Shown in pieces: positions 1 through 64,000 of a stretch of 64,000 nucleotides of DNA. The stretch is from a virus (lineage: Duplodnaviria > Caudoviricetes): the IMG/VR virus record IMGVR_UViG_3300047557_002530, one strand, 5' to 3'. The position numbers were made by a program, and so were the translations under genes. Position 1 is the stretch's first letter. Each line of letters starts with the position of its first letter. The notes under the pieces are model-generated. The model had not been told where the DNA came from and made no database searches. It saw only the letters and a program-made list of their open reading frames with translations.

Positions 1-153
1 CAAGAAGAATATGTGGGAAAAATATATGATCTAGATATGTGTTGTTATAATGAAGTGAATGATGATACTGTATGTGATTGTTTAGTCCAAGAGATTATCA
101 ATCAATCAGGTTTATGTATTAACCTGATTGACTTCCGTTACATCCTTTTCTGA
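1..153 (+). CDS. 3' end of hypothetical protein (partial)
   Basis: Frame 1 is open from base 1 to TGA at 151-153 (QEEYVGKIYDLDMCC...FRYILF), directly before the next ORF. Confidence 0.4.
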   Translation, partial: QEEYVGKIYDLDMCCYNEVNDDTVCDCLVQEIINQSGLCINLIDFRYILF

Positions 154-162
154 GATTACAAA

Positions 163-483
163 ATGAACGCACAACTTTCGATTGGCGAATGCAAAGTAAT
201 GTGGGTTGTTGGTGCATTGGAACGACTTGCAACTCTTGGTTTGATTGGTCCTGATATTCCTCTGCGACTTTCTGCTAGTGCAGTGGAAGATTATATTCAA
301 ATTGATGAGCACAGGGAGCATCTGTTTGAATCTGATTTTGAAATCATCAATATCTTTACTGAACTTGCTGATACTGAAGATCAAGATCCCGATCAAATTA
401 AACCTATCATTGAACTGCTGATGCAATACAAAAACAATCGTACTGATATTGTAAGGTATGCACTCTCGCACCAACTCACCTGA
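163..483 (+). CDS. hypothetical phage protein
   Basis: 106-aa ORF closely packed with its neighbours on the coding strand. Confidence 0.7.
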   Translation: MNAQLSIGECKVMWVVGALERLATLGLIGPDIPLRLSASAVEDYIQIDEHREHLFESDFEIINIFTELADTEDQDPDQIKPIIELLMQYKNNRTDIVRYALSHQLT

Positions 484-491
484 TTAAAATA

Positions 492-1085
492 ATGCGTCCG
501 AATCTCCAAAAAGTTGTTACTCTCTTTCAACCAGATGTTGATGGTTATTCTGATTGGGTAAGTATTGCTGATGTCCGAAATGTAGGATTGCGTTGGAGTG
601 ATAATGGCAATGCCCGAAGGGGTATTGCCTTTGGGGTGAGTGAATATAATTGGGAGTTCAAGCGAGTGAATAATCGTCGCATTGTTGAAATGCGACTGAA
701 TGGATATAATCAATCTGCTGCATTTAATCAACGTATTCGCAAAGATATTGTTGATGAACTTCGCCAACAAACTAGATCTAACTTTGCTCCTAATTGTATA
801 ATTCCTCTAGTTGATAATGACAAAGAAATAGATCATCGCTGGGGTAGAAAAGATCATCCAAAATATGAATACATCAATGATGTAAATAATCAGAGTATTG
901 ATGATTTTCAACTACTTTCACATAGTCATAATCAATTCAAACGAGAGCAATGTGTGAAATGTAAGAATACTAACCTACGATTTTTACCACCAAACAATCA
1001 AGTATTTAAGATTGGTTGCGAAAAATGGGAAAATGAGGTAGGATGTATGGGGTGTCCTCTTGCTCAACCTGAACTGTATCGGTAA
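492..1085 (+). CDS. NlaIII/IceA1-like HNH-type restriction endonuclease
   Basis: Motif string RLNGYN, FNQRIRKDI, EIDHRWGRKD, DFQLL, N..KR..C..CK.TN and GC.GC...P..YR matches the NlaIII/IceA1 family as I recall it. Confidence 0.75.
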   Translation: MRPNLQKVVTLFQPDVDGYSDWVSIADVRNVGLRWSDNGNARRGIAFGVSEYNWEFKRVNNRRIVEMRLNGYNQSAAFNQRIRKDIVDELRQQTRSNFAPNCIIPLVDNDKEIDHRWGRKDHPKYEYINDVNNQSIDDFQLLSHSHNQFKREQCVKCKNTNLRFLPPNNQVFKIGCEKWENEVGCMGCPLAQPELYR

Positions 1086-1090
1086 ATCTT

Positions 1091-1615
1091 ATGACATTAG
1101 ACAGTGGAAAACTAATGTATTCCGCAGGGAATAATGATGAGTGCTACACGCCGAAATATGGCGTGACGCCAATTCTTAAATATATCTCTGAAAATGCGAT
1201 TGTCTGGTGTCCATTTGATACTGCAGAGAGTGAGTTTGTTAAACAAATTTCTGAGCAAAATCAAGTTATTTACACGCATATCTCATTTGGACAAGATTTT
1301 CTCACATTCACACCTAAGTTTGAGTGGGATGTAATTGTATCCAATCCACCATTCACAAATAAGCGTAAGTTTTTTGAGAGAGCATTATCATTTGAGAAAC
1401 CATTTGCATTGATTATGACTAATACTTGGTTGAATGATAGTGCTCCAAAACAGTTATTCAAGGACAAAGACTTGCAACTATTGATGTTCGATAAGAGAAT
1501 GAAATTCAATAGTCCTGATGGTAGGGCAAATGATAAAATTACTTTTAGTAGTAGTTATTATTGCTGGAACTTTTTGCCGAAGCAGATCATAATGGAAGAA
1601 CTGGAGATAAAGTGA
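1091..1615 (+). CDS. small phage-type DNA N6-adenine methyltransferase
   Basis: DECYTP, VWCPFD (SAM-binding region) and VSNPPF (catalytic motif IV); 174 aa. Confidence 0.8.
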   Translation: MTLDSGKLMYSAGNNDECYTPKYGVTPILKYISENAIVWCPFDTAESEFVKQISEQNQVIYTHISFGQDFLTFTPKFEWDVIVSNPPFTNKRKFFERALSFEKPFALIMTNTWLNDSAPKQLFKDKDLQLLMFDKRMKFNSPDGRANDKITFSSSYYCWNFLPKQIIMEELEIK

Positions 1616-1622
1616 AGTCCTT

Positions 1623-1644
1623 GTGCCACTTGTACTGGTGGCAC
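1623..1644. promoter_or_regulatory. GTGCCAC-N8-GTGGCAC inverted repeat upstream of an early-type gene module
   Basis: Perfect 7-bp inverted repeat in an intergenic gap; related TGGCAC words occur near 4553 and 4694. Confidence 0.45.
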
Positions 1645-1736
1645 ACTAAAAGAGCACAGGGTCCAAATTGTGGTATTCTTAAAGGGTGGAGGGAGCAGGT
1701 CGCACTGTCCCACCTAAGTCCCATTGTTTATTCTTT

Positions 1737-2309
1737 ATGACTTCTTTCACTGTTGTTAAAAAGGGCGAAGAGATTCAGTTTGATTCTTCTTTTGCTGATC
1801 TGAATGAAGCAAAAGAATATCTGAGTCAGCATATGTCTTTTAATGACTTTGCAATGCAACTGGTGGAGAAAAAGAAACTCTCCGAAAAGCAAGTTGCTTG
1901 GGTTCACTATCTTGCAACTCAAAGTGTAATTGATTCTCAAACTCCTGTTGAGTTTGGTCCTTACAAGCAACTTGTGAATAAGATGTATGACACAATGACT
2001 GCTAAAAAGTTTCAGGTGCGACTGCCTGGAATGACTCTAAGCACTGTGAATAAAGGTGCTAACATTGGTTGTGTTTATGTCTTCGAGAACAACAACTATG
2101 TTGGTAAGATTACTTCTACTGGTGATCTGAAAGGTAATGCCAGTGAAGATGTACTGAATATGCTAGAAGATGCAAATGACAATCTTCTGCAACTGGCAAA
2201 GATTTATGGTCATCAGACTGGCACTTGTTCGATTTGTGCTCGCACTCTGAATGATCCTCTCTCCGTGCAAATGGGAATTGGTCCTGTTTGCGCCAAGCGC
2301 CTTGCCTAG
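1737..2309 (+). CDS. DUF6011-like protein with C-terminal Zn-binding motif
   Basis: C-terminus CSICARTLNDPLSVQMGIGPVCAKR. ATG 1737 is preferred over GTG 1686, which lies in promoter-like sequence. Confidence 0.7.
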   Translation: MTSFTVVKKGEEIQFDSSFADLNEAKEYLSQHMSFNDFAMQLVEKKKLSEKQVAWVHYLATQSVIDSQTPVEFGPYKQLVNKMYDTMTAKKFQVRLPGMTLSTVNKGANIGCVYVFENNNYVGKITSTGDLKGNASEDVLNMLEDANDNLLQLAKIYGHQTGTCSICARTLNDPLSVQMGIGPVCAKRLA

Positions 2310-2344
2310 TTCTTATTCATCTGTCCCACATAACAACAACTCCA

Positions 2345-2593
2345 ATGTTTGATCAACTTGAATTCAAAGCACATCCCATTCCTGGTGCAGTTCAAGGAAC
2401 ATATAAGTTTCACAATGGATGGAGTATTTCTGTTGTTTCTGGACTTCCTGGTAGTGGATTATATGGTAATGTGACGGATAATACTTATGAAGTTGCAATT
2501 TATCGCCCAAATGGAAATATGACTGAAGATGTAATTGGATGGAATACTAAGCAAGAAGTAAATGCAATGATGAAAGTTCTGGTACATCTCTGA
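2345..2593 (+). CDS. hypothetical phage protein
   Basis: ATG 2345 lies within track ORF 2288..2593 and avoids overlap with the upstream gene. Confidence 0.65.
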   Translation: MFDQLEFKAHPIPGAVQGTYKFHNGWSISVVSGLPGSGLYGNVTDNTYEVAIYRPNGNMTEDVIGWNTKQEVNAMMKVLVHL

Positions 2594-2604
2594 GGAAAAC
2601 AAAA

Positions 2605-2823
2605 ATGTCTAAAACTCATCGCAACTACGGCAATCATTATGTTTATCGCAAACCAAAAACATTCAATGAGCGCAAACAGTTAGAAACAATGTTGCACGAT
2701 GATGAAGTACAACTGACTAATCGAGAAAAGGCAAAAGTCAATAATCTTCCCACTGTTTATGATGATATTGTGAAGAGTGGATTTTATGAGGAATATAACT
2801 GGAAGCACTATTGGGATTGTTAA
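2605..2823 (+). CDS. hypothetical phage protein
   Basis: 72-aa ORF preceded by GAGG. Confidence 0.65.
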   Translation: MSKTHRNYGNHYVYRKPKTFNERKQLETMLHDDEVQLTNREKAKVNNLPTVYDDIVKSGFYEEYNWKHYWDC

Positions 2824-2906
2824 ATCCTCAAACGAGTTTGCCACTCGCTTATGGGACACCAAGGGATACATCAGGGATTCTGATGGGTAGAACAACCGTA
2901 AACCCC

Positions 2907-2936
2907 TTGACAAACCCCCTTGGTCCATGGTAGACT
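2907..2936 (+). promoter_or_regulatory. sigma70-type early promoter
   Basis: TTGACA-18 nt-TAGACT, followed by GAGG and a run of small ORFs. Confidence 0.7.
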
Positions 2937-2960
2937 GAACGGAGTTCAGAGGATGAGACA

Positions 2961-3134
2961 GTGACTACCGCACAACGGATGGAAAAAAAGTTTTTCATTA
3001 ACTTCATTCAACTTGTTAATGAAGTACAAAATGCAAAAACTATTCTTCCTTCTCAAGTTCGCAATCGCAAATCTGCATGGGTTAAGCAAGTTCAAAATCC
3101 CAAGCAAAAAGCAGATGCACTCTCTCGCGTTTAA
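2961..3134 (+). CDS. small hypothetical protein (57 aa, GTG start)
   Basis: Hand-translated open frame after GAGG, downstream of the promoter. Confidence 0.5.
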   Translation: MTTAQRMEKKFFINFIQLVNEVQNAKTILPSQVRNRKSAWVKQVQNPKQKADALSRV

Positions 3135-3169
3135 GTTTTAATTCTCTCAACAAACAAAACAAACAATTC

Positions 3170-3337
3170 ATGATGACTTTTTCCGAAGCAATTCAATCTC
3201 TTCCTTCTTTCATTTCTGAGATGCAAGCAGATTGGGAAATGGTTTATGATTGGATGATTGATATGTGTGAAATTGCTGAGTTCAGTGATGAAGAAAATGC
3301 TGAACTTGCAATTACTTACGCACAATATGCTGACTGA
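3170..3337 (+). CDS. small acidic hypothetical protein (55 aa)
   Basis: MMTFSEAIQSLPSF...YAQYAD, hand-translated. Confidence 0.55.
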   Translation: MMTFSEAIQSLPSFISEMQADWEMVYDWMIDMCEIAEFSDEENAELAITYAQYAD

Positions 3338-3375
3338 GTTTTAATTCTCTCATTCACCAACACTCAACAAACAAA

Positions 3376-3537
3376 ATGATTATCAAGTACACTTTCGACA
3401 TTGAAACTCAACAACCTGCATATGCAATTTGTAATGAGAATCACCAATGTGGTTTTGTGACTTATGATATGACAAAAGCAATCAAAGCAGCACAATGTAA
3501 AAACTTCGATCAAGTTCAACAACTCATCAATGCCTGA
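3376..3537 (+). CDS. small hypothetical protein (53 aa)
   Basis: Hand-translated; TGA-A-ATG junction to the next ORF. Confidence 0.55.
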   Translation: MIIKYTFDIETQQPAYAICNENHQCGFVTYDMTKAIKAAQCKNFDQVQQLINA

Positions 3538-3538
3538 A

Positions 3539-3697
3539 ATGACTGAAATGTACGAAGTTACTTATCAGATTCCTTACAACGATTGTGAGTGGAGAAGTCA
3601 ATACTTTAATACTAAAGATGAAGCAGAGAGAATGCTAGAGTTCTACAAATCTTGTGGTTCGCCTGCTAAACTGTATGAACGTAAAGTAAGTAACTGA
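3539..3697 (+). CDS. small hypothetical protein (52 aa)
   Basis: Hand-translated; TGAAATG junctions on both sides. Confidence 0.55.
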   Translation: MTEMYEVTYQIPYNDCEWRSQYFNTKDEAERMLEFYKSCGSPAKLYERKVSN

Positions 3698-3698
3698 A

Positions 3699-3881
3699 AT
3701 GATTTCTCTTCCTAATCCAATGATTGATTCTGTTACATTACATTCTGCTCTTGTTGAACTTTGTAAAGAGGATCAGAAAGTTCTTCAACAACTATTAGAT
3801 GAGTATATAAGTTCATTGAATACTGATGAACTTAATCGACTTGAAGATTTCATTGTTAATTACTACCGATTCAGCACTTGA
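3699..3881 (+). CDS. small hypothetical protein
   Basis: 60-aa ORF; its 3' end is affected by a local duplication. Confidence 0.55.
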   Translation: MISLPNPMIDSVTLHSALVELCKEDQKVLQQLLDEYISSLNTDELNRLEDFIVNYYRFST

Positions 3882-3918
3882 TCTTTTCGGTCTTGAAGAT
3901 TTCATTGTTAATTACTAC
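3840..3918 (+). repeat. 27-bp exact direct repeat
   Basis: CTTGAAGATTTCATTGTTAATTACTAC at 3840-3866 and 3892-3918. Confidence 0.9.
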
Positions 3919-4003
3919 GATTGATGAAACTGAAAACTAAAATCAATCTATTGTCAAAAGCAATCAACGGCAAAGAACTTCTTATTATTCTTAATTCACT
4001 GAA

Positions 4004-4204
4004 ATGATTCTTCTTCAAAAACAAGATTACGGTTGCATCTTTACTCTTGACCCTGATTCAAAAGAATTGTATTATGCTCCCATCTATCAAAACAACACTG
4101 TAAATCTAAATGAATTTGCACCTGTTGATCTTGCTGATGTAGATGATGAGTATGATGTACTCTCTATTCAACAAGAACTGATTCAACTTACTCTTAACAA
4201 CTGA
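4004..4204 (+). CDS. small hypothetical protein
   Basis: 66-aa ORF whose stop overlaps the next start. Confidence 0.6.
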   Translation: MILLQKQDYGCIFTLDPDSKELYYAPIYQNNTVNLNEFAPVDLADVDDEYDVLSIQQELIQLTLNN

Positions 4205-4338
4205 TGAACGATTCTACACTTGATCTTTTCTGTCAGCACGAAGATGAAGCATTTGCTGATGAATATGCAATGGAATTAGAAAGGAAAGCAGCAGAGTTAG
4301 AAATTACTGTTGATTATTATATGATGGAGTTTATTTGA
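4204..4338 (+). CDS. small acidic hypothetical protein (44 aa)
   Basis: MNDSTLDLFCQHEDEAFADEYAMELERKAAELEITVDYYMMEFI; TGATG overlap with the upstream ORF. Confidence 0.55.
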   Translation: MNDSTLDLFCQHEDEAFADEYAMELERKAAELEITVDYYMMEFI

Positions 4339-4387
4339 TATAATGATAGTGTTATATTAAATAAATGTATTAAAAAACATATATGAG

Positions 4388-4430
4388 TTTTCAACAAGTC
4401 TGTGGAAAACGTTGTTGAATATGTGGAAAA
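4388..4430. promoter_or_regulatory. cluster of DnaA-box-like 9-mers
   Basis: TTTTCCACA on the minus strand at 4401-4409 and 4422-4430; degenerate copies at 4388-4396 (TTTTCAACA, +) and 4413-4421 (-). Confidence 0.45.
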
Positions 4431-4438
4431 CTATGTTT

Positions 4439-4475
4439 AATGTCTATAAATGTCTATAAATGTCTATAAATGTCT
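4439..4475 (+). repeat. AT-rich tandem repeat (AATGTCTATA) x3.7
   Basis: Exact 10-bp units start at 4439, 4449 and 4459, with a partial unit at 4469. Confidence 0.95.
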
Positions 4476-4501
4476 CAGAGTCTTGTGATCTTGGATTCTG
4501 T

Positions 4502-4530
4502 ATTATAACACAACAGCACTGTTTTGTCAA
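4502..4530 (-). promoter_or_regulatory. consensus sigma70 promoter on the minus strand
   Basis: Reverse complement reads TTGACA-aaacagtgctgttgtgt (17 nt)-TATAAT with an extended -10 TG. Confidence 0.75.
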
Positions 4531-4605
4531 TACCCCGCCGCCACTCAAAAAACTGGCACAAGGCGATAATTATAAAACAGTATAACACTATTGTTATATG
4601 TTATG

Positions 4606-4646
4606 AAACCCGTGAGACTCAGTATTTTTATGAGTCTCACGGGTTT
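4606..4646. terminator. perfect 16-bp inverted repeat (terminator or cruciform)
   Basis: AAACCCGTGAGACTCA, 9-nt loop, TGAGTCTCACGGGTTT, then a T-rich tail. Confidence 0.65.
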
Positions 4647-4899
4647 TTCTTTATGTACCTGTAAGACTCACGCGACGCAAACCACACAGAAAAGTGGCAC
4701 TTGGTCTCATGAGTCTTGCAAAATCGGATGTAGACTGTTAGGGCGGTAAGAGGGAGGGAAGATCATAAGAATCCCCCACACACTGGGTAATACTTATAAA
4801 CACTCCCAGACATACCTATATGCCCCTAGAAGGCGCTTATAATTACTTTTAGGTGTCTTCATACCTTATAGCACCTATTTTAAGTTTTGAAAAAACTTG

Positions 4900-4907
4900 T
4901 ATAAATA
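4900..4907 (+). promoter_or_regulatory. T4-type late promoter
   Basis: Exact TATAAATA in non-coding DNA. Confidence 0.55.
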
Positions 4908-5084
4908 AATCACCTATTCAAATTCAATAGAGCAGCTCTTGAACTTTCCTACGGGACCAAAAGGTAACAATCTGACAGAAAGAGAATAGAATTATAACAC
5001 ATTGATGGTTTATATGAAAGGCGAACAGGGTTTAACTATAGGTTTCCCAATGTGCCAAATGCCCGATGAAGAATATCAAACTCC

Positions 5085-5394
5085 TTCGTGATTAGGTGCT
5101 TTCCGTGCCATTGAATTACTTACAATCAATTGCTAAACATAAGAATCAAAAGTTCTTTCGTGTTTAGATAGATTTCGTATGGCTTTTTATAATATCAAAC
5201 AATCACTGAGATAACAACTCAAAGTTTGTTCGTGATTAGATAAGATTCGTACAGAGAATTTATATTTCACCACACTCATCAGAATGTCTTTAAGAATTCA
5301 TTCGTGATTAGATAAGATTCGTATTGATATTGATTCTGATAAACATTTACATGCATTTGTACTTGAAGATGATTCGTTTATAATCAGAGTTCGT
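5085..5394 (+). repeat. five-unit array, exact 72-bp period, core TTCGT-N12-TTCGT
   Basis: Cores start at 5085, 5157, 5229, 5301 and 5373; consensus TTCGTGATTAGATAAGATTCGT; about 50 nt of divergent sequence between cores. Confidence 0.85.
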
Positions 5395-5407
5395 TGTAGG
5401 GAATAAC

Positions 5408-5436
5408 TTGACAGTCAATATAAGGTCTGGTAGAAT
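5408..5436 (+). promoter_or_regulatory. sigma70-type promoter
   Basis: TTGACA-17 nt-TAGAAT; the -35 sits within the palindrome TTGACAGTCAA. Confidence 0.75.
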
Positions 5437-5469
5437 TAAGTCCGTAGAGTTTATTCGTTCTTCCGTCTT

Positions 5470-5643
5470 ATGGCAACTTCTTCTCTCACAGCACAGTCAC
5501 AAAAGAACAAGTATCGTATTACGTTAGAATTAAACGTGAATGAAGATTTTAATCCTCATCAGATTGATTGGAGTAAACTCTTTGATCTTGATCGTAACGA
5601 ACACGTTAAGAGTTACGTAGAAGATCTATCTACTCGCTGGTAA
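5470..5643 (+). CDS. small hypothetical protein (57 aa)
   Basis: MATSSLTAQSQKNKYRITLELNVNEDFNPHQIDWSKLFDLDRNEHVKSYVEDLSTRW, directly downstream of the promoter. Confidence 0.65.
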   Translation: MATSSLTAQSQKNKYRITLELNVNEDFNPHQIDWSKLFDLDRNEHVKSYVEDLSTRW

Positions 5644-5781
5644 TTATTAATACTTAATACCAGTAAGAAACATCGTCTTATAGATGTTTCGTTCATTCTT
5701 TATATACAGTGTTACCTAATAAGAATTAAGTTGTCTGATTATTCTTCTGATTTCGGGCAACTTAATTCTTTATTCTTATTA

Positions 5782-5976
5782 TTATTCGTTGTTAATTGAC
5801 AGCAGTTAGTATAAAGAATAGGTAATTCTTATTATATAAGTAGACAATTTTCGTGCTACTAGTATAAACAATTCGTTGTTTTATTCTAATAGCACAGTGA
5901 TTGGGGGGGCAGTTAGTATAAAATAGACGAATAATAATAGTTATTCGTTGTCAGTTGTTTATTCGTGTTAGCAGTT
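5782..5976 (+). repeat. dispersed short direct repeats
   Basis: GCAGTTAGTATAAA at 5802 and 5909; ATTCGTTG at 5784, 5871 and 5943; ATTCGTG at 5961. Confidence 0.7.
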
Positions 5977-6134
5977 ATTTTAATTAATTGTTTATTGTTT
6001 ATATTTTGCGTTGCCCCCCGTTTATAAAAATCGATAAGTCCCTAACCTACAGTGTATGTCTTTTTCGATCTCTATATCACTCTCATAAAAAAAAAATTTC
6101 CCAGAAAAAAATAACCTCAAAAAGAGCAAATAAA

Positions 6135-6275
6135 ATGAAACAACGCCCATATTGGAGTTTCTGGAAAGTAGTCTTTGCTGGGTATCTGATACGTTATCCG
6201 GGGAAAATTCTGAAAATTTTTGGCGTTCCTCTTGGAATTCTACTAGTCATAATATATAATGCAGCGAACAAATAA
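6135..6275 (+). CDS. small membrane protein (46 aa)
   Basis: MKQRPYWSFWKVVFAGYLIRYPGKILKIFGVPLGILLVIIYNAANK is hydrophobic; ATG 6135 lies within track ORF 5988..6275. Confidence 0.55.
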   Translation: MKQRPYWSFWKVVFAGYLIRYPGKILKIFGVPLGILLVIIYNAANK

Positions 6276-6297
6276 AAATTTTCCGAAAAATTTTTTT

Positions 6298-6498
6298 ATG
6301 AAAAATCAAGAAAAGATATATCACATATATGCAAAGGATAAGTGCATATATCACAGTCTTTCAGAGGAAAAATTTTCTGAGACCTGGGAGATGTTGCACA
6401 GGATGGTTGATTTGCTTGGGAAGGGCATTGAAAAAGATGATTTACAGTACGAATCTTTGTTTGTGAATAAAGAGGTCGTATTAAATTCTTCTCATTGA
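6298..6498 (+). CDS. small conserved-type cyanophage hypothetical protein
   Basis: MKNQEKIYHIYAKDKCIYHSL...; ATG 6298 lies within track ORF 6259..6498. Confidence 0.6.
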   Translation: MKNQEKIYHIYAKDKCIYHSLSEEKFSETWEMLHRMVDLLGKGIEKDDLQYESLFVNKEVVLNSSH

Positions 6499-6524
6499 CA
6501 ATCGACTATATACAGTGTTAAAAT
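6495..6524 (+). promoter_or_regulatory. sigma70-type promoter
   Basis: TTGACA-18 nt-TAAAAT with an extended -10 TG. Confidence 0.65.
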
Positions 6525-6547
6525 TGAAATGAAGGTTTATTAACTTT

Positions 6548-7024
6548 ATGCTTTTGTTGGATAGATTTTATGACAAATTGCCAGATATTCTCGATGAAGA
6601 ATCTTGTTGGGAATGGAAAGGAGCAATAGATAGGTATGGATATGGTGCTTTTTCTATTGGAAAAAAGACAGTAAAAGCGCACAGGATATCATACGAAGTT
6701 TTCTATGCAGAACCACTGAATGATCTTTTATGCTTACATAAATGCGACAATCGTAGATGTGTAAATCCTCAACATCTATTTGCAGGAACAAATCTCGATA
6801 ATATGAGAGATAAAGTTCAGAAAAATAGATGTTATAGTGGAGACCAAAAGGGAGAAAATAATGGGGCATCAAAACTTACTGACAATCAGGTAAGAGAAAT
6901 TAGACAATTGTATAATTCTGGAAAATATACAAAATCAAAACTTGGAAAAATGTATAAAGTCCATCGAACTACAATTTATTATATTGTAAATAAAAAAACT
7001 TATAAGCCTATCTTGGAGGGTTAA
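6548..7024 (+). CDS. free-standing HNH homing endonuclease with C-terminal HTH
   Basis: CWEWKG..YG, AHRISY, LHKCDNRRCVNPQHL..GTNLDNMRD (HNH_3-type); C-terminal LTDNQVREIR...LGKMYKVHRTTIYYIV HTH. Confidence 0.9.
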   Translation: MLLLDRFYDKLPDILDEESCWEWKGAIDRYGYGAFSIGKKTVKAHRISYEVFYAEPLNDLLCLHKCDNRRCVNPQHLFAGTNLDNMRDKVQKNRCYSGDQKGENNGASKLTDNQVREIRQLYNSGKYTKSKLGKMYKVHRTTIYYIVNKKTYKPILEG

Positions 7025-7028
7025 ATCA

Positions 7029-7793
7029 ATGGCCAAAGGATTTACAGTTAAAGCATCAGCACCCAAACCCCAAGAAGAATGGGATATTGATGGAATTAAA
7101 GAAAGAATGCGAGGTAAGAGTATTGTATTCTGTCTACCAGGACGAGGATGTTCTTTTATCTTTTTGAAGAATTTCGTACAACTGTGCTTTGATATGGTAC
7201 AGAATGGTATGAGTATTCAGATCTCACAAGACTATAGTTCAATGGTAAACTTTGCTCGTTGTAAAGTTCTTGGAGCAAATGTTTTGAGAGGACCAAAGCA
7301 GATTCCTTGGGATGGAAAACTGCAGTATGATTATCAACTTTGGATTGATAGTGACATTGTTTTTGACACGAACAAGTTCTGGCAACTCTGTGATCTTGCT
7401 CTCAATGCGGAAGGTGAGGAGAAGGAAATCGTCGCAGGTTGGTACGCTACTGAGGACGGTCACACAACTTCTGTCGCACATTGGTTGGAAGAAGATGATT
7501 TCCGTAAGAATGGCGGAGTCATGAACCACGAAACTGTGGAATCAATCAGCAAGCGTCGTAAGCCATTCACTGTAGATTACACAGGTTTTGGTTGGGTACT
7601 TATTAAGAAAGGTGTATTTGAAAATCTTGAATACCCTTGGTTTGCTCCTAAGATGCAAGTCTTTGATTCTGGCAAAGTACAAGATATGTGCGGTGAGGAC
7701 GTTTCATTCTGTCTTGATGCTAAAGAGGCAGGCTTTGAAGTTTGGTGCGACCCTCGTATTAGAGTCGGTCATGAGAAAACTCGTATTATCTAA
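7029..7793 (+). CDS. GT-A-fold glycosyltransferase-like conserved cyanophage protein
   Basis: WIDSDIVF (DxD), TGFGWVLIKKGVFE, GEDVSFCL..KEAG, VGHEK. Confidence 0.65.
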   Translation: MAKGFTVKASAPKPQEEWDIDGIKERMRGKSIVFCLPGRGCSFIFLKNFVQLCFDMVQNGMSIQISQDYSSMVNFARCKVLGANVLRGPKQIPWDGKLQYDYQLWIDSDIVFDTNKFWQLCDLALNAEGEEKEIVAGWYATEDGHTTSVAHWLEEDDFRKNGGVMNHETVESISKRRKPFTVDYTGFGWVLIKKGVFENLEYPWFAPKMQVFDSGKVQDMCGEDVSFCLDAKEAGFEVWCDPRIRVGHEKTRII

Positions 7794-7954
7794 TGAATAA
7801 ACTCTACAATCTTTCTTATAAAGGTCGTACAATTTATAAAGATCTCAGTGCAGAAGACTGTGCTGAGATTCTTCAAGATCTCTCAGAGCGTTTTTACTCG
7901 GGAGAAGACATTGATCCTAATTTAATTGAAATGGAGGAAATTACAAATGGCTAA
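7793..7954 (+). CDS. small hypothetical protein (53 aa)
   Basis: Hand-translated; TAATG overlap with the upstream gene. Confidence 0.6.
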   Translation: MNKLYNLSYKGRTIYKDLSAEDCAEILQDLSERFYSGEDIDPNLIEMEEITNG

Positions 7955-8090
7955 AGGCGGTGGATCTAATAAGACTATTTTTGAACCTGGCGCACCCAAG
8001 AAAACACGTCAAGGACGTTCGCCACGTACATTGCTAAGTGCAACTTCTCGTAATGGACGTAAGAAAAAGTATCGCGGTCAAGGAAAATAA
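7947..8090 (+). CDS. small, very basic protein (47 aa)
   Basis: MAKGGGSNKTIFEPGAPKKTRQGRS...KKKYRGQGK; GGAGG ribosome-binding site upstream. Confidence 0.7.
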   Translation: MAKGGGSNKTIFEPGAPKKTRQGRSPRTLLSATSRNGRKKKYRGQGK

Positions 8091-8096
8091 AATAAA

Positions 8097-8312
8097 ATGA
8101 TTCAACTTAATCCTCAAATCCCAGTCTTTACCCCAAAAGGTAAAGGTTGGGCTTTTTTTGTAATCGATCGTTCGCAGGAACATGATCTTGAGTGGGTTGT
8201 CTTTCTAGATAGTAATGGAGAATGTTGGACTTTTAGGAATTCTGACATTCGCATTCAGAAAAATTATACTTTAAATCGCCATAATACAAATATTTTTGAT
8301 AAATCGGGATAG
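8097..8312 (+). CDS. hypothetical protein
   Basis: 71-aa ORF in the operon. Confidence 0.65.
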   Translation: MIQLNPQIPVFTPKGKGWAFFVIDRSQEHDLEWVVFLDSNGECWTFRNSDIRIQKNYTLNRHNTNIFDKSG

Positions 8313-8355
8313 AAACCCCGTAAAAAGTTCTGATTTTCAGTAATCAGGAGCAAAA

Positions 8356-8517
8356 ATGGACCAAAAAATGCTTAGAGAGATCGCAAATGACGATTTAAAC
8401 CCAAAAAAACACGATTTTTATCACCAAAATGAAATTCATGAAAAAATTCGCAATGATGAAGACTATGATGATTGGGAATATGGGACAGAACCCCTCTATG
8501 AATCAAAAAATCGTTAA
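8356..8517 (+). CDS. small acidic hypothetical protein (53 aa)
   Basis: AGGAG ribosome-binding site at 8346-8350; hand-translated. Confidence 0.6.
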   Translation: MDQKMLREIANDDLNPKKHDFYHQNEIHEKIRNDEDYDDWEYGTEPLYESKNR

Positions 8518-8523
8518 TAAATA
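8516..8523 (+). promoter_or_regulatory. late promoter (NATAAATA)
   Basis: AATAAATA about 30 nt upstream of gp25. Confidence 0.55.
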
Positions 8524-8554
8524 AGTTAGATTATTAAAATTATCATCATTTCTT

Positions 8555-8956
8555 ATGCCTTCTGAAAGGATAAGCAAAGCATTTAAAGATATTAGTTTAT
8601 CCTTTCAGGTTAATCCCCTGAATTATGACTTGATTGCGATCAAAAATGAGACTGCTATCGCACGTTCTATACGTAATTTAGTTTTGACTCAACCAGGAGA
8701 GAGATTTTTTAATCAAAATCTTGGTTCTAAGGTAAATCAGTCTCTTTTTGAAAATATTGATGATATTAGTGCTTCTATACTTCGCGATGAAATCAGAAAC
8801 ACTATTGAAAATTATGAACCAAGAGTTGATTTAATAGATGTTGTAGTCACCCCAAATTATGATGATTACGAATTTAGCGTAAATGTTAGTTATTACATAG
8901 TTGGTGTTGATGTATTACCACAACAGTTAACATTTGCATTACAACCAACACGATAA
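8555..8956 (+). CDS. gp25: baseplate wedge subunit gp25
   Basis: AIARSIRNLVLT.PGERFFN.NLGS and IENYEPRV motifs; lies just before gp6. Confidence 0.92.
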   Translation: MPSERISKAFKDISLSFQVNPLNYDLIAIKNETAIARSIRNLVLTQPGERFFNQNLGSKVNQSLFENIDDISASILRDEIRNTIENYEPRVDLIDVVVTPNYDDYEFSVNVSYYIVGVDVLPQQLTFALQPTR

Positions 8957-10867
8957 ATGGCACTAGTTAATTTCACAAACCTAGATTTCGATCAAATCAA
9001 AACTTCGATTAGAGATTATCTCAGATCGAACTCAAATTTTACTGATTATGATTTTGAAGGATCTAATCTTTCTATAATCTTAGATATTCTAGCGTATAAT
9101 ACATATATTTCCTCATACAATGCTAACATGGTTAGCAATGAGGTTTTTATTGATAGTGCCACACTCAGGGAAAATGTTGTTTCCATTGCAAGAAGCATTG
9201 GGTACACTCCAAGATCAAGAACAGCATCAAAAGCAAACGTTTCTTTCTTTGTAGATACTTCTACAGCACCTTCTCCACAAAAACCTCTTACATTAACCTT
9301 AAAGAAAGGAATTGTATCCACTACTTCTGGATCATTTAGTGGAGTAAGTTATGTTTACTCTATTCCAGATGATATAACTGTTCCTGTTATTAATGGAATT
9401 GCTGATTTTAGTAATATCACAATCTATGAAGGAACTTATATTACAGAAACCTATACGGTAAATTCATTAGATCCAAATCAAAGATTTATTTTAAACAACG
9501 CAAACATAGATTCTTCTCTTATTCGCGTTGAAGTTAGGGATGGTTCTCTTGGACCAAGAAAGAAATATATCCAATCAAACAATATTTTAGACATTAACTC
9601 CGAATCAAGAATTTTCTTCATTCAGGAAATTGAAGATCAAAGATATGAGATTATATTTGGAGATGGTATTTTTGGTAAAAAATTAATTAATGAAAATATT
9701 GTCGAAGTTTCATATGTGATTACAAATGGAGAATCCGCAAACGGAGTTTCTTCTTTTGTTTTTAATGGAACTATTGTAGATAATAACAACTTTGATGTTA
9801 CGAGTGGTATTTCACTCATATCAACCAATATTGCAGCAAGTGGTGGTAAGGAGATAGAATCTGTAGACTCTATTAAGAAATATGCAACTAGAATTTATGC
9901 AGCACAAAATAGAGCAGTAACTTCAAGTGACTATGAGGCAATCATTCCTCAAATATATCCAGAAGCAGAATCGGTTTCTGTATTTGGCGGAGAAGATTTG
10001 GATCCACCGCAATACGGAAAAGTTTTTATTACAATTAAACCAGAAGGTGGTTTCTTTGTTTCCAATGGCGTTAAAGATAATATAAAGAGTGCTCTTAAGA
10101 AGTACTCTGTGGCAGGTATTGTTCCTGAAATATTAGATTTAAAATATCTCTCTATTGAAATTGATAGTACAATATATTACAACAATAATAATGCACCATC
10201 TTCAGATTATGTTTCAAGTGTTGTAAGTAATAACGTACAAAAATATGCCAACTCTTCAGAATTAAACAAGTATGGTGCAAGGTTCAAATATAGTAAGTTT
10301 TTAAGAATTATTGATGATAGTCACGAATCAATAACTTCTAATATAACAACAGTTCAGATGAGACGTGATTTAAAACCAGTGTTAAATAGTTTAGCAACAT
10401 ATGAAATTTGTTTTGGAAATCAGTTCCACATCAAAAATAATGATGGATTTAATATAAAATCATCTGGGTTTTATATTAATGGTATTGAAGATCCTGTTTA
10501 TTTGACTGATGTGCCCGATGTAAATGGAATAACTGGCATCATTAACATTTTTAGATTGAATTCTGCAGATCAATACAAAATTATAGTTGCCAATGCAGGA
10601 ACTATCAATTATGTAAAAGGTGAAATTAATTTAGATGCCATCAATATTTTACAAACTGTTAAAAATGATGGCGAACCAATCATAGAAATTTCTGCAATTC
10701 CAGAATCTAATGATATTATTGGACTACAAGATCTTTATTTAAATCTCAACATTAGTGATGTTAGTTTGGAGATTTTACCTGACAAAATTTCATCTGGAGA
10801 TGATCCTTCAGGATCTACATATACAAAAACAACAAGTTACAGTAATGGTTCTATTATAAGAGAATAA
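8957..10867 (+). CDS. gp6: baseplate wedge subunit gp6
   Basis: LDFDQIK, DFEGSNLS.ILD.LAYNT, ATLRENVVS.AR, QNRAVT..DYE motifs. Confidence 0.95.
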   Translation: MALVNFTNLDFDQIKTSIRDYLRSNSNFTDYDFEGSNLSIILDILAYNTYISSYNANMVSNEVFIDSATLRENVVSIARSIGYTPRSRTASKANVSFFVDTSTAPSPQKPLTLTLKKGIVSTTSGSFSGVSYVYSIPDDITVPVINGIADFSNITIYEGTYITETYTVNSLDPNQRFILNNANIDSSLIRVEVRDGSLGPRKKYIQSNNILDINSESRIFFIQEIEDQRYEIIFGDGIFGKKLINENIVEVSYVITNGESANGVSSFVFNGTIVDNNNFDVTSGISLISTNIAASGGKEIESVDSIKKYATRIYAAQNRAVTSSDYEAIIPQIYPEAESVSVFGGEDLDPPQYGKVFITIKPEGGFFVSNGVKDNIKSALKKYSVAGIVPEILDLKYLSIEIDSTIYYNNNNAPSSDYVSSVVSNNVQKYANSSELNKYGARFKYSKFLRIIDDSHESITSNITTVQMRRDLKPVLNSLATYEICFGNQFHIKNNDGFNIKSSGFYINGIEDPVYLTDVPDVNGITGIINIFRLNSADQYKIIVANAGTINYVKGEINLDAINILQTVKNDGEPIIEISAIPESNDIIGLQDLYLNLNISDVSLEILPDKISSGDDPSGSTYTKTTSYSNGSIIRE

Positions 10868-10868
10868 T

Positions 10869-13800
10869 ATGTCAAATACAAGAGTCAAAATTGGTTCAAT
10901 TGTACAAAACCAACTTCCAGATTTTGTACAGGAAGAATATCCCCTTGTAGGTGAATTTTTAAAGGAATATTATAATTCTCTAGAAGGAAAAGGAGGGACA
11001 CTTGATGTTCTTCAAAATATTGATCAGTATTTAAAACTCGAAAATCTGACAGAAACCCTCTTTAGTAGAACAGTAACGGCAAAACCAACCTCACCACAAT
11101 CATACTTTGCGGTAAGTGGAGGATTTTCTATTGAGGATCTTATAGTATATAAAAATGGGACAAAGTTAACCAAAAATATTGACTACATTACAGTACAGTC
11201 AACTGCAGTTAGTTTAGCGCAGCCAGCAGTCAATGGAGATATAATTGAATTTGTAGTTCAAAGTCCATCCTCAACATTTTTAACTAGTAATGCTGATTTT
11301 ATAGACTCTACAATTAATGTTGCATCAACTTATGGATTCCCAGAAACAAATGGAATAATAAGAATTGATTCGGAAATTATTCTTTATGGCGGAAAAACTA
11401 ATACCTCATTTACTAATTGCACTAGAGGATTTAGTGGAATAACATCTTATAGATCAGAAAATCAACCAGAACAATTAGTATTTTCTACTTCTGAAATATC
11501 AACACATTCTAGCAATTCTCGCGTAGAAAACTTAAGTTCTCTATTGCTAAGAGAATTTTTAACTAAACTAAAAAAACAGTTAATTCCTGGTTTTGAAAAT
11601 AGGCAATTTACTGATGGATTAAATGAAAAGATTTTTATAAAGCAAGCAAAAGATTTTTATAGTTCAAAAGGAACAGACGACTCATATAAAGTTATTTTTA
11701 AAGCTCTTTTTGGCGAGTCCGTAAATGTTTTAAAACCAAGAGATTTTCTTTTAAAACCTTCAGACGCAAAATATAGAATTACTAGAGATTTAGTAGTAGA
11801 ATCTATTTCTGGTGATCCCACATCTATGGTAAATCGTACCATATATCAAGATGCGGATAGTTCTTTCGACAAAGCATATGGAACTGTAACCAATGTAGAA
11901 AAAATTCAAAGAGCAAATAAGACGTACTATGTGTTGAGTTTAGATAGTGATTATAACAAAGACCTTACTGTTGAGGGGACAGTCTTTGGTGATTTTACAA
12001 TCCATGCTTCAACAAAATTAACTACAAAAGTACCTATCAACAGTCAAGTTTTGGATGTAGACTCAACGATAGGATTCCCTTTGTCAGGAACTATAGTCTA
12101 TAACGTAAATGGAGCAGAATATACAAGCAATTATTTTAATTCAAATCTAACCCAATTTATACTAACTGGAGAAACCTCCGTAGAAATACCAAAAGGAACT
12201 GATATAAAAATAAATGCCTTTGCATATTCTAAAGTTGGAGATGAGACGGTAAAAGTAAGGGTTACTGGAGTATTGTCTGACGTATCCTATGACAAAGACA
12301 CCTATCTTATGTCAAAAGGAGATCCCCTAAAAACAGTTACACTGGGATATAAGGGGTCTAATGAATTATCAAATAACTGGATATTTAATTTAGCAAATAA
12401 ATTTAATATCCAGGAGATTAAAGGACCAAATTCGTCAAATCCAACCTTAAATGTATTTTCATATGAGTTCATAACTTATGATCCTCATACATTTTATCTT
12501 GGAGATACTTTAAATTTAATCTCCTCAGATGGAAATAGTTTTACATACAAAGTTGTTAGAGTCAATAATGATAGATCTATAAGTGTTGAAGGTCCAAGAA
12601 TAACTAACTTGAATTTGAAGTACATCGCTGAAAGAACTATCGTAAAACCAAAGTTCTCTAACTTTAGTTCTGTAAATCAATATACAGCAAATGTCCAGAA
12701 TGTTTATGTGCGAAATCAAGAGGATGTTTATGTAACAGCAAATTCTTTGCCAAATTATTTGGACGAAAGTATTGAATTAAAAACTACAGATATTGTTTTT
12801 TCTGGTATTTTTAACGGAGAAACTTTAGACCTAAGTTCAGGAAATCCTAATAATTATCATGGACTTTACACTGGTGATTCCATAACTTATGTCGATCCTT
12901 TTAATACTGCAAATTCTCTAGGAATACTGGCAAAAATATATTATGTAGAAAAAATTGATGATTTAAAAATAAAATTATCAAATAGTAGATCGAACTTATT
13001 CAATAAAAAGTATGTTTCAATTTCTGGTCCAGTAACTGTAACTAATAATATTTTTAGAAAAACAAGTTTACAATTTTTAGAATTTTCTCCTCAAAGTTAT
13101 ATTAAAAATATAACAACACCATTACCGGCAAATAATGAAGATAACACAGAAACTCCATCTGGTCCAATTGGAATATTCCTTAATGGTGTAGAAGCTTTCG
13201 GATATAAATCTGAGGATAAAGTTTATTATGGAGGAATTCAGCAAATTAATGTACTTGATGGAGGAGTTGACTATGATGTAATTACTCCTCCAGAAATTTC
13301 AATTTATGATAGTAAAGGATCTAATGCAAAAGCATACGTTCATGTTGAAGGATCTTTGGATAGGATCGATGTCCTTGATGGTGGATTCGATTATCTAGAA
13401 GATCCTATAATTACCATCTCTGGCGGAAATGGTGTTGGAGCAATAGCAAAACCAAACTTTACTAATGTAAGGCATAGAGTTTCTTTTAATGCAATAGAAT
13501 CTGCTGGGTTTGTGAATCTATCTACAAACACAATTGGGTTTTCTTCTTATCATAAATTTAGAGATTATGAAAAGGTTTCATATTTAACTGAAGGGCAAAC
13601 ATCCGTTGGCGGGATAACAACAAACGCCCAATATTATGTAAACGTCCAGAACACATATGATGTAAAATTACATAAAACTTTAAATGATGCAGTTTCTGGT
13701 ATTAATACTGTAGATTTAACATCGTATGGTGTTGGTATTCATATTTTAGAATCATTTACATCTAAAAGAATCATTTCAAGTTTTAGTGTTTTAGATAGTG

Positions 13801-16800
13801 GTTCTGGATACTCGAATAAAAAAATTTCATGTTCCTCCTCAGGAATTAACACTGCATCAAACACTGTTAATATTATAAATCATGGATATAAAACCGGAGA
13901 AATTGTAAAATATACTTCGACTGGTTCTGCAATTGGAGGATTATCAAATAATGAATCATATTACGTTGTTAAAGTAAACGATAATCAGTTTAAACTTTCT
14001 CAAGTAGGAATTGCAACAACCAATAAAGATTTTTATCTTAAGACAAACCAAACAGTAAATTTAACATCTATCGGATCATCATCCCATATTTTCAATTATC
14101 CTGAAATTATTGTATCAGTAAAAGGAAAAATTGGAGTTTCTACACTGACGGGACAAGATTTTAATGCAAAAGTCCAACCCGTTTTCAGGGGATCTATTAA
14201 TAAAGTATTTGTCTATGACACTGGAGTTGGATATGGATCTTCGGAAATTATCAATTATGAGAGACAACCAACAGTTGTTTTAGGGATAGGTTCTCAAGCT
14301 CAATTATCTCCAATTGTAAACAACGGACAAATAAAACAAGTTCTAGTTTTAAATGGAGGAAGTAATTACACTTCCTCACCAACTATTAATGTCATAGGTA
14401 TTGGAACTGCTGCGATTTTAACTCCAATCATTAGTAATGGAAAAATAGTTGAAGTTAAAGTTGTAAACGGTGGAGTCGGATTTAGTACCATAGGAACATC
14501 TTTGGAAGTAATTTCTGCAGGTAGAAATTTTAAATCAGAATGCAAAATAAAACCCTGGATTATTAACAAAATAGAGAAAAATTTAAATTCTAACAGAATA
14601 ACAGATGATGATGGTCTTATTGACAAATCATCTTATACAAATAATGGATTACAGTATTGTCACGTTTATGCTCCAAGAAAACTGAGAAGAACTGTCTTTG
14701 GTATAGATTATGTAAATGGTAGAAAAGTTTTTATCCCAGACTTAAATATCAGTGGAAACAGAGAGGTAAATTCTACAGTACACTCCCCTATAATTGGATG
14801 GGCCTATGATGGAAATCCAATTTATGGACCATATGGATACTCATCTCCATCTGGCGGAACTGTTAGGGAAATGGTATCTGGATACATCTCTCAAGTTTCT
14901 TCCGATAGACCAGATCCAATATCATCATCGGGTCAAAAAATTTATCCAGAAGGATTTTTTGTAGATGATTATCAGTTTAATAATTCTGGAGATTTAGACG
15001 AACATAATGGAAGATTTTGCGTAACTCCAGAATTTCCAAATGGAATTTATGCATATTTTGCAACCATTAACAATGGTTCTACAGAAACATCTGGCATATT
15101 CAAAAACTATAAAAAACCAACTTTTCCTTATTTAATTGGAAACACTTTTAAATCTACCCCTAACCAATTTAATTATAATAGAGAATTAACAGATCAAAAG
15201 ACTTTTCCCTTCGAAACAAGCAATTTACTCAGAAACACAAAGCCTTACAATTTAACAAGTGGAAATTCTCAATATGATTTTGTGTTTAATCCATTAAAAG
15301 TAAAAGAGCCTGCTGTAAAAGTAAAATCAATTCTTTTATCTGGACTGGATGATATTGGAATTACTACTGGTGGTAATGGTTATAAGATTGGGGATAAAGT
15401 TATATTCAATAACACAAATACTAGTGGTTCTGATGCATATGTTGAGGTTTCATATCTGAAAGGAAAAGAAATCAATTCCATAAGTTTTGCATCAACTTTT
15501 GCACAAAATGTTGAATTTTATCCATTAAATTCAACAGGGAAGTTTATTGGATTCTGCTCTAATCCACACAGTCTCGTAAATAAAGATATTATATCGATTT
15601 CTGGACTTAATACTTCAGTAAGTTCTTTCAATGAGTTTTTCCAAGTCGGTGTTAGGTCCGACACACTTGCTCTTTCTGGACCTGTCGGTAACTCAACTGC
15701 CACTGGAATCATTACTTATTTTAATGTAAGTGGATCTTTAGAGTTTCCAAATATAAGAGAAAATGACGTTTACCACATTGAAAATGAAAAAGTAAAGATT
15801 TTATCCATTGACAAATTATCTTCTAGAGTAAAGGTTTTGAGATCTTATGAATCTACTTCAGGATCCGCACACACTGCTTCTACAGTTTTATATGAAAAGA
15901 CCAGGAAGTTTACTTTTGATAACTCAAAAGGTGTAAATATAAACTATAACTTAAATAGAGAAATATATTTTAATCCATCAGAATCCGTTTCCCTAGGAAC
16001 ATCTACAGGTGTTGGAGCAGGTTCAACTTTATATTTTTCAAACCCAGGAGCAGGAATCACAATTGTCTTTGTCCCAACAAAGACAATTTACTTACCATCA
16101 CATAAATTAGAAACTGGAGAAGAGTTGACTTATACGAGTAATGGTGGATCTCCACTGTTTGTTTCTGATGATGGGGTAAGTAGTTTTCAGTTATCAGATA
16201 ATCAATCAGTTTATGTTGCTAAAGTTTCTGATGATTTGATTGGAATTTCTACAAATAAAGTTGGTTTAGGGTCTACTGGATCTTTTGTTGGAATTGACAG
16301 TAGTATTACGACTTCTACATTATTCTTTACAAATCTTGGATCTGGAGTCAACCATAGTTTCAAAACCAATTATTCAAATGTTTTAACAGGAGAGTTTGTA
16401 AGGAATACAGTCACAGTTTCTACTGCATCAACTCACGGATTAAAACCGGATGATTTGGTTTATCTGGATGTTCTTCCTGGAATCACAACTACTGTTGTTG
16501 TAAAATATAATGACAAGAACAGAAGATTAGTAATTAATCCAAAATCCTTTGCAGCATCTGATGTTAGTATTACAAATAATACTATTACTATTCCAAATCA
16601 TGAATATGCAACTGGCGAAAAAGTAATTTACAATGCAACTGTTGCAATTGGTGGACTAACAAATGACGACATCTACTATATCGTCAGATTTAATAAAGAC
16701 ACGATCAAACTAGCATCAAGTTATTATAATGCAACTAAAGATATTCCAGAAATAATTGATTTTACAAGTGCTTCTTCAGGAACACTATCTTTAATTAATC

Positions 16801-19800
16801 CAAGAATTTTTGCTATTTCAAATCAAACTATTAGATTTGATCTATCGGATAGTTCATTATCATATACTAAAGGATCTCTTTCTTATCCAGCATTTGATTT
16901 TAAACTATATACAAATTCAGATTTTACTGAAGAATTTAGCAAAACAACAAATTCAACGAAGTTTGATGTCATTAAGACTGGTAGAATAGGAGTAACTTCA
17001 ACTTCTTCCATTACTTTAACAACAGAAAACCTTGATTTTGATTTATATTATAACTTAGTCCCTGTAGACTTAACCGATAATTTTGTTTCTAAAAAAGAAA
17101 TAATTGTAGATGATGATAATGTCAACTCAAATAACAGGTTAATTTTATCACAAAGTTCATATTATGGATTCCACAACATAGTTGGAGTGGGACAGACAAC
17201 ATTTACTTTCAATATTCTGAATAATCCAGAAAGTTCATCATACACAAGTTCTGATGGAAATTTCCAATATTACACTGATTCCAAAAATACAACTGGAGAA
17301 ATTAAATCTGTTGAAATAAAATCTCCAGGAAGATTTTATAATACTTCTCCCGGTATAACATCTGTATTTTCTACTAATGGACGTGGTGCTATTTTAGACC
17401 CAATTACAGTTTCTATAGGAAAAGTTAATAGAGTAGAAATAGATGATATTGGTTTTGATTATCCTGCAGATGTAACTTTGCGTCCAACTTCCAAGTTGCC
17501 CCAAATATTAAAAGTAAATCCACTTTCAATATTTAAGAGTGTTGGAGTTTCTTCAGTTGGAATTGATTACAGCATTTCTCCAGATCTTGTTGTAATTGAT
17601 TCTTTTACAAATCAGGTTGTTAGTGATGCTGATTTGAAGTATGATATAAATTCCAAGACTGTGGAAATTGTAAAAAATACTGAAGGAATCTATAACACAA
17701 AACCAACAATAATTCCAATCAACAACTCCAATGGAATTCCTATTAAGAATATTACATTCAATAGTACAAATAAAAATGTAACCGTCGAACTAGATGTTAA
17801 TTATAGCTTTGGTCAAATTTTCCCCTTTAATGTAGGAGATAAAGTTTTAATTGAAAATGCTAATGTTGGCACAGCATCAACCGCAAAAGGTTATAGTTCT
17901 AAAAATTATAACTATGCTCTATTTACTTTAACCTCGGCGAATCCACAATATGGGGGATCTGGGGCAAATATTGTATATAACCTTTCAAATTATCTATCCT
18001 CTTCAGAATCTCCCGGAACCTTTGATTCGGAAAATTCTGCGGCTATTGTTGTACCAGAAAAGTATTTCCCAATATTCAATCCTGTTTTAGAAAAATACAA
18101 ATTCTTTAAGGGCGAAAAGGCAGTTAGTGGATCTTCAAGTGGAATTGTATTAAATTGGAATGAATATACAGAGGAATTGAAGTTATCTTCGGGCGACACG
18201 TTTGAAGTGAATTCTATCATTCAAGGCGAAACTTCAAAAGCAAAGGGTTCGATTCGTACAGTTGACGATTTTGATGCAGTATATAACGTTGGAGCATCGT
18301 CAATTGTGAAAAAGGGGTGGAATTCTGAAAGTGGATTTTTGAATAACCAATTTCAAGTTACCTCTGATAATAATTACTACCAAAATTTCTCATACTCAAT
18401 AAAGTCTAAAGTTGATTATGAAACTTGGAATGAATCGATAGGAAATCTTAACCATACTACTGGATTTAAAAAATTTAGTGATTTAGTTATAGAATCAATT
18501 GATTCTGCTTTTGTGGGAATATCAACATCTCAAAATGATGGAGATTTTTCTGGATTAGCAGATTTAATAACTGAAATTGATCTAAACTGCACTAATGATT
18601 TCGATCTTGCTAGGGAAAAAACATTAAGTATTGATTCTGATTATTATTCGAAAGAAATTATTTTAAATTCTATTTCTTTGCAGGATGAATTCCAATCAAT
18701 AGGAAACAGAGTTCTTACAATAGATGATATTAGCGAACAATTCTCCAATGTCCCATCAGAACAAAATTATTCTAATGTAGATTCATTTAGATTATCTGAT
18801 TTTAGATCTAAGAAATATATAACCTATGTGAGAGACAAGAGATTTACTGGTCTCAGACAAATTTATCTTGTTTCTTTAATGCATGATGGATTGGAAGGAT
18901 ACTTGAATCAATATGCTAGATCAGAAACTAGTGTTGATTTGGGGTCATTTGATTTCTCTATTTTTGGGTCTGAAGGTACATTAGAATTCTATCCACTAAG
19001 TTATCTTTATAGCAACTATGATATTAGTGTAATATCGTACGGAATTAGAGATACTTCTTCTGGTATTGGAAGCACTTCTTTTGGTAGTTTAATTGATGTA
19101 AGATCATCGACAGCAACAGTTCCCGCAGGAACTACCACACAGACAAATATTGTTGGTATCGGATCTACTTATTTGGCATCAAAAGTCTTGGTTCAGTTCT
19201 CTTCTACAAACGGTACATATTTCCAGTTTGATGAAATAACTTTATTGAATGATGGTACTGATGTAAGTATTTTAGAATATGGTCGCTTATCAAACTCAAG
19301 TAGAGTCAGATATGTCGGAGAAGGAATAGGAACTTATACCGCTTATATTTCTGGATCAAATGTCAATTTAGATTTTACGCCAAATGTTGGATTGGGAACT
19401 ACCTATGTTATTAATACACTTAGAGTTTCAGTTGCTAGTACAAATGTAGGAATTAGTACTTCCTCATTATCATTTGACAATTGCGAAGTAAGGTCCGGAT
19501 ACGTATCTATTTCTTCGTCGCCAACACCTACTCAAATTGGAATAACAACATATTCTAAAGAATATGGATCGGCTTATTATATTGCAGTTGTTAAAGACAG
19601 TACAAATAATCAATATCAAGTTTCTGAACTAGTAGTTGTTGATGATGAAACTGAAGCATATGTATCTGAATTTGGTGTTGTAGAAACGTCTTCCGGACTA
19701 GGAACTTTTGGAGTCGGTGTTAGTTCTATAACAGGAACAACATTAACATTTACCCCCAATCCAAATATTTCGGCAGAGGTTAAAATCTATCAAAATTCAA

Positions 19801-22800
19801 TGAAAGTTGTTAGTACAGCAAATACTTTACAATCATATGATTTCACAAATTCCAACATAGAAACATCTTATGGAGAATTTGAAGGGACTTATAATTCTAT
19901 TAAGAGATCATTTGATTTAAAACATAGACAAATACCAATCTTCCAAAGAGTATTTGATGCTTCAAATACAACAACGGTAAATGTTACAAACAATTCAGTA
20001 AGAATTCCAAAACATTTTTACGTAACTGGAGAAGAACTTATTTATAGCCAAGGTAATGGCAGTCCTATTGGCATTGCAACAACAACTATTACTGGAATTG
20101 GATCAACTGATTTATTGCCTTCATCAGTATTCGTAATTAAAGTAAATGATCTTGATATTAGATTGGCAGCAAGTGCGGAAAAGGCACTAAAAGCAATTCC
20201 AGAACCTCTTACAATTACCTCAGTTGGAATAGGAACAACACACTCATTCACTGCCAAAAAACAAAATACAAAATGTTTGGTAACCATTGACAACTTTATT
20301 CAATCTCCTATTGTCTCCACATCAACAACTACAACTCTAGCGAAAAATGTTGCCTTCAATGTAGTCGATTTAACTCTTTCGGGAATAACCTCTATTTTTG
20401 GTGGCGATTTACTGAAGATTAACGATGAGATAGTAAAGGTAAATACTGTTGGTTATGGATCAACCAATGCTTTATTGGTTGATCGAGGTTGGATGGGAAC
20501 AAATGCAGAGAATCACTCTATTGGGTCAACTGTTACTAAGATTACTGGTAACTATAATATCATTAATAACACAATTCACTTTGTAGAAGCACCATATGGA
20601 AATTCACCAATTGGAACTATAACAAATAGACCCGATGATAGGGATTACACCGGCATTACTACTCGTTCTACATTTGCAGGAAGAGTCTTTCTGAGATCAG
20701 GAATAGAAGATGATATAAATGAACCATATAGTAAGAATTATATTTTTGATGGATTATCAGAACAGTTTACTGGAATAAACACAGAATTTATTCTAAAATC
20801 TTCCAATACAAATATTACTGGAATTTCCACAGGCGGAATGGTTCTCTTGATAAACAATGTTTTCCAAGAACCACAGAGACTTGGAACCATTAATATTAAT
20901 GGAGATTATAAATTAAGAGAAAATGCGGGCATAACCACCTTAGCATTTACTGGAACTATATCGTCAACTGCGTATGATATTAATAATGCAAGTGTTCCCA
21001 GGGGAGGAGTTATTGTTTCAGTAGCATCTACTCAAGGATTTGGTTATCAACCATTAATTTCAGCAGGGGGAACTTCAATAGTTTCCGTTGCAGGTACTAT
21101 TTCTGCAATTAGTGTTGGATATTCTGGATCCGGTTATAGAGGACACGAAAATTATGAAATAATTGCGGAAACTTCTACAAATATTAGTTCAGGAAGCACA
21201 ATTATTCCAATAAACAACCAAAATGGAGTTCTCAACAAATTACAATATTCAACTTCAAATACAATAGGAATAGGATCAATATTCCAAAATGTTCCTATTG
21301 TGGGCGTTGGAAACACTTATATTTTGATTGGTTCAGCAAGTACTTCAAGTCAATCTATTGTCTCTGGAACTTCGGCATTAATAAGTCTGAATTCTCCGAC
21401 TGTTGGATTAGTCGATGTTGGTGTAAAAACTGCCAGCAATGGAATTTTAAATTATCAGTTTATTGGTTTCTCCACTATTTCGTCAGGGCGCATTTCGAAC
21501 AATATAACCATCACAAATCCAGGATCTGGTTATACGTCGTCAAATCCACCAATTGTCGTATTTGAATCTCCACGTAGTTATGATAATATTCCATTAATTT
21601 ACTCTCCAGGGTCTTCTGGAATTGGAACTCAGTCTACGGTCAATATTGTTGTTGGGCAGGGATCTAGTATAGTTGATTTTGAAATTAGAAACCTAGGTTA
21701 TGCATATAAAGTTTCTGAAGTTCTTACCGTTCCTACTGGAGGATTGACAGGAATTCCAACAGACTCTTCAAAACCATTTAGTAGATTTGAATTGACTATC
21801 GACCAAGTATTTGCAGATCTTTTCTCAGGATGGTCTGTTGGGGACTTCCAAGTTATTGATAAAATCGAAAACTTATTCAATGGCGTAAGAAGAAACTTCC
21901 CAATTAAAATAGATGGAGTACAAACATCAATTCGAGCAAGATTTGGTTCAAATATTGACGTACAATCCATATTATTAATATTCATCAATGATATTTTACA
22001 AGTTCCCGGATCTGGATATACTTTCACTGGAGGAAGTACATTTACTTTCTCAGAACCACCAAAAGAAGGGGATACTTGTAAGATATTATTCTATAAGGGA
22101 ACTGGATCGGTAGATGTTGTCTTTAATGATGTTTTAGAAACTATCAAATCTGGAGATACTGTGAGATTAAACAGTGATATTTTATCACAAAAAGAAGATG
22201 AAAGACTTGTTACCGATATCGTTTCTTCTGATATTGTTCAAACCAATCCATATAATGGATATGGATTGTCAATTGACGAAACTCTTTCTAGGCCTTTGAT
22301 CTGGTGTAGGCAAACTGAAGATAAAATTATTAGTGGTCAAGAAATAGGAAAAAATAGAGAAATATATGAACCTCTTATTCAACCAACAACTAACATAATT
22401 AACAATGTAGGAACTGCATCTACTGAAATTTTTGTTGAAAGCGTAAAGATTTTCTTTGATGACAATAGAGAAAATTCAACAACTCCATTCAAAACAAAAA
22501 TTTTAATAACATCTCAAGATGTTATAGTTGGTGCCTCGGCAACTGCAGTAGTTTCTACAGCAGGAACTATTTCCTTATTGAGTCTTATTAATGGTGGATC
22601 AGGATTTACAACTAATCCAATAGTTGTTATTGGAACTCCCGTAGGTGTTGGATCAACTTCTACTGCAACAGCATCCATAACCTCAGGAATTGTAACTTCT
22701 CTGACGATTACATCTCCAGGATTTGGATATACAACCAAAACTCCCCCACAAGTTCTGATTCAATATCCATCTCTTAAATCAGAAAGAATTGAAGATGTTT

Positions 22801-23354
22801 CATATGAAGGAGACTTTGGAATAATTGTCGGAGTTTCTACGACTTCAGTTGGAGTTGCAACAACTGGAATTATATTTGATTTGTTTATTCCAACAGATTC
22901 TTATTTAAGAAATACTAATATTACTGTTGGGGTTGCAACAACTGGAATTAGCGGAATAAAAACTGATTATTACTTTAGCGTATTTAATTCCAATATTGGT
23001 TTTGGAATAACTTCACTAGATTCTACCAATTCAATTGTTGGTGTTGGAACAACTTGTCTTGATAACGTATATAAAGTTGCTTCAGTTTCTATAGCACAAA
23101 CAAGTGTTCCAGGAGTTGGATTAACTAATGTTTCAAGAGTTATTGTTAAGGTCTCAAATTATAATGGATTAGCTGGAATGGGTTACAGTAGTTTCTACGG
23201 ACAATTTAGTTGGGGTAAGATAAACACTCCAACCAGAAAGAAACCTTTGAGTTTCAATTCTTATAATACTAATGGTATTTCTGGATTGTCTACTGGCGCA
23301 GTAATTCAAAGAATTAATCCTCTGAGATATGTTGGTTATTCCACAACCGTTTAA
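10869..23354 (+). CDS. gp7: giant baseplate wedge initiator gp7-like protein (4161 aa) with YHYH-like segments
   Basis: Lies between gp6 and gp8. N-terminus IVQNQLPDFV.EEYPL..EFL..YY and F.K.AKDFY.SKGT..S; internal HSPIIGWAYDGNPIYGPYGY and DLDEHNGRF..TPEFPNG.YAYF; many Ser/Thr/Gly-rich beta modules. Confidence 0.8.
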   Translation: MSNTRVKIGSIVQNQLPDFVQEEYPLVGEFLKEYYNSLEGKGGTLDVLQNIDQYLKLENLTETLFSRTVTAKPTSPQSYFAVSGGFSIEDLIVYKNGTKLTKNIDYITVQSTAVSLAQPAVNGDIIEFVVQSPSSTFLTSNADFIDSTINVASTYGFPETNGIIRIDSEIILYGGKTNTSFTNCTRGFSGITSYRSENQPEQLVFSTSEISTHSSNSRVENLSSLLLREFLTKLKKQLIPGFENRQFTDGLNEKIFIKQAKDFYSSKGTDDSYKVIFKALFGESVNVLKPRDFLLKPSDAKYRITRDLVVESISGDPTSMVNRTIYQDADSSFDKAYGTVTNVEKIQRANKTYYVLSLDSDYNKDLTVEGTVFGDFTIHASTKLTTKVPINSQVLDVDSTIGFPLSGTIVYNVNGAEYTSNYFNSNLTQFILTGETSVEIPKGTDIKINAFAYSKVGDETVKVRVTGVLSDVSYDKDTYLMSKGDPLKTVTLGYKGSNELSNNWIFNLANKFNIQEIKGPNSSNPTLNVFSYEFITYDPHTFYLGDTLNLISSDGNSFTYKVVRVNNDRSISVEGPRITNLNLKYIAERTIVKPKFSNFSSVNQYTANVQNVYVRNQEDVYVTANSLPNYLDESIELKTTDIVFSGIFNGETLDLSSGNPNNYHGLYTGDSITYVDPFNTANSLGILAKIYYVEKIDDLKIKLSNSRSNLFNKKYVSISGPVTVTNNIFRKTSLQFLEFSPQSYIKNITTPLPANNEDNTETPSGPIGIFLNGVEAFGYKSEDKVYYGGIQQINVLDGGVDYDVITPPEISIYDSKGSNAKAYVHVEGSLDRIDVLDGGFDYLEDPIITISGGNGVGAIAKPNFTNVRHRVSFNAIESAGFVNLSTNTIGFSSYHKFRDYEKVSYLTEGQTSVGGITTNAQYYVNVQNTYDVKLHKTLNDAVSGINTVDLTSYGVGIHILESFTSKRIISSFSVLDSGSGYSNKKISCSSSGINTASNTVNIINHGYKTGEIVKYTSTGSAIGGLSNNESYYVVKVNDNQFKLSQVGIATTNKDFYLKTNQTVNLTSIGSSSHIFNYPEIIVSVKGKIGVSTLTGQDFNAKVQPVFRGSINKVFVYDTGVGYGSSEIINYERQPTVVLGIGSQAQLSPIVNNGQIKQVLVLNGGSNYTSSPTINVIGIGTAAILTPIISNGKIVEVKVVNGGVGFSTIGTSLEVISAGRNFKSECKIKPWIINKIEKNLNSNRITDDDGLIDKSSYTNNGLQYCHVYAPRKLRRTVFGIDYVNGRKVFIPDLNISGNREVNSTVHSPIIGWAYDGNPIYGPYGYSSPSGGTVREMVSGYISQVSSDRPDPISSSGQKIYPEGFFVDDYQFNNSGDLDEHNGRFCVTPEFPNGIYAYFATINNGSTETSGIFKNYKKPTFPYLIGNTFKSTPNQFNYNRELTDQKTFPFETSNLLRNTKPYNLTSGNSQYDFVFNPLKVKEPAVKVKSILLSGLDDIGITTGGNGYKIGDKVIFNNTNTSGSDAYVEVSYLKGKEINSISFASTFAQNVEFYPLNSTGKFIGFCSNPHSLVNKDIISISGLNTSVSSFNEFFQVGVRSDTLALSGPVGNSTATGIITYFNVSGSLEFPNIRENDVYHIENEKVKILSIDKLSSRVKVLRSYESTSGSAHTASTVLYEKTRKFTFDNSKGVNINYNLNREIYFNPSESVSLGTSTGVGAGSTLYFSNPGAGITIVFVPTKTIYLPSHKLETGEELTYTSNGGSPLFVSDDGVSSFQLSDNQSVYVAKVSDDLIGISTNKVGLGSTGSFVGIDSSITTSTLFFTNLGSGVNHSFKTNYSNVLTGEFVRNTVTVSTASTHGLKPDDLVYLDVLPGITTTVVVKYNDKNRRLVINPKSFAASDVSITNNTITIPNHEYATGEKVIYNATVAIGGLTNDDIYYIVRFNKDTIKLASSYYNATKDIPEIIDFTSASSGTLSLINPRIFAISNQTIRFDLSDSSLSYTKGSLSYPAFDFKLYTNSDFTEEFSKTTNSTKFDVIKTGRIGVTSTSSITLTTENLDFDLYYNLVPVDLTDNFVSKKEIIVDDDNVNSNNRLILSQSSYYGFHNIVGVGQTTFTFNILNNPESSSYTSSDGNFQYYTDSKNTTGEIKSVEIKSPGRFYNTSPGITSVFSTNGRGAILDPITVSIGKVNRVEIDDIGFDYPADVTLRPTSKLPQILKVNPLSIFKSVGVSSVGIDYSISPDLVVIDSFTNQVVSDADLKYDINSKTVEIVKNTEGIYNTKPTIIPINNSNGIPIKNITFNSTNKNVTVELDVNYSFGQIFPFNVGDKVLIENANVGTASTAKGYSSKNYNYALFTLTSANPQYGGSGANIVYNLSNYLSSSESPGTFDSENSAAIVVPEKYFPIFNPVLEKYKFFKGEKAVSGSSSGIVLNWNEYTEELKLSSGDTFEVNSIIQGETSKAKGSIRTVDDFDAVYNVGASSIVKKGWNSESGFLNNQFQVTSDNNYYQNFSYSIKSKVDYETWNESIGNLNHTTGFKKFSDLVIESIDSAFVGISTSQNDGDFSGLADLITEIDLNCTNDFDLAREKTLSIDSDYYSKEIILNSISLQDEFQSIGNRVLTIDDISEQFSNVPSEQNYSNVDSFRLSDFRSKKYITYVRDKRFTGLRQIYLVSLMHDGLEGYLNQYARSETSVDLGSFDFSIFGSEGTLEFYPLSYLYSNYDISVISYGIRDTSSGIGSTSFGSLIDVRSSTATVPAGTTTQTNIVGIGSTYLASKVLVQFSSTNGTYFQFDEITLLNDGTDVSILEYGRLSNSSRVRYVGEGIGTYTAYISGSNVNLDFTPNVGLGTTYVINTLRVSVASTNVGISTSSLSFDNCEVRSGYVSISSSPTPTQIGITTYSKEYGSAYYIAVVKDSTNNQYQVSELVVVDDETEAYVSEFGVVETSSGLGTFGVGVSSITGTTLTFTPNPNISAEVKIYQNSMKVVSTANTLQSYDFTNSNIETSYGEFEGTYNSIKRSFDLKHRQIPIFQRVFDASNTTTVNVTNNSVRIPKHFYVTGEELIYSQGNGSPIGIATTTITGIGSTDLLPSSVFVIKVNDLDIRLAASAEKALKAIPEPLTITSVGIGTTHSFTAKKQNTKCLVTIDNFIQSPIVSTSTTTTLAKNVAFNVVDLTLSGITSIFGGDLLKINDEIVKVNTVGYGSTNALLVDRGWMGTNAENHSIGSTVTKITGNYNIINNTIHFVEAPYGNSPIGTITNRPDDRDYTGITTRSTFAGRVFLRSGIEDDINEPYSKNYIFDGLSEQFTGINTEFILKSSNTNITGISTGGMVLLINNVFQEPQRLGTININGDYKLRENAGITTLAFTGTISSTAYDINNASVPRGGVIVSVASTQGFGYQPLISAGGTSIVSVAGTISAISVGYSGSGYRGHENYEIIAETSTNISSGSTIIPINNQNGVLNKLQYSTSNTIGIGSIFQNVPIVGVGNTYILIGSASTSSQSIVSGTSALISLNSPTVGLVDVGVKTASNGILNYQFIGFSTISSGRISNNITITNPGSGYTSSNPPIVVFESPRSYDNIPLIYSPGSSGIGTQSTVNIVVGQGSSIVDFEIRNLGYAYKVSEVLTVPTGGLTGIPTDSSKPFSRFELTIDQVFADLFSGWSVGDFQVIDKIENLFNGVRRNFPIKIDGVQTSIRARFGSNIDVQSILLIFINDILQVPGSGYTFTGGSTFTFSEPPKEGDTCKILFYKGTGSVDVVFNDVLETIKSGDTVRLNSDILSQKEDERLVTDIVSSDIVQTNPYNGYGLSIDETLSRPLIWCRQTEDKIISGQEIGKNREIYEPLIQPTTNIINNVGTASTEIFVESVKIFFDDNRENSTTPFKTKILITSQDVIVGASATAVVSTAGTISLLSLINGGSGFTTNPIVVIGTPVGVGSTSTATASITSGIVTSLTITSPGFGYTTKTPPQVLIQYPSLKSERIEDVSYEGDFGIIVGVSTTSVGVATTGIIFDLFIPTDSYLRNTNITVGVATTGISGIKTDYYFSVFNSNIGFGITSLDSTNSIVGVGTTCLDNVYKVASVSIAQTSVPGVGLTNVSRVIVKVSNYNGLAGMGYSSFYGQFSWGKINTPTRKKPLSFNSYNTNGISGLSTGAVIQRINPLRYVGYSTTV

Positions 23355-23362
23355 ATAATAAC

Positions 23363-23370
23363 TATAAATA
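23363..23370 (+). promoter_or_regulatory. late promoter
   Basis: TATAAATA upstream of gp8. Confidence 0.65.
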
Positions 23371-23387
23371 GATAAAAAACGACAAAA

Positions 23388-24944
23388 ATGTCTGCGATTA
23401 TAACTGATCAACTTAGAATATTAAACGCTAAAAACTTTGTTGCGGCGGCGACTTCAAGTTCCAATAGTTATTATACTTTTGTTGGATTACCCAATGCATC
23501 AAATTATGATGCAAACTGGGATTCACTACCGCCTGCACCAAAAGATAATTTTGATCAGGAAAATGATTATTGGGATACCATGATCGCTTTGAAAAAAATT
23601 ACAAGCGGTGATGTAAGACAAGTGGTTAGAAAAATTACTTGGACTTCGGGAACTGTTTATGACATGTATAGACATGACATCAGTAGAACTAGTTTATCTG
23701 TTCCATCCAATTCGACTAGTTTGTATTCTGCAAACTTTTATGTCGTAAACAGTGATTATAGAGTTTACATTTGTTTGTACAATGGAGTTAATCCTGAGAA
23801 TCCAACGGGAAACCCCTCTCTAGATGAGCCAACATTTACTGATTTAGAACCAAGAGCAGCAGGTGATAGCGAAGATGGTTACATATGGAAATATCTTTAC
23901 ACTATAAAACCAAATGAACTAGTCAAATTCGAATCGACCAATTTTATTCCAGTTCCTTCAGATTGGGAAACCAATTCTGATTATGCCTCAGTTAGAAATA
24001 ATGCTTTAAATAGCGGACAAATTAAAATCGCTCAAGTTTTAAGTAGAGGTGTTGGCATAGGAACTGCAAACAGAGTTTATACCAACGTTCCAATTTATGG
24101 GGATGGTGTTGGAGCTAGATGTACGATTGTTATTAATAGTGATTCTAAAGTAGAGTCTGCCATCATCACAAATGGAGGTTCTGGATATAGTTATGGTACG
24201 GTGGATTTAGTTGCAGGTGGAGTTCCAACTGGTACAACTACCCCCTCATTTAAAGTCATCATTCCTCCACAAAACGGGCACGGATATGATATTTACAGAG
24301 AACTTGGTGCATATAGAGTATTAGTTTACTCAAGAATTGAAAATGATACTGAAGATCCAGATTTTATTGTAGGTAATCAAATAGCAAGAGTTGGTATTGT
24401 AGAAAATCCTTTAGCGTATGATTCCGATTCTACATTAGTAAAAAATAAAGCAAGTGCATTATCCGCACTAAAACTAGTTGGAACAGGATATAGTACTGCC
24501 AATTTTGTAGCAGATTCTTACATTACTCAAACAGTTGGACTTGGATCAACTGCAATAGGTAGAGTCGTATCTTACGATAAAAATACTGGAGTTTTGAAAT
24601 ACTGGCAAGATAGAACAGTAGTTGGATTTAATAGTGATGGAACAACAAATTCAACTCCTCTGTATGGGTTTAATTTAAATCGATTTACTGCCACTCCAGA
24701 TACTGGAGGATCCATAACTATTTCTGCCTCAGGTATAAGTGGATTGGGTATTGATACATCTTTTACTGGTGTATCTACCACAATAAATAATAGAAGATAT
24801 TATTTGGGGCAAACCTTTGTCAATGGAGTGTCAAATCCAGAAGTAGAAAAATATTCTGGAAACATAATATATGTTGATAATAGACCTTCAATAACTAGAT
24901 CATCAAATCAAAAAGAAGATATCAAAGTCATTTTGCAGTTCTAA
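23388..24944 (+). CDS. gp8: baseplate wedge subunit gp8
   Basis: MSAIITDQLRILNAKNF, WDTMIALKKI, VYICLYNG, DGYIWKYLYTI, IYVDNRPSITRS.NQKEDIKVILQF. Confidence 0.92.
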   Translation: MSAIITDQLRILNAKNFVAAATSSSNSYYTFVGLPNASNYDANWDSLPPAPKDNFDQENDYWDTMIALKKITSGDVRQVVRKITWTSGTVYDMYRHDISRTSLSVPSNSTSLYSANFYVVNSDYRVYICLYNGVNPENPTGNPSLDEPTFTDLEPRAAGDSEDGYIWKYLYTIKPNELVKFESTNFIPVPSDWETNSDYASVRNNALNSGQIKIAQVLSRGVGIGTANRVYTNVPIYGDGVGARCTIVINSDSKVESAIITNGGSGYSYGTVDLVAGGVPTGTTTPSFKVIIPPQNGHGYDIYRELGAYRVLVYSRIENDTEDPDFIVGNQIARVGIVENPLAYDSDSTLVKNKASALSALKLVGTGYSTANFVADSYITQTVGLGSTAIGRVVSYDKNTGVLKYWQDRTVVGFNSDGTTNSTPLYGFNLNRFTATPDTGGSITISASGISGLGIDTSFTGVSTTINNRRYYLGQTFVNGVSNPEVEKYSGNIIYVDNRPSITRSSNQKEDIKVILQF

Positions 24945-24950
24945 AGAATT

Positions 24951-27900
24951 ATGCCACAGCAAACTAACCTAAATGTATCCCCATACTTTGACGACTTTGA
25001 TAGGGAAGACCAATACTATCGCGTCTTATTTAAACCAGGTTATCCGATTCAAGCAAGAGAGCTCACAACTCTCCAATCAATGCTTCAAAGTCAAATTGAA
25101 CAAGTTGGCGATCACTTTTTCAAGGAAGGTTCTGTTGTAATACCCGGAAATATTAATTATATTGATAATTATTATGCGGTAGAATTACAAGAAAGCTATC
25201 TCGGAGTTAATATTTTATCATATTTGCCATATCTAATTGGAAAGACAATTAGAGGTGCTAGCAGTGGGGTTAGGGCTTCAGTTGTAGGTGTTTTGAGCTC
25301 TGAAGATTCTGAAAGGGGCAATAATACAATCTATGTAAACTTCTTAAACTCTGATGTAGCTTCAAATAGTTATCAAGGATTTTCTTCAAATGAAGTTTTG
25401 CTCGTTGAAAGTGGCGTATCGGAGCAAAATACATTAGATATAGAAAGAAATACTATTATTCAAGCAAATGAGGGGTTTGCTGCGACAATTTCATCAAACC
25501 CAAATTCAATTGGTTCTGCGGTTAGTTTGTCGGAAGGAGTATATTATCTAAGAGGTCATTTTGTAACTGTAGACGAGCAGACAATAATTCTAGACCAGTA
25601 TTCAAATAATCCAAGTTATAGGGTTGGATTAGATGTTTTTGAGGTAATAGAAACTCCAGATGATAATATAGATTTAAATGATAATGCTCAGGGATTTTCT
25701 AACTATGCAGCTCCTGGGGCAGATAGACTTTCTATAGTTGCAATTTTAACTAAAATTCCAGTTAATGATCCAAATCCAGTAGCAACTCCTAACTTCGTAC
25801 AATTATTAGAAGTTAGAAATGGTATTCTTCAAAGGCAAATTAATAATCCAGACTATAATGTAATTGAAAAAGAACTAGCAAGAAGAACATATGATGAGTC
25901 TGGAAACTATTATGTAAAATCTCCATCCGTTTCTGTAAAAGAAACTCTAGATGATTTAAAAGGAAATGGTGGCGTCTTTAAAGAAAATCAGTTAACATAC
26001 AACAACAATAAAGCATCGGATGATTTAGCTACATACACAATTTCTCCACTTAAAGCTTTTGTAAGTGGTTATGAAATAGATGTTGTAGGGACTACTTATC
26101 TTGATTTTGAAAAACCAAGAACAACAAAGTTATTGGAAGATCAGAGCATAAACTATGTTACTGGACCAACATATACACTTAATAGAGTTTATGGATCTCC
26201 AGCGTTAGGCATTTCAACTTCATATTCTCTAAGTTTGAGAAATTCTAGAGTTGGATCTAACTCTATTTCTTCTCCAGGAAAAGAAATTGGTCTTGCTAGA
26301 GTATATGATTTTGCTTTAGAATCAGGATCATATAATACATCAACCCCAAATGCAAATGAGTGGGATATTGCCTTATATGATATTCAAACATATACAGAAA
26401 TATCGTTAAATGAACCTATTACATTAACAACTCCAACTTATATCAAAGGAAAATCAAGTGGAGCTGTAGGTTTCTTAAGATATAATGCATCAAATTCGGG
26501 AATTATTACCGCATATAATACTAAAGGAACCTTTGTAATTGGTGAGAAATTTATTTTTGATGGCATAGAAAATACACGAGTTTCTACAGCAGTAACTGCA
26601 TATTCAACTAGTGATGTAAAATCTCTTTATGGCATAGTTGGTAGTGCTTCCACTTTTACAGCAGATGTTAAGCAGTCAACATTGGCAAATGTTGGTCAAG
26701 TTCAAATTACTGCAACTGGTGGCGGAATAAGTACAGTAACTTCAGCAGACTTTATTTTTACAGGAATTGCCACTGTAGGAAATATTGTTGCTTTTTCAAA
26801 TCCAGGATTATCTGCAAATACTTTTGCAAAGATAGAAACAGTATCTCAAAGTGCAATCACCATCTCTGGAATTACAACAGTAATTGGAGTTTGTGATGGT
26901 GGTTTACCAACAACAACTATCAATCCAAGTGATTTTAGAATCCTATTCTCAAACTTCCAATCATCTGTAGATAATACATTATACACTACCCTACCAAAAA
27001 GAAATATTGCATCGGTAGATCTAACTAATTCTGCATTAACTGTAAGAAAGCAATATAATGTAACTATATCTACAAATTCCACAAATACTATAATTGCAGA
27101 ATCTGATGAGACATTCCTACCATATGATGAAGAAAGATATGTTCTCATTACAGATAACGGAACTACCGAAAGTTTAAGTTCTGATAAGTTAGTATTCTCT
27201 AGTGGCGGAAGAGAAATAACAATAAATGGATTGTCAACTTCCTCGGGTACTGGAAAACTAATTGCAACTCTAAGAAAAGTTGATATTGATTCTAAAGTAA
27301 AAAATAAAAATAGAATTCAATCAGTAATAGTTGACAAATCAAAATATCAATATTCTGGAACAGGAACAACAACTAATAATGATGGTTTGACATATGGAAC
27401 TTATCCATATGGAACCAGAGTTCAAGATGAGGAAATCTGTTTACTGCAACCAGACGTAACGGTACTGTATGGAATCTACGAATCTAATGATACTTCTGAT
27501 GCAGAATTACCAAGTTTAACTCTAACAACTATTAATGGACCAACAGCAAAAACTGATGATTTATTGATTGGAGAAGAGTTTGTAGGATCACTTAGTGGTG
27601 CAGTCGGCGTATATGCAGAGAGACTAAATGCATTGCAAGTTTCTTACGTTGCAAGGAATTCTAATAAATTCCAAGTCAATGAAGTTGTAACTTTCAAAGA
27701 ATCCGGAATTACCGCAACCATTACCGCAGTTAATGGTGGGGATAATAATATTATTTCTAACTATATCTTTGATAACGGACAAAGAGAAACAATTTATGAT
27801 TATGCAAGAATTATTAGAAAGGCATCCGCAAAGGAACCAACAAGAAAACTAAAAATAATTTTCGAATCAGCAAGTTTCTCCTCATCAGATAGTGGAGATT

Positions 27901-30620
27901 TAACAACCGCAAGTTCTTATAATCAATTTGATTATTGCGATATTCAATCGGTCAATGGTATAAGAAATACGGATATTATTGACATTAGACCAAGAGTTTC
28001 TAACTTTACTGTAACCACATCTTCATTATCTCCATTTGAGTTTAATGCAAGATCATTTACTTCAAGTGGCAATTCTGCTTCCAGTATTTTGGCATCTGAC
28101 GAATCCATCTTATTTGATTACTCATATTATCTACCAAGAATAGATAAGATTTATCTAACTAAAGATGGTGTTTTCCAACTAAACAAAGGAGAACCCGCAG
28201 ATAATCCTCAACCACCAATTGATATTGATGATGCACTTGATATTGCAACTATTACTCTACCTGCATACTTATGTGATGTCAATGATGCAAGTTTAAATCT
28301 TGCAGAACACAAGAGATATAGAATGAAAGACATTCATTCTCTTGAAAATAGAATTAAAAATCTAGAATACTATACTTCACTATCACTTTTAGAGTCTGAC
28401 ACATCAAATCTATTTGTTAGAGATGTAAACGGTCTTAATAGATTTAAGTCCGGATTCTTTGTAGATGATTTTTCTACAACTTCGACTCAGAAAAAAGTAA
28501 CTATCGTAAAAAATAGTATTGATGTCATTAATTCCGAATTAAGACCTGCACCATATACAACAGAAGTTGACCTAATTTTGGGTTCAAACTCTCTTATTGG
28601 ATTGGGAGTTACTTCAACAAATGTAGATCCAAACTTTGTAAGCGATTTGATAGGCACAAATGTCAAAAAGACTGGTGGACTTATTACTCTAGATTATTAT
28701 GAAGTTGAAGAAATAAATCAACCATACGCAACAAGAGTTGAATCTGTTGCCCCATACCGTGTTGGTTATTATGGCGGAACTATTAACCTCACTCCATCTT
28801 CTGATATTTGGGTTGATGTAGTGAGACTGGCGGCAAACAGTACAGAAGTTGCCACAAACTACATTCAATCAGAATCCCAAATTGTTGCTTCAGAACTAGA
28901 CAGTCAAAGTGGATTTGGTCCAGTAACTTGGGGTTCTTGGGAAACTGTTTGGACTGGATCTACAACAGCGGTAGATTCACGAACAGTTAATGTTGGATAT
29001 TATATTATTAAGGAAGATTTGGAAACGGTAACTAAAACAGGAACAACCACAAGATCTGGTGTTAGAAAAATCACTAAAGAAGAGTTGAAGAATGTTTCGT
29101 TAGGTGATACTGTACTAAGTACAGATATTAGTTCCTTTATGAGATCTAGAAACATTGAGTTTGTTTCTAGAAGATTAAAACCATTTACTAGGGTTTATAC
29201 CTTCTTCAATGGGATTGATGTTAATAAGTTTGTTACTCCCAAACTACTTGAAATCACAATGACTTCAGGCACTTTCCAAGTCGGAGAGACTATTGAAGGC
29301 AATATTGAACTTTCTACTGCACCTGGATTTGCTAACTTGAATGTTGCGCCAGTTAAACCAGATCCCAAAATAACGTTTAGAGTTGCAACATCAAATCACA
29401 AATATGGTCCATTTAATGCACCAACTGAAGTATTTACTGCAAACCCATACAACTCATCGCAACCCATACCAGAAACTTATTCTTCAACTTCGACCATTCT
29501 AAACGTAGATACATTTAGTCTTTCTCAACAAGCACAAGGTGATTTCTTTGGTTACGTCCAAACAGGAATGAAACTAAGAGGTTTAACAAGTGGCGCTGAA
29601 GCAGTGGTTTCTAATATCAGATTGATTACAGATACTATTGGTGTCTTAATTGGATCTTTTTATATTCCAAATCCAAATGTTTTTGGAAATCCAAGATTTG
29701 AAACAGGTTCTAAATTGTTTAGGATCACCAATAGCCCTTCAAACTCACTTATCGATTCGACTACAACGAGTGCAGAAGAGAAATTCTATTCGGAAGGTAA
29801 GATTAATAGAGTTCAAGAAAATATTCTTTCTGTCAGAACAGTAAGAACAGAAACTCAAACAGTTACAGAAAGTAGAACTGAGAGTCTCACTGGGCCAACA
29901 GCAGTGGTTGCTACTACTATTGTTGGCAATACACTACCTCCTTATGTACCACCAGCTCCACCGGTTGTGCCCGCAGATCCACCAACGCAAGTTGATTACG
30001 AGCAAGAACCAGCTCCATCTTCATATCCTCCAGTTCAGGACACTCCAGTTGGTCCAACTGGACCAACTGGACCAACTGGACCAACCGAGACTAGTGGACC
30101 AATTACACCAACTGGAAGTGTTGAACCATTGCCTACTAAAAATGAAACCGCTGCAGGAGGAGGGTCTTGTAAACCGGGAATGGAATATCTTAATACATCA
30201 ACAACTATTGGGTCATACAGATATCAAAGTAACATTTACGCAGGAGAAACAACAGCATTCTCTATTCCTCTACAAACTGTTAAGGGCAAAACTTGGGCTC
30301 AAATTGCAGACAAGAGTGGCAAAAAAGCAGCAAATAAAGCATTTAAAAATTGTGGTATAAAACCAACCACTACCGACAAATCAACTTCTTTACAGCAACA
30401 AGCGATTAATTTTAAAACAACTAAAAAGCAGAAAAATGAATTGCCATTAAAAGGTGCTCCTGGTGCTGCTGGTGCTGTTAGAAAACAATTAGAACAAGAT
30501 AAAATTATTAAACCACAAAAAACAAGAGGACCAGGAGGATTGCTATCAATTACTCCAACGACAATAAATAATGTTCCTGCAGGTAAAGGCAAGAAAAATA
30601 CAAATAAAAATAGAAGATAA
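24951..30620 (+). CDS. VrlC-like (DUF4815) virion structural protein, N-terminal part
   Basis: MPQQTNLNVSPYFDDFD..YYRVLFKPGYPIQARELTTLQS, APGADRL, HKRYRMKDI..LENRIKNLEYYTSLSLLE. Confidence 0.85.
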   Translation: MPQQTNLNVSPYFDDFDREDQYYRVLFKPGYPIQARELTTLQSMLQSQIEQVGDHFFKEGSVVIPGNINYIDNYYAVELQESYLGVNILSYLPYLIGKTIRGASSGVRASVVGVLSSEDSERGNNTIYVNFLNSDVASNSYQGFSSNEVLLVESGVSEQNTLDIERNTIIQANEGFAATISSNPNSIGSAVSLSEGVYYLRGHFVTVDEQTIILDQYSNNPSYRVGLDVFEVIETPDDNIDLNDNAQGFSNYAAPGADRLSIVAILTKIPVNDPNPVATPNFVQLLEVRNGILQRQINNPDYNVIEKELARRTYDESGNYYVKSPSVSVKETLDDLKGNGGVFKENQLTYNNNKASDDLATYTISPLKAFVSGYEIDVVGTTYLDFEKPRTTKLLEDQSINYVTGPTYTLNRVYGSPALGISTSYSLSLRNSRVGSNSISSPGKEIGLARVYDFALESGSYNTSTPNANEWDIALYDIQTYTEISLNEPITLTTPTYIKGKSSGAVGFLRYNASNSGIITAYNTKGTFVIGEKFIFDGIENTRVSTAVTAYSTSDVKSLYGIVGSASTFTADVKQSTLANVGQVQITATGGGISTVTSADFIFTGIATVGNIVAFSNPGLSANTFAKIETVSQSAITISGITTVIGVCDGGLPTTTINPSDFRILFSNFQSSVDNTLYTTLPKRNIASVDLTNSALTVRKQYNVTISTNSTNTIIAESDETFLPYDEERYVLITDNGTTESLSSDKLVFSSGGREITINGLSTSSGTGKLIATLRKVDIDSKVKNKNRIQSVIVDKSKYQYSGTGTTTNNDGLTYGTYPYGTRVQDEEICLLQPDVTVLYGIYESNDTSDAELPSLTLTTINGPTAKTDDLLIGEEFVGSLSGAVGVYAERLNALQVSYVARNSNKFQVNEVVTFKESGITATITAVNGGDNNIISNYIFDNGQRETIYDYARIIRKASAKEPTRKLKIIFESASFSSSDSGDLTTASSYNQFDYCDIQSVNGIRNTDIIDIRPRVSNFTVTTSSLSPFEFNARSFTSSGNSASSILASDESILFDYSYYLPRIDKIYLTKDGVFQLNKGEPADNPQPPIDIDDALDIATITLPAYLCDVNDASLNLAEHKRYRMKDIHSLENRIKNLEYYTSLSLLESDTSNLFVRDVNGLNRFKSGFFVDDFSTTSTQKKVTIVKNSIDVINSELRPAPYTTEVDLILGSNSLIGLGVTSTNVDPNFVSDLIGTNVKKTGGLITLDYYEVEEINQPYATRVESVAPYRVGYYGGTINLTPSSDIWVDVVRLAANSTEVATNYIQSESQIVASELDSQSGFGPVTWGSWETVWTGSTTAVDSRTVNVGYYIIKEDLETVTKTGTTTRSGVRKITKEELKNVSLGDTVLSTDISSFMRSRNIEFVSRRLKPFTRVYTFFNGIDVNKFVTPKLLEITMTSGTFQVGETIEGNIELSTAPGFANLNVAPVKPDPKITFRVATSNHKYGPFNAPTEVFTANPYNSSQPIPETYSSTSTILNVDTFSLSQQAQGDFFGYVQTGMKLRGLTSGAEAVVSNIRLITDTIGVLIGSFYIPNPNVFGNPRFETGSKLFRITNSPSNSLIDSTTTSAEEKFYSEGKINRVQENILSVRTVRTETQTVTESRTESLTGPTAVVATTIVGNTLPPYVPPAPPVVPADPPTQVDYEQEPAPSSYPPVQDTPVGPTGPTGPTGPTETSGPITPTGSVEPLPTKNETAAGGGSCKPGMEYLNTSTTIGSYRYQSNIYAGETTAFSIPLQTVKGKTWAQIADKSGKKAANKAFKNCGIKPTTTDKSTSLQQQAINFKTTKKQKNELPLKGAPGAAGAVRKQLEQDKIIKPQKTRGPGGLLSITPTTINNVPAGKGKKNTNKNRR

Positions 30621-30629
30621 AACGTTATT

Positions 30630-30637
30630 AATAAATA
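30630..30637 (+). promoter_or_regulatory. late promoter between the two VrlC-like ORFs
   Basis: AATAAATA in the 55-nt gap. Confidence 0.5.
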
Positions 30638-30675
30638 TATTATATTGGATCCAATCAGAAAGGTAAAAAAATAAA

Positions 30676-33177
30676 ATGAAAATAATAGATCCTTTGGCTC
30701 AATCTTTTTATGTTGAACCGGAAAGTGGCATTTTTGCCACTTCCGTTGATTTATATTTTTATTCAAGAGATCCAGAACTTCCAGTAACTATTCAGTTAAG
30801 ACCCATGCAATTGGGTCTTCCAACTAGTGAGGTTTATCCATTTAGTGAAGTGGTAATTGACCCAAAGGATATTCAAATTTCCGAAGATGCATCTTTACCA
30901 ACTAGAGTTACTTTTGAATCTCCAGTCTATCTTGCAGGAAAACAGTTTCATGCATTAGCAATTTTATCAAACTCTAGCGTTTATAACGTATGGATTTCAA
31001 GATTAACTGAGATTGATGTCAGTACTACTGCTCTCGCAGAGCAAGAGCAAGTTTTAGTTTCTAAACAACCATTAAGTGGTTCATTATTTAAGTCGCAAAA
31101 TGGATCTACCTGGACTCCGAGCCAATTTGAAGATTTAAAATTTAAGTTAAACAGAGCAAACTTTGTAGGAAGTGGAAATATAAACTTTTATAATCCAAAT
31201 TTAAGTCTGGGTAACAATCAAGTAGCTACATTAGTAAGAGACTCCTTAGAGGTAACTTCTAAAAAAGTTAAAGTTGGAATTGGAACTACAATTGCAACAT
31301 CAAATCTTCCCACTTTGGGAAATACAATCATCCAACAAAATAGCAATGCTACAGGCAATTTTGTTGGATATGCGGGATCTGCATTCGGAACTCTAGGAAT
31401 TATTAATGCGGGAATTGGATATACGCCTTCTTCAGGATCTTTTGTATTTAATAATGTTGTACTGAATACAATAACTGGAGATGGTAGAGATGCAAGAGCA
31501 AATATTACTATAACAAATGGAGTTGCAGTAGCTGCAACAATCTCAAATGGTGGAACTGGATACTCCACAGGAGACGTATTGGGAATATCAACGATCGGTG
31601 CACAAAATCTTGGTAGAAACTTAAGACTGTCTGTTTCAGAAGTTTCTGGAGTAAATCAACTAATTATAGATCAAGTTCAAGGAGAATATATTACTGGTGT
31701 CGGAAACACTGTAAGATATGTGAATAATGCAGGAGTTTCTACAGATTTAAATGGCACTGGCGGAAATGTTATCATTCCTATTGGAGGAATAGAAACAATA
31801 TCTGATGGATTGCATATCAAGGTTTACCACAAAAATCATGGAATGAATTCTTCCCAGAATTTGGTAACAATAAGTAATGCAATATCCGATTTGAAACCAA
31901 CTAAACTTTTTAGTAATTATTCATCAACTTCAACTGACAGTATTCCCGTAGAAAGTATTTCTATCGCTAACTTTGATACTTTTGAGAATGTTTCTGTTGC
32001 ATCTACAAATCCAGGATACATTAGAATTGACAATGAAATTATTTCTTATACTGGAGTAAATACTTCAGTATCACCACCTCTTTTAACTGGTATAACCAGA
32101 TCTATCGATCAAACAAAGTCATTTAGTTATAGTGCAGGGACATTAGTATACAAATATGAACTTGCCTCTGTTTCTCTACGTCGTATTAATAGGACGCATA
32201 ATTTAGCAGACGCAACTGTTTCGGAACCATATGATCTTGATTATTATCATGTTAAGTTAGATATGAGTGATCAAAGTTCTACAATGACAAATAGGACTCT
32301 ATCGACTGGATATCCAAAGTTATTCATAAATCAAACAAAATCAACTGGCGGTTCGGAAATAAATGCAACCCAGAATATACCTTTTGAAATTGTTAAACCA
32401 GTAGTACAAACAATGTCTTTGAGAGGAACTAATATCAATGCGGCACTAAGAACTGTTAGTGGAAGCAGCGTTGATGGAAATGAAATTCCATTTATCGACC
32501 AGGGATTCGAACAGATCAACTTAAATGCTACAAATTATTTAAGTACCCCAAGAGTTGTTGCATCAAAGGTAAATGAAAATTCAAAAACAACGAATTTGCC
32601 TGCCAACAAATCTCTTACTTTAAACTTAAATCTTTCAACAACAAATGCATACGTATCTCCAGTAATTGACTTGGATAGAGTTGGAATGATTTTCACTTCC
32701 AACAGAGTAAATAATGCAATATCTAATTATGCCACTGATGATAGAGTATCAACTTTAAAAGATGATCCCTCATCTTTTGTCTATGCAACAAAGCCAATTT
32801 CATTAGAAACCCCAGCATCATCTATAAAAGTAATACTAAGTGCATATATTAACACTTATAGTGATATTAGGTGTTTATACGCAATAACTGATGACCCTAA
32901 TTCAGATTTAATCTACTATCCTTTCCCAGGATATACCAATTTAACTTCCAGTGGAGATATAATAAGTTTGTCTGATAGTAATGGATTGCCAGACAAAATG
33001 GTTTCTAAAACTGATTTAATTGGATTTGATAGTGATGTTCTTGACTTTAGGGAGTATGAATTCACTATCGATAATCTGCCAGCATTTAGATATTTTGGCA
33101 TCAAGCTTGTTGGAACCTCAACAAATCAAGCATATCCACCAAGATATAAAGATTTGAGAATTATAGCATTGGCATAA
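30676..33177 (+). CDS. VrlC-like protein, C-terminal part (separate ORF)
   Basis: Begins MKIIDPLAQSFYV; GSLFKSQNGSTWTPSQFEDLKF; ends PPRYKDLRIIALA. Confidence 0.85.
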   Translation: MKIIDPLAQSFYVEPESGIFATSVDLYFYSRDPELPVTIQLRPMQLGLPTSEVYPFSEVVIDPKDIQISEDASLPTRVTFESPVYLAGKQFHALAILSNSSVYNVWISRLTEIDVSTTALAEQEQVLVSKQPLSGSLFKSQNGSTWTPSQFEDLKFKLNRANFVGSGNINFYNPNLSLGNNQVATLVRDSLEVTSKKVKVGIGTTIATSNLPTLGNTIIQQNSNATGNFVGYAGSAFGTLGIINAGIGYTPSSGSFVFNNVVLNTITGDGRDARANITITNGVAVAATISNGGTGYSTGDVLGISTIGAQNLGRNLRLSVSEVSGVNQLIIDQVQGEYITGVGNTVRYVNNAGVSTDLNGTGGNVIIPIGGIETISDGLHIKVYHKNHGMNSSQNLVTISNAISDLKPTKLFSNYSSTSTDSIPVESISIANFDTFENVSVASTNPGYIRIDNEIISYTGVNTSVSPPLLTGITRSIDQTKSFSYSAGTLVYKYELASVSLRRINRTHNLADATVSEPYDLDYYHVKLDMSDQSSTMTNRTLSTGYPKLFINQTKSTGGSEINATQNIPFEIVKPVVQTMSLRGTNINAALRTVSGSSVDGNEIPFIDQGFEQINLNATNYLSTPRVVASKVNENSKTTNLPANKSLTLNLNLSTTNAYVSPVIDLDRVGMIFTSNRVNNAISNYATDDRVSTLKDDPSSFVYATKPISLETPASSIKVILSAYINTYSDIRCLYAITDDPNSDLIYYPFPGYTNLTSSGDIISLSDSNGLPDKMVSKTDLIGFDSDVLDFREYEFTIDNLPAFRYFGIKLVGTSTNQAYPPRYKDLRIIALA

Positions 33178-33183
33178 TAAATT

Positions 33184-33411
33184 ATGAAATATTCTAAAGT
33201 TAACGGTCACTCCAATTTAATTAGAGATGAAGAAACTAAAGCAATTATTAACACAAACATGACAGATTACAATAACTATATTATGCAAAAAAGAATAAAA
33301 GAAAAAGAAAATCAAAAATTACAGAATCTTGAGAAAGATTTTGTTAACATGAAAGAAGATTTAAATGAAATCAAATCTTTACTCAGGAGTTTAATTGATG
33401 GACCCAAATAA
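33184..33411 (+). CDS. small coiled-coil hypothetical protein
   Basis: 75-aa ORF at a conserved-type position after the VrlC-like genes. Confidence 0.75.
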   Translation: MKYSKVNGHSNLIRDEETKAIINTNMTDYNNYIMQKRIKEKENQKLQNLEKDFVNMKEDLNEIKSLLRSLIDGPK

Positions 33412-33580
33412 TATAGAACTTGACAATTTAAGCAAAAGTTTTGAATACTTTAAAGTTTCATCAGAGATAGATAGTATAGATGATATCGTCCAATTAAAAA
33501 ATATTGCAAAATGTTATTATAAATTATACTTAAAACAACAAGAAGTAATTTCAAATTTAGGTGTTTTAAATGGCAGATAA
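33398..33580 (+). CDS. small hypothetical protein
   Basis: ATG 33398 (track start is TTG 33395); overlaps both neighbours. Confidence 0.7.
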   Translation: MDPNNIELDNLSKSFEYFKVSSEIDSIDDIVQLKNIAKCYYKLYLKQQEVISNLGVLNGR

Positions 33581-33956
33581 AAGAATAACTTTTGATGTAA
33601 CTTCAGGAACTCCAAGTTTTGTCAATTTAACTATTAACACTGGTGCCACATTTACTGCAAACTTTGCAGTAGTGAATACATCAAATTCTGCTTTTAATTT
33701 CTCTGGATGGACGGGATCATCTCAAATAGCAAAAAGTGTTTCTATTGGTTCTAGTTCATATGCTGCAGAAACATTTAATGTTGGATTTACTAGTGCTGCA
33801 GGTGGAAAATTTAATATATCTTTAGGATCAACCCAAACAAGGTCTTTAAAAGAAGGAAGATATGTTTATGATGTTCTTGTGAGTTCAGGTTCTACTGTAT
33901 ATAGAATTGTTGAAGGAAATATTTTAGTAAAACCTGGAATTTCCTCCGCACCATAA
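33570..33956 (+). CDS. small beta-rich virion structural protein
   Basis: L.I..GATF, GRYVYDVLV...RIVEG.ILV.PG pattern; lies just before gp13. Confidence 0.7.
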   Translation: MADKRITFDVTSGTPSFVNLTINTGATFTANFAVVNTSNSAFNFSGWTGSSQIAKSVSIGSSSYAAETFNVGFTSAAGGKFNISLGSTQTRSLKEGRYVYDVLVSSGSTVYRIVEGNILVKPGISSAP

Positions 33957-33978
33957 ATATTCTGAGAGGTATCAATAA

Positions 33979-34830
33979 ATGGCGCAACCATCTACTAGAC
34001 AAGAGTTAATAGATTACTGCAAAAGAAAACTGGGAGCGCCAGTTTTGGAAATTAATGTTGCAGATGAGCAGATTGAAGATCTTGTAGATGACGCAGTTCA
34101 GTTTTTCCAAGAAAGACATTTTGATGGCGTTTATCCAACATTTTATAAGTATAAGATAACGGCAGCAGATATTGCTCGGGGAAGAGCAAAGGGACTTGAT
34201 GCAACCAGTAATGTTGGCATCGTAACAACAACTGTCAATACAAATATCGTAGGTACTGCAGTAACTTTTACTTACAACGAAAATAGTAATTATTTACAAG
34301 TTCCTCCAAATGTAATTGGAATTAACAAAGTTTTTAGTTTTGATAGCTCAAACACAATTACTCACAATATGTTTAGTGTGAAATATCAGTTATTTCTAAA
34401 TGATGTTTATTATTGGGGAACAACGGAACTTCTAAGTTACGCTATGGTTAAAACATATTTGGAAGACTTAGATTTTCTATTAAATACTCAGAAACAAATT
34501 CGTTTCAACAAAAGACAAGATAGGTTATATCTAGACATCGATTGGGGAACTGTTAGCGAAAATAATTACTTTATTATTGACTGCTATTCAACATTGGACC
34601 CAAATGATTATTCAAGGGTTTGGAATGATTCTTTCATTAAACCGTATCTAACCTCATTAATTAAGAGGCAGTGGGGGCAAAATATGATGAAGTTTACTGG
34701 CGTAAAACTTCCAGGCGGAGTTGAGCTGAATGGAAGACAAATGTATGATGACGCGCAGAAAGAAATTGATATTTTGATGGAAAAAATGTCTAATACTTAT
34801 GAACTTCCACCTCTAGATATGATCGGATAA
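33979..34830 (+). CDS. gp13: neck protein gp13
   Basis: LIDYCKRKLGAPVLEINV..EQ..D, KRQWGQN..KF.GV.LPGGV.LNG; CATAAATA late promoter at 33952. Confidence 0.95.
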   Translation: MAQPSTRQELIDYCKRKLGAPVLEINVADEQIEDLVDDAVQFFQERHFDGVYPTFYKYKITAADIARGRAKGLDATSNVGIVTTTVNTNIVGTAVTFTYNENSNYLQVPPNVIGINKVFSFDSSNTITHNMFSVKYQLFLNDVYYWGTTELLSYAMVKTYLEDLDFLLNTQKQIRFNKRQDRLYLDIDWGTVSENNYFIIDCYSTLDPNDYSRVWNDSFIKPYLTSLIKRQWGQNMMKFTGVKLPGGVELNGRQMYDDAQKEIDILMEKMSNTYELPPLDMIG

Positions 34831-34831
34831 A

Positions 34832-36208
34832 ATGTTAAATCCATTCTTTCTACAAGGTTCTTCTTCAGAACAAGGTCTAATACAAGATCTGATAAACGAA
34901 CAGATCAGAATGTATGGTGTTGAAATATATTATATTCCAAGAAAGTATATTACAGAAAAGACTGTAATAAAAGAGGTTATACAATCAAGATTTGACAATG
35001 CTTATCCTTTAGAAGCATATGTCAACAGTTATGATGGATATGGTGGAACAGGAACTATTTTATCAAAATTTGGTATTCAGGATCTTGATGATTTAACTTT
35101 AATAATTTCTAGAGAGAGATTTGAAACTTATATCAGCCCTCTTATAAAAAACTTAACTGATATAAAATTATCTACAAGACCTAAAGAGGGAGATTTAATT
35201 TATTTCCCATTGGGAGATAGGTTATTTGAGATCAAATATGTAGAGCACGAACAACCATTCTATCAACTTCAAAAAAATTATGTTTATGAATTACGATGCG
35301 AACTCTTCAGATATGAAGATGAGGTTGTTGATACTAGTATTGAAGAAATAGACGATAATATTCAAAATCAAGGTTATATTCAAACATTAACTGTAGTCGG
35401 AACAGCAATTACCGCAACAGCATTTACAAATATTGTAAATGGTGGTGTTAGATTCATTAGAGTATCTAATAGAGGAGGTGGATTTAATACAGCACCGAAG
35501 GTGGCAATTTCTTCTGCTCCATCTGGCGGATATACTGCAGTTGGTGTTGCAACGATGATCGACAACTTGATTGATTGTAATGGAACATCATCATTAAAAG
35601 TTCAAGGCGTTGAAGTAGTTAATTCTGGTTACGGTTATACAGTTGCTCCCGCTATTGCTTTTATTGGAGGTGGTGGAAGTGGTGTTGCGGCAACAGCAAT
35701 AATAGGTGATGGTATTGTTGGAATAGTTACAATAACAAACGGCGGTTCTGGTTATTCAGCATCACCAACAGTAACGTTTAGTGGTCCAGGGATAGGAACT
35801 ACTGCAGTTGGTTATGCTGTAGTTAGTGCTGCGGGCACAATTACTCAAATAAGACTAAGAGACGCGGGTATAGGATATACGACAGCACCAACTATTACCA
35901 TAGCAAGTCCAGGTTCAAGTGGATCCGGATCATTTAAGTACAATGAAATTGTGACAGGATCAGTTTCTGGAACAACTGCAAGAGTAAATTCTTGGGATTC
36001 AGATAATAATAAACTTGAAGTTTTTATTGTCAGTGGATCTTTTGCGTCAGGAGAAACTATTACGGGATCTACAAGCGGAGCATCATACAAATTAAGAACA
36101 CTAAAATCAGATAATTTAGTTGATCCTTATTCTCAAAATGACGTTATAGAGGAAGAGGCAGATAAAGTTATTGATTTTAGCGAATCAAATCCTTTTGGCA
36201 CATTGTGA
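34832..36208 (+). CDS. gp14: neck protein gp14 with inserted Gly-rich beta repeats
   Basis: EQ.LIQDLINEQIRMYGV, RPKEGDLIYFP, FEIKYVEHEQPFYQL, ends FSESNPFG. Confidence 0.93.
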   Translation: MLNPFFLQGSSSEQGLIQDLINEQIRMYGVEIYYIPRKYITEKTVIKEVIQSRFDNAYPLEAYVNSYDGYGGTGTILSKFGIQDLDDLTLIISRERFETYISPLIKNLTDIKLSTRPKEGDLIYFPLGDRLFEIKYVEHEQPFYQLQKNYVYELRCELFRYEDEVVDTSIEEIDDNIQNQGYIQTLTVVGTAITATAFTNIVNGGVRFIRVSNRGGGFNTAPKVAISSAPSGGYTAVGVATMIDNLIDCNGTSSLKVQGVEVVNSGYGYTVAPAIAFIGGGGSGVAATAIIGDGIVGIVTITNGGSGYSASPTVTFSGPGIGTTAVGYAVVSAAGTITQIRLRDAGIGYTTAPTITIASPGSSGSGSFKYNEIVTGSVSGTTARVNSWDSDNNKLEVFIVSGSFASGETITGSTSGASYKLRTLKSDNLVDPYSQNDVIEEEADKVIDFSESNPFGTL

Positions 36209-36243
36209 CTTAAATAAATATTATATAAAATTTAAATAATAAA

Positions 36244-37245
36244 ATGTTTGAATATTTCTACAACGAAATTTTTAGAAAGACAATTGTGTCTTTTGGATCT
36301 TTATTTAATGATATTACTATAAAGCATAAAGACAGTTCTGGTTCTAATGTTAGTGTAATAAAAGTTCCTTTGGCGTATGGTCCAACTCAAAAATTTCTAG
36401 CTAGATTAGAACAATCCCCAGATTTAAATAAACCAGTTCAAATAACATTACCAAGAATGTCTTTTGAACTGGTTGGCATATCTTATGATGGTTCTAGAAA
36501 ATCTTCAACAGTTCAAACATTTCTATCTCCATCTGTTTCTGATGGAACTCAACAAAGAAAAACATATCTTCCGGTACCATACAATCTTGATTTTGAACTA
36601 AGCATATTCACAAAGTTGAATGATGATATGCTTCAAATCATCGAACAAATCTTACCATATTTTCAACCAGCATATAATATTACAATTGATTTAATCACAG
36701 AAATAGGCGAAAAGAGAGATGTACCAGTTATTTTAAACAGCATATCTATGAGCGATGATTATGAAGGTGATTTTTCACAAAGAAGGTCTTTGATTTATAC
36801 GTTAAGATTTACTGCAAAAACATATCTTTTTGGTCCATCTTCTTCTGTTTCTACCGATATTATCAAAAAAGTTTCTATTGGACTTATTTCTGGAGATTCT
36901 ACTTCAACTCCAACAAGAGAAGTTGTCTACTCAATAGAACCAAGAGCTACTAAAAATTATACCGGCAATATTACTACAAATCTATCCAAGAATATATCTA
37001 ATATAGATACTCTTGTTGAAGTTAATGATGCTTCATCTATTGCAGTCAATACTTACATTTATATAGATGAAGAAGAAATGTATGTTGATAAAAAAGCAGA
37101 TAATGTACTTACTGTTACAAGAGGTGCAGACAATACAAAAGCATCTTCCCATGTTTTAGGATCTGCAGTTTATAGAATAACTGCTGAGGATAATGCTTTG
37201 ATTAAAACTGGAGATGACTTTGGATTTAGCGAGAATATCTTATGA
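36244..37245 (+). CDS. gp15: tail sheath stabiliser/terminator gp15
   Basis: YFYNEIFRK.IV.FG.LFN, VPLAYGP.QKFLARL, LPRMSFE, PVPYN; AATAAATA at 36213. Confidence 0.95.
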   Translation: MFEYFYNEIFRKTIVSFGSLFNDITIKHKDSSGSNVSVIKVPLAYGPTQKFLARLEQSPDLNKPVQITLPRMSFELVGISYDGSRKSSTVQTFLSPSVSDGTQQRKTYLPVPYNLDFELSIFTKLNDDMLQIIEQILPYFQPAYNITIDLITEIGEKRDVPVILNSISMSDDYEGDFSQRRSLIYTLRFTAKTYLFGPSSSVSTDIIKKVSIGLISGDSTSTPTREVVYSIEPRATKNYTGNITTNLSKNISNIDTLVEVNDASSIAVNTYIYIDEEEMYVDKKADNVLTVTRGADNTKASSHVLGSAVYRITAEDNALIKTGDDFGFSENIL

Positions 37246-37673
37246 AAATGACAAAGAAATTTGACGAGATTAATAAAACTTTCAATGTTGATGCGGAAAT
37301 AGTTCCCGTAGAAACCGAAAAAATTTCTACCGAAATTGAAAAGATATCTTCTGTTGCAGATGATGTTAAAAAAGATTATGAGTATACAAGAGGAAATCTT
37401 TATTCAATTATAGAAAAAGGACAAGAAGCAATTAATGGAATTTTAGAACTAGCTCAAGAAAGTGAGATGCCTAGAGCATATGAAGTTGCAGGACAACTGA
37501 TTAAAAATGTTGCAGATGCAACTGATAAATTGATGGATTTGCAGAAGAAACTAAAGGATATAGAAGAGGAAAAAGTTGGCAAGAGTCCCACAACTGTCAA
37601 TAATGCTTTGTTTGTTGGGTCTACCGCAGAATTGGCTAAACTTTTAAAAAACAATGAACTAGACAAACAATGA
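37242..37673 (+). CDS. gp16: terminase small subunit gp16
   Basis: DYEYTRGNLY, PRAYEVAGQLIKNVAD, TVNNALFVGSTAEL; lies between gp15 and gp17. Confidence 0.85.
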   Translation: MKMTKKFDEINKTFNVDAEIVPVETEKISTEIEKISSVADDVKKDYEYTRGNLYSIIEKGQEAINGILELAQESEMPRAYEVAGQLIKNVADATDKLMDLQKKLKDIEEEKVGKSPTTVNNALFVGSTAELAKLLKNNELDKQ

Positions 37674-37852
37674 ACTCAGAACTCCAAGAATTCTTTTCGT
37701 TAATTGGCAAAGCAAAAAAGGAAAAGGACGATGAGTTTAAATCTCTTGTCGGCGAAATTAATATTGATTCTAGATTTCTAAGACTCCTGGCATATCCAAA
37801 TTCTTCAAACACAACAATATTTAAAGTTATTATTACTACAATTAAATCATGA
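37670..37852 (+). CDS. short hypothetical protein, possibly internally deleted
   Basis: 60-aa ORF whose two halves differ in composition. Confidence 0.5.
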   Translation: MNSELQEFFSLIGKAKKEKDDEFKSLVGEINIDSRFLRLLAYPNSSNTTIFKVIITTIKS

Positions 37853-38004
37853 AAACATTTAAACAGTTTCAAGAAGATTGGAGTAATAAATATAAAAAGA
37901 GTATTGACTGCTCAGATCCAAAAGGATTTTCTCAACGGGCACATTGTGCGGGGAGAAGAAAAAGAGCAAAAGGTGAGAAGACTAAATCAAAACCAGTTGA
38001 GTGA
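37849..38004 (+). CDS. small basic protein with capsid-targeting-like N-terminus (51 aa)
   Basis: MKTFKQFQEDWSNKYKKSIDCSDPKGFSQRAHCAGRRKRAKGEKTKSKPVE, hand-translated; overlaps both neighbours. Confidence 0.75.
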   Translation: MKTFKQFQEDWSNKYKKSIDCSDPKGFSQRAHCAGRRKRAKGEKTKSKPVE

Positions 38005-39935
38005 TGCCCAAATTCAAGAGACATAAAACAGTTGAGCAAATTGCAAAGAAACATCGTCTTGATGTTTCTTTTATACAAAAGCAGCTTGATATGGGCGAAC
38101 CTATCGAACATGAACACACAAAAGATCATGAACTTGCTCGTAATATTGCTCTTCAACACTTAGATGAGATTCCAGATTATTACACTCGTTTGAAAAAGAT
38201 GGAGGCAGATGCTAAAAAGCATCATAAAAAATTTAAAGACGTGAAAGAAGAAACAGCATCTGGTGATGAAGATCTTGGGGATTGGTATAGAAAATCGAGT
38301 GGAACTGACCCCAAAACAGGAAGAAAAGTTCCAGGTTGGAGACAAATTGGTGGACCCTTTGCTGGTGCTCCATGCGCTCGTCAACCAGGTCAGAAATCCA
38401 CACCAAAATGCGGAAGTTCTAAGATGGCAGCAAACCTATCCGATGAGGAAGAGGAAGCAGCATTTAGAAGAAAAAATAGAAAAGACCCCAATCAGCCAGA
38501 AAAAACGGGTGCAGCAAAACCAACTAACGTCAGAACTGAAGAAATGGATTTACAAGAAAAGAAAAAGGAAGGCAAAAAAGACGCTTGTTACCATAAGGTA
38601 AAATCTAGATATTCTGTTTGGCCAAGTGCATATGCATCTGGAGCACTTGTAAAATGTCGTAGGGTTGGTGCAGACAACTGGGGAACTAAATCGGAGGAAA
38701 CCATGCACGAAGAAGAAAGATACTGTCCTTTATGTGACAAGAGAGAAACAAGATCTGAGTGTTCTTATGGCGAAAAAGCATGGGACAAAGTTTCTGTAAA
38801 AGATGAAGAATATTCAATGGCAAGATCAGAACTCAAAACTATTGAAGATGCAGTAAAAAGGATTAAATCAAAAGTTGCTAGAGGCGAGGGTGACTTAGAA
38901 GCATGGGTTCAATCAAAAATTACTAAAGCAGCAGATTATATTGATACTGCAGCTGATTACATTGCAAGTGGAGAGCATGATGTGGAAGAAGCATGGAAAA
39001 TGCCAGAAAAAATAGATCCCACAGTCATTAGAAGTTCTAAACGTTCTGCCAATATTAGAAAACTTTCACAACTAGGTGCTACAGAGGGAGAGCAATCTGC
39101 AGCACAAAACAAAAGAAGAGAACCACTAATGCCTTTAGTAAGAAAAGGTGACACTACAATTAGAAATATTAATGCCGAATATGAATCTTCTTTAGTCGAT
39201 AAAATTACAAGGGAAATATTAGACGAAAAATGTTGGCCTAATTATAAAAGAAAAAAAGGAACAAAAGAGTTTTCAAAAGGATCTTGCGTAAAAGCAGAAA
39301 ATGTGACTATTGAAGATGTTGATGGAAATACTTTTACCGAAGTGGTCGATATCATCAAACCAGAACCAATTAGAGGATTTAAGTCTCAAGTAAGTGAGGC
39401 AACAAGACTTCAAGCACAAACTGGAAATGTTATTGCAGTAACTCTTTCTTGGAGAGGAAAATATTATTCTATGAAGATGTTTTTCCCTCAGGTTAAAACA
39501 CCATCAAGAAAGGAAATAAATGATGAACTTCAAAAAGTTTATCCAGGATCTGTTGCAATTTATCATTCAGTTTCCGAAATTCAACCAGGACAACCACTAG
39601 TTCAAATGTGTGGTCCTCAAGGAGGAAGTTCAGCAAAACCCGGACCAAGTAAAAATTATGTAAAAACTATGGGCGAAGAAGTTGAGTTGGAAGAAGAAGG
39701 ACCATCCCTGTCTGTGGGTAGAGGAGAAAAACTTCCTGTAAGTAGAGGTGGGGGTCTTACTAAAAAAGGAAGGGACAAATATAATCGTGCTACGGGATCA
39801 AATTTGCAAGCACCAGTAACTGGAGATGTAGAACCAGGAAGTGCAGCAGCAAAGCGTCGTAGAGGATTTTGCTCTCGTAGTAGAAGTTGGAAAGGAGAAA
39901 GAGGATTAGCAGCGAGGAGACGTTGGAAGTGCTAA
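38004..39935 (+). CDS. multi-module basic protein, putative internal head protein
   Basis: ATG 38004 (track start GTG 38001). A series of short basic or Cys-containing modules is separated by acidic linkers; the first resembles DUF5661 (IEHEH...ALQHLDEIPDYYTRL). Confidence 0.8.
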   Translation: MPKFKRHKTVEQIAKKHRLDVSFIQKQLDMGEPIEHEHTKDHELARNIALQHLDEIPDYYTRLKKMEADAKKHHKKFKDVKEETASGDEDLGDWYRKSSGTDPKTGRKVPGWRQIGGPFAGAPCARQPGQKSTPKCGSSKMAANLSDEEEEAAFRRKNRKDPNQPEKTGAAKPTNVRTEEMDLQEKKKEGKKDACYHKVKSRYSVWPSAYASGALVKCRRVGADNWGTKSEETMHEEERYCPLCDKRETRSECSYGEKAWDKVSVKDEEYSMARSELKTIEDAVKRIKSKVARGEGDLEAWVQSKITKAADYIDTAADYIASGEHDVEEAWKMPEKIDPTVIRSSKRSANIRKLSQLGATEGEQSAAQNKRREPLMPLVRKGDTTIRNINAEYESSLVDKITREILDEKCWPNYKRKKGTKEFSKGSCVKAENVTIEDVDGNTFTEVVDIIKPEPIRGFKSQVSEATRLQAQTGNVIAVTLSWRGKYYSMKMFFPQVKTPSRKEINDELQKVYPGSVAIYHSVSEIQPGQPLVQMCGPQGGSSAKPGPSKNYVKTMGEEVELEEEGPSLSVGRGEKLPVSRGGGLTKKGRDKYNRATGSNLQAPVTGDVEPGSAAAKRRRGFCSRSRSWKGERGLAARRRWKC

Positions 39936-39972
39936 TTTATACTTATATTTAAAAAATAGAGGTTGATTTATT

Positions 39973-41622
39973 ATGTCAAATGATGTATATCTCGGTAATC
40001 CGTTATTAAAAAAAGCAAATACTCCTATTGAATTTACCCAAGAGCAAATTATAGAATTTGTTAAGTGTAAAGATGATCCTGTTTACTTTGCAAATAATTA
40101 TGTAAAAATCGTAACCCTGGATCACGGTCTACAAACTTTCAAACCATATCATTTCCAAGAGAAGTTAATCAATAACTTCCATAATAATAGATTTAATATC
40201 TGCAAGATGCCACGACAGACTGGCAAATCAACCACTGTTGTTTCGTTCTTGCTTCACTATGCAGTTTTTAACGATAACGTAAATATTGGTATTCTCGCAA
40301 ACAAAGCAGCAACTGCTAGAGAACTATTAGACAGACTGCAAACTGCTTATGAAAATCTACCAAAGTGGATGCAACAAGGTATTATATCTTGGAACAAAGG
40401 TTCTCTAGAACTTGAGAATGGTTCTAAAATCTTAGCAGCATCAACATCTGCTTCTGCTGTTCGAGGAATGTCTTTCAACATTCTATTCTTGGACGAATTT
40501 GCGTTCGTTCCAAATCATATTGCAGATTCATTCTTTGCATCGGTTTATCCTACCATCACTTCAGGTAAGCAAACCAAAGTTATCATAGTTTCCACGCCTC
40601 ACGGTATGAATCATTTTTACCGAATGTGGCACGATGCAGAAAAGGGTAAAAATGAATATGTATTTACGGATGTTCACTGGAGCGAAGTTCCAGGTAGAGA
40701 TGAGGAATGGAAAAAGCAAACAATTGCAAACACTTCCGAACAACAATTTAAAGTTGAGTTTGAATGCGAATTTCTAGGATCTGTTGATACGCTTATTGCA
40801 CCATCTAAACTCAGAACCCTCGTCTATGATGCCCCCAAGACCCGTAGCGCGGGTTTAGATGTTTATATGAATCCCATAGAGAATAATGACTATCTAATCA
40901 CTGTAGACGTTGCTAGAGGGGTAGGAAATGATTATTCAGCATTTGTAGTCATAGATATTACCCAGTTCCCTCACAAAGTAGTTGCAAAATATAGAAATAA
41001 TGAAATAAAACCAATGATGTTTCCAAGCATAATACACGAAGCTGCAACAGCATATAATAGTGCTTACATATTATGCGAGGTTAATGATGTTGGGGATCAG
41101 GTTGCAAGTATTCTACAATATGATCTTGAATATAATAATCTTTTGATGTGCTCTATGCGAGGTAGAGCGGGTCAAATTGTTGGGCAAGGATTTTCTGGTA
41201 AGAAAACTCAACTTGGGGTAAAGATGTCTAAAACCGTGAAAAAGGTTGGATGTCTTAACCTCAAGACAATGATTGAGGAAAATAAACTTTTTCTAAACGA
41301 TTATGAGATCATTGCAGAATTAACAACTTTTATTCAAAAGCACAATTCCTTTGAGGCAGAAGAAGGATGTAATGACGATTTGGCTATGTGCTTAGTGATT
41401 TATGCTTGGTTAGTAGCACAAGATTATTTTAAAGAACTTACAGATCAAGATGTAAGAAAAAGATTATATGAAGAACAAAAAAATCAGATAGAACAAGATA
41501 TGTCTCCCTTTGGATTTATTTCGGATGGAATAGATGCTAATGCAAGTTTTGTTGATACTGAAGGTGATAGGTGGTATGTCGATGAATATGGAGATAGATC
41601 ATATATGTGGGAATATATGTGA
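39973..41622 (+). CDS. gp17: terminase large subunit gp17
   Basis: PRQTGKST Walker A, LDEFAF Walker B, STPHG, DVARG and DDLAM nuclease motifs. Confidence 0.98.
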   Translation: MSNDVYLGNPLLKKANTPIEFTQEQIIEFVKCKDDPVYFANNYVKIVTLDHGLQTFKPYHFQEKLINNFHNNRFNICKMPRQTGKSTTVVSFLLHYAVFNDNVNIGILANKAATARELLDRLQTAYENLPKWMQQGIISWNKGSLELENGSKILAASTSASAVRGMSFNILFLDEFAFVPNHIADSFFASVYPTITSGKQTKVIIVSTPHGMNHFYRMWHDAEKGKNEYVFTDVHWSEVPGRDEEWKKQTIANTSEQQFKVEFECEFLGSVDTLIAPSKLRTLVYDAPKTRSAGLDVYMNPIENNDYLITVDVARGVGNDYSAFVVIDITQFPHKVVAKYRNNEIKPMMFPSIIHEAATAYNSAYILCEVNDVGDQVASILQYDLEYNNLLMCSMRGRAGQIVGQGFSGKKTQLGVKMSKTVKKVGCLNLKTMIEENKLFLNDYEIIAELTTFIQKHNSFEAEEGCNDDLAMCLVIYAWLVAQDYFKELTDQDVRKRLYEEQKNQIEQDMSPFGFISDGIDANASFVDTEGDRWYVDEYGDRSYMWEYM

Positions 41623-41853
41623 ATGGATATAGACAAACAATTAAAACTGGGACATCTTTTACTGACTGACAGAAAATGCAGAGTATGTAAAGAAATAAAA
41701 AATTTAGTAGAAGATTTTTATAGAACAAGAAAAGATAGAGGTCCTGTTGCATCTTCATACTCATACGAATGTAAAGAATGTACTATAAAAAGAATTATTG
41801 ACTCAAATAAAGATTCAAAAAAGTCGTATTTTTGGGAATATCCAGATTGGTAG
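41623..41853 (+). CDS. small Zn-ribbon protein
   Basis: CRVC...FY...CKEC. Confidence 0.7.
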   Translation: MDIDKQLKLGHLLLTDRKCRVCKEIKNLVEDFYRTRKDRGPVASSYSYECKECTIKRIIDSNKDSKKSYFWEYPDW

Positions 41854-41934
41854 ATATTCACGTCACATTTCCCCCGTGAAAAGTAACTTTTTAATAAATA
41901 TTTTTTAGATAAACTGAGATTTACGGAGAAAAAC

Positions 41935-44121
41935 ATGGCGACTCCTCAATTATCTCCCGGTGTACTTACTAGGGAAGTAGATTTAACAGTTGGGAGAGCT
42001 GAGAACGTATTAGATAATATTGGTGCTATCGCAGGACCTTTTGCGATTGGACCAGTAGAAGAAATTATTGACATCAGCACAGAACAAGATTTAGTCAATA
42101 ACTTCGGAAAACCAATCTCAACAGATGCTCAGTATGAGTACTGGATGAGTGCAGCATCATATCTTTCATATGGTGGTATTCTTAAAGTTGTAAGAACTGA
42201 TGGAAGCACTCTTAATAACGCAAACGCTGGCGTTGGAATTGCTTCAACAACTTCATTAAAGATCAAAAACTACGATAACTACAACTCTAGTTTTATTGAG
42301 GCTACCAACTTTACATATGCTGCAAAAACCCCAGGTAAATGGGCGAATAATCTAAAGGTTTGCACCATCGATGATTTAGCAGACCAAAGAGTTGCTATCA
42401 CCACTACTAATCCTGGCGCACTAGGTGCTGTTATTGGATATGGCGTAACTACAGCGATTACTAACGTTGTTTTACCTGGTGCAGGCACAACCTCACTCTT
42501 CAATGGTTATTTGAAGGGTATCATTACTGGTATTACCACTGATGCTACTAATTCAAATAGCACTATTGATATTAAAGTACTTTCAAGAGTCTCTGCCGCA
42601 GGAACTGAAACCCCAGTTACTTATGCACAGGGCAACTCAATTCAATCCTTTGAAGCAGCAGATACTCTTTATTTTGTAAACAACTCAGGTATTAATACTG
42701 GTTCTACTGCATCAGCGGTAACAGTAGTTGATTGGTACGATCAACAAACTCTTGGTCTTACAAACTCAATCATTTATTGGAAGTCTATTGCTCCCAAACC
42801 AGCATCAAACAACTATTCCGTCCAAAGAAACGGAAAGAATGATTCAATGCATATTGTTGTTGTTGATGACACTGGTTCTATTACCGGAATTCAAGGAAAT
42901 ATTCTTGAAAAGCACATCAGTGTTTCAAAAGCATCTGATTCTGTTTCCTCTGTAAATTCTCCACAGAAGATCTGGTATAAGAACTATCTTGCCAACTTCT
43001 CGCAATACATTTACGCAGGTTACAATCCATCACTTGCAAGAGACTCTCAGTGGGGATCCAATCCAGTTGCAACTGGATTCTCAAGTGGATTTACTCCATT
43101 TACCCTACCTCAAGGTCAGTGGGGACAAGCAGCACAAGGAGTAACTTTCAGTGCTATTGGAAACGTTGCCTATAACTTTGGTGGAGGAGTTGATTATTCT
43201 GCAAATGGCGGAATGTCCGCATCTCTTGGAGATCTTGTAAGTGCTTATGATCTATTCTCAAATAAAGATAGAGTTGCAGTTGATTTCTTAATTAATGGAC
43301 CAGGACTTGCAAATGAGTCTGATTCACAGGCAAAGGCAAACAAACTAATCTCACTTGCAGAAGGAAGAAAAGATTGCGTTGCTGTTGTTTCTCCTCATAG
43401 AGCAAATGTTGTTGACCTAACAAATGCAACAACTCAAACTAATAATGTAATCAGATTCTTCAGTGCTCTGTCCTCTTCATCTTATGCAGTTTTTGATAGT
43501 GGATATAAGTATACTTACGATAGATTCAACAATCTATTCAGATACATTCCTTGCAATGCTGATATTGCTGGATTGATGATGAGAACAAACATTAATTCTT
43601 ATCCTTGGTATTCACCTGCAGGTCAGCAAAGAGGTGTTCTGAATAATGCAATTAAACTTGCATATAATCCCTCCAAGGATCAAAGAGATCTACTTTATAC
43701 TGCAAGAGTTAATGCCATCACCAGTCAACCTGGAATTGGTATTTACCTCTTTGGCGATAAGACTGCTCTAGGATATGCATCTGCATTTGACAGAATCAAT
43801 GTTCGTCGTCTGTTCCTAACTATCGAACAAGCACTTGAGAAAGCATCTCAAGCACAACTCTTCGAACTCAACGATCAGATTACAAGAGCAAACTTTGTAA
43901 ATATCGTTGAACCTTATCTAAGAGATGTTCAAGCAAAGAGAGGTCTATATGACTTCCTGGTAATTTGTGATGAGACTAATAACACTCCTGATGTAATTGA
44001 TAATAATGAGTTTAGAGCTGACATCTTCCTGAAGCCAACAAAATCTATTAACTATGTAACTCTGACGTTCGTTGCTACCCGAACAGGCATTAGTTTTGAA
44101 GAAGTAGCAGGTAGAGTTTAA
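41935..44121 (+). CDS. gp18: tail sheath protein gp18
   Basis: LSPGVLTREVDLT, WYSPAGQQRG, FDRINVRRLF, DIFLKPTKSINYV; AATAAATA at 41893. Confidence 0.98.
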   Translation: MATPQLSPGVLTREVDLTVGRAENVLDNIGAIAGPFAIGPVEEIIDISTEQDLVNNFGKPISTDAQYEYWMSAASYLSYGGILKVVRTDGSTLNNANAGVGIASTTSLKIKNYDNYNSSFIEATNFTYAAKTPGKWANNLKVCTIDDLADQRVAITTTNPGALGAVIGYGVTTAITNVVLPGAGTTSLFNGYLKGIITGITTDATNSNSTIDIKVLSRVSAAGTETPVTYAQGNSIQSFEAADTLYFVNNSGINTGSTASAVTVVDWYDQQTLGLTNSIIYWKSIAPKPASNNYSVQRNGKNDSMHIVVVDDTGSITGIQGNILEKHISVSKASDSVSSVNSPQKIWYKNYLANFSQYIYAGYNPSLARDSQWGSNPVATGFSSGFTPFTLPQGQWGQAAQGVTFSAIGNVAYNFGGGVDYSANGGMSASLGDLVSAYDLFSNKDRVAVDFLINGPGLANESDSQAKANKLISLAEGRKDCVAVVSPHRANVVDLTNATTQTNNVIRFFSALSSSSYAVFDSGYKYTYDRFNNLFRYIPCNADIAGLMMRTNINSYPWYSPAGQQRGVLNNAIKLAYNPSKDQRDLLYTARVNAITSQPGIGIYLFGDKTALGYASAFDRINVRRLFLTIEQALEKASQAQLFELNDQITRANFVNIVEPYLRDVQAKRGLYDFLVICDETNNTPDVIDNNEFRADIFLKPTKSINYVTLTFVATRTGISFEEVAGRV

Positions 44122-44156
44122 TTAATTTTATAATAACCACATAGGAGGAACTAAAA

Positions 44157-44825
44157 ATGTCTAGTCTCAGAACAATCACAGGATTCAAAGAAAGACTTGC
44201 TGGTGGTGGTGCAAGACCCAATCTATTTGAGGTTGAAATCCCCTCTTTCCCAGCACCTATCACCAATCTATGGAAGGCAGGTGCCGGTCAAGAAATTGAC
44301 ACCTTCAAGTTCTTATGTAAAGCAGCTGCACTTCCAGCATCAAACGTTGCACCAATCGACGTTCCATTTAGAGGACGTATTTTAAAAGTTGCTGGAGACA
44401 GAACTTTTGATACCTGGACTATTACTATCATCAACGATGAAGATTTCAAACTGAGATCTGCATTTGAACTCTGGATGAACAGTATCAGCAAACTGGATAA
44501 TAACAGTGGTGCAACTAATCCAGGTTCTTATATGACTGATGCTTATGTTCATCAACTTGGAAGAGGATATAATGCTCCATCCCTTAATAATGGCAGATTC
44601 TCTACCAAAAACAATGGTGGAAATGACGCAACAGTAGAAACTAACATCACTCCACTAAGAACTTATAAGTTCCATAGCATTTTCCCAACAAATGTTAGTG
44701 CGATTGATCTTTCATATGATTCTTCGGATACTATTGAAGAGTACAGCGTAGAATTCCAAGTTCAATACTGGACTGCAGGAAAAGGTGCGAATAAAAATGA
44801 CGCAACCAACACTTTGATTAGTTGA
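44157..44825 (+). CDS. gp19: tail tube protein gp19
   Basis: GGARPNLFEV, VPFRGRILKVAGDRTFDTWT.T..ND, IEEYSVEFQVQYW. Confidence 0.97.
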   Translation: MSSLRTITGFKERLAGGGARPNLFEVEIPSFPAPITNLWKAGAGQEIDTFKFLCKAAALPASNVAPIDVPFRGRILKVAGDRTFDTWTITIINDEDFKLRSAFELWMNSISKLDNNSGATNPGSYMTDAYVHQLGRGYNAPSLNNGRFSTKNNGGNDATVETNITPLRTYKFHSIFPTNVSAIDLSYDSSDTIEEYSVEFQVQYWTAGKGANKNDATNTLIS

Positions 44826-44860
44826 TAAATATTAGAATAAAGACTAATCAAATATAAATT

Positions 44861-46549
44861 ATGACAAGATTATTTGGATTCTCTATTGAGGATAACGAAC
44901 CACTATCTCCAACTACGGTCAGTCCTGTTCCTCCTAATAATGAGGACTCTTCTGACCATTATTTGAGTAGTGGTTTTTTTGGTTCCTATGTTGATATTGA
45001 AGGAGTCTACAGAACAGAATTTGATCTTATTAAAAGATATCGTGAAATGGCACTGCACCCAGAGTGTGATAGTGCCATTGAAGATATTGTAAACGAAGCA
45101 ATCGTATCAGACACAAATGATACGCCAGTAGAAATCGAACTTTCAAACCTTAATGCCAGTGACGGCATTAAGAAAAAAATTAGACAAGAATTTAAATATA
45201 TTCTTTCACTTTTAGATTTCGATAAAAAGTCTCACGAAATTTATAGAAACTGGTATATCGACGGAAGAATTTATTATCACAAAGTAATTGACCTCAAGAG
45301 CCCTCATGAGGGAATTCAAGAGTTGCGTTACATAGATCCAATGAAGATGAGATATGTGAGGCAGCAAAAGAAAAGTAGCAAAGACAAATATAGAGTAGCA
45401 AATATAAATGTAGATAATCCCATGGATTTTGAATTTCCTCAAATTGAGGAATATTTTATTTACAATCCAAAGTCAACTTATCCTGCAGGTAGTCCCTCAT
45501 CTATGGGTGGATCTGCAGGTATCAAAATGGCAAGAGACTCTATTACTTATTGCACTTCTGGACTTGTAGATAGAAATAAAGGGTCAACTCTTTCATATCT
45601 ACATAAAGCAATTAAGTCACTCAACCAGCTAAGAATGATTGAGGACTCTCTTGTTATCTATAGATTATCTCGTGCTCCTGAGCGTCGTATTTTCTACATT
45701 GATGTAGGTAATCTCCCAAAGGTAAAGGCAGAACAATATCTTCGCGATGTTATGATGCGCTATCGTAACAAACTTGTATATGATGCAAACACTGGCGAAA
45801 TTCGTGATGATAAAAAGTTTATGGCGATGCTTGAAGATTTCTGGTTGCCAAGAAGGGAAGGTGGTAGAGGAACTGAAATCTCAACACTTCCAGGCGGACA
45901 GAATCTTGGAGAAATCACAGACATTGAGTACTTCAAGAAAAAACTTTATCGTTCATTGAATGTTCCCCCATCAAGAATGGACGGAGAAGGTGGATTTAAT
46001 CTTGGTCGTTCTTCAGAAATCTTGAGAGATGAAGTTAAGTTCAGTAAATTCGTATCTCGTCTGAGAAAGAGATTCTCTTATATGTTCCATGATATGCTTA
46101 AGACTCAACTGATTCTTAAAAATATCATCACCCCAGAAGACTGGGATATTATGCAAGAGCATATCCAATATGATTTCTTATATGATAATCACTTTGCTGA
46201 ACTTAAGGATGCAGAACTTCTCAACGAAAGATTGAATATGGTTCAAGTTGCAGAACCTTATATTGGAAAATATTTCTCCCAGGACTATGTAAGACGTAAG
46301 ATTCTTCGCCAAACTGACGAAGAGATTGTCGAGCAAGATAAGATTATCAAAAAAGAAATTGAAGATGGTATTATTCCAGACCCTAATGTTCCCGTAGATC
46401 CTATGACAGGAATGCCTATGGAACCAGGAATGCAACCTGGAGCATCAGGAATGGATCTTGGACAACCAGTAATGGAACCAGAAATTAATGCTGCTCCAAC
46501 GGAACCAAACACAAAAGCAGTAGAAATGCCCAAGGGTGGGGAAATATAA
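44861..46549 (+). CDS. gp20: portal vertex protein gp20
   Basis: YRLSRAPERRIFYIDVGNLPK, EDFWLPRREGGRGTEISTLPGG. Confidence 0.98.
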   Translation: MTRLFGFSIEDNEPLSPTTVSPVPPNNEDSSDHYLSSGFFGSYVDIEGVYRTEFDLIKRYREMALHPECDSAIEDIVNEAIVSDTNDTPVEIELSNLNASDGIKKKIRQEFKYILSLLDFDKKSHEIYRNWYIDGRIYYHKVIDLKSPHEGIQELRYIDPMKMRYVRQQKKSSKDKYRVANINVDNPMDFEFPQIEEYFIYNPKSTYPAGSPSSMGGSAGIKMARDSITYCTSGLVDRNKGSTLSYLHKAIKSLNQLRMIEDSLVIYRLSRAPERRIFYIDVGNLPKVKAEQYLRDVMMRYRNKLVYDANTGEIRDDKKFMAMLEDFWLPRREGGRGTEISTLPGGQNLGEITDIEYFKKKLYRSLNVPPSRMDGEGGFNLGRSSEILRDEVKFSKFVSRLRKRFSYMFHDMLKTQLILKNIITPEDWDIMQEHIQYDFLYDNHFAELKDAELLNERLNMVQVAEPYIGKYFSQDYVRRKILRQTDEEIVEQDKIIKKEIEDGIIPDPNVPVDPMTGMPMEPGMQPGASGMDLGQPVMEPEINAAPTEPNTKAVEMPKGGEI

Positions 46550-46577
46550 ATAAAAAAGATTATTGACAGGTATTAAA

Positions 46578-46739
46578 ATGGATGATCTTTTAGATATGAT
46601 TGCTGCTGACGAATCACCTTCGCAGATTAGTGATAAGATTAAAGAACTTCTTTTTGCAAAATCCGCAGAAAAAATTGATGAGTTTCGGCCAGCAGTAGCA
46701 AATGCAATGTTTAATAACGAAACAGAAGAGGAAGAATGA
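46578..46739 (+). CDS. small acidic prohead core-type protein (gp67 position)
   Basis: MDDLLDMIAADESPSQISDKIKELLFAKSAEKIDEFRPAVANAMFNNETEEEE; TATAAATA at 46545. Confidence 0.7.
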   Translation: MDDLLDMIAADESPSQISDKIKELLFAKSAEKIDEFRPAVANAMFNNETEEEE

Positions 46740-47056
46740 AGTCATTCAAACAATTCATCTCAGAATCAGTAAATATTTCCGGAGATTTTAACGGAAATCT
46801 TTACATCAATTCTTCTGAACCAGAACCACAACAGGTTGGTGAAGAATATGTTGCGGATGTTTTGTGGAATGGGAGTCTTTATAGAATGGAACTCGTATCA
46901 AATACTGGAGTTCCATCAAAACAATCTTTAGGTGAAGAATTGCAAGCAGAATATCCAGGAGCAATTGTTCACCAGATTTATCCAGTAATGGAAAAGAATA
47001 TTAACATTAAAAATACGCAAAGATATCACCCATCAAAATTAGAATGGATTGATTGA
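46736..47056 (+). CDS. putative internal head protein with capsid-targeting-like N-terminus
   Basis: Starts MKSFKQFISE, compared with T4 IP MKTYQEFIAE. Confidence 0.7.
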   Translation: MKSFKQFISESVNISGDFNGNLYINSSEPEPQQVGEEYVADVLWNGSLYRMELVSNTGVPSKQSLGEELQAEYPGAIVHQIYPVMEKNINIKNTQRYHPSKLEWID

Positions 47057-47059
47057 TTT

Positions 47060-48385
47060 ATGGCTCAGTGGAATATAACAACCCAAGATTACTTAAATCA
47101 AGAAAGAAGTCTTTTTGAGGTTAATGGTGTTGCAACAAGAGATGGAAAAATTGTAGATGAGTACAATAGATTTCCAGTTAGCATAAATTCTGATGCTTTT
47201 GGAAGAACAAGAGTATCAAATCCATTAACACTTTTTGATTCTTCTCACCGATATAGAGATAATAATCTGTGGGATAGTTTAGTCATAGGAACTGGTTCTA
47301 CTGTTGGATTTGCAACAACAGCAGGTTTAGTTAATATGACTGTAGGTGTTGGAAGTACCGCATCAGTTATTAGAGAAACTACAAAAGTATTTTCATATCA
47401 ACCAGGAAAATCCTTGTTGACTATGAATACCTTTATATTGAATCCACCAAAAGAAAATCTAAGGCAAAGAGTTGGGTATTTTGGTGCTGATAATGGAATA
47501 TATTTTGAGGTTGATGGAACCACTGCATATTTTGTAGAGAGAAGTTTATCATTAGGAACAGAGACAAGAGTTTCTCAGTCAAACTGGAATATTGATAAGT
47601 TAGACGGAACAGGTGTTTCTGGAATTACATTAGATTTAACTAAGGCACAAATCCTTTGGATGGATATTGAGTGGTTAGGACTTGGAAATGTAAGACTTGG
47701 ATTTATAATTGATGGAAAGTTTATTCACGCACATACTTTCCAACACGCAAATATAATTCAATCAACCTATATTACAACAGCATCACTTCCATTGAGGTAT
47801 GAGATTAGCAACACTGGAATTACAACCAGTGCAAGTACGTTAAAGCAGGTTTGCTCCACAGTAATTTCTGAAGGTGGTTATGAACTTCGTGGATTACAGC
47901 AAGCAATTTCAACACCGATTATTACACCAGTAGACTTACCAACTCCTAGAGGAACATATTACCCTGTTATTTCTATTCGATTAAAAGCACCAGTTAATGG
48001 GCAACCGGATAGATTGGATGCAATTGTTATTATGACCGCACTATCACTTATGGGGACTGGAAATGGTCCTCAATATAACTGGCAGATAAGAGCAAGTGCA
48101 ACCACATCGGGAGGAATTTGGGTGAGTGCCGGAGATGATTCTGCTGTTGAATATAAACTAGACGGTGGAACTGTTAGCGGTGGAAGAGTTCTGGCATCTG
48201 GATTCCTTACTTCAGCAAACCAATCATCACAATCAGTAGATATTCTAAAGGAAGCACTCTTTAAGTTTCAGTTAGAAAGAAACGGTTTAACTAAAACTCC
48301 ATATGAACTAACTTTAGTTGCTGCATCTGATACTGCAGGTGCTGATATCTTTGCTTCTATGGATTGGGAAGAAATTAGTAGGTAA
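47060..48385 (+). CDS. beta-rich hypothetical virion protein
   Basis: 441-aa ORF inside the head gene cluster (DAFGRTRVSNPLTLFDS, YQPGKS, DIEWLGLGNVRLGF). Confidence 0.75.
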   Translation: MAQWNITTQDYLNQERSLFEVNGVATRDGKIVDEYNRFPVSINSDAFGRTRVSNPLTLFDSSHRYRDNNLWDSLVIGTGSTVGFATTAGLVNMTVGVGSTASVIRETTKVFSYQPGKSLLTMNTFILNPPKENLRQRVGYFGADNGIYFEVDGTTAYFVERSLSLGTETRVSQSNWNIDKLDGTGVSGITLDLTKAQILWMDIEWLGLGNVRLGFIIDGKFIHAHTFQHANIIQSTYITTASLPLRYEISNTGITTSASTLKQVCSTVISEGGYELRGLQQAISTPIITPVDLPTPRGTYYPVISIRLKAPVNGQPDRLDAIVIMTALSLMGTGNGPQYNWQIRASATTSGGIWVSAGDDSAVEYKLDGGTVSGGRVLASGFLTSANQSSQSVDILKEALFKFQLERNGLTKTPYELTLVAASDTAGADIFASMDWEEISR

Positions 48386-48442
48386 TTATTTAACCTTAAC
48401 TTGATTAAATAATAAATAAATAAAAGTGTATTATTAAAAATA

Positions 48443-48997
48443 ATGGCTCATAGACCAATTGGTGCTGGAGCTTCATTTGCATTTTCTGCAGGTGCTGCGT
48501 CCACATCCTCAGCATTTTCAGTTCAATCTAATGTATTAAGAGTAGTTGCCGTTGGTGCAGCTGCTCATGTTGCTATTGGTACTGGATCAGCAGCATCGGT
48601 AACGGATTATTATATTCCATCAGGTCAATCAGTAACTCTTGGTCTTACCAAGGCTTCTAATAGAGTTGTTGGAATTACGACAGGTACAACTACAACAGTA
48701 ATAGTACCAGAGGGAACTCAAGTTCCATTTGGTGTTGGTGACTTTGTTTCGATATCGGCAACTGGTCAACCATATTATGATATTTCTCACGCAGCAGTTC
48801 TTTCAGTAAATACCATTACGAGTTTTGATGGGTATCATCAGACAAGAATGGTGATTGATTATAACTCTTCTGGAATATCAACTACCTTTGGCGCTTCATA
48901 TGCAGATGTGAAACTATCACAAAAAATCTCTGCATATGGTGCTGGCGGTGCAGGAGTTCTTTATTACCAACAAGTACAAATCACAGGTCAAGCATAA
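48443..48997 (+). CDS. hypothetical head-cluster protein
   Basis: 184 aa, preceded by AATAAATA at 48411; its stop overlaps the gp21 start. Confidence 0.75.
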   Translation: MAHRPIGAGASFAFSAGAASTSSAFSVQSNVLRVVAVGAAAHVAIGTGSAASVTDYYIPSGQSVTLGLTKASNRVVGITTGTTTTVIVPEGTQVPFGVGDFVSISATGQPYYDISHAAVLSVNTITSFDGYHQTRMVIDYNSSGISTTFGASYADVKLSQKISAYGAGGAGVLYYQQVQITGQA

Positions 48998-49647
48998 TGA
49001 AACTTATTACCGAAGAAATCGAATCAGTAGAAGTCCTTACCGAAACGGTCAACGGTAAGAAGACTCTTTATATTCAAGGACCTTTCTTACAAACAGAAAA
49101 AACAAACCGTAACAATAGACGTTATGGACGTGTTGTAATGGAAAGAGAGGTAAAGCGTTATACCGAGCAATATATTTGCAAAGGTCGTGCTCTTGGAGAA
49201 CTTGGACACCCCGATGGACCAACTGTAAATTTGGATCGTGTTTCACATAAAATTATTTCACTTGAGCAAAGAGGAAATGATTTTATTGGAAAGGCACAAA
49301 TCCTTTCAACTCCTATGGGGAAAATCGTAGAATCACTCCTCAAAGATGGAGTTTGTCTCGGTGTTTCTTCTCGTGGTATTGGTTCAGTAAGACAACATCC
49401 AAGTGGATATATGGAAGTCGGTGAGGACTTCATGCTTGCAACTGCAGCAGATATCGTGGCTGACCCTTCCGCACCTGATGCATTTGTTCAAGGAATTATG
49501 GAAGGTAAAGAGTGGGTATGGGATGGAGGAATGCTTCGCGAAAAAATGGCGGAGCAAACTCAAAGAAGAATTAATACTCTGGTAGATGAAAAACTTCTAG
49601 GAGAGTATAAGTTAAGTTTATTCAATGAGTTCCTAAATTCATTGTAA
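48997..49647 (+). CDS. gp21: prohead protease gp21
   Basis: ALGELGHP, LDRVSH, LGVSSRG.GS, DIVADPSAPDAFV. Confidence 0.97.
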   Translation: MKLITEEIESVEVLTETVNGKKTLYIQGPFLQTEKTNRNNRRYGRVVMEREVKRYTEQYICKGRALGELGHPDGPTVNLDRVSHKIISLEQRGNDFIGKAQILSTPMGKIVESLLKDGVCLGVSSRGIGSVRQHPSGYMEVGEDFMLATAADIVADPSAPDAFVQGIMEGKEWVWDGGMLREKMAEQTQRRINTLVDEKLLGEYKLSLFNEFLNSL

Positions 49648-49703
49648 TTAATTAAATTATAAATAAATATAGTTTATAACGTAAGGTTAAACGGAGAGTT
49701 CAA

Positions 49704-50876
49704 ATGTCTCGTGGAGATTTACAAGAAATGGAAGTAGGCACTAAGCAATCCAGAACCGCTGTTAATGCTAATGCCAAAGCAGCGGATGCGATGCCACACC
49801 TATCTGGGTCAACCCCAGGACAAACTGGTGGTTGGGAAGATCTCGGTGGTCCTGATCCTACCAATTATCGCCCCACCGATGATTCAGCAAAAATCAAAAC
49901 ACCTGGACAAACACTTAAGCAAGTTAAGGATGTTGTTAATAAAGGTGCCAAGGCTGCTGAAGCAATGAAGGGTGTTAAGGAAGATGAAGAGTTTGAGTAT
50001 GATGAAGACGAAGAACTTCTAGAATCTATGCACGAAGAAGACGACGAAGAAGAAGGTAGCAAGAAAAAAGGTAAAAAGAAAGGAAGTGACGAAGAGAACG
50101 AAGGTGACGAAGGTGACGAAGGTGACGAAGAAGATGATGAAATGAAAGAAGAGTTTAGCATCGAAGAAGATGTTAACGCTCTTCTAGATGGTGAAGATCT
50201 TTCTGAGGAATTTCAAGAGAAAGCACGCACCATCTTTGAAGCCGCTATTCGTTCAAAAGTTTATGAAATTCAAGAGTCTCTTGAGGAGCAATATGCAGTT
50301 GCTCTTCAAGAGGAAGTAGAAGAAATTAAGTCTGAACTTTCTGAGCGTGTTGACGCATACCTTGAGTATGTTTCTGGCGAGTGGATGGAAGAAAATGCGC
50401 TCGTCATCGAAAACGGTCTTAAGACCGAAATGACTGAATCATTCCTCCAAGGAATGAAGGGTCTTTTTGAAGATCATTATGTATCAATCCCTGAAGATAA
50501 ATATGATGTGCTTGAGAGCATGGTAGAAAAACTTGATGAAATGGAGACAAAACTCAACGAGCAAATTGAGAGAAATGTTTCCCTTAACAAGCGTCTCGCA
50601 GAGTCGGTTGCTGATGGAATCTTTGAACAGGTCTCTGATGGTCTTGCAGACACTCAGAAAGACAAGCTCGCTTCACTTGCCGAAAGTGTTGAGTTTGAAA
50701 GTGAAGAAGAATATCGTGAAAAACTGGAGACATTGAGGGAATCATATTTCCCATCAAGAGCAGTTTCTCCATCTGCAAGAACTGAAACTCTGTCTGAAGG
50801 TTTAGATAGTTCACCAGAAACTATTTCTGGTTCAATGGCTACCTATCTGAAGACTCTTTCAGCATTCCGCAAATAA
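49704..50876 (+). CDS. gp22: prohead core scaffold gp22
   Basis: Acidic coiled coil, LSEEFQEKARTIFEAA, YLEYV..EWMEEN; TATAAATA at 49658. Confidence 0.95.
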   Translation: MSRGDLQEMEVGTKQSRTAVNANAKAADAMPHLSGSTPGQTGGWEDLGGPDPTNYRPTDDSAKIKTPGQTLKQVKDVVNKGAKAAEAMKGVKEDEEFEYDEDEELLESMHEEDDEEEGSKKKGKKKGSDEENEGDEGDEGDEEDDEMKEEFSIEEDVNALLDGEDLSEEFQEKARTIFEAAIRSKVYEIQESLEEQYAVALQEEVEEIKSELSERVDAYLEYVSGEWMEENALVIENGLKTEMTESFLQGMKGLFEDHYVSIPEDKYDVLESMVEKLDEMETKLNEQIERNVSLNKRLAESVADGIFEQVSDGLADTQKDKLASLAESVEFESEEEYREKLETLRESYFPSRAVSPSARTETLSEGLDSSPETISGSMATYLKTLSAFRK

Positions 50877-50934
50877 TTGAATTTAATATAATTCAAACCC
50901 AAAAAACAAACACTTAGTAAAAGGTAAAAAGCAA

Positions 50935-52371
50935 ATGTTCCATTCCGAGCATCTGCAGGAAAAGTGGGCACCTCTCCTCAACTATGAGGGTCTTGATTCA
51001 ATCAAAGATTCTCATCGTAAAGCGGTAACCGCAGTCCTGCTCGAAAACCAAGAAAGATTTTTAAGAGAGCAATCTGCATTTGAGCACGGCTCAATGCAGA
51101 ACCTAATGGAATCACCAACCATGTCAGCTAATGCTGCTGGTGCTGGCGGTGGTTTCGGTGGTGGCGCTGGTCTTGCTGGTGGTCCTACCGCAGGTTTCGA
51201 TCCCGTACTGATCTCGCTGATCCGTCGTTCGATGCCTAATCTGATCGCTTATGACGTTGCTGGCGTTCAGCCAATGAGCGGTCCTACTGGACTCATCTTT
51301 GCGATGCGCTCCCAGTACTACAAAGAGGGTGCAAGAACTGAAGCATTCTATAACGAAGCTGATTCTGCATTCTCCGGTCAAGACTACGGTTTTGATGAAT
51401 CTGCTGGATTTACCGATGCTAACGTCGGTATGGGTACTACTACTCAATCAGGTAGCAACCCAAGCGTACTCAACCCAGTTGGAACCGCTACCTCAACGGC
51501 ATATAATGTCGGTCAGGGAATGGTTACCGGTGATGCAGAAAACCTTGACGGTACTGCTAACGATGCATTTAACCAGATGGCTTTCTCAATCGAGAAAGTC
51601 ACCGTTACTGCAAAGTCACGTGCTCTGAAGGCTGAGTACTCACTTGAGCTCGCTCAGGACCTCAAGGCAATCCACGGTCTGAATGCTGAAGCGGAACTCG
51701 CAAACATTCTCTCAACTGAGATTCTTGCTGAGATCAACCGCGAAGTTATTCGTACCATCTATAAGGTTGCAGAACAGGGTGCTGTACAAAATACCGCAAC
51801 TCCTGGTATCTTTGACCTAGACATCGACTCCAACGGTCGTTGGTCGGTTGAGAAGTTCAAGGGTCTTCTGTTCCAGATTGAGCGTGATGCTAACGCAATC
51901 GCTCAGAGAACTCGTCGTGGAAAGGGCAACATCATCCTCTGCTCTGCAGACGTTGCTTCCGCTCTAACCATGGCTGGCGTTCTGGATTATACCCCTGCAC
52001 TTAACGCTAACCTGTCTGTTGATGATACCGGCAATACTTTTGCTGGTACTCTGATGGGCAAATTCCGCGTTTACATTGACCCATATGCTGCTAACCTGAC
52101 TTCGGGTAACACCACCCCAGGCAACCAGTACTATGTTGTCGGTTATAAGGGTTCTTCACCTTATGACGCTGGACTCTTCTATTGTCCTTATGTTCCTCTC
52201 CAAATGGTTCGTGCCGTTGGTGAGAACAGCTTCCAGCCTAAGATTGGCTTTAAGACCCGTTACGGAATGGTTGCAAACCCATTCGCTGAGGGCACCAATC
52301 AGGGTCTCGGTCGCCTACAGACCAACCAGAACCGTTACTACAGACGTGTTGCTGTTAAGAACCTCATGTGA
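50935..52371 (+). CDS. gp23: major capsid protein gp23
   Basis: LQEKWAPLL, VQPMSGPTGLIFAMR, SRALKAEYSLELAQDLKAIHGL, YCPYVPL, FQPKIGFKTRYG. Confidence 0.99.
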   Translation: MFHSEHLQEKWAPLLNYEGLDSIKDSHRKAVTAVLLENQERFLREQSAFEHGSMQNLMESPTMSANAAGAGGGFGGGAGLAGGPTAGFDPVLISLIRRSMPNLIAYDVAGVQPMSGPTGLIFAMRSQYYKEGARTEAFYNEADSAFSGQDYGFDESAGFTDANVGMGTTTQSGSNPSVLNPVGTATSTAYNVGQGMVTGDAENLDGTANDAFNQMAFSIEKVTVTAKSRALKAEYSLELAQDLKAIHGLNAEAELANILSTEILAEINREVIRTIYKVAEQGAVQNTATPGIFDLDIDSNGRWSVEKFKGLLFQIERDANAIAQRTRRGKGNIILCSADVASALTMAGVLDYTPALNANLSVDDTGNTFAGTLMGKFRVYIDPYAANLTSGNTTPGNQYYVVGYKGSSPYDAGLFYCPYVPLQMVRAVGENSFQPKIGFKTRYGMVANPFAEGTNQGLGRLQTNQNRYYRRVAVKNLM

Positions 52372-52392
52372 TTTAAATCACAAAAGGTTTCT

Positions 52393-52418
52393 GGGACCCC
52401 AAAAGGGTCCCTTTTTTT
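52393..52418 (+). terminator. intrinsic terminator after gp23
   Basis: GGGACCC-caaaa-GGGTCCC followed by a T run. Confidence 0.9.
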
Positions 52419-52436
52419 ATCTAAATATTTAAAAAA

Positions 52437-52997
52437 ATGGCAACAAACGCATATAAGAACCAAATTAAAAATAGAAACTTTTTATCGCCAACAGGATTTA
52501 AGTTCATTTTAAATAGAGCACCAGAGGTTGCGTTTTTTTCTAACTCAGCAAATATACCAGGAATAACACTTGGTATAGCAAATCAAAGCAACTACTTGAG
52601 AGACATACCGCAACCAGGGGAGAAGTTAGATTTTGATGACTTCAATCTAAGATTTATGGTGGATGAAGATTTGGCGAACTATAATGAAGTTTCAAAATGG
52701 ATGAGAGGACTTGGATTTCCAGAAAGTTTAAATGAAATATATAACTTACAGAAAGATAATCCAAATTTAAATCAACCAAACAAGACTCAACTTAACTTAT
52801 ACTCTGACGGAACACTAACTGTCTATAATAGCAATTTTAAACCAAACTTTAAGATTAAGTTTAGAGATATGTTTCCATATAGTTTGACAACTTTGGAATT
52901 TGATTCAACTCAAACCGATATCCAGTACTTTACTGCAGAGGTCAACTTCAAGTATACTATGTTTAACATCACCGATTTGGACGGCAATCCTTTATGA
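52437..52997 (+). CDS. gp3: tail completion protein gp3
   Basis: NRNFLSPTGFKF, FMVDEDL.NY, FRDMFPYSLTTLEFD. Confidence 0.9.
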   Translation: MATNAYKNQIKNRNFLSPTGFKFILNRAPEVAFFSNSANIPGITLGIANQSNYLRDIPQPGEKLDFDDFNLRFMVDEDLANYNEVSKWMRGLGFPESLNEIYNLQKDNPNLNQPNKTQLNLYSDGTLTVYNSNFKPNFKIKFRDMFPYSLTTLEFDSTQTDIQYFTAEVNFKYTMFNITDLDGNPL

Positions 52998-53431
52998 GTT
53001 TTGATTTAGATATGATCCAGAAGATGTGGGAACAAGATTCTAAGATTGATATGGATAACCTTCATACGGAGTCTACAAACATTCCCGTTCTTCACGCAAA
53101 GTATTTTGATCTTTACAATACAATTTTTCTATTGAGAAAAAAAGCAGAGCAACAAAAAAGAAATATTAGACATGAAAGATATGAATACTATTCTGGCAAA
53201 TCAGACCCAGAAGTATATGTAGAAAATCCTTTTCCAAAAAAGATTCGCGATAAAGATACAATGCAAAAATATCTTGATGCTGATGAAAAACTTTCAACAG
53301 TATGTCTTAAAATAGATTACTACGATACAATGCTTACTTATATTGAGAGCATTTTAAAAATGATTCAGAACAGAACGTTTCAAATCAAAAATGCTATCGA
53401 GTTTATGAGATTTAACGCTGGACTAGGGTAA
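52994..53431 (+). CDS. uvsY: recombination mediator UvsY
   Basis: IP.LHAKY, R.FQIKNAIE; lies before uvsW. Confidence 0.9.
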   Translation: MSFDLDMIQKMWEQDSKIDMDNLHTESTNIPVLHAKYFDLYNTIFLLRKKAEQQKRNIRHERYEYYSGKSDPEVYVENPFPKKIRDKDTMQKYLDADEKLSTVCLKIDYYDTMLTYIESILKMIQNRTFQIKNAIEFMRFNAGLG

Positions 53432-53458
53432 ATAAATACTCATAGCAATTATGATGTT

Positions 53459-54922
53459 ATGAGTGACGTAATTATTGAAAAAAAGAATGAGGTTTACATT
53501 AAACTACATTGTGAACCTCATATTTTGTATGAACTTCAACCGTACTTTACATTTGAAGTCGAATCTGCCAAGTTTATGTCCCAGTATAGAAGCAGACACT
53601 GGGACGGCAAGATTCGACTGTTAAGTACTCATACTGGAGAAATTTATGCTGGTTTGTTGGATAAAGTTATTGACAAACTAACTCTCCATAACTATAAGTA
53701 TGAGTTTAAAAAAAATAAGTTTTATGGTATGCCTTTCGAAGTCGATGAAGGTGTATCATTTGAGGGTGTCAAGGATTATATGCAGTCTATTTGCACTCAT
53801 AGTCCACGTCAGTATCAATTAGAGGGAGTATACGACGCTCTAAGACATAATAGAAAATTATTGATATCACCCACAGCCTCAGGTAAATCCTTAATGATTT
53901 ACTCCCTCGTAAGGTATTACGTAGATAAAGGACAAAAAATTCTTCTAGTTGTTCCAACGACATCTCTTGTAGAGCAGATGTACAAGGATTTCCAAGACTA
54001 TGGTTGGAATGCTGAGTCATATTGTCACCGTATCTATTCTGGTAGAGAAAAAACAAACGAACATCCTGTAACGATTACAACTTGGCAATCTGTTTACAAA
54101 CTTGAACGTTCATTTTTTGAGGACTATGGAGTAGTTATAGGAGATGAAGCTCACCTATTTAAGAGCAAATCTCTTGTTGATATTATGTCTAAACTTCATC
54201 ACGCCAAGTATCGTTTTGGATTTACTGGAACTTTAGATGGCACTCAAACTCACAAGTGGGTTCTTGAAGGATTATTTGGTCCTTCATATAAGGTTACTCG
54301 AACTTATGAGTTGATGGAACAAGGACATATTTCTCAGTTAGATATTCGCTGCCTTGTTCTTAAGCACAAACCACAAAAGTTTGAAACTTATGAGGATGAG
54401 ATTCAATATTTAATTTCTCAAGAACAAAGAAATAAATTTATTACAAATCTTTCTCTAGATCTAAAGGGAAATACTCTTGTCCTTTTTTCAAGGGTAGAAG
54501 CACATGGAGCAGTTTTATATGAAAAGATAAATAATACCAAGCGAGGTGATCGTAAAGTATTTTTCATTCATGGTGGAGTTGATACTGAAGAAAGAGAAAT
54601 GGTTAGAGAAATAACAGAAAGGGAAAACAATGCAATCATTGTTGCTTCCTATGGAACTTTTTCCACTGGTATCAATATTAAAAATCTCCATAATGTTATC
54701 TTTGCATCTCCAAGCAAATCACGTATTAGAAATCTACAATCAATTGGACGAGTTCTTAGAAAAGGAAAAAATAAAGTAAAGGCAGTACTTTACGATATTT
54801 CTGATGATTGTACTTATAATTCAAGAAAAAATTATACTTTAAATCATTTAATTGAAAGAATCAAAATCTATAATGAAGAAAATTTTAACTATGAAATAAT
54901 CACCGTACAACTAAAAACATGA
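53459..54922 (+). CDS. uvsW: SF2 DNA helicase UvsW
   Basis: SPTASGKS, DEAH, FGFTGT, STGINI, LQSIGRVLR. Confidence 0.96.
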   Translation: MSDVIIEKKNEVYIKLHCEPHILYELQPYFTFEVESAKFMSQYRSRHWDGKIRLLSTHTGEIYAGLLDKVIDKLTLHNYKYEFKKNKFYGMPFEVDEGVSFEGVKDYMQSICTHSPRQYQLEGVYDALRHNRKLLISPTASGKSLMIYSLVRYYVDKGQKILLVVPTTSLVEQMYKDFQDYGWNAESYCHRIYSGREKTNEHPVTITTWQSVYKLERSFFEDYGVVIGDEAHLFKSKSLVDIMSKLHHAKYRFGFTGTLDGTQTHKWVLEGLFGPSYKVTRTYELMEQGHISQLDIRCLVLKHKPQKFETYEDEIQYLISQEQRNKFITNLSLDLKGNTLVLFSRVEAHGAVLYEKINNTKRGDRKVFFIHGGVDTEEREMVREITERENNAIIVASYGTFSTGINIKNLHNVIFASPSKSRIRNLQSIGRVLRKGKNKVKAVLYDISDDCTYNSRKNYTLNHLIERIKIYNEENFNYEIITVQLKT

Positions 54923-55311
54923 TTGAAGAAGATTTTTACGCAACAGTAAAATTAAAATCAGGCGAAGAAATCTTTGCCAAAGTAGCAGCTTCAGAAGAAG
55001 AAGATAGAACTCTATTAATTATATCAAATCCAATTACAGTCAATGAAATTAAAGGTAGAACAGGAGTAGTTGGATATAAACTAGAACCTTGGCTTAAAAC
55101 AACCAAAGAGGATATGTTTATTATCAATCTAGAAGATGTTCTCACTTTATCCGAATCTTCTGATGTTGAAATGATTATGATGTATCAAACATTTGTACGT
55201 CAAACCAATAAGAATGGTTCAAAACATTCAAAGATAAACAGAAGAATGGGTTACATCGCTAATGTCAATGATGCTAAAGAGATACTTGAAAAACTCTTTA
55301 AGAATAGCTAA
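54919..55311 (+). CDS. conserved hypothetical protein between uvsW and gp55
   Basis: 130-aa ORF (ATVKLKSGEEIFAKV); overlaps the uvsW stop. Confidence 0.8.
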   Translation: MIEEDFYATVKLKSGEEIFAKVAASEEEDRTLLIISNPITVNEIKGRTGVVGYKLEPWLKTTKEDMFIINLEDVLTLSESSDVEMIMMYQTFVRQTNKNGSKHSKINRRMGYIANVNDAKEILEKLFKNS

Positions 55312-55338
55312 ACCCTGACCTTCAAACCCAACAAAGGT

Positions 55339-55367
55339 ATTCTATCTGCATTTCAATACCTTGTCAA
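55339..55367 (-). promoter_or_regulatory. near-consensus sigma70 promoter on the minus strand
   Basis: Reverse complement reads TTGACA-aggtattgaaatgcaga (17 nt)-TAGAAT. Confidence 0.6.
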
Positions 55368-55389
55368 GCATATGCATAAGTGCTATAAT
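55361..55389 (+). promoter_or_regulatory. sigma70 promoter of gp55
   Basis: TTGTCA-17 nt-TATAAT with an extended -10 TG. Confidence 0.75.
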
Positions 55390-55413
55390 TCATACATATT
55401 ATGAGTTAACCTA

Positions 55414-55911
55414 ATGATAACCACAGCAGTTATGACCAAAAGAAAGAGGTCAGAGCACTACGTAAACAACAAAGAGTTTCTTGCAGCACTGATCAAATAC
55501 CGTGAAGACAAAGAGATTGCACTGATTCAAGGAAAACCAAAACCTCCTATTCCTCGCTACATTGGAGAGTGCTTCCTAAAGATTGCAAATCATTTATCAT
55601 TTAAACCAAATTTTGTCAACTACATGTTCAAAGAGGACATGATTTCTGATGGTATTGAAAATTGCGTACAGTATATCCACAACTTCAATCCCGAGAAGTC
55701 TCAAAATCCTTTTGCATACTTCACTCAAATTATTCACTACGCATTTCTTCGTCGTATCCAAAGAGAGAAGCGTCAACTAGAAATCAAAAATAAGATTCTT
55801 GAACGTTCTGGATTTTCTGAAGTATTCAGTGACGACAACACTATTGACGGCGGGAACTATTCCGACTACAATAGTATTAAGGACGGCATTCACAGCAAAC
55901 TGCGGTATTGA
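55414..55911 (+). CDS. gp55: late transcription sigma factor gp55
   Basis: HYVNNKEF, YMFKEDMISDGIENC, NPFAYFTQIIHYAFLRRIQREK. Confidence 0.97.
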   Translation: MITTAVMTKRKRSEHYVNNKEFLAALIKYREDKEIALIQGKPKPPIPRYIGECFLKIANHLSFKPNFVNYMFKEDMISDGIENCVQYIHNFNPEKSQNPFAYFTQIIHYAFLRRIQREKRQLEIKNKILERSGFSEVFSDDNTIDGGNYSDYNSIKDGIHSKLRY

Positions 55912-56952
55912 ATGAAAATTGCAATTATTACGGACCAGCACTTTGGAGCACGAAAGAATTCCAAACTCTTTCATGATTATTTCTTAGAATTCTACAATAA
56001 CGTATTTTTCCCAACGCTCGAAGAGTATGGGATTACTACTGTTGTAGATATGGGAGATACTTTTGATAGTCGTAAAGGAATTGATTTCTCCGCACTCTCT
56101 TGGGCTAAAAATAATTACTATGACCGTCTTCAAGAAATGGGAGTGAAGGTCCATACGATTGTAGGAAATCATACTGCATATTATAAGAACACTAATAATG
56201 TAAATGCAGTTGATTTGCTTTTGCGAGAATATGATAATGTAACCGTTTATTCGCAACCAACCGAAGTGATGTTGGGACAACTACCAACTCTTTTTATTCC
56301 ATGGATTAATCAAGAAAATGAGGAAAGCACTCTCAAACTTATTCAAAAGACAACTTGCCCGTGTGCGATGGGGCATCTTGAACTCCAAGGATTTAGAGTT
56401 AATAAACAAATCGTCATGGAGCATGGTCTGGAGAGCAAACTATTTGGTAAGTTCACCAGGGTCTACTCGGGACACTATCACACTAGATCAAATGATGGAA
56501 CAGTCTTCTATCTAGGTAATCCCTATGAGATTTATTGGACTGATGTGGGAGACACTAGAGGTTTCACTATTTTTGATACTGAAACAATAACTCACGAACC
56601 AGTGAATAATCCTTATAGAATGTTTTATAACATTTATTATGAGGACACTGACTATCAAACATTTGATACTCGTGTGTATGAAAATAAAATTGTAAAGGTT
56701 GTTGTTCGCAAGAAGTCCGATACTAAAAAGTTTGAAAAGTTTATTGATAAACTTTATGCTTCTAATATCGCAGAACTGAAGATTATTGAAAACTTTGATA
56801 TTCAAGAACCTGTAGAATTTGAAGCATTTGAAAGCGAAGACACTATTTCTATCTTGAATAGATATATTCAGGAGGCAGAAATTAATCTTGATAAATCTAT
56901 CATTCAAAAGATGATGCAAGAAATATATCAAGAAGCATGTGAAATAGTTTAA
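55912..56952 (+). CDS. gp47: recombination endonuclease subunit gp47 (Mre11/SbcD-like)
   Basis: TDQHFG, MGDTFD, VGNH, GHLEL, SGHYH. Confidence 0.96.
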   Translation: MKIAIITDQHFGARKNSKLFHDYFLEFYNNVFFPTLEEYGITTVVDMGDTFDSRKGIDFSALSWAKNNYYDRLQEMGVKVHTIVGNHTAYYKNTNNVNAVDLLLREYDNVTVYSQPTEVMLGQLPTLFIPWINQENEESTLKLIQKTTCPCAMGHLELQGFRVNKQIVMEHGLESKLFGKFTRVYSGHYHTRSNDGTVFYLGNPYEIYWTDVGDTRGFTIFDTETITHEPVNNPYRMFYNIYYEDTDYQTFDTRVYENKIVKVVVRKKSDTKKFEKFIDKLYASNIAELKIIENFDIQEPVEFEAFESEDTISILNRYIQEAEINLDKSIIQKMMQEIYQEACEIV

Positions 56953-57225
56953 ATGTTTATTCTAACAATTAATGGCAGAGAAACTGAAGGAGCATATTCG
57001 GTAATTGATGATGAAGGAGAACATATTCTTTATCTCTTCGAGGAAGAGGATGATGCAACTAGGTATGCTATGATGTTAGAAGAAGATGGATATCCAGAAA
57101 TGCATGTAATTGAAATTGAAGATGAGGTGATGATAAAAACTTGTGAGATACATGGATATCAATATACAATTATAACCCCAGATGATATCGTAATTCCTCC
57201 AGACATTGATCATGATTTTATTTAA
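56953..57225 (+). CDS. small acidic conserved hypothetical protein
   Basis: 90-aa ORF between gp47 and gp46 (LFEEEDDATRYAMMLE). Confidence 0.8.
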   Translation: MFILTINGRETEGAYSVIDDEGEHILYLFEEEDDATRYAMMLEEDGYPEMHVIEIEDEVMIKTCEIHGYQYTIITPDDIVIPPDIDHDFI

Positions 57226-58927
57226 AAAAATTCGGTGGCGTAATTTTCTTTCTACAGGTCAGCACGAAACCGAAATCGATTTCACAAAAAATAAAACAAA
57301 CCTAATTGTTGGTACAAATGGAGCAGGTAAAAGTACTGTTCTTGATGCACTAACATTTTCTTTATTTGGAAAACCATTTCGTAAAATTAACAAACCACAA
57401 CTTATCAATTCTGTAAACGAAAAAGATTGTAGAGTTGAGGTTGAGTTTTCTATTGGAAATATTGAATGGAAAGTGATACGTGGAATCAAACCAACAATTT
57501 TTGAAATCTGGAGAAATGATACTTCCCTAGATCAATCTTCTGCTGCTTTAGACCAGCAAAAATGGTTAGAGCAAAATGTTCTTAAAATGAACTATAAATC
57601 TTTTACCCAGATTGTGATACTGGGTTCTAGTACATTTGTTCCTTTTATGCAACTTTCTGCTGCTAATCGCAGAGAAGTAATTGAAGATCTTCTTGATATT
57701 AAGATCTTTTCTTCAATGAATATGGTAATTAAAGAAAAGATTCGTCAAGCAAAAGAAGATATAAAAGTTCTTGAGTTGAAGAAAGAATCTCTTCTTGATA
57801 AAGTCAAGATGCAAGAAAGTTTTATCGAAGAACTTGAAAATCGCGGAAAAGATAATATAAACGACAATAATCGGAAAATTTCCGATTTAGATAAAGAAAT
57901 CCAACAATATATGGACGAGAATAGTTCTTTAGAAGAACCTCTTTATGAGTACATTAAAGAGCAAGATAAGTTGGTTGGATATGCGGAGAAACTTCGCAAG
58001 TTAGGAAATCTTAAAGGTAAGATTTCTCAAAAAGTATCTACTATTACGAAAGAACATAAGTTTTTTACGGAGAATACGGTTTGTCCTACCTGCACACAAC
58101 CGATTGATGAGACCTTTAGAATAAATAGAATTAACGACGCTCAATTTAAAGCAAAAGAGTTGCAATCTGGTTATAAAGAACTAGAGGATGCAATTAAAGA
58201 GGAAGAGGAGCGAGAGCGTCAATTTACTGCTCTATCGAAGGAAATTTCAAAATTAACGAATGGCATTTCTCAAAATAATATTAGGGTTAACGGATTACGG
58301 AAACAAATCCGAAATCTTGAAAAGGAAATTCAAGTTCTTACCGAGAACCTTGCAAACCGAAATTCTGAACATGGGAAACTAGAATCCTTCAGAGACAATT
58401 TAAAAACTACATACGACGAACTCGCTTCTAAAAAAGACATAATCAACTATTACGATTTTTCGTATAGTTTGCTTAAAGACGGTGGAGTAAAATCCAAAAT
58501 CATTAAGAAGTATCTACCGCTGATAAATCAGCAAGTTAACCGTTATCTTCAGATGATGGATTTCTATATTAACTTCACGCTTGATGAGGAGTTTAACGAA
58601 ACCGTCCAGTCACCTATTCATGAAGATTTTTCCTATGCTTCTTTTAGTGAAGGCGAAAAAATGAGAATTGACCTTGCGCTACTCTTCACTTGGAGAGAAG
58701 TTGCAAGAATGAAGAATTCAGTCAGTACAAATCTTCTGATTATGGATGAAGTATTTGATAGCTCGCTTGATGGATTTGGAACCGAAGAGTTCCTTAAGAT
58801 TATTCGTTATGTGATTAAAGATGCAAACATTTTTGTTATTTCGCATAAGACAGGTCTGGAGGACAGATTTGAAAGCGTTATTGGATTTGAAAAAATAAAA
58901 GGATTTAGTAGAAAGATTGAACTTTAG
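57212..58927 (+). CDS. gp46: recombination ATPase subunit gp46 (Rad50/SbcC-like)
   Basis: GTNGAGKST Walker A, CPTC hook, FSEGEKMRID signature, LIMDEVFD, ISHK; ATG 57212 preferred. Confidence 0.97.
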   Translation: MILFKKIRWRNFLSTGQHETEIDFTKNKTNLIVGTNGAGKSTVLDALTFSLFGKPFRKINKPQLINSVNEKDCRVEVEFSIGNIEWKVIRGIKPTIFEIWRNDTSLDQSSAALDQQKWLEQNVLKMNYKSFTQIVILGSSTFVPFMQLSAANRREVIEDLLDIKIFSSMNMVIKEKIRQAKEDIKVLELKKESLLDKVKMQESFIEELENRGKDNINDNNRKISDLDKEIQQYMDENSSLEEPLYEYIKEQDKLVGYAEKLRKLGNLKGKISQKVSTITKEHKFFTENTVCPTCTQPIDETFRINRINDAQFKAKELQSGYKELEDAIKEEEERERQFTALSKEISKLTNGISQNNIRVNGLRKQIRNLEKEIQVLTENLANRNSEHGKLESFRDNLKTTYDELASKKDIINYYDFSYSLLKDGGVKSKIIKKYLPLINQQVNRYLQMMDFYINFTLDEEFNETVQSPIHEDFSYASFSEGEKMRIDLALLFTWREVARMKNSVSTNLLIMDEVFDSSLDGFGTEEFLKIIRYVIKDANIFVISHKTGLEDRFESVIGFEKIKGFSRKIEL

Positions 58928-59007
58928 TCCACTTTCAAATCTGTCTACTGAACGCAATTTAAAGGGAAGGCACCTGCTAAACTACTAGAAGTTCAAAAGA
59001 AAACCAG

Positions 59008-61191
59008 ATGCCTGTCAACCTAGAAGTCAAAGGTTCTCTTGCCAAATGTCTGGCAACAGAGAACCTGATTATCGAACACAAGAAAGTTCCAACTGCAATG
59101 TTCGATGTAGATCGTCGTGTGCTGACTCTTCCGAGTTGGGATAAAGCATCTGCGACGGTCTATGATCTTCTGGTGGGTCACGAAGTAGGACACGCACTCT
59201 TCACTGATAATATTGATTGGACTAAAGAATATTCCGAAGTTCCTAAAGACTTCGTAAATGTTCTTGAGGATGTTCGCGTAGAACGTCTAATGAAGAAAAA
59301 GTACCCTGGACTGTCTCGGACTTTCTACAATGGGTATAATGAACTGAACACTGATGATTTCTTCTCAACCAAAGATGAGAACCTGGATGAACTGACTTTC
59401 ATTGACCGAATCAATCTTTACTATAAGATTGGTGCATTTCATAATATTGCTTTCAATGATGAGGAGAATGAGTTTCTGACTCGTGCTTCTCAAACTGAAA
59501 CCTTTGATGAAGTTCTGCAACTTGCTCGCGAAATCACCAAGTTTGTGAAGTACAAAAAGCAAGAGGTTCAGTCTATGCCTACCCCTGGTCAAGGTGATTC
59601 TTCTCAAGGTATGGGTGAGCAAGTAGAAGGTTCTTCCGATTCTTCTCAAGATGGAGAGAATCAGGACGGACAGAATAAATCTCAACTGGAGCAAGATTCT
59701 CAAGGTCAGTCTCAAACTGATGGAGAATCCTTCGGTGATGATATGAATAAGTCTATGGAAGCACCTAATGGTGGTGGTTTCGGTCAGGAAGCAAGTAATC
59801 AGCACAATAAGTCCGAACAAGATGAACTGACTTCTAAGACTTCTCGTTCTTTTGATGAAAAATCTCAAGACCTTGTGGATAAGTATGCTCAAGAAACTCA
59901 TTATGTGGAACTTCCCAAGATGAATCTTGATACAATGATTATTCCCAACGAGTTTATTCATCGCAAAGCAACAGAATTTTATAACAATTCTGGAACTTAT
60001 TATAAAGATGCTTTTGAGTATAATTGTAAAGAATACAATGCCTACAAGAAATCCGCAGAAAAGGAAGTTTCTTATCTGGTGAAAGAGTTTGAGTGTAAGA
60101 AGTCTGCCGATCAATATGCTCGTTCTAGCACTGCTCGCACAGGCGTTCTTGATACAACTAAACTCCATACCTATAAGTTCAATGAAGACTTGTTTAAGAA
60201 GGTCTCCGTGGTTCCTGACGGTAAGAATCATGGACTTATCTTCATTCTGGACTGGTCTGGTTCAATGAGTGAATTCATCCTGGATGCTTATAAGCAACTG
60301 CTGAATCTCATTTGGTTCTGTCGTAAGGTGAATATTCCTTTCGAGGTTTATGCTTTCACTTTGGACGCTCATTCGTATATTGAATTGCAGCCACATCATC
60401 CTCCTGTTTATGAAAAAGTTGCGGGCGTGCTTTCCCCTGAGGCATCTTTCCGACTGATGAATTTTTTCACCAGTAAAGTAAACAATCGAGTTCTTGATGA
60501 GCAACTGAAGAATATCTGGTGTGCTTGTTATTCTTATCAGAAGCGTTCTGGTGCTGTTCCTCCTCACCTGGACCTTTCGGGTTCTCCTATCGGAGAAAGT
60601 ATGATGGCACTTCATGCTCTGATTCCTGATTTCCAGGCAAAAAATAAACTTCAGAAGGTAAATGTTATCTTCCTGACTGATGGTGAAGGTTATCAGAATT
60701 CAGTAACGGTTGCTCGTAAGGGTACTTACCATAATTCCCCCGAATATATTGGTAATACAAAGCACGCTCGCACTGCAATTCGTGATCGTAAGACTGGTCG
60801 CGTTTATCCTGCTCTGGATTATGATAACTTCCCTCGCTATGCTAAAGTTCTTCTGCATACTGTGAAAGATAGGTTTCCGACAGTAAATCTGATTAACTTC
60901 CGTATTACTCCTGGTCGTGATTTTGCGACGTGCTATCGTTGGTATGGTAGTGGTCAGGAGAACTATGAAAAAGTGAAATCTGATTATCGTAAAAACGGTT
61001 GCGTTCAATTTGGTGAAACTGGTTTCGATCAATTTAACGTGATTGCCTCATCTTCTCTCGCACAAGATGAAGAGTTTACTGTTCCAGAGAATGCAACGAA
61101 AGCACAAATCAAAACTGCCTTCACTAAAGTTCTTGGAAAGAAAAAGACTAACAAGAAAATTCTGGGTTCTTTTATCAGTCTTGTTGCTTAA
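59008..61191 (+). CDS. metallopeptidase-like (HExxH) plus VWA (CobT-like) protein
   Basis: HEVGHALFT and LEDVRVE, an acidic linker, then DWSGS...FLTDGE (MIDAS). Confidence 0.85.
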   Translation: MPVNLEVKGSLAKCLATENLIIEHKKVPTAMFDVDRRVLTLPSWDKASATVYDLLVGHEVGHALFTDNIDWTKEYSEVPKDFVNVLEDVRVERLMKKKYPGLSRTFYNGYNELNTDDFFSTKDENLDELTFIDRINLYYKIGAFHNIAFNDEENEFLTRASQTETFDEVLQLAREITKFVKYKKQEVQSMPTPGQGDSSQGMGEQVEGSSDSSQDGENQDGQNKSQLEQDSQGQSQTDGESFGDDMNKSMEAPNGGGFGQEASNQHNKSEQDELTSKTSRSFDEKSQDLVDKYAQETHYVELPKMNLDTMIIPNEFIHRKATEFYNNSGTYYKDAFEYNCKEYNAYKKSAEKEVSYLVKEFECKKSADQYARSSTARTGVLDTTKLHTYKFNEDLFKKVSVVPDGKNHGLIFILDWSGSMSEFILDAYKQLLNLIWFCRKVNIPFEVYAFTLDAHSYIELQPHHPPVYEKVAGVLSPEASFRLMNFFTSKVNNRVLDEQLKNIWCACYSYQKRSGAVPPHLDLSGSPIGESMMALHALIPDFQAKNKLQKVNVIFLTDGEGYQNSVTVARKGTYHNSPEYIGNTKHARTAIRDRKTGRVYPALDYDNFPRYAKVLLHTVKDRFPTVNLINFRITPGRDFATCYRWYGSGQENYEKVKSDYRKNGCVQFGETGFDQFNVIASSSLAQDEEFTVPENATKAQIKTAFTKVLGKKKTNKKILGSFISLVA

Positions 61192-61197
61192 TCACTT

Positions 61198-61223
61198 GGG
61201 GGATTTTATAATCCCCTTTTTTT
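61198..61223 (+). terminator. intrinsic terminator
   Basis: GGGGATT-ttat-AATCCCC followed by a T run. Confidence 0.8.
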
Positions 61224-61230
61224 ATAAATA
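61223..61230 (+). promoter_or_regulatory. late promoter
   Basis: Exact TATAAATA about 20 nt before the ATG at 61250. Confidence 0.75.
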
Positions 61231-61249
61231 ACTAAAAAGTATTCATAAA

Positions 61250-62272
61250 ATGGACGCACAAGAACTTCGCAATCTTCAAGAAGCATATATTGAGGTTTAC
61301 CAGAATCTTGATGAGGAAGGTGCAACTTCTAAAAGATTGGCAGATGTTGCTGATGACAGAATTGGAGATTTGCCACGAACACATCATATTCATCATCGTA
61401 GAGGAACAGCTTCTTTAAGAACTTTGTCGAATTTGCATTTTAATGCAAAAGAGAGAGCACAAGGTAGATACCCTGAGAAATCAGGTCTTAGAAGGGGTGC
61501 TGGTGGGGCAGGAGTTCCAGATAGACCAGGAGATTCTGTAACATCTCTACGAGATACTCGTAGAGGTGCAGCACGCAAACTGCTTGACCTAGAGGCAAAT
61601 AGAAAAAAACCATTAACCCCAAGTGAACGTCCAATACCTATTAGAAGCAGACCAACTCCTCCCACAAGTGGACCAACTAGTAGAACAAAAACTCCATTAA
61701 CACCAAAAACTAGAGACGAAAGAGCAGCAGCAGCAGGATTCAAAGGTCAAGGATCTCTTCCAAAAGGTAAAAAACTCTATAGACAAACTGCTCGTGGTGT
61801 TACAACTGGAGATGATCCAATGAAAGTATTACAGTCAGCAGCACAGCAAAAAGAACATTATGACCTCTACGACATCATCCTCTCACACCTTCTTGATGAG
61901 GGATATGCAGAAACCGTCGAAGCAGCAGAAGTAATGATGGTGAATATGAGTGAAGAGTGGAGAGAGAATATTATGATTGCTGAAGGAATGACTATGAAAG
62001 ACTTCAAGGCAAATCGTCGGAAAAATAAAAGAAGAGATGCTTCTGCTGATGCTGTGAAGAGAGGTCACGTAGGTAAGGAATGGTATAACAGTGGTAGAAG
62101 ATATTCTCCAGATGAAGCAAAGAGAATGCGTTCAAACCTGGATGATGAAGAAAGACGTACAAGACATCGTAGTGCTGTAGATCCTGATAATGAGAATGAT
62201 GATAACTTCTCTGCAGACAAGACGAAGAACCCCAAGAAACTTCGTAAGCAAAAAGCAATGGGTGAACACTGA
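61250..62272 (+). CDS. late-expressed basic low-complexity protein, putative internal head protein
   Basis: MDAQELRNLQEAYIEVY N-terminus; LYDIILSHLLDEGYAETVEAAEVMMVNMSEEW acidic module; Arg/Pro-rich segments. Confidence 0.75.
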   Translation: MDAQELRNLQEAYIEVYQNLDEEGATSKRLADVADDRIGDLPRTHHIHHRRGTASLRTLSNLHFNAKERAQGRYPEKSGLRRGAGGAGVPDRPGDSVTSLRDTRRGAARKLLDLEANRKKPLTPSERPIPIRSRPTPPTSGPTSRTKTPLTPKTRDERAAAAGFKGQGSLPKGKKLYRQTARGVTTGDDPMKVLQSAAQQKEHYDLYDIILSHLLDEGYAETVEAAEVMMVNMSEEWRENIMIAEGMTMKDFKANRRKNKRRDASADAVKRGHVGKEWYNSGRRYSPDEAKRMRSNLDDEERRTRHRSAVDPDNENDDNFSADKTKNPKKLRKQKAMGEH

Positions 62273-62296
62273 AGATCACTTCCCAAACCGTCCACT

Positions 62297-62319
62297 GACC
62301 CCGCAAGGGGTCTTTTTTT
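62297..62319 (+). terminator. intrinsic terminator
   Basis: GACCCC-GCAA-GGGGTC followed by a T run. Confidence 0.9.
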
Positions 62320-62351
62320 GTGTTATGATTACGGAGTAATCAACCAAACCG

Positions 62352-63473
62352 ATGCCTTCCAAATCTAACATTATGATCGACCAAGCAATCTCCATTCTGA
62401 AGGAAAAGTTCGGCACCGAGTTTGGTGCTGATGCTGTCAAAGAAGTGGCAGATGAACTGAATACTTCTTATGCGACTCTCTCCAAGTATCTAAATCAATA
62501 CAAGGTGGGTCGTGGTAAATGGAATCTGGAGCAAACCGTGCAAGACCTTGAAGAAACTTACAACTCTCCTGCTGCAGAAGGTTCCGATACGGTTCCTGGT
62601 GTGGCAACTATGAATTCTGTCGTTCAAAATCTTATTCCCAACAAAGATGCTACCTTCGTCAGCTTTGGTAACTTTTCGGATATTAAAAAAGTTATTCAGT
62701 CTGGTCTATTCTATCCTGCTTTCATCACTGGTCTTTCTGGCAACGGAAAAACTTTCGGTGTGGAACAGTCTTGTGCCCAACTTGGTCGGGAACTGATTCG
62801 GGTCAACATCACCATCGAAACTGATGAGGATGACCTGATTGGTGGTTTCCGTCTCGTAAATGGGGAAACTGTATGGCACAATGGTCCTGTGGTAGAAGCA
62901 ATGGAACGTGGTGCAATTCTTCTGCTCGATGAGATTGACCTGGCATCCAACAAGATTATGTGTCTGCAGTCTGTCCTTGAGGGTAAAGGTGTATTCCTCA
63001 AGAAAATCGGTAAGCATATTGTACCCAAGGCAGGTTTCAATGTGATTGCGACTGCTAACACCAAGGGTAAGGGTAGTGATGATGGTCGTTTCATTGGCAC
63101 CAATGTTCTCAACGAGGCATTCCTGGAACGATTCCCCATCACCTTCGAGCAAGAGTATCCTACTATCTCTGTTGAGACTAAAATCTTGACTAAAGTTGCA
63201 GAGTCTCTCAGCATTCCTATGATTGGCGAGCACACTGATTTTATCAAGCACCTTTGCACTTGGTCTGAGATTATTCGCAAGACCTTCAATGATGGTGGTA
63301 TTGATGAAGTCATCAGCACTCGTCGTCTGGTTCATATCATCAAGGCATACTCTATCTTCGGTAAGAAAGACAAAGCAATCAAGGTTTGTCTGAATCGTTT
63401 TGATGATGAAACCAAAACAACCTTTGTTGAGTTGTATGATAAGATTGATGTTGATTTCCAAACGCCTTCTTAA
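62352..63473 (+). CDS. cobS: CobS/MoxR-type AAA+ ATPase
   Basis: GLSGNGKT Walker A, LLLDEID Walker B, ATANTKG, NEAFLERF, STRRL. Confidence 0.9.
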   Translation: MPSKSNIMIDQAISILKEKFGTEFGADAVKEVADELNTSYATLSKYLNQYKVGRGKWNLEQTVQDLEETYNSPAAEGSDTVPGVATMNSVVQNLIPNKDATFVSFGNFSDIKKVIQSGLFYPAFITGLSGNGKTFGVEQSCAQLGRELIRVNITIETDEDDLIGGFRLVNGETVWHNGPVVEAMERGAILLLDEIDLASNKIMCLQSVLEGKGVFLKKIGKHIVPKAGFNVIATANTKGKGSDDGRFIGTNVLNEAFLERFPITFEQEYPTISVETKILTKVAESLSIPMIGEHTDFIKHLCTWSEIIRKTFNDGGIDEVISTRRLVHIIKAYSIFGKKDKAIKVCLNRFDDETKTTFVELYDKIDVDFQTPS

Positions 63474-63480
63474 GAGTCCA

Positions 63481-63509
63481 TTGACACATATCAGTCTGTT
63501 TGATATAAT
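63481..63509 (+). promoter_or_regulatory. consensus sigma70 promoter
   Basis: TTGACA-17 nt-TATAAT. Confidence 0.85.
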
Positions 63510-63562
63510 TGGGGGAGGTAAAAAAGTGCCTTCCCTCTTTTTGTCCTTTACTGTAAAATGCA

Positions 63563-64000
63563 ATGACTGAAAACTTTAAGAGCACTTATGAAAGTTCAAT
63601 TCCTAATCAAGATTTCTGGGAAGAAGATGGTATTAGTCTAACTGGAAATCCTTGCCCCTCAGCAGATACGATCATCTTTGGATCACGACTTCCTGGTGGT
63701 CTTGGTGAAGATCATCTATCATTGAATATGCCTTCTACTTTTAATTTGGAAATGCCCGAAGATACAAACAAAAACGGTTTTTGGAAATACAACGAAGATA
63801 AAATCCTGAAACAACTTGAAGAATATATTGCAAGTACTTATCGCCAGCATTATGTCGATCGAACTGGTGGCGGTAAAGAGCAAACTCTTGATAAGATCAA
63901 GCACAATCGCCGCGAAGGATTCTGTGCTGGTAATGTAACGAAGTATATTGATCGTTATGATACAAAAGGAACTCCACGAGCAGATCTTTTTAAAGTTCTT
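63563..64000 (+). CDS. DUF3310-like / T4 61.1-like protein (partial, runs off the window)
   Basis: Hand-translated: FWKYNEDKILKQLEEYIASTY.QHY, QTLDKI, GFCAGNVTKYIDRY..KG. Confidence 0.7.
   Translation, partial: MTENFKSTYESSIPNQDFWEEDGISLTGNPCPSADTIIFGSRLPGGLGEDHLSLNMPSTFNLEMPEDTNKNGFWKYNEDKILKQLEEYIASTYRQHYVDRTGGGKEQTLDKIKHNRREGFCAGNVTKYIDRYDTKGTPRADLFKVL

Follow-up and report, generated by a model that had tools for sequence, protein, structure and literature searches.

A predicted type II restriction-modification cassette in a T4-like cyanophage, built around a small, non-classical methyltransferase

Two adjacent genes in a viral DNA stretch of 64,000 nucleotides (hereafter, the window) are best explained as a type II restriction-modification (R-M) cassette, in which a non-classical, minimal methylase would serve interchangeable nucleases; judged from sequence evidence, we give this reading a probability of about 0.72. 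The cassette itself is real and widespread in aquatic cyanophage contigs. Complete R-M systems are familiar from bacteria, temperate phages and chloroviruses; for lytic T4-like phages, commonly credited with orphan methylases alone, reports of them are to our knowledge rare. Our literature search found nothing on the nuclease-methylase pair or on the motif of the methylase. The pair would assign a job to an abundant and mis-annotated phage methylase family (>4000 clusters, including those of P-SSM2 and P-TIM68), with two unrelated nucleases sharing one methylase partner. Furthermore, it offers a way to test directly, with cultured phages, by what means cyanophages break down host DNA or shut out competitors, and both the small methylase lacking a recognition domain and the new ICEA clade are candidate small enzymes, possibly of new specificity.

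The virus record holding the window is linear, 156 kb in length and 74% complete. Its genes include psbA, a Dam-like gene and, near the cassette, one with 83-91% identity to genes of Synechococcus myoviruses (e.g., Bellamy and S-SM2); these features identify the record as a T4-like cyanophage, in agreement with the T4-like source proposed in an earlier note on this DNA. Both open reading frames were found on the plus strand, at the coordinates and with the 5-nt gap described there, and the motifs listed in that note (EIDH..GRKD, DFQLL....N..KR..C..C, GC.GC and NPPF) are all present in the translations. The features of the region, in window coordinates, are the following:

163-483, plus strand: left flanking gene, 106 aa, conserved, function unassigned; outside the cassette, adjoining the DUF6011 gene in empty alleles
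492-1085, plus strand: nuclease (ORF1), 197 aa; ICEA/NlaIII-family HNH endonuclease, modelled with a winged-helix-like part (residues ~1-80) and a His-Me finger (residues ~81-197)
603-617, plus strand: N38-G39-x-x-R42 motif of the winged helix, candidate DNA-reading segment; N38, G39 and R42 90-96% conserved in the broad family
831-836, plus strand: D114-H115, HNH catalytic His and the preceding Asp; 99% conserved in the broad family, invariant in close kin
930-944, plus strand: N147 (predicted metal ligand) and K150-R151; 99%, 99% and 93% conserved
951-1055, plus strand: second zinc site C154/C157...C185/C188; C-terminal CxxC pairs present
1091-1615, plus strand: methylase (ORF2), 174 aa; minimal gamma-type amino-methyltransferase, catalytic domain only
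1205-1219, plus strand: WCPFD, degenerate SAM-binding motif I; invariant in alignment A2, assignment inferred from the fold
1343-1354, plus strand: NPPF, catalytic motif IV; invariant in alignment A2
1619-1736, plus strand: repeated stem-loop and promoter-like element, with a hairpin at 1623-1644 and an extended -10-like sequence TGTGGTATTCT at 1669-1679; right boundary of the insertion
1737-2309, plus strand: right flanking gene (DUF6011), conserved; outside the cassette

Elsewhere in the window, a free-standing HNH_3 endonuclease with a C-terminal HTH is encoded at 6548-7024, and a gene-poor segment at 4.3-5.9 kb contains a perfect 16-bp hairpin and an 18-bp hairpin (4606-4646 and 5721-5770), as well as three copies of a 23-nt repeat spaced 72 nt apart, along with a 10-nt tandem repeat (5157-5323 and 4439-4475).

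ORF1 matched the Pfam family ICEA (PF05315) with 87 bits, well above the curated cut-off of 24 (E 1.8e-24; model positions 7-198 of 218), which bears out the NlaIII/IceA-type assignment made in the earlier note. This family includes the type II enzymes NlaIII and IceA1 (PMC5714182). The AlphaFold model of ORF1 (pLDDT 86) comprises an N-terminal winged-helix-like part, with weak fold matches to MarR/RepE winged helices (residues 1-80), and a C-terminal HNH part with weak fold matches to Cap5, GVE2 HNH, McrA and Endo VII (residues 81-197); the top VIA matches were HNH proteins, at modest Z values of 4.4-5.1, and Foldseek gave nothing at E<=0.001. The N38-G39-x-x-R42 segment likely reads DNA. The first CxxC pair found in many HNH proteins is missing from ORF1, and this first zinc site is reduced in many canonical Helicobacter-type ICEA members too. 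The catalytic residues are invariant over about 125 nuclease clusters, and dN/dS values of 0.08-0.17 against ten relatives indicate that the nuclease is under purifying selection. The ICEA gene was found in no cultured phage, PDB sequence searches returned no relative of the nuclease, the methylase or the PvuII-like partner described below, and NCBIfam and PADLOC yielded weak generic matches only.

Within the ICEA family, the phage nucleases constitute their own group, distant from the IceA1/NlaIII-like clade. The phage nuclease shares 33% identity over 202 aa with an IceA1-like protein, and its winged-helix motif is NGNARRG, in contrast to GNGGSWCR in IceA1/NlaIII-like proteins. The separate clade and the NGNARRG motif thus ruled out membership in the NlaIII/IceA1 isoschizomer clade. 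The latter clade pairs with D12-type methylases of 330-345 aa; a classical D12-type CATG methylase of ~330 aa was considered as the partner here and rejected, as the only D12 gene in the record (74% complete) is Dam-like and lies 65 kb off. Given the distant clade, the other winged-helix motif and the 33% identity, CATG specificity is not simply transferable from NlaIII; nor does the avoidance of CATG, described below, follow the presence of the cassette.

ORF2 matched the DNA methyltransferase family phrog_799 (E 1.9e-34) and shares 79-83% identity with P-SSM2_078 and P-TIM68 gp051, which agrees with the earlier description of a 174-aa methyltransferase with an NPPF motif. Its model best matches the catalytic domain of M.TaqI (Foldseek E 2e-6; VIA Z 11.8, rmsd 2.9 over 143 residues), with motif I preceding the NPPF motif IV on the modelled M.TaqI-like Rossmann SAM fold. 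Residues 18-174 align to M.TaqI 21-225 alone and the protein stops there, so no C-terminal target-recognition domain is present, the model ending where that domain would start. The RNA m6A enzymes PH1948/METTL5 tie structurally with ORF2 (Z 11.6-11.7), and profile searches gave weak EcoRI_methylase and Eco57I matches. ORF2 is therefore a predicted gamma-class m6A DNA methyltransferase, NPPF alone being also compatible with m4C. The C-terminal half of the methylase is near-invariant irrespective of the partner, which suggests, at the sequence level, one methylase specificity across partners. In the 74% of the genome covered by the record, no beta, C5 or T1-Dam methylase and no PF05869 match were found.

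We identified 39 non-redundant phage loci with the nuclease, of which 3 end at the gene, leaving 36 informative. A methylase is located near the nuclease in all 36: the small methylase in 35 (adjacent in 31, one or two genes away in 4) and a beta-class substitute in the remaining one. The check on co-occurrence proposed in the earlier note thus came out in favor of its phage R-M pair with a non-classical small methylase, which is further backed by the co-insertion at an empty site described below, by purifying selection and by pairing in bacteria. At two loci (L129 and L394) the methylase is frameshifted beside an intact nuclease, probably through assembly errors; L394 is a marine phage contig from a long-read assembly, with one GATC in 12 kb. 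In L123 (7377-8135) and L393 (11901-12659), a 252-aa beta-class methylase, 46% identical to a methylase from phi92-like E. coli phages, replaces the small one behind the same ICEA gene and a 417-aa gene. Genes of 310-433 aa separate nuclease from methylase in L021 (8998-10011), L087 (3003-3935), L123 (6134-7387), L125 and L131, one of them with a weak DUF6551 match.

At about 15 loci in relatives, the genes corresponding to 163-483 and 1737-2309 are direct neighbours and both cassette genes are missing, which indicates that nuclease and methylase entered this site together; one of these empty-site relatives is a complete 247-kb genome devoid of either gene. Further, the cassette was found at many different insertion sites. 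Hence, the pair does not behave as a free-standing homing gene, the empty allele lacking both genes and the insertion sites being many, and instead displays the arrangement of a type II R-M system, namely separate nuclease and methylase genes that are linked and co-inherited. In such systems, mutual binding of the R and M proteins is not expected.

The right boundary of the insertion is the element at 1619-1736, which in empty alleles comes straight after the upstream gene. About 8 related copies lie in the accessory region, at 22.8-33.6 kb of the genome, and a simple promoter scan did not flag the element. A copy ~0.9 kb upstream of the window would place the pair in an early operon, with the nuclease first. 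In T4-like phages, promoter/stem-loop elements known as PeSL shuffle accessory genes (PMC2839356, PMC4122927). Both PeSL cassettes and the 1619-1736 element consist of a repeated promoter plus hairpin bounding accessory genes; the sequence of the latter differs, its role in shuffling here is suggested by resemblance, and cyanophages did not turn up in a term search of PMC4122927. By this analogy, the cassette may move among small early-gene modules flanked by repeated promoter/stem-loop elements.

The methylase also keeps other company. The gene in front of the 80 closest methylases mostly encodes a 165-aa protein that matches a PvuII profile weakly (the PvuII-like label refers to Pfam matches below the cut-off, E 0.001-0.002); some of these methylases have a second, divergent ICEA type (37% identity), and some have no nuclease. 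The earlier note missed that the methylase mostly has a PvuII-like partner or stands alone. Of 161 loci with the PvuII-like gene, 154 also have the methylase; the only cultured phages carrying this gene are P-SSM2, P-SSM5 and P-TIM68, and each of them has the methylase too. This 165-aa family (e.g., L002:9507-10004 and P-TIM68 gp050, L082:3463-4008) comprises 1470 clusters, is the commonest partner of the methylase, and is annotated as hypothetical in P-SSM2 and P-TIM68. One locus (L087) carries both ICEA and PvuII-like nucleases. In the methylase tree, partner labels are interleaved: ICEA requires 16 changes, at least 5 of them forced by strong branches, and the nearest relative of the window methylase (92%) is partnered by a PvuII-like nuclease. 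Because this is a short tree that has probably been affected by recombination, only repeated partner exchange is read from it. The methylase family amounts to 4245 clusters versus 125 of the nuclease, and many methylases are orphans, which points to a one-way dependence, where the nuclease needs the methylase and not the reverse. This dependence, together with the co-insertion, the substitution by another methylase class and the intact active sites, is what argues for a type II R-M system.

In bacteria, the methylase is mostly solitary. Nevertheless, in four Campylobacterota genomes the small methylase is immediately followed by an ICEA nuclease from another clade (L143, L150, L158 and L184; chromosomal R-M-like pairs with the motif NGGDWCR), and thus the pairing of ICEA with the small methylase arose more than once. 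The closest non-phage-looking ICEA kin adjoin beta-class methylases; on one bacterial contig (L138:941-3980), a beta methylase and an ICEA nuclease are found with a second, convergent ICEA-like nuclease. In a Nonlabens MAG (L185:802-2734), a gap of 14 nt separates the small methylase from a MutH/Sau3AI-family nuclease upstream. In Mesomycoplasma hyorhinis, a cultured organism where the methylase motif could be read, the homolog lies between gyrA and ligA, where it precedes and overlaps an HNH gene of 421 aa (L319:2375-4292). In Lutibacter and other Flavobacteriaceae (L147-L163, L179), the small methylase is the last gene of a recurring element, following two short conserved genes, with three copies in L. 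agarilyticus.

Regarding the target site, the earlier note held that CATG is not avoided, which is incorrect: CATG is the most under-represented tetramer genome-wide by z-score (Markov O/E 0.36), and its O/E is 0.69 after synonymous-codon shuffling (z -6.4). About 188 CATG sites are left in the genome, so the accompanying argument for a need to protect such sites holds. Depletion also extends to RGCY and almost every 4-bp palindrome. In this genome, the depletion of RGCY (AGCT, GGCC, AGCC/GGCT) equals or exceeds that of CATG; AGCT has a codon-shuffled O/E of 0.21 and hardly occurs in the first 40 kb. CTAG is absent over 40 kb of S-SM2 (L242), and TCGA, CCGG and GGCC over 40 kb of P-TIM68 (L237). 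Motif avoidance was tried as a guide to specificity and failed, CATG being low in every class, in cyanophages without the methylase and in cultured controls. A complete cassette-free relative has a CATG O/E of 0.29, and CATG depletion in ICEA carriers is indistinguishable from that in locally cassette-free relatives (p 0.12-0.33); some carriers retain 0-2 CATG in 10-16 kb, the ICEA carriers L097 and L001 among them. PvuII-like carriers displayed no avoidance of CAGCTG beyond its AGCT core. The seven fragments with a PvuII-like gene but no methylase, each covering a small portion of its genome, retain CATG (O/E 0.38). The median GATC O/E is 0.38 in ICEA carriers versus 0.65 in PvuII-like carriers (p 0.0003), a difference confounded by lineage, as GATC is not reduced in ICEA carriers when these are compared with locally cassette-free relatives (p 0.71). 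Overall, we place roughly even odds on CATG, the site favored by the nuclease family, as the target; it is conceivable but rather improbable that the target is GATC, or else a degenerate site of SAT type that would block both, and we would back some other site just as tentatively.

Other explanations of the pair were weighed against an R-M function. T4-like phages carry many free-standing HNH genes beside genes they exclude, other HNH genes occur in this genome (e.g., that at 6548-7024), the nuclease lies nearly always immediately in front of the methylase, and alleles with just the methylase are frequent; all of this would fit a free-standing endonuclease of the homing or marker-exclusion kind, with a long target, hitch-hiking on a beneficial anti-restriction methylase that gives no protection against it. 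We consider this unlikely, as the two genes came into this site jointly and the methylase, too, is missing from the empty allele, the cassette occupies many different sites, the linkage persists despite one or two intervening genes or replacement by an unrelated beta methylase, and the ICEA family pairs with methylases in bacteria, reversed order included. Similarly low is the probability that the nuclease is a nickase, a weakly active enzyme or a DNA-binding remnant, the methylase alone protecting against host restriction. The missing first HNH zinc site, the winged-helix motif unlike that of NlaIII/IceA1 and the persistence of the remaining CATG sites could be taken in that sense; however, canonical members have a degenerate first zinc site too, the gene is under purifying selection with its catalytic residues invariant across the clusters, and a harmless protein would need no methylase, yet every informative locus has one.

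It is less probable still that the small enzyme is an RNA (tRNA/rRNA) m6A methyltransferase whose linkage has another cause, e.g., anti-defence. Automatic database names do read 'tRNA (adenine-N6)-methyltransferase', and the absent recognition domain and the structural tie with METTL5/PH1948 agree with them. Conversely, M.TaqI tops the Foldseek matches and the weak profile matches are to DNA enzymes (EcoRI_methylase, Eco57I), four kinds of DNA nuclease are found as neighbours (ICEA, PvuII-like, MutH/Sau3AI-like and another HNH), and a beta DNA methylase substitutes for the small enzyme in one lineage.

Under the preferred R-M reading, the methylase would place an N6-methyl group on adenine at a short site in the phage DNA, as suggested by NPPF, the M.TaqI fold and the neighbours, and the nuclease, considering its family and intact catalytic residues, would cut the same site when unmethylated, in host DNA or in co-infecting phage genomes. 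If the host methylates the site, its DNA is immune and a role in host degradation is weakened. If the lineage-wide avoidance of CATG reflects host restriction, the host DNA would be methylated there, and the target would more likely be rival phages. The methylase alone may be useful as anti-restriction, which would account for its many orphan copies, and it would let a phage carry any nuclease that its mark blocks, so that ICEA-type and PvuII-like nucleases swap in the same upstream slot. A bolder extension, which we regard as speculative and probably wrong in this full form, is that the 174-aa methylase without recognition domain constitutes a short-motif or degenerate hub, through which lytic aquatic phages repeatedly exchange unrelated nucleases. 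With the same reservation, the exchanged nucleases would comprise HNH ICEA clades and a PvuII fold, and in bacteria also MutH/Sau3AI-like enzymes, with possibly different sites. If true, this would imply widespread phage-versus-phage or phage-versus-host restriction, which could drive the palindrome avoidance of cyanomyoviruses.

The cassette would operate in the manner of NlaIII/HpyI and of the chlorovirus systems CviAI and CviAII. Among known systems, NlaIII and H. pylori IceA1 (with M.NlaIII and M.HpyI, respectively) resemble the phage pair in nuclease family, HNH residues, C-terminal zinc site and the adjacency of an adenine methylase. They differ in that their partner is a 330-345-aa D12-type enzyme instead of a 174-aa gamma-type one, and the phage nuclease belongs to a distant, separate clade with another winged-helix motif, is carried by a lytic phage and may have a specificity other than CATG. 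The phrog_799 members P-SSM2_078, P-TIM68 gp051 and phiYS40_029 are of the same family as ORF2 and are annotated as solitary, a role as M partner being unrecognised, although P-TIM68 and P-SSM2 do carry a PvuII-like partner. The minimal phage Dam enzymes (T1, HP1; PF05869) are of similar size, with an NPP(Y/F) motif and no separate recognition domain; unlike the product of ORF2, they are GATC orphans, and this genome has no match to their profile. Chlorovirus PBCV-1 is a eukaryotic virus, and its R-M enzyme families differ from those of the phage pair. It encodes GATC (CviAI) and CATG (CviAII) R-M systems and methylates its own genome (PMC7248222). Thus, PBCV-1 is likewise a lytic virus of an aquatic phototroph with its own nucleases and m6A methylases, the phage pair being predicted from sequence; whereas PBCV-1 has one methylase per nuclease, the phage cassette would use one methylase for several nucleases.

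Follow-up and report, generated by a model that had tools for sequence, protein, structure and literature searches.

How do T4-like cyanophages, which are among the most abundant viruses of sea and lakes, begin to copy their genomes? To our knowledge no replication origin has been mapped in any of them, and a search of the literature turned up none that describes an origin, or DnaA boxes, in cyanomyoviruses. The question is raised here by a short intergenic cassette of one such phage, in which a consensus promoter points into tandem repeats, DnaA-box-like sites and AT-rich DNA, and which an initial annotation had read as a hybrid origin combining transcription priming with, possibly, host DnaA, or else as a source of antisense RNA against the early small-ORF operon. 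Comparison with related phages upholds one part of the origin reading, as the promoter, the repeats at its start site and the unstable block downstream of it are conserved and there is no conserved RNA fold; the DnaA part is weaker, the boxes being optional. The cassette is the best candidate for the replication start of this phage, and it is possible, if tentative, that it serves as a transcription-primed origin of the T4 oriF/oriG type to which host DnaA sites are accessory.

Genome setting of the cassette

The window, the whole stretch of 64,000 nt that was analysed, comprises bases 32001–96000 of a linear contig of 156,235 bp, which is a single IMG/VR record with a CheckV completeness of 74%. 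The phage is assigned to the T4-like cyanophages, family Kyanoviridae, and its closest isolates, SynMITS9220M01 and S-SM2, are about 78% identical to it in structural genes. The description of all genes as lying on the plus strand is near the truth, with 121 ORFs of at least 120 aa on the plus strand of the contig against 12 on the minus strand, most of the latter being shadows. Because nearly all genes are on one strand, GC skew carries no origin information, and the cumulative skew analysis that had been proposed as a check proved uninformative when run on the whole contig: both GC skew and AT skew rise monotonically from end to end, with no origin signal.

The cassette forms the left edge of a nearly ORF-free stretch of 1.6 kb (4339–5990) that has a series of small early ORFs on its left and the next early operon on its right. 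The upstream ORFs end at 4338, which leaves about 155 nt of non-coding DNA between the start site in the cassette and any gene. On the right, a hairpin followed by TTTTT on the plus strand (4606–4649), read from the sequence and consisting of a perfect 16-bp stem (aaacccgtgagactca/tgagtctcacgggttt) with a 9-nt loop, is likely a rho-independent terminator of plus-strand read-through from the upstream early operon and would mark the right boundary of the cassette. A simple terminator scan overlooked this hairpin owing to its 9-nt loop, and a weak miRNA-like Rfam match at the same coordinates merely reflects the hairpin itself. Since the putative terminator is located 270–310 nt past the last upstream ORF, the cassette appears to sit in the 3′ untranslated region of the upstream operon.

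The plus-strand early promoter of the first ORF of the next operon is found at 5408–5436, with about 850 bp, the hairpin at 4606–4649 among them, inserted between it and the cassette. The minus-strand promoter, the repeats, the boxes and the AT-rich block remain together despite this insertion and are therefore a unit of their own. The first ORF to the right of the cassette (5470–5643) is 60–67% identical to its counterpart in SynMITS9220M01 and S-SCSM1. Among the neighbouring ORFs, PHROGs gives only families of unknown function and an HNH endonuclease 2 kb away, with no Rep-like or initiator gene; linkage to dnaA or dnaN is likewise absent at the cassette, whose flanking ORFs encode small phage proteins without assigned function. 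The ORF at 6548–7024 matches HNH homing-endonuclease families (phrog_59, E 2e-28) and lies directly before a conserved 254-aa gene (7029–7793).

A conserved minus-strand promoter

The perfect minus-strand promoter of the initial annotation is present at 4502–4530 and is of the sigma-70 type, with the −35 element TTGACA at 4530–4525, the −10 element TATAAT at 4507–4502 and a 17-nt spacer that contains an extended −10 TG at 4510–4509. Transcription is predicted to start near 4495 and to proceed leftwards. This is the sole 12/12 match to TTGACA/TATAAT on the minus strand of the entire contig, and genomes simulated with a first-order Markov model yielded 0.08 such promoters for each strand. Past the start site the minus strand has no plausible ORF, the longest being 7 codons, in agreement with the earlier claim. 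The promoter is bordered on both sides by conserved sequence. The block TTGTGATCTTGG (4483–4494), at or just downstream of the predicted start, is single-copy in the genome and invariant in alignment A2, whilst the upstream flank taccccgccgccactcaaaaaactggcaca (4531–4560) is near-identical in L330, L312 and L314 and corresponds to the GTGnCA..GGCACA block of marine relatives.

Selection on the −10 element can be read from related modules, which were retrieved from IMG/VR with a pattern consisting of TTGTGATCTTRG, 10–40 nt and TTGTCAA, specifying neither the −10 element nor the boxes. The pattern was found in 81 contigs, of which about 50 carry true window-type modules. In all of these roughly 50 modules, the hexamer located 17–18 nt from TTGACA on the minus strand has the form TAnnnT (TATGCT in 15, TATAAT in 8, TACGCT in 5, TAAGCT in 5, TAGAGT in 4, TAGACT in 3, and others). 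Positions −11 (A) and −7 (T) are thus invariant and the middle positions variable, as would be expected under selection for a functional sigma-70 −10 element. The marine group of S-CAM1, S-PM2 and Syn9 has TAAGAC or TAAACC as its −10, with no T at −7, and there TGTCAA is also one half of a TGTCA-N10-TGACA palindrome; for both reasons the promoter reading is weaker in this group, where TGTCAA may be an operator half-site rather than a −35 element.

A promoter of this kind could also belong to an antisense or convergent-transcription device with no role in replication, the minus-strand RNA entering the upstream operon of small early ORFs at its 3′ end and silencing or destabilising its messages, or transcription from both sides stopping read-through by polymerase collision. 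The conservation of the promoter is in keeping with such a device, as is the region to its left, where no minus-strand terminator was found between the start site at 4495 and the upstream ORFs ending at 4338; with the plus-strand terminator only at 4606–4649, the cassette would therefore lie in a region transcribed from both sides. There is also a precedent in the antisense RNA cfrI of cyanophage S-PM2, which is known from a study cited in PMC5931967. A promoter alone, however, leaves unexplained why conserved repeats, an AT-rich motif and a box cassette are packed into a non-coding stretch of some 155 nt. The upstream ORFs, which would be the targets, also differ among phages that share the cassette. 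An antisense function by itself is unlikely.

An unstable block downstream of the promoter

The very AT-rich stretch that had been noted downstream of the promoter is among the least stable DNA of the genome. Nearest-neighbour stability places the least-stable block, a candidate DNA unwinding element, at 4332–4385, and the 51-mer at 4332–4382 is the 7th least stable site in the genome (99.97th percentile of instability). The block begins about 110 nt from the minus-strand start site and lies about 110–165 nt away from it. It contains the motif AAATGTATTAAAAAACAT (4363–4380), which is single-copy in the genome and kept in S-SCSM1, S-CAM1, S-BM3, L330 and L314.

The same layout recurs in relatives. 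Duplex stability was measured in 54 modules that had been retrieved independently of base composition, with percentiles of low stability taken per locus. A 41-mer that reaches at least the 95th percentile was located no more than 260 nt downstream of the start in 50 of the 54. The median for this downstream 41-mer is the 99.8th percentile, and in 20 modules it is the maximum of the locus (rounding to 1.0). The median on the opposite side of the promoter is the 92.9th percentile; intergenic DNA is generally AT-rich, which weakens the argument from the unstable block.

DnaA boxes of the host type

Two exact and two degenerate copies of the 9-mer TTTTCCACA, as originally reported, lie within 4388–4430. 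The exact boxes, which read TGTGGAAAA and correspond to TTTTCCACA on the minus strand, occupy 4401–4409 and 4422–4430; of the degenerate ones, TTTTCAACA (4388–4396) has one mismatch and the opposite orientation to the exact boxes, and TGTTGAATA (4413–4421) has two mismatches. The first exact box is bracketed by an 8-bp inverted repeat (TTCAACAA/TTGTTGAA, 4390–4397 and 4412–4419). The number of exact boxes does not differ significantly from chance, either in the window (2 against 1.55 expected) or in the genome (6 against 4.1 expected). The grouping of two exact and two degenerate boxes in 43 bp is the only such pair in the genome, and an exact pair no more than 40 bp apart arose in 0 of 200 simulated genomes.

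The 9-mer TTTTCCACA is the DnaA box of cyanobacteria (PMC4674748), and this identification, which the initial annotation had given as established, also holds against the chromosomal origins inspected in the present analysis. Of 401 Cyanobacteriota genomes sampled, 40 contain the double box TGTGGAAAA-NNN-TGTGGAAAA, against 0 hits for a control motif, and the commonest chromosomal form of this double box has the spacer ACC and is identical to the phage 21-mer TGTGGAAAAACCTGTGGAAAA. In all five genomes checked (L135, L150, L248, L250 and L251), the double box adjoins dnaA and/or dnaN, being located between the two genes in L135 and L250; in these five it stands among 5–11 exact boxes and adjoins AT-rich DNA. 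Judged by sequence, the phage boxes are genuine host-type boxes that match the core of the cyanobacterial oriC.

Their spacing varies. In the window the exact boxes are 12 nt apart with the two-mismatch box between them, and many relatives have a pair spaced by 3 bp. Basal unwinding systems have been defined by two boxes in tandem, separated by at most 3 bp and followed, within 16 bp, by DnaA-trios, (.A.){3,} (PMC8287927). By eye, no run of three NAN triplets occurs past the last forward box, and the runs beside the reverse box are trivial in DNA so rich in A and T.

The likely hosts are picocyanobacteria, to which the best psbA match points (83% nucleotide identity); a set of small genomes was ruled out as hosts by their TTTTCTACA-type boxes and their lack of psbA. 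The picocyanobacteria nearest by psbA are without the exact double box and have only boxes with 1–2 mismatches upstream of dnaN, so that the phage boxes are nearer the consensus than those of the probable host origin. Exact-box pairs do occur in these picocyanobacteria at two other loci, not upstream of dnaN. At one, seen in L258 (G358:C1:1484500-1489500, 2454-2764), L260, L262 and L261, three exact boxes lie in a gene-free gap of about 900 bp, one of them reversed and two about 290 bp away at 11-bp spacing. This gap adjoins neither dnaA nor dnaN; one of its neighbours is a gene for a GNAT acetyltransferase or a sulfite reductase, and at its other end lie recG in L261 and, in L258, a gene of the glutamyl/glutaminyl-tRNA synthetase family together with unnamed ORFs. 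In L259, DUF1818 and an Hsp70-like gene enclose a second conserved box pair, in inverted arrangement.

Across whole phage genomes, tight box clusters are found at the cassette only, and the boxes exceed the control motif by 12 to 0 in S-CAM1, 10 to 0 in DSL-LC03 and 8 to 1 in S-PM2d. The freshwater isolate DSL-LC03 has a second cluster, with five exact boxes (L003 2890–2965), about 400 bp to the right of the first cassette cluster. Arrays of 4–5 exact TGTGGAAAA boxes were also observed outside the myovirus cassette context in five low-GC IMG/VR contigs of 30–50 kb (L020, L098, L035, L117 and L025), which may represent other cyanophage types with host DnaA sites.

Not every cassette carries the boxes. 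At least two exact copies are present in 14 of 17 marine-type modules, which were retrieved without reference to boxes, and in about one third of the window-type modules, whilst the cassette of SynMITS9220M01 has none. The nearest relative, L330, is nearly identical to the window on both sides of the boxes, over the upstream ORF and the AT-rich block to the left and over the repeats, the promoter and its flank to the right, and has an unrelated sequence exactly in place of the window's box segment of about 50 nt; the more distant S-SCSM1 shares the boxes. Conservation in related cyanophages, which had been named as a check on the origin reading, extends to the backbone of the cassette and, for the exact 9-mers, to some relatives only, L330 and SynMITS9220M01 lacking them. 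By this pattern of presence and absence the boxes are an optional, swappable accessory and not part of the cassette core, and, being dispensable in evolution, they cannot be essential to whatever the cassette does.

An add-on that comes and goes on a constant backbone is also what would be expected if the boxes were a decoy, sensor or switch, either drawing DnaA off the host origin or allowing it, once bound, to block or modulate both transcripts running across the cassette, and so tying early expression to the replication state of the host. The perfect consensus of the phage boxes, with flanks and spacer of the oriC type, compared with the mismatched boxes upstream of dnaN in the likely hosts, would suit this purpose, as would the excess of boxes over the control motif in S-CAM1, DSL-LC03 and S-PM2d. 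Two exact boxes, as found here, would nevertheless make a small sink, and the universal promoter, repeats and AT-rich block have no part in such a scheme, which we consider rather improbable.

Tandem repeats at the start site

The AT-rich tandem repeat was recovered by TRF at 4439–4475 as 3.7 copies of AATGTCTATA (score 74, 100% matches), the copy number given originally. A TATAAATG(Y)CT repeat is found across the family, and this is its local version: nearly all window-type modules have, right at the start site, 1–9 copies of a related unit of about 20 bp, cTTATAAATG(y)(s)CTsAGrtC ('TATAAATGyCT'). The units are candidate iteron-like sites for a protein partner. Of the two hallmarks of an iteron-type origin, a class in which T4 oriE is counted with the Rep-iteron origins of plasmids and phages, direct repeats are present both here and in the relatives, and an adjacent Rep-like gene is absent.

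The repeat resembles the T4 late promoter TATAAATA, and its strand distribution does not support a late-promoter reading. On the contig, TATAAATA occurs 14 times on the plus strand against once on the minus strand and ATAAATA 49 times against twice, whereas TATAAATG has no plus-strand bias (7 against 6, with 3 of the plus-strand copies being the repeat itself). The motif also varies in relatives, which carry TTTAAATG and TATAAAGC.

Together with the flanking blocks, the TATAAATG(Y)CT repeats might instead form an operator array, bound by a phage or host protein that controls back-to-back early promoters or organises the DNA in a centromere-like manner, with no replication start. The phasing of the repeats directly at the start site and their variable copy number would suit an operator; so would the palindrome that overlaps the −35 element in marine relatives and the plus-strand early promoter that relatives have after the cassette. 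Such an array does not require an extreme low-stability block placed systematically downstream of the promoter, however, and no candidate binding protein is encoded beside the cassette, where the flanking ORFs are small and without an assigned function in PHROGs. As a full account of the cassette it seems quite unlikely.

Conservation and synteny

The cassette is single-copy in this genome. BLAST matches of the region are weak and all fall in unannotated gaps of cyanomyovirus isolates, and the same parts were identified in the gaps of S-SCSM1, DSL-LC03, S-BM3, S-RIM44, S-CAM1, S-PM2d and Syn9, with all but the boxes in SynMITS9220M01. The shared parts are the boxes (TGTGGAAAA, often arranged as ccTGTGGAAAAaccTGTGGAAAAc), the AAATGTATTAAAAAACATA motif, at least one TAAATG(Y)CT unit, a gtcttagc or gatcttgg block, and TGTCAA, which is TTGACA when read on the minus strand. 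In all eight isolates the gap is the same by synteny, lying between the small early ORF run and the next early operon, the first ORF of which is conserved. With the S-CAM1 version of the cassette as the query, 65 phage records were matched, and many genera and more than 100 metagenomic contigs have the whole arrangement in the same syntenic position. In S-PM2d, where the median intergenic length is 6 bp (PMC5931967), the gap that holds the cassette measures 440 bp.

Existing annotations overlap the cassette in two records. In Syn9 (L127, NC_008296 52477-52797), the boxes, the AT-rich block and gtcttagc are overlain by two annotated small ORFs, gp86 and gp87, which are probably not genes. In AJ630128, the original S-PM2 record (L125 18644-19989), tRNA-Asn and tRNA-Leu are annotated over the cassette and other tRNAs inside coding genes; because ARAGORN finds no tRNAs in the cassette of AJ630128 and the S-PM2d record has none there either, these tRNA coordinates look shifted or misplaced.

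That the motifs co-occur by chance, functionless, in AT-rich intergenic DNA is barely credible: the box counts stay within expectation and one perfect promoter per strand has P ~0.08, but the conservation data effectively refute this explanation, with the whole arrangement syntenic across so many genera and contigs and the −10 element under constraint.

A DNA element rather than a structured RNA

Whether the conserved segment acts as RNA or as DNA was addressed with 18 modules aligned in the orientation of the predicted RNA. The alignment shows blocks of linear sequence conservation, RNAalifold returned 0 conserved pairs over the 18 modules, and the predicted 161-nt transcript of the window folds no better than shuffled sequences (z = −0.86). 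Searches of the region for tRNA and tmRNA gave none that were credible, and Rfam gave three hits well below their gathering scores (E 0.09–0.16). A structured non-coding RNA was rejected on these grounds. With no conserved RNA fold, ORF, tRNA or Rfam match, the conserved features would work as DNA or else only by being transcribed, and the conserved architecture fits an origin-like cassette that works at the level of DNA.

A proposed mechanism

From this anatomy we infer a sequence of transcription, R-loop formation, priming and DnaA binding by which an origin of the T4 oriF/oriG type could operate. Host RNA polymerase would initiate at the minus-strand sigma-70 promoter near 4495 and, moving leftwards, cross first the 10-bp repeats and then the DnaA-box segment before it enters the unstable AT-rich block at 4332–4385. 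There the transcript would remain annealed as an R-loop, which would prime leading-strand synthesis and open the duplex for the gp59/gp41-61 primosome of the phage. The repeats would provide candidate binding sites for a protein. Where boxes are present, they could dock host DnaA between the promoter and the unwinding element, either as an aid to opening or as a block that ends the transcript at a fixed point; alternatively, DnaA could couple phage replication to the state of the host.

A broader and more doubtful proposal is that T4-like cyanophages in general begin their first round of replication at one dedicated, transcription-primed origin, composed of an early promoter, repeats that bind protein and an unwinding element, into which many lineages would have plugged the core of the host oriC, with its perfect DnaA boxes, so as to recruit DnaA or read it for timing, although strictly lytic and equipped with their own replisome. 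The box cassette would pass as a module from one phage to another.

A conserved, single-copy cassette with the logic of a T4 origin offers a precise site to examine, and isolates with working infection systems carry it (S-PM2, Syn9, S-CAM1 and S-RIM44). The near-identical backbones with and without boxes amount to a natural presence/absence experiment. If the host DnaA sites work, this would be, as far as we know, the first T4-like lytic phage to use or sense the host initiator; if the cassette is only a promoter or antisense device, it would still be a widespread regulatory hub of the early region.

Comparison with known origins

The minimal origin at T4 oriF (uvsY) and oriG (gene 34) consists of a promoter and a downstream A+T-rich unwinding element, in which a persistent R-loop primes replication, and oriE depends on an early promoter (Kreuzer and Brister 2010, PMC3016281). 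The account of T4 origins on which the initial annotation relied, that of promoter-driven R-loops in a downstream unwinding element, is therefore sound. T4 origins also share little homology with one another (PMC3016281), and so homology to them is not a defining feature. Both sequence-level features of oriF and oriG, the promoter and the A+T-rich element downstream of it, are present in the cassette. A further likeness lies elsewhere in the window, where positions 44000–56000 align with a stretch of SynMITS9220M01 and S-SM2 that is annotated in these relatives (the assignment being theirs) with uvsW among others; UvsW is the helicase that dissolves origin R-loops.

The cassette differs from the T4 origins in several respects. 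Its promoter is plain sigma-70 and not MotA-dependent, short tandem repeats adjoin the start, many members carry host DnaA boxes as well, and there is no apparent sequence similarity to T4 origins. We know of no T4 origin with DnaA boxes or such repeats. The AT-rich block is also about 110–165 nt from the start site, compared with compact T4 minimal origins of about 100 bp.

With the cyanobacterial oriC (PMC4674748), the cassette shares the same 9-mer with the same flanks, and relatives carry the identical 21-mer TGTGGAAAAACCTGTGGAAAA followed by AT-rich DNA. It departs from oriC and from the basal unwinding system (PMC8287927) in having two exact boxes only, no tight tandem pair and no convincing DnaA-trios. 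Moreover, dnaA and dnaN are not nearby, the boxes are optional among close relatives, and the setting is a lytic phage with its own replisome.

Plasmid origins offer a third comparison. The ColE1/pBR322 origin uses an RNA II R-loop primer with a DnaA box nearby, and P1 oriR is an iteron origin with DnaA boxes. Although the cassette has no RNA I/RNA II pair, conserved RNA fold, adjacent Rep gene or sequence similarity to either, it resembles both in combining transcript priming, as proposed here, or repeats with accessory DnaA sites and an AT-rich region.
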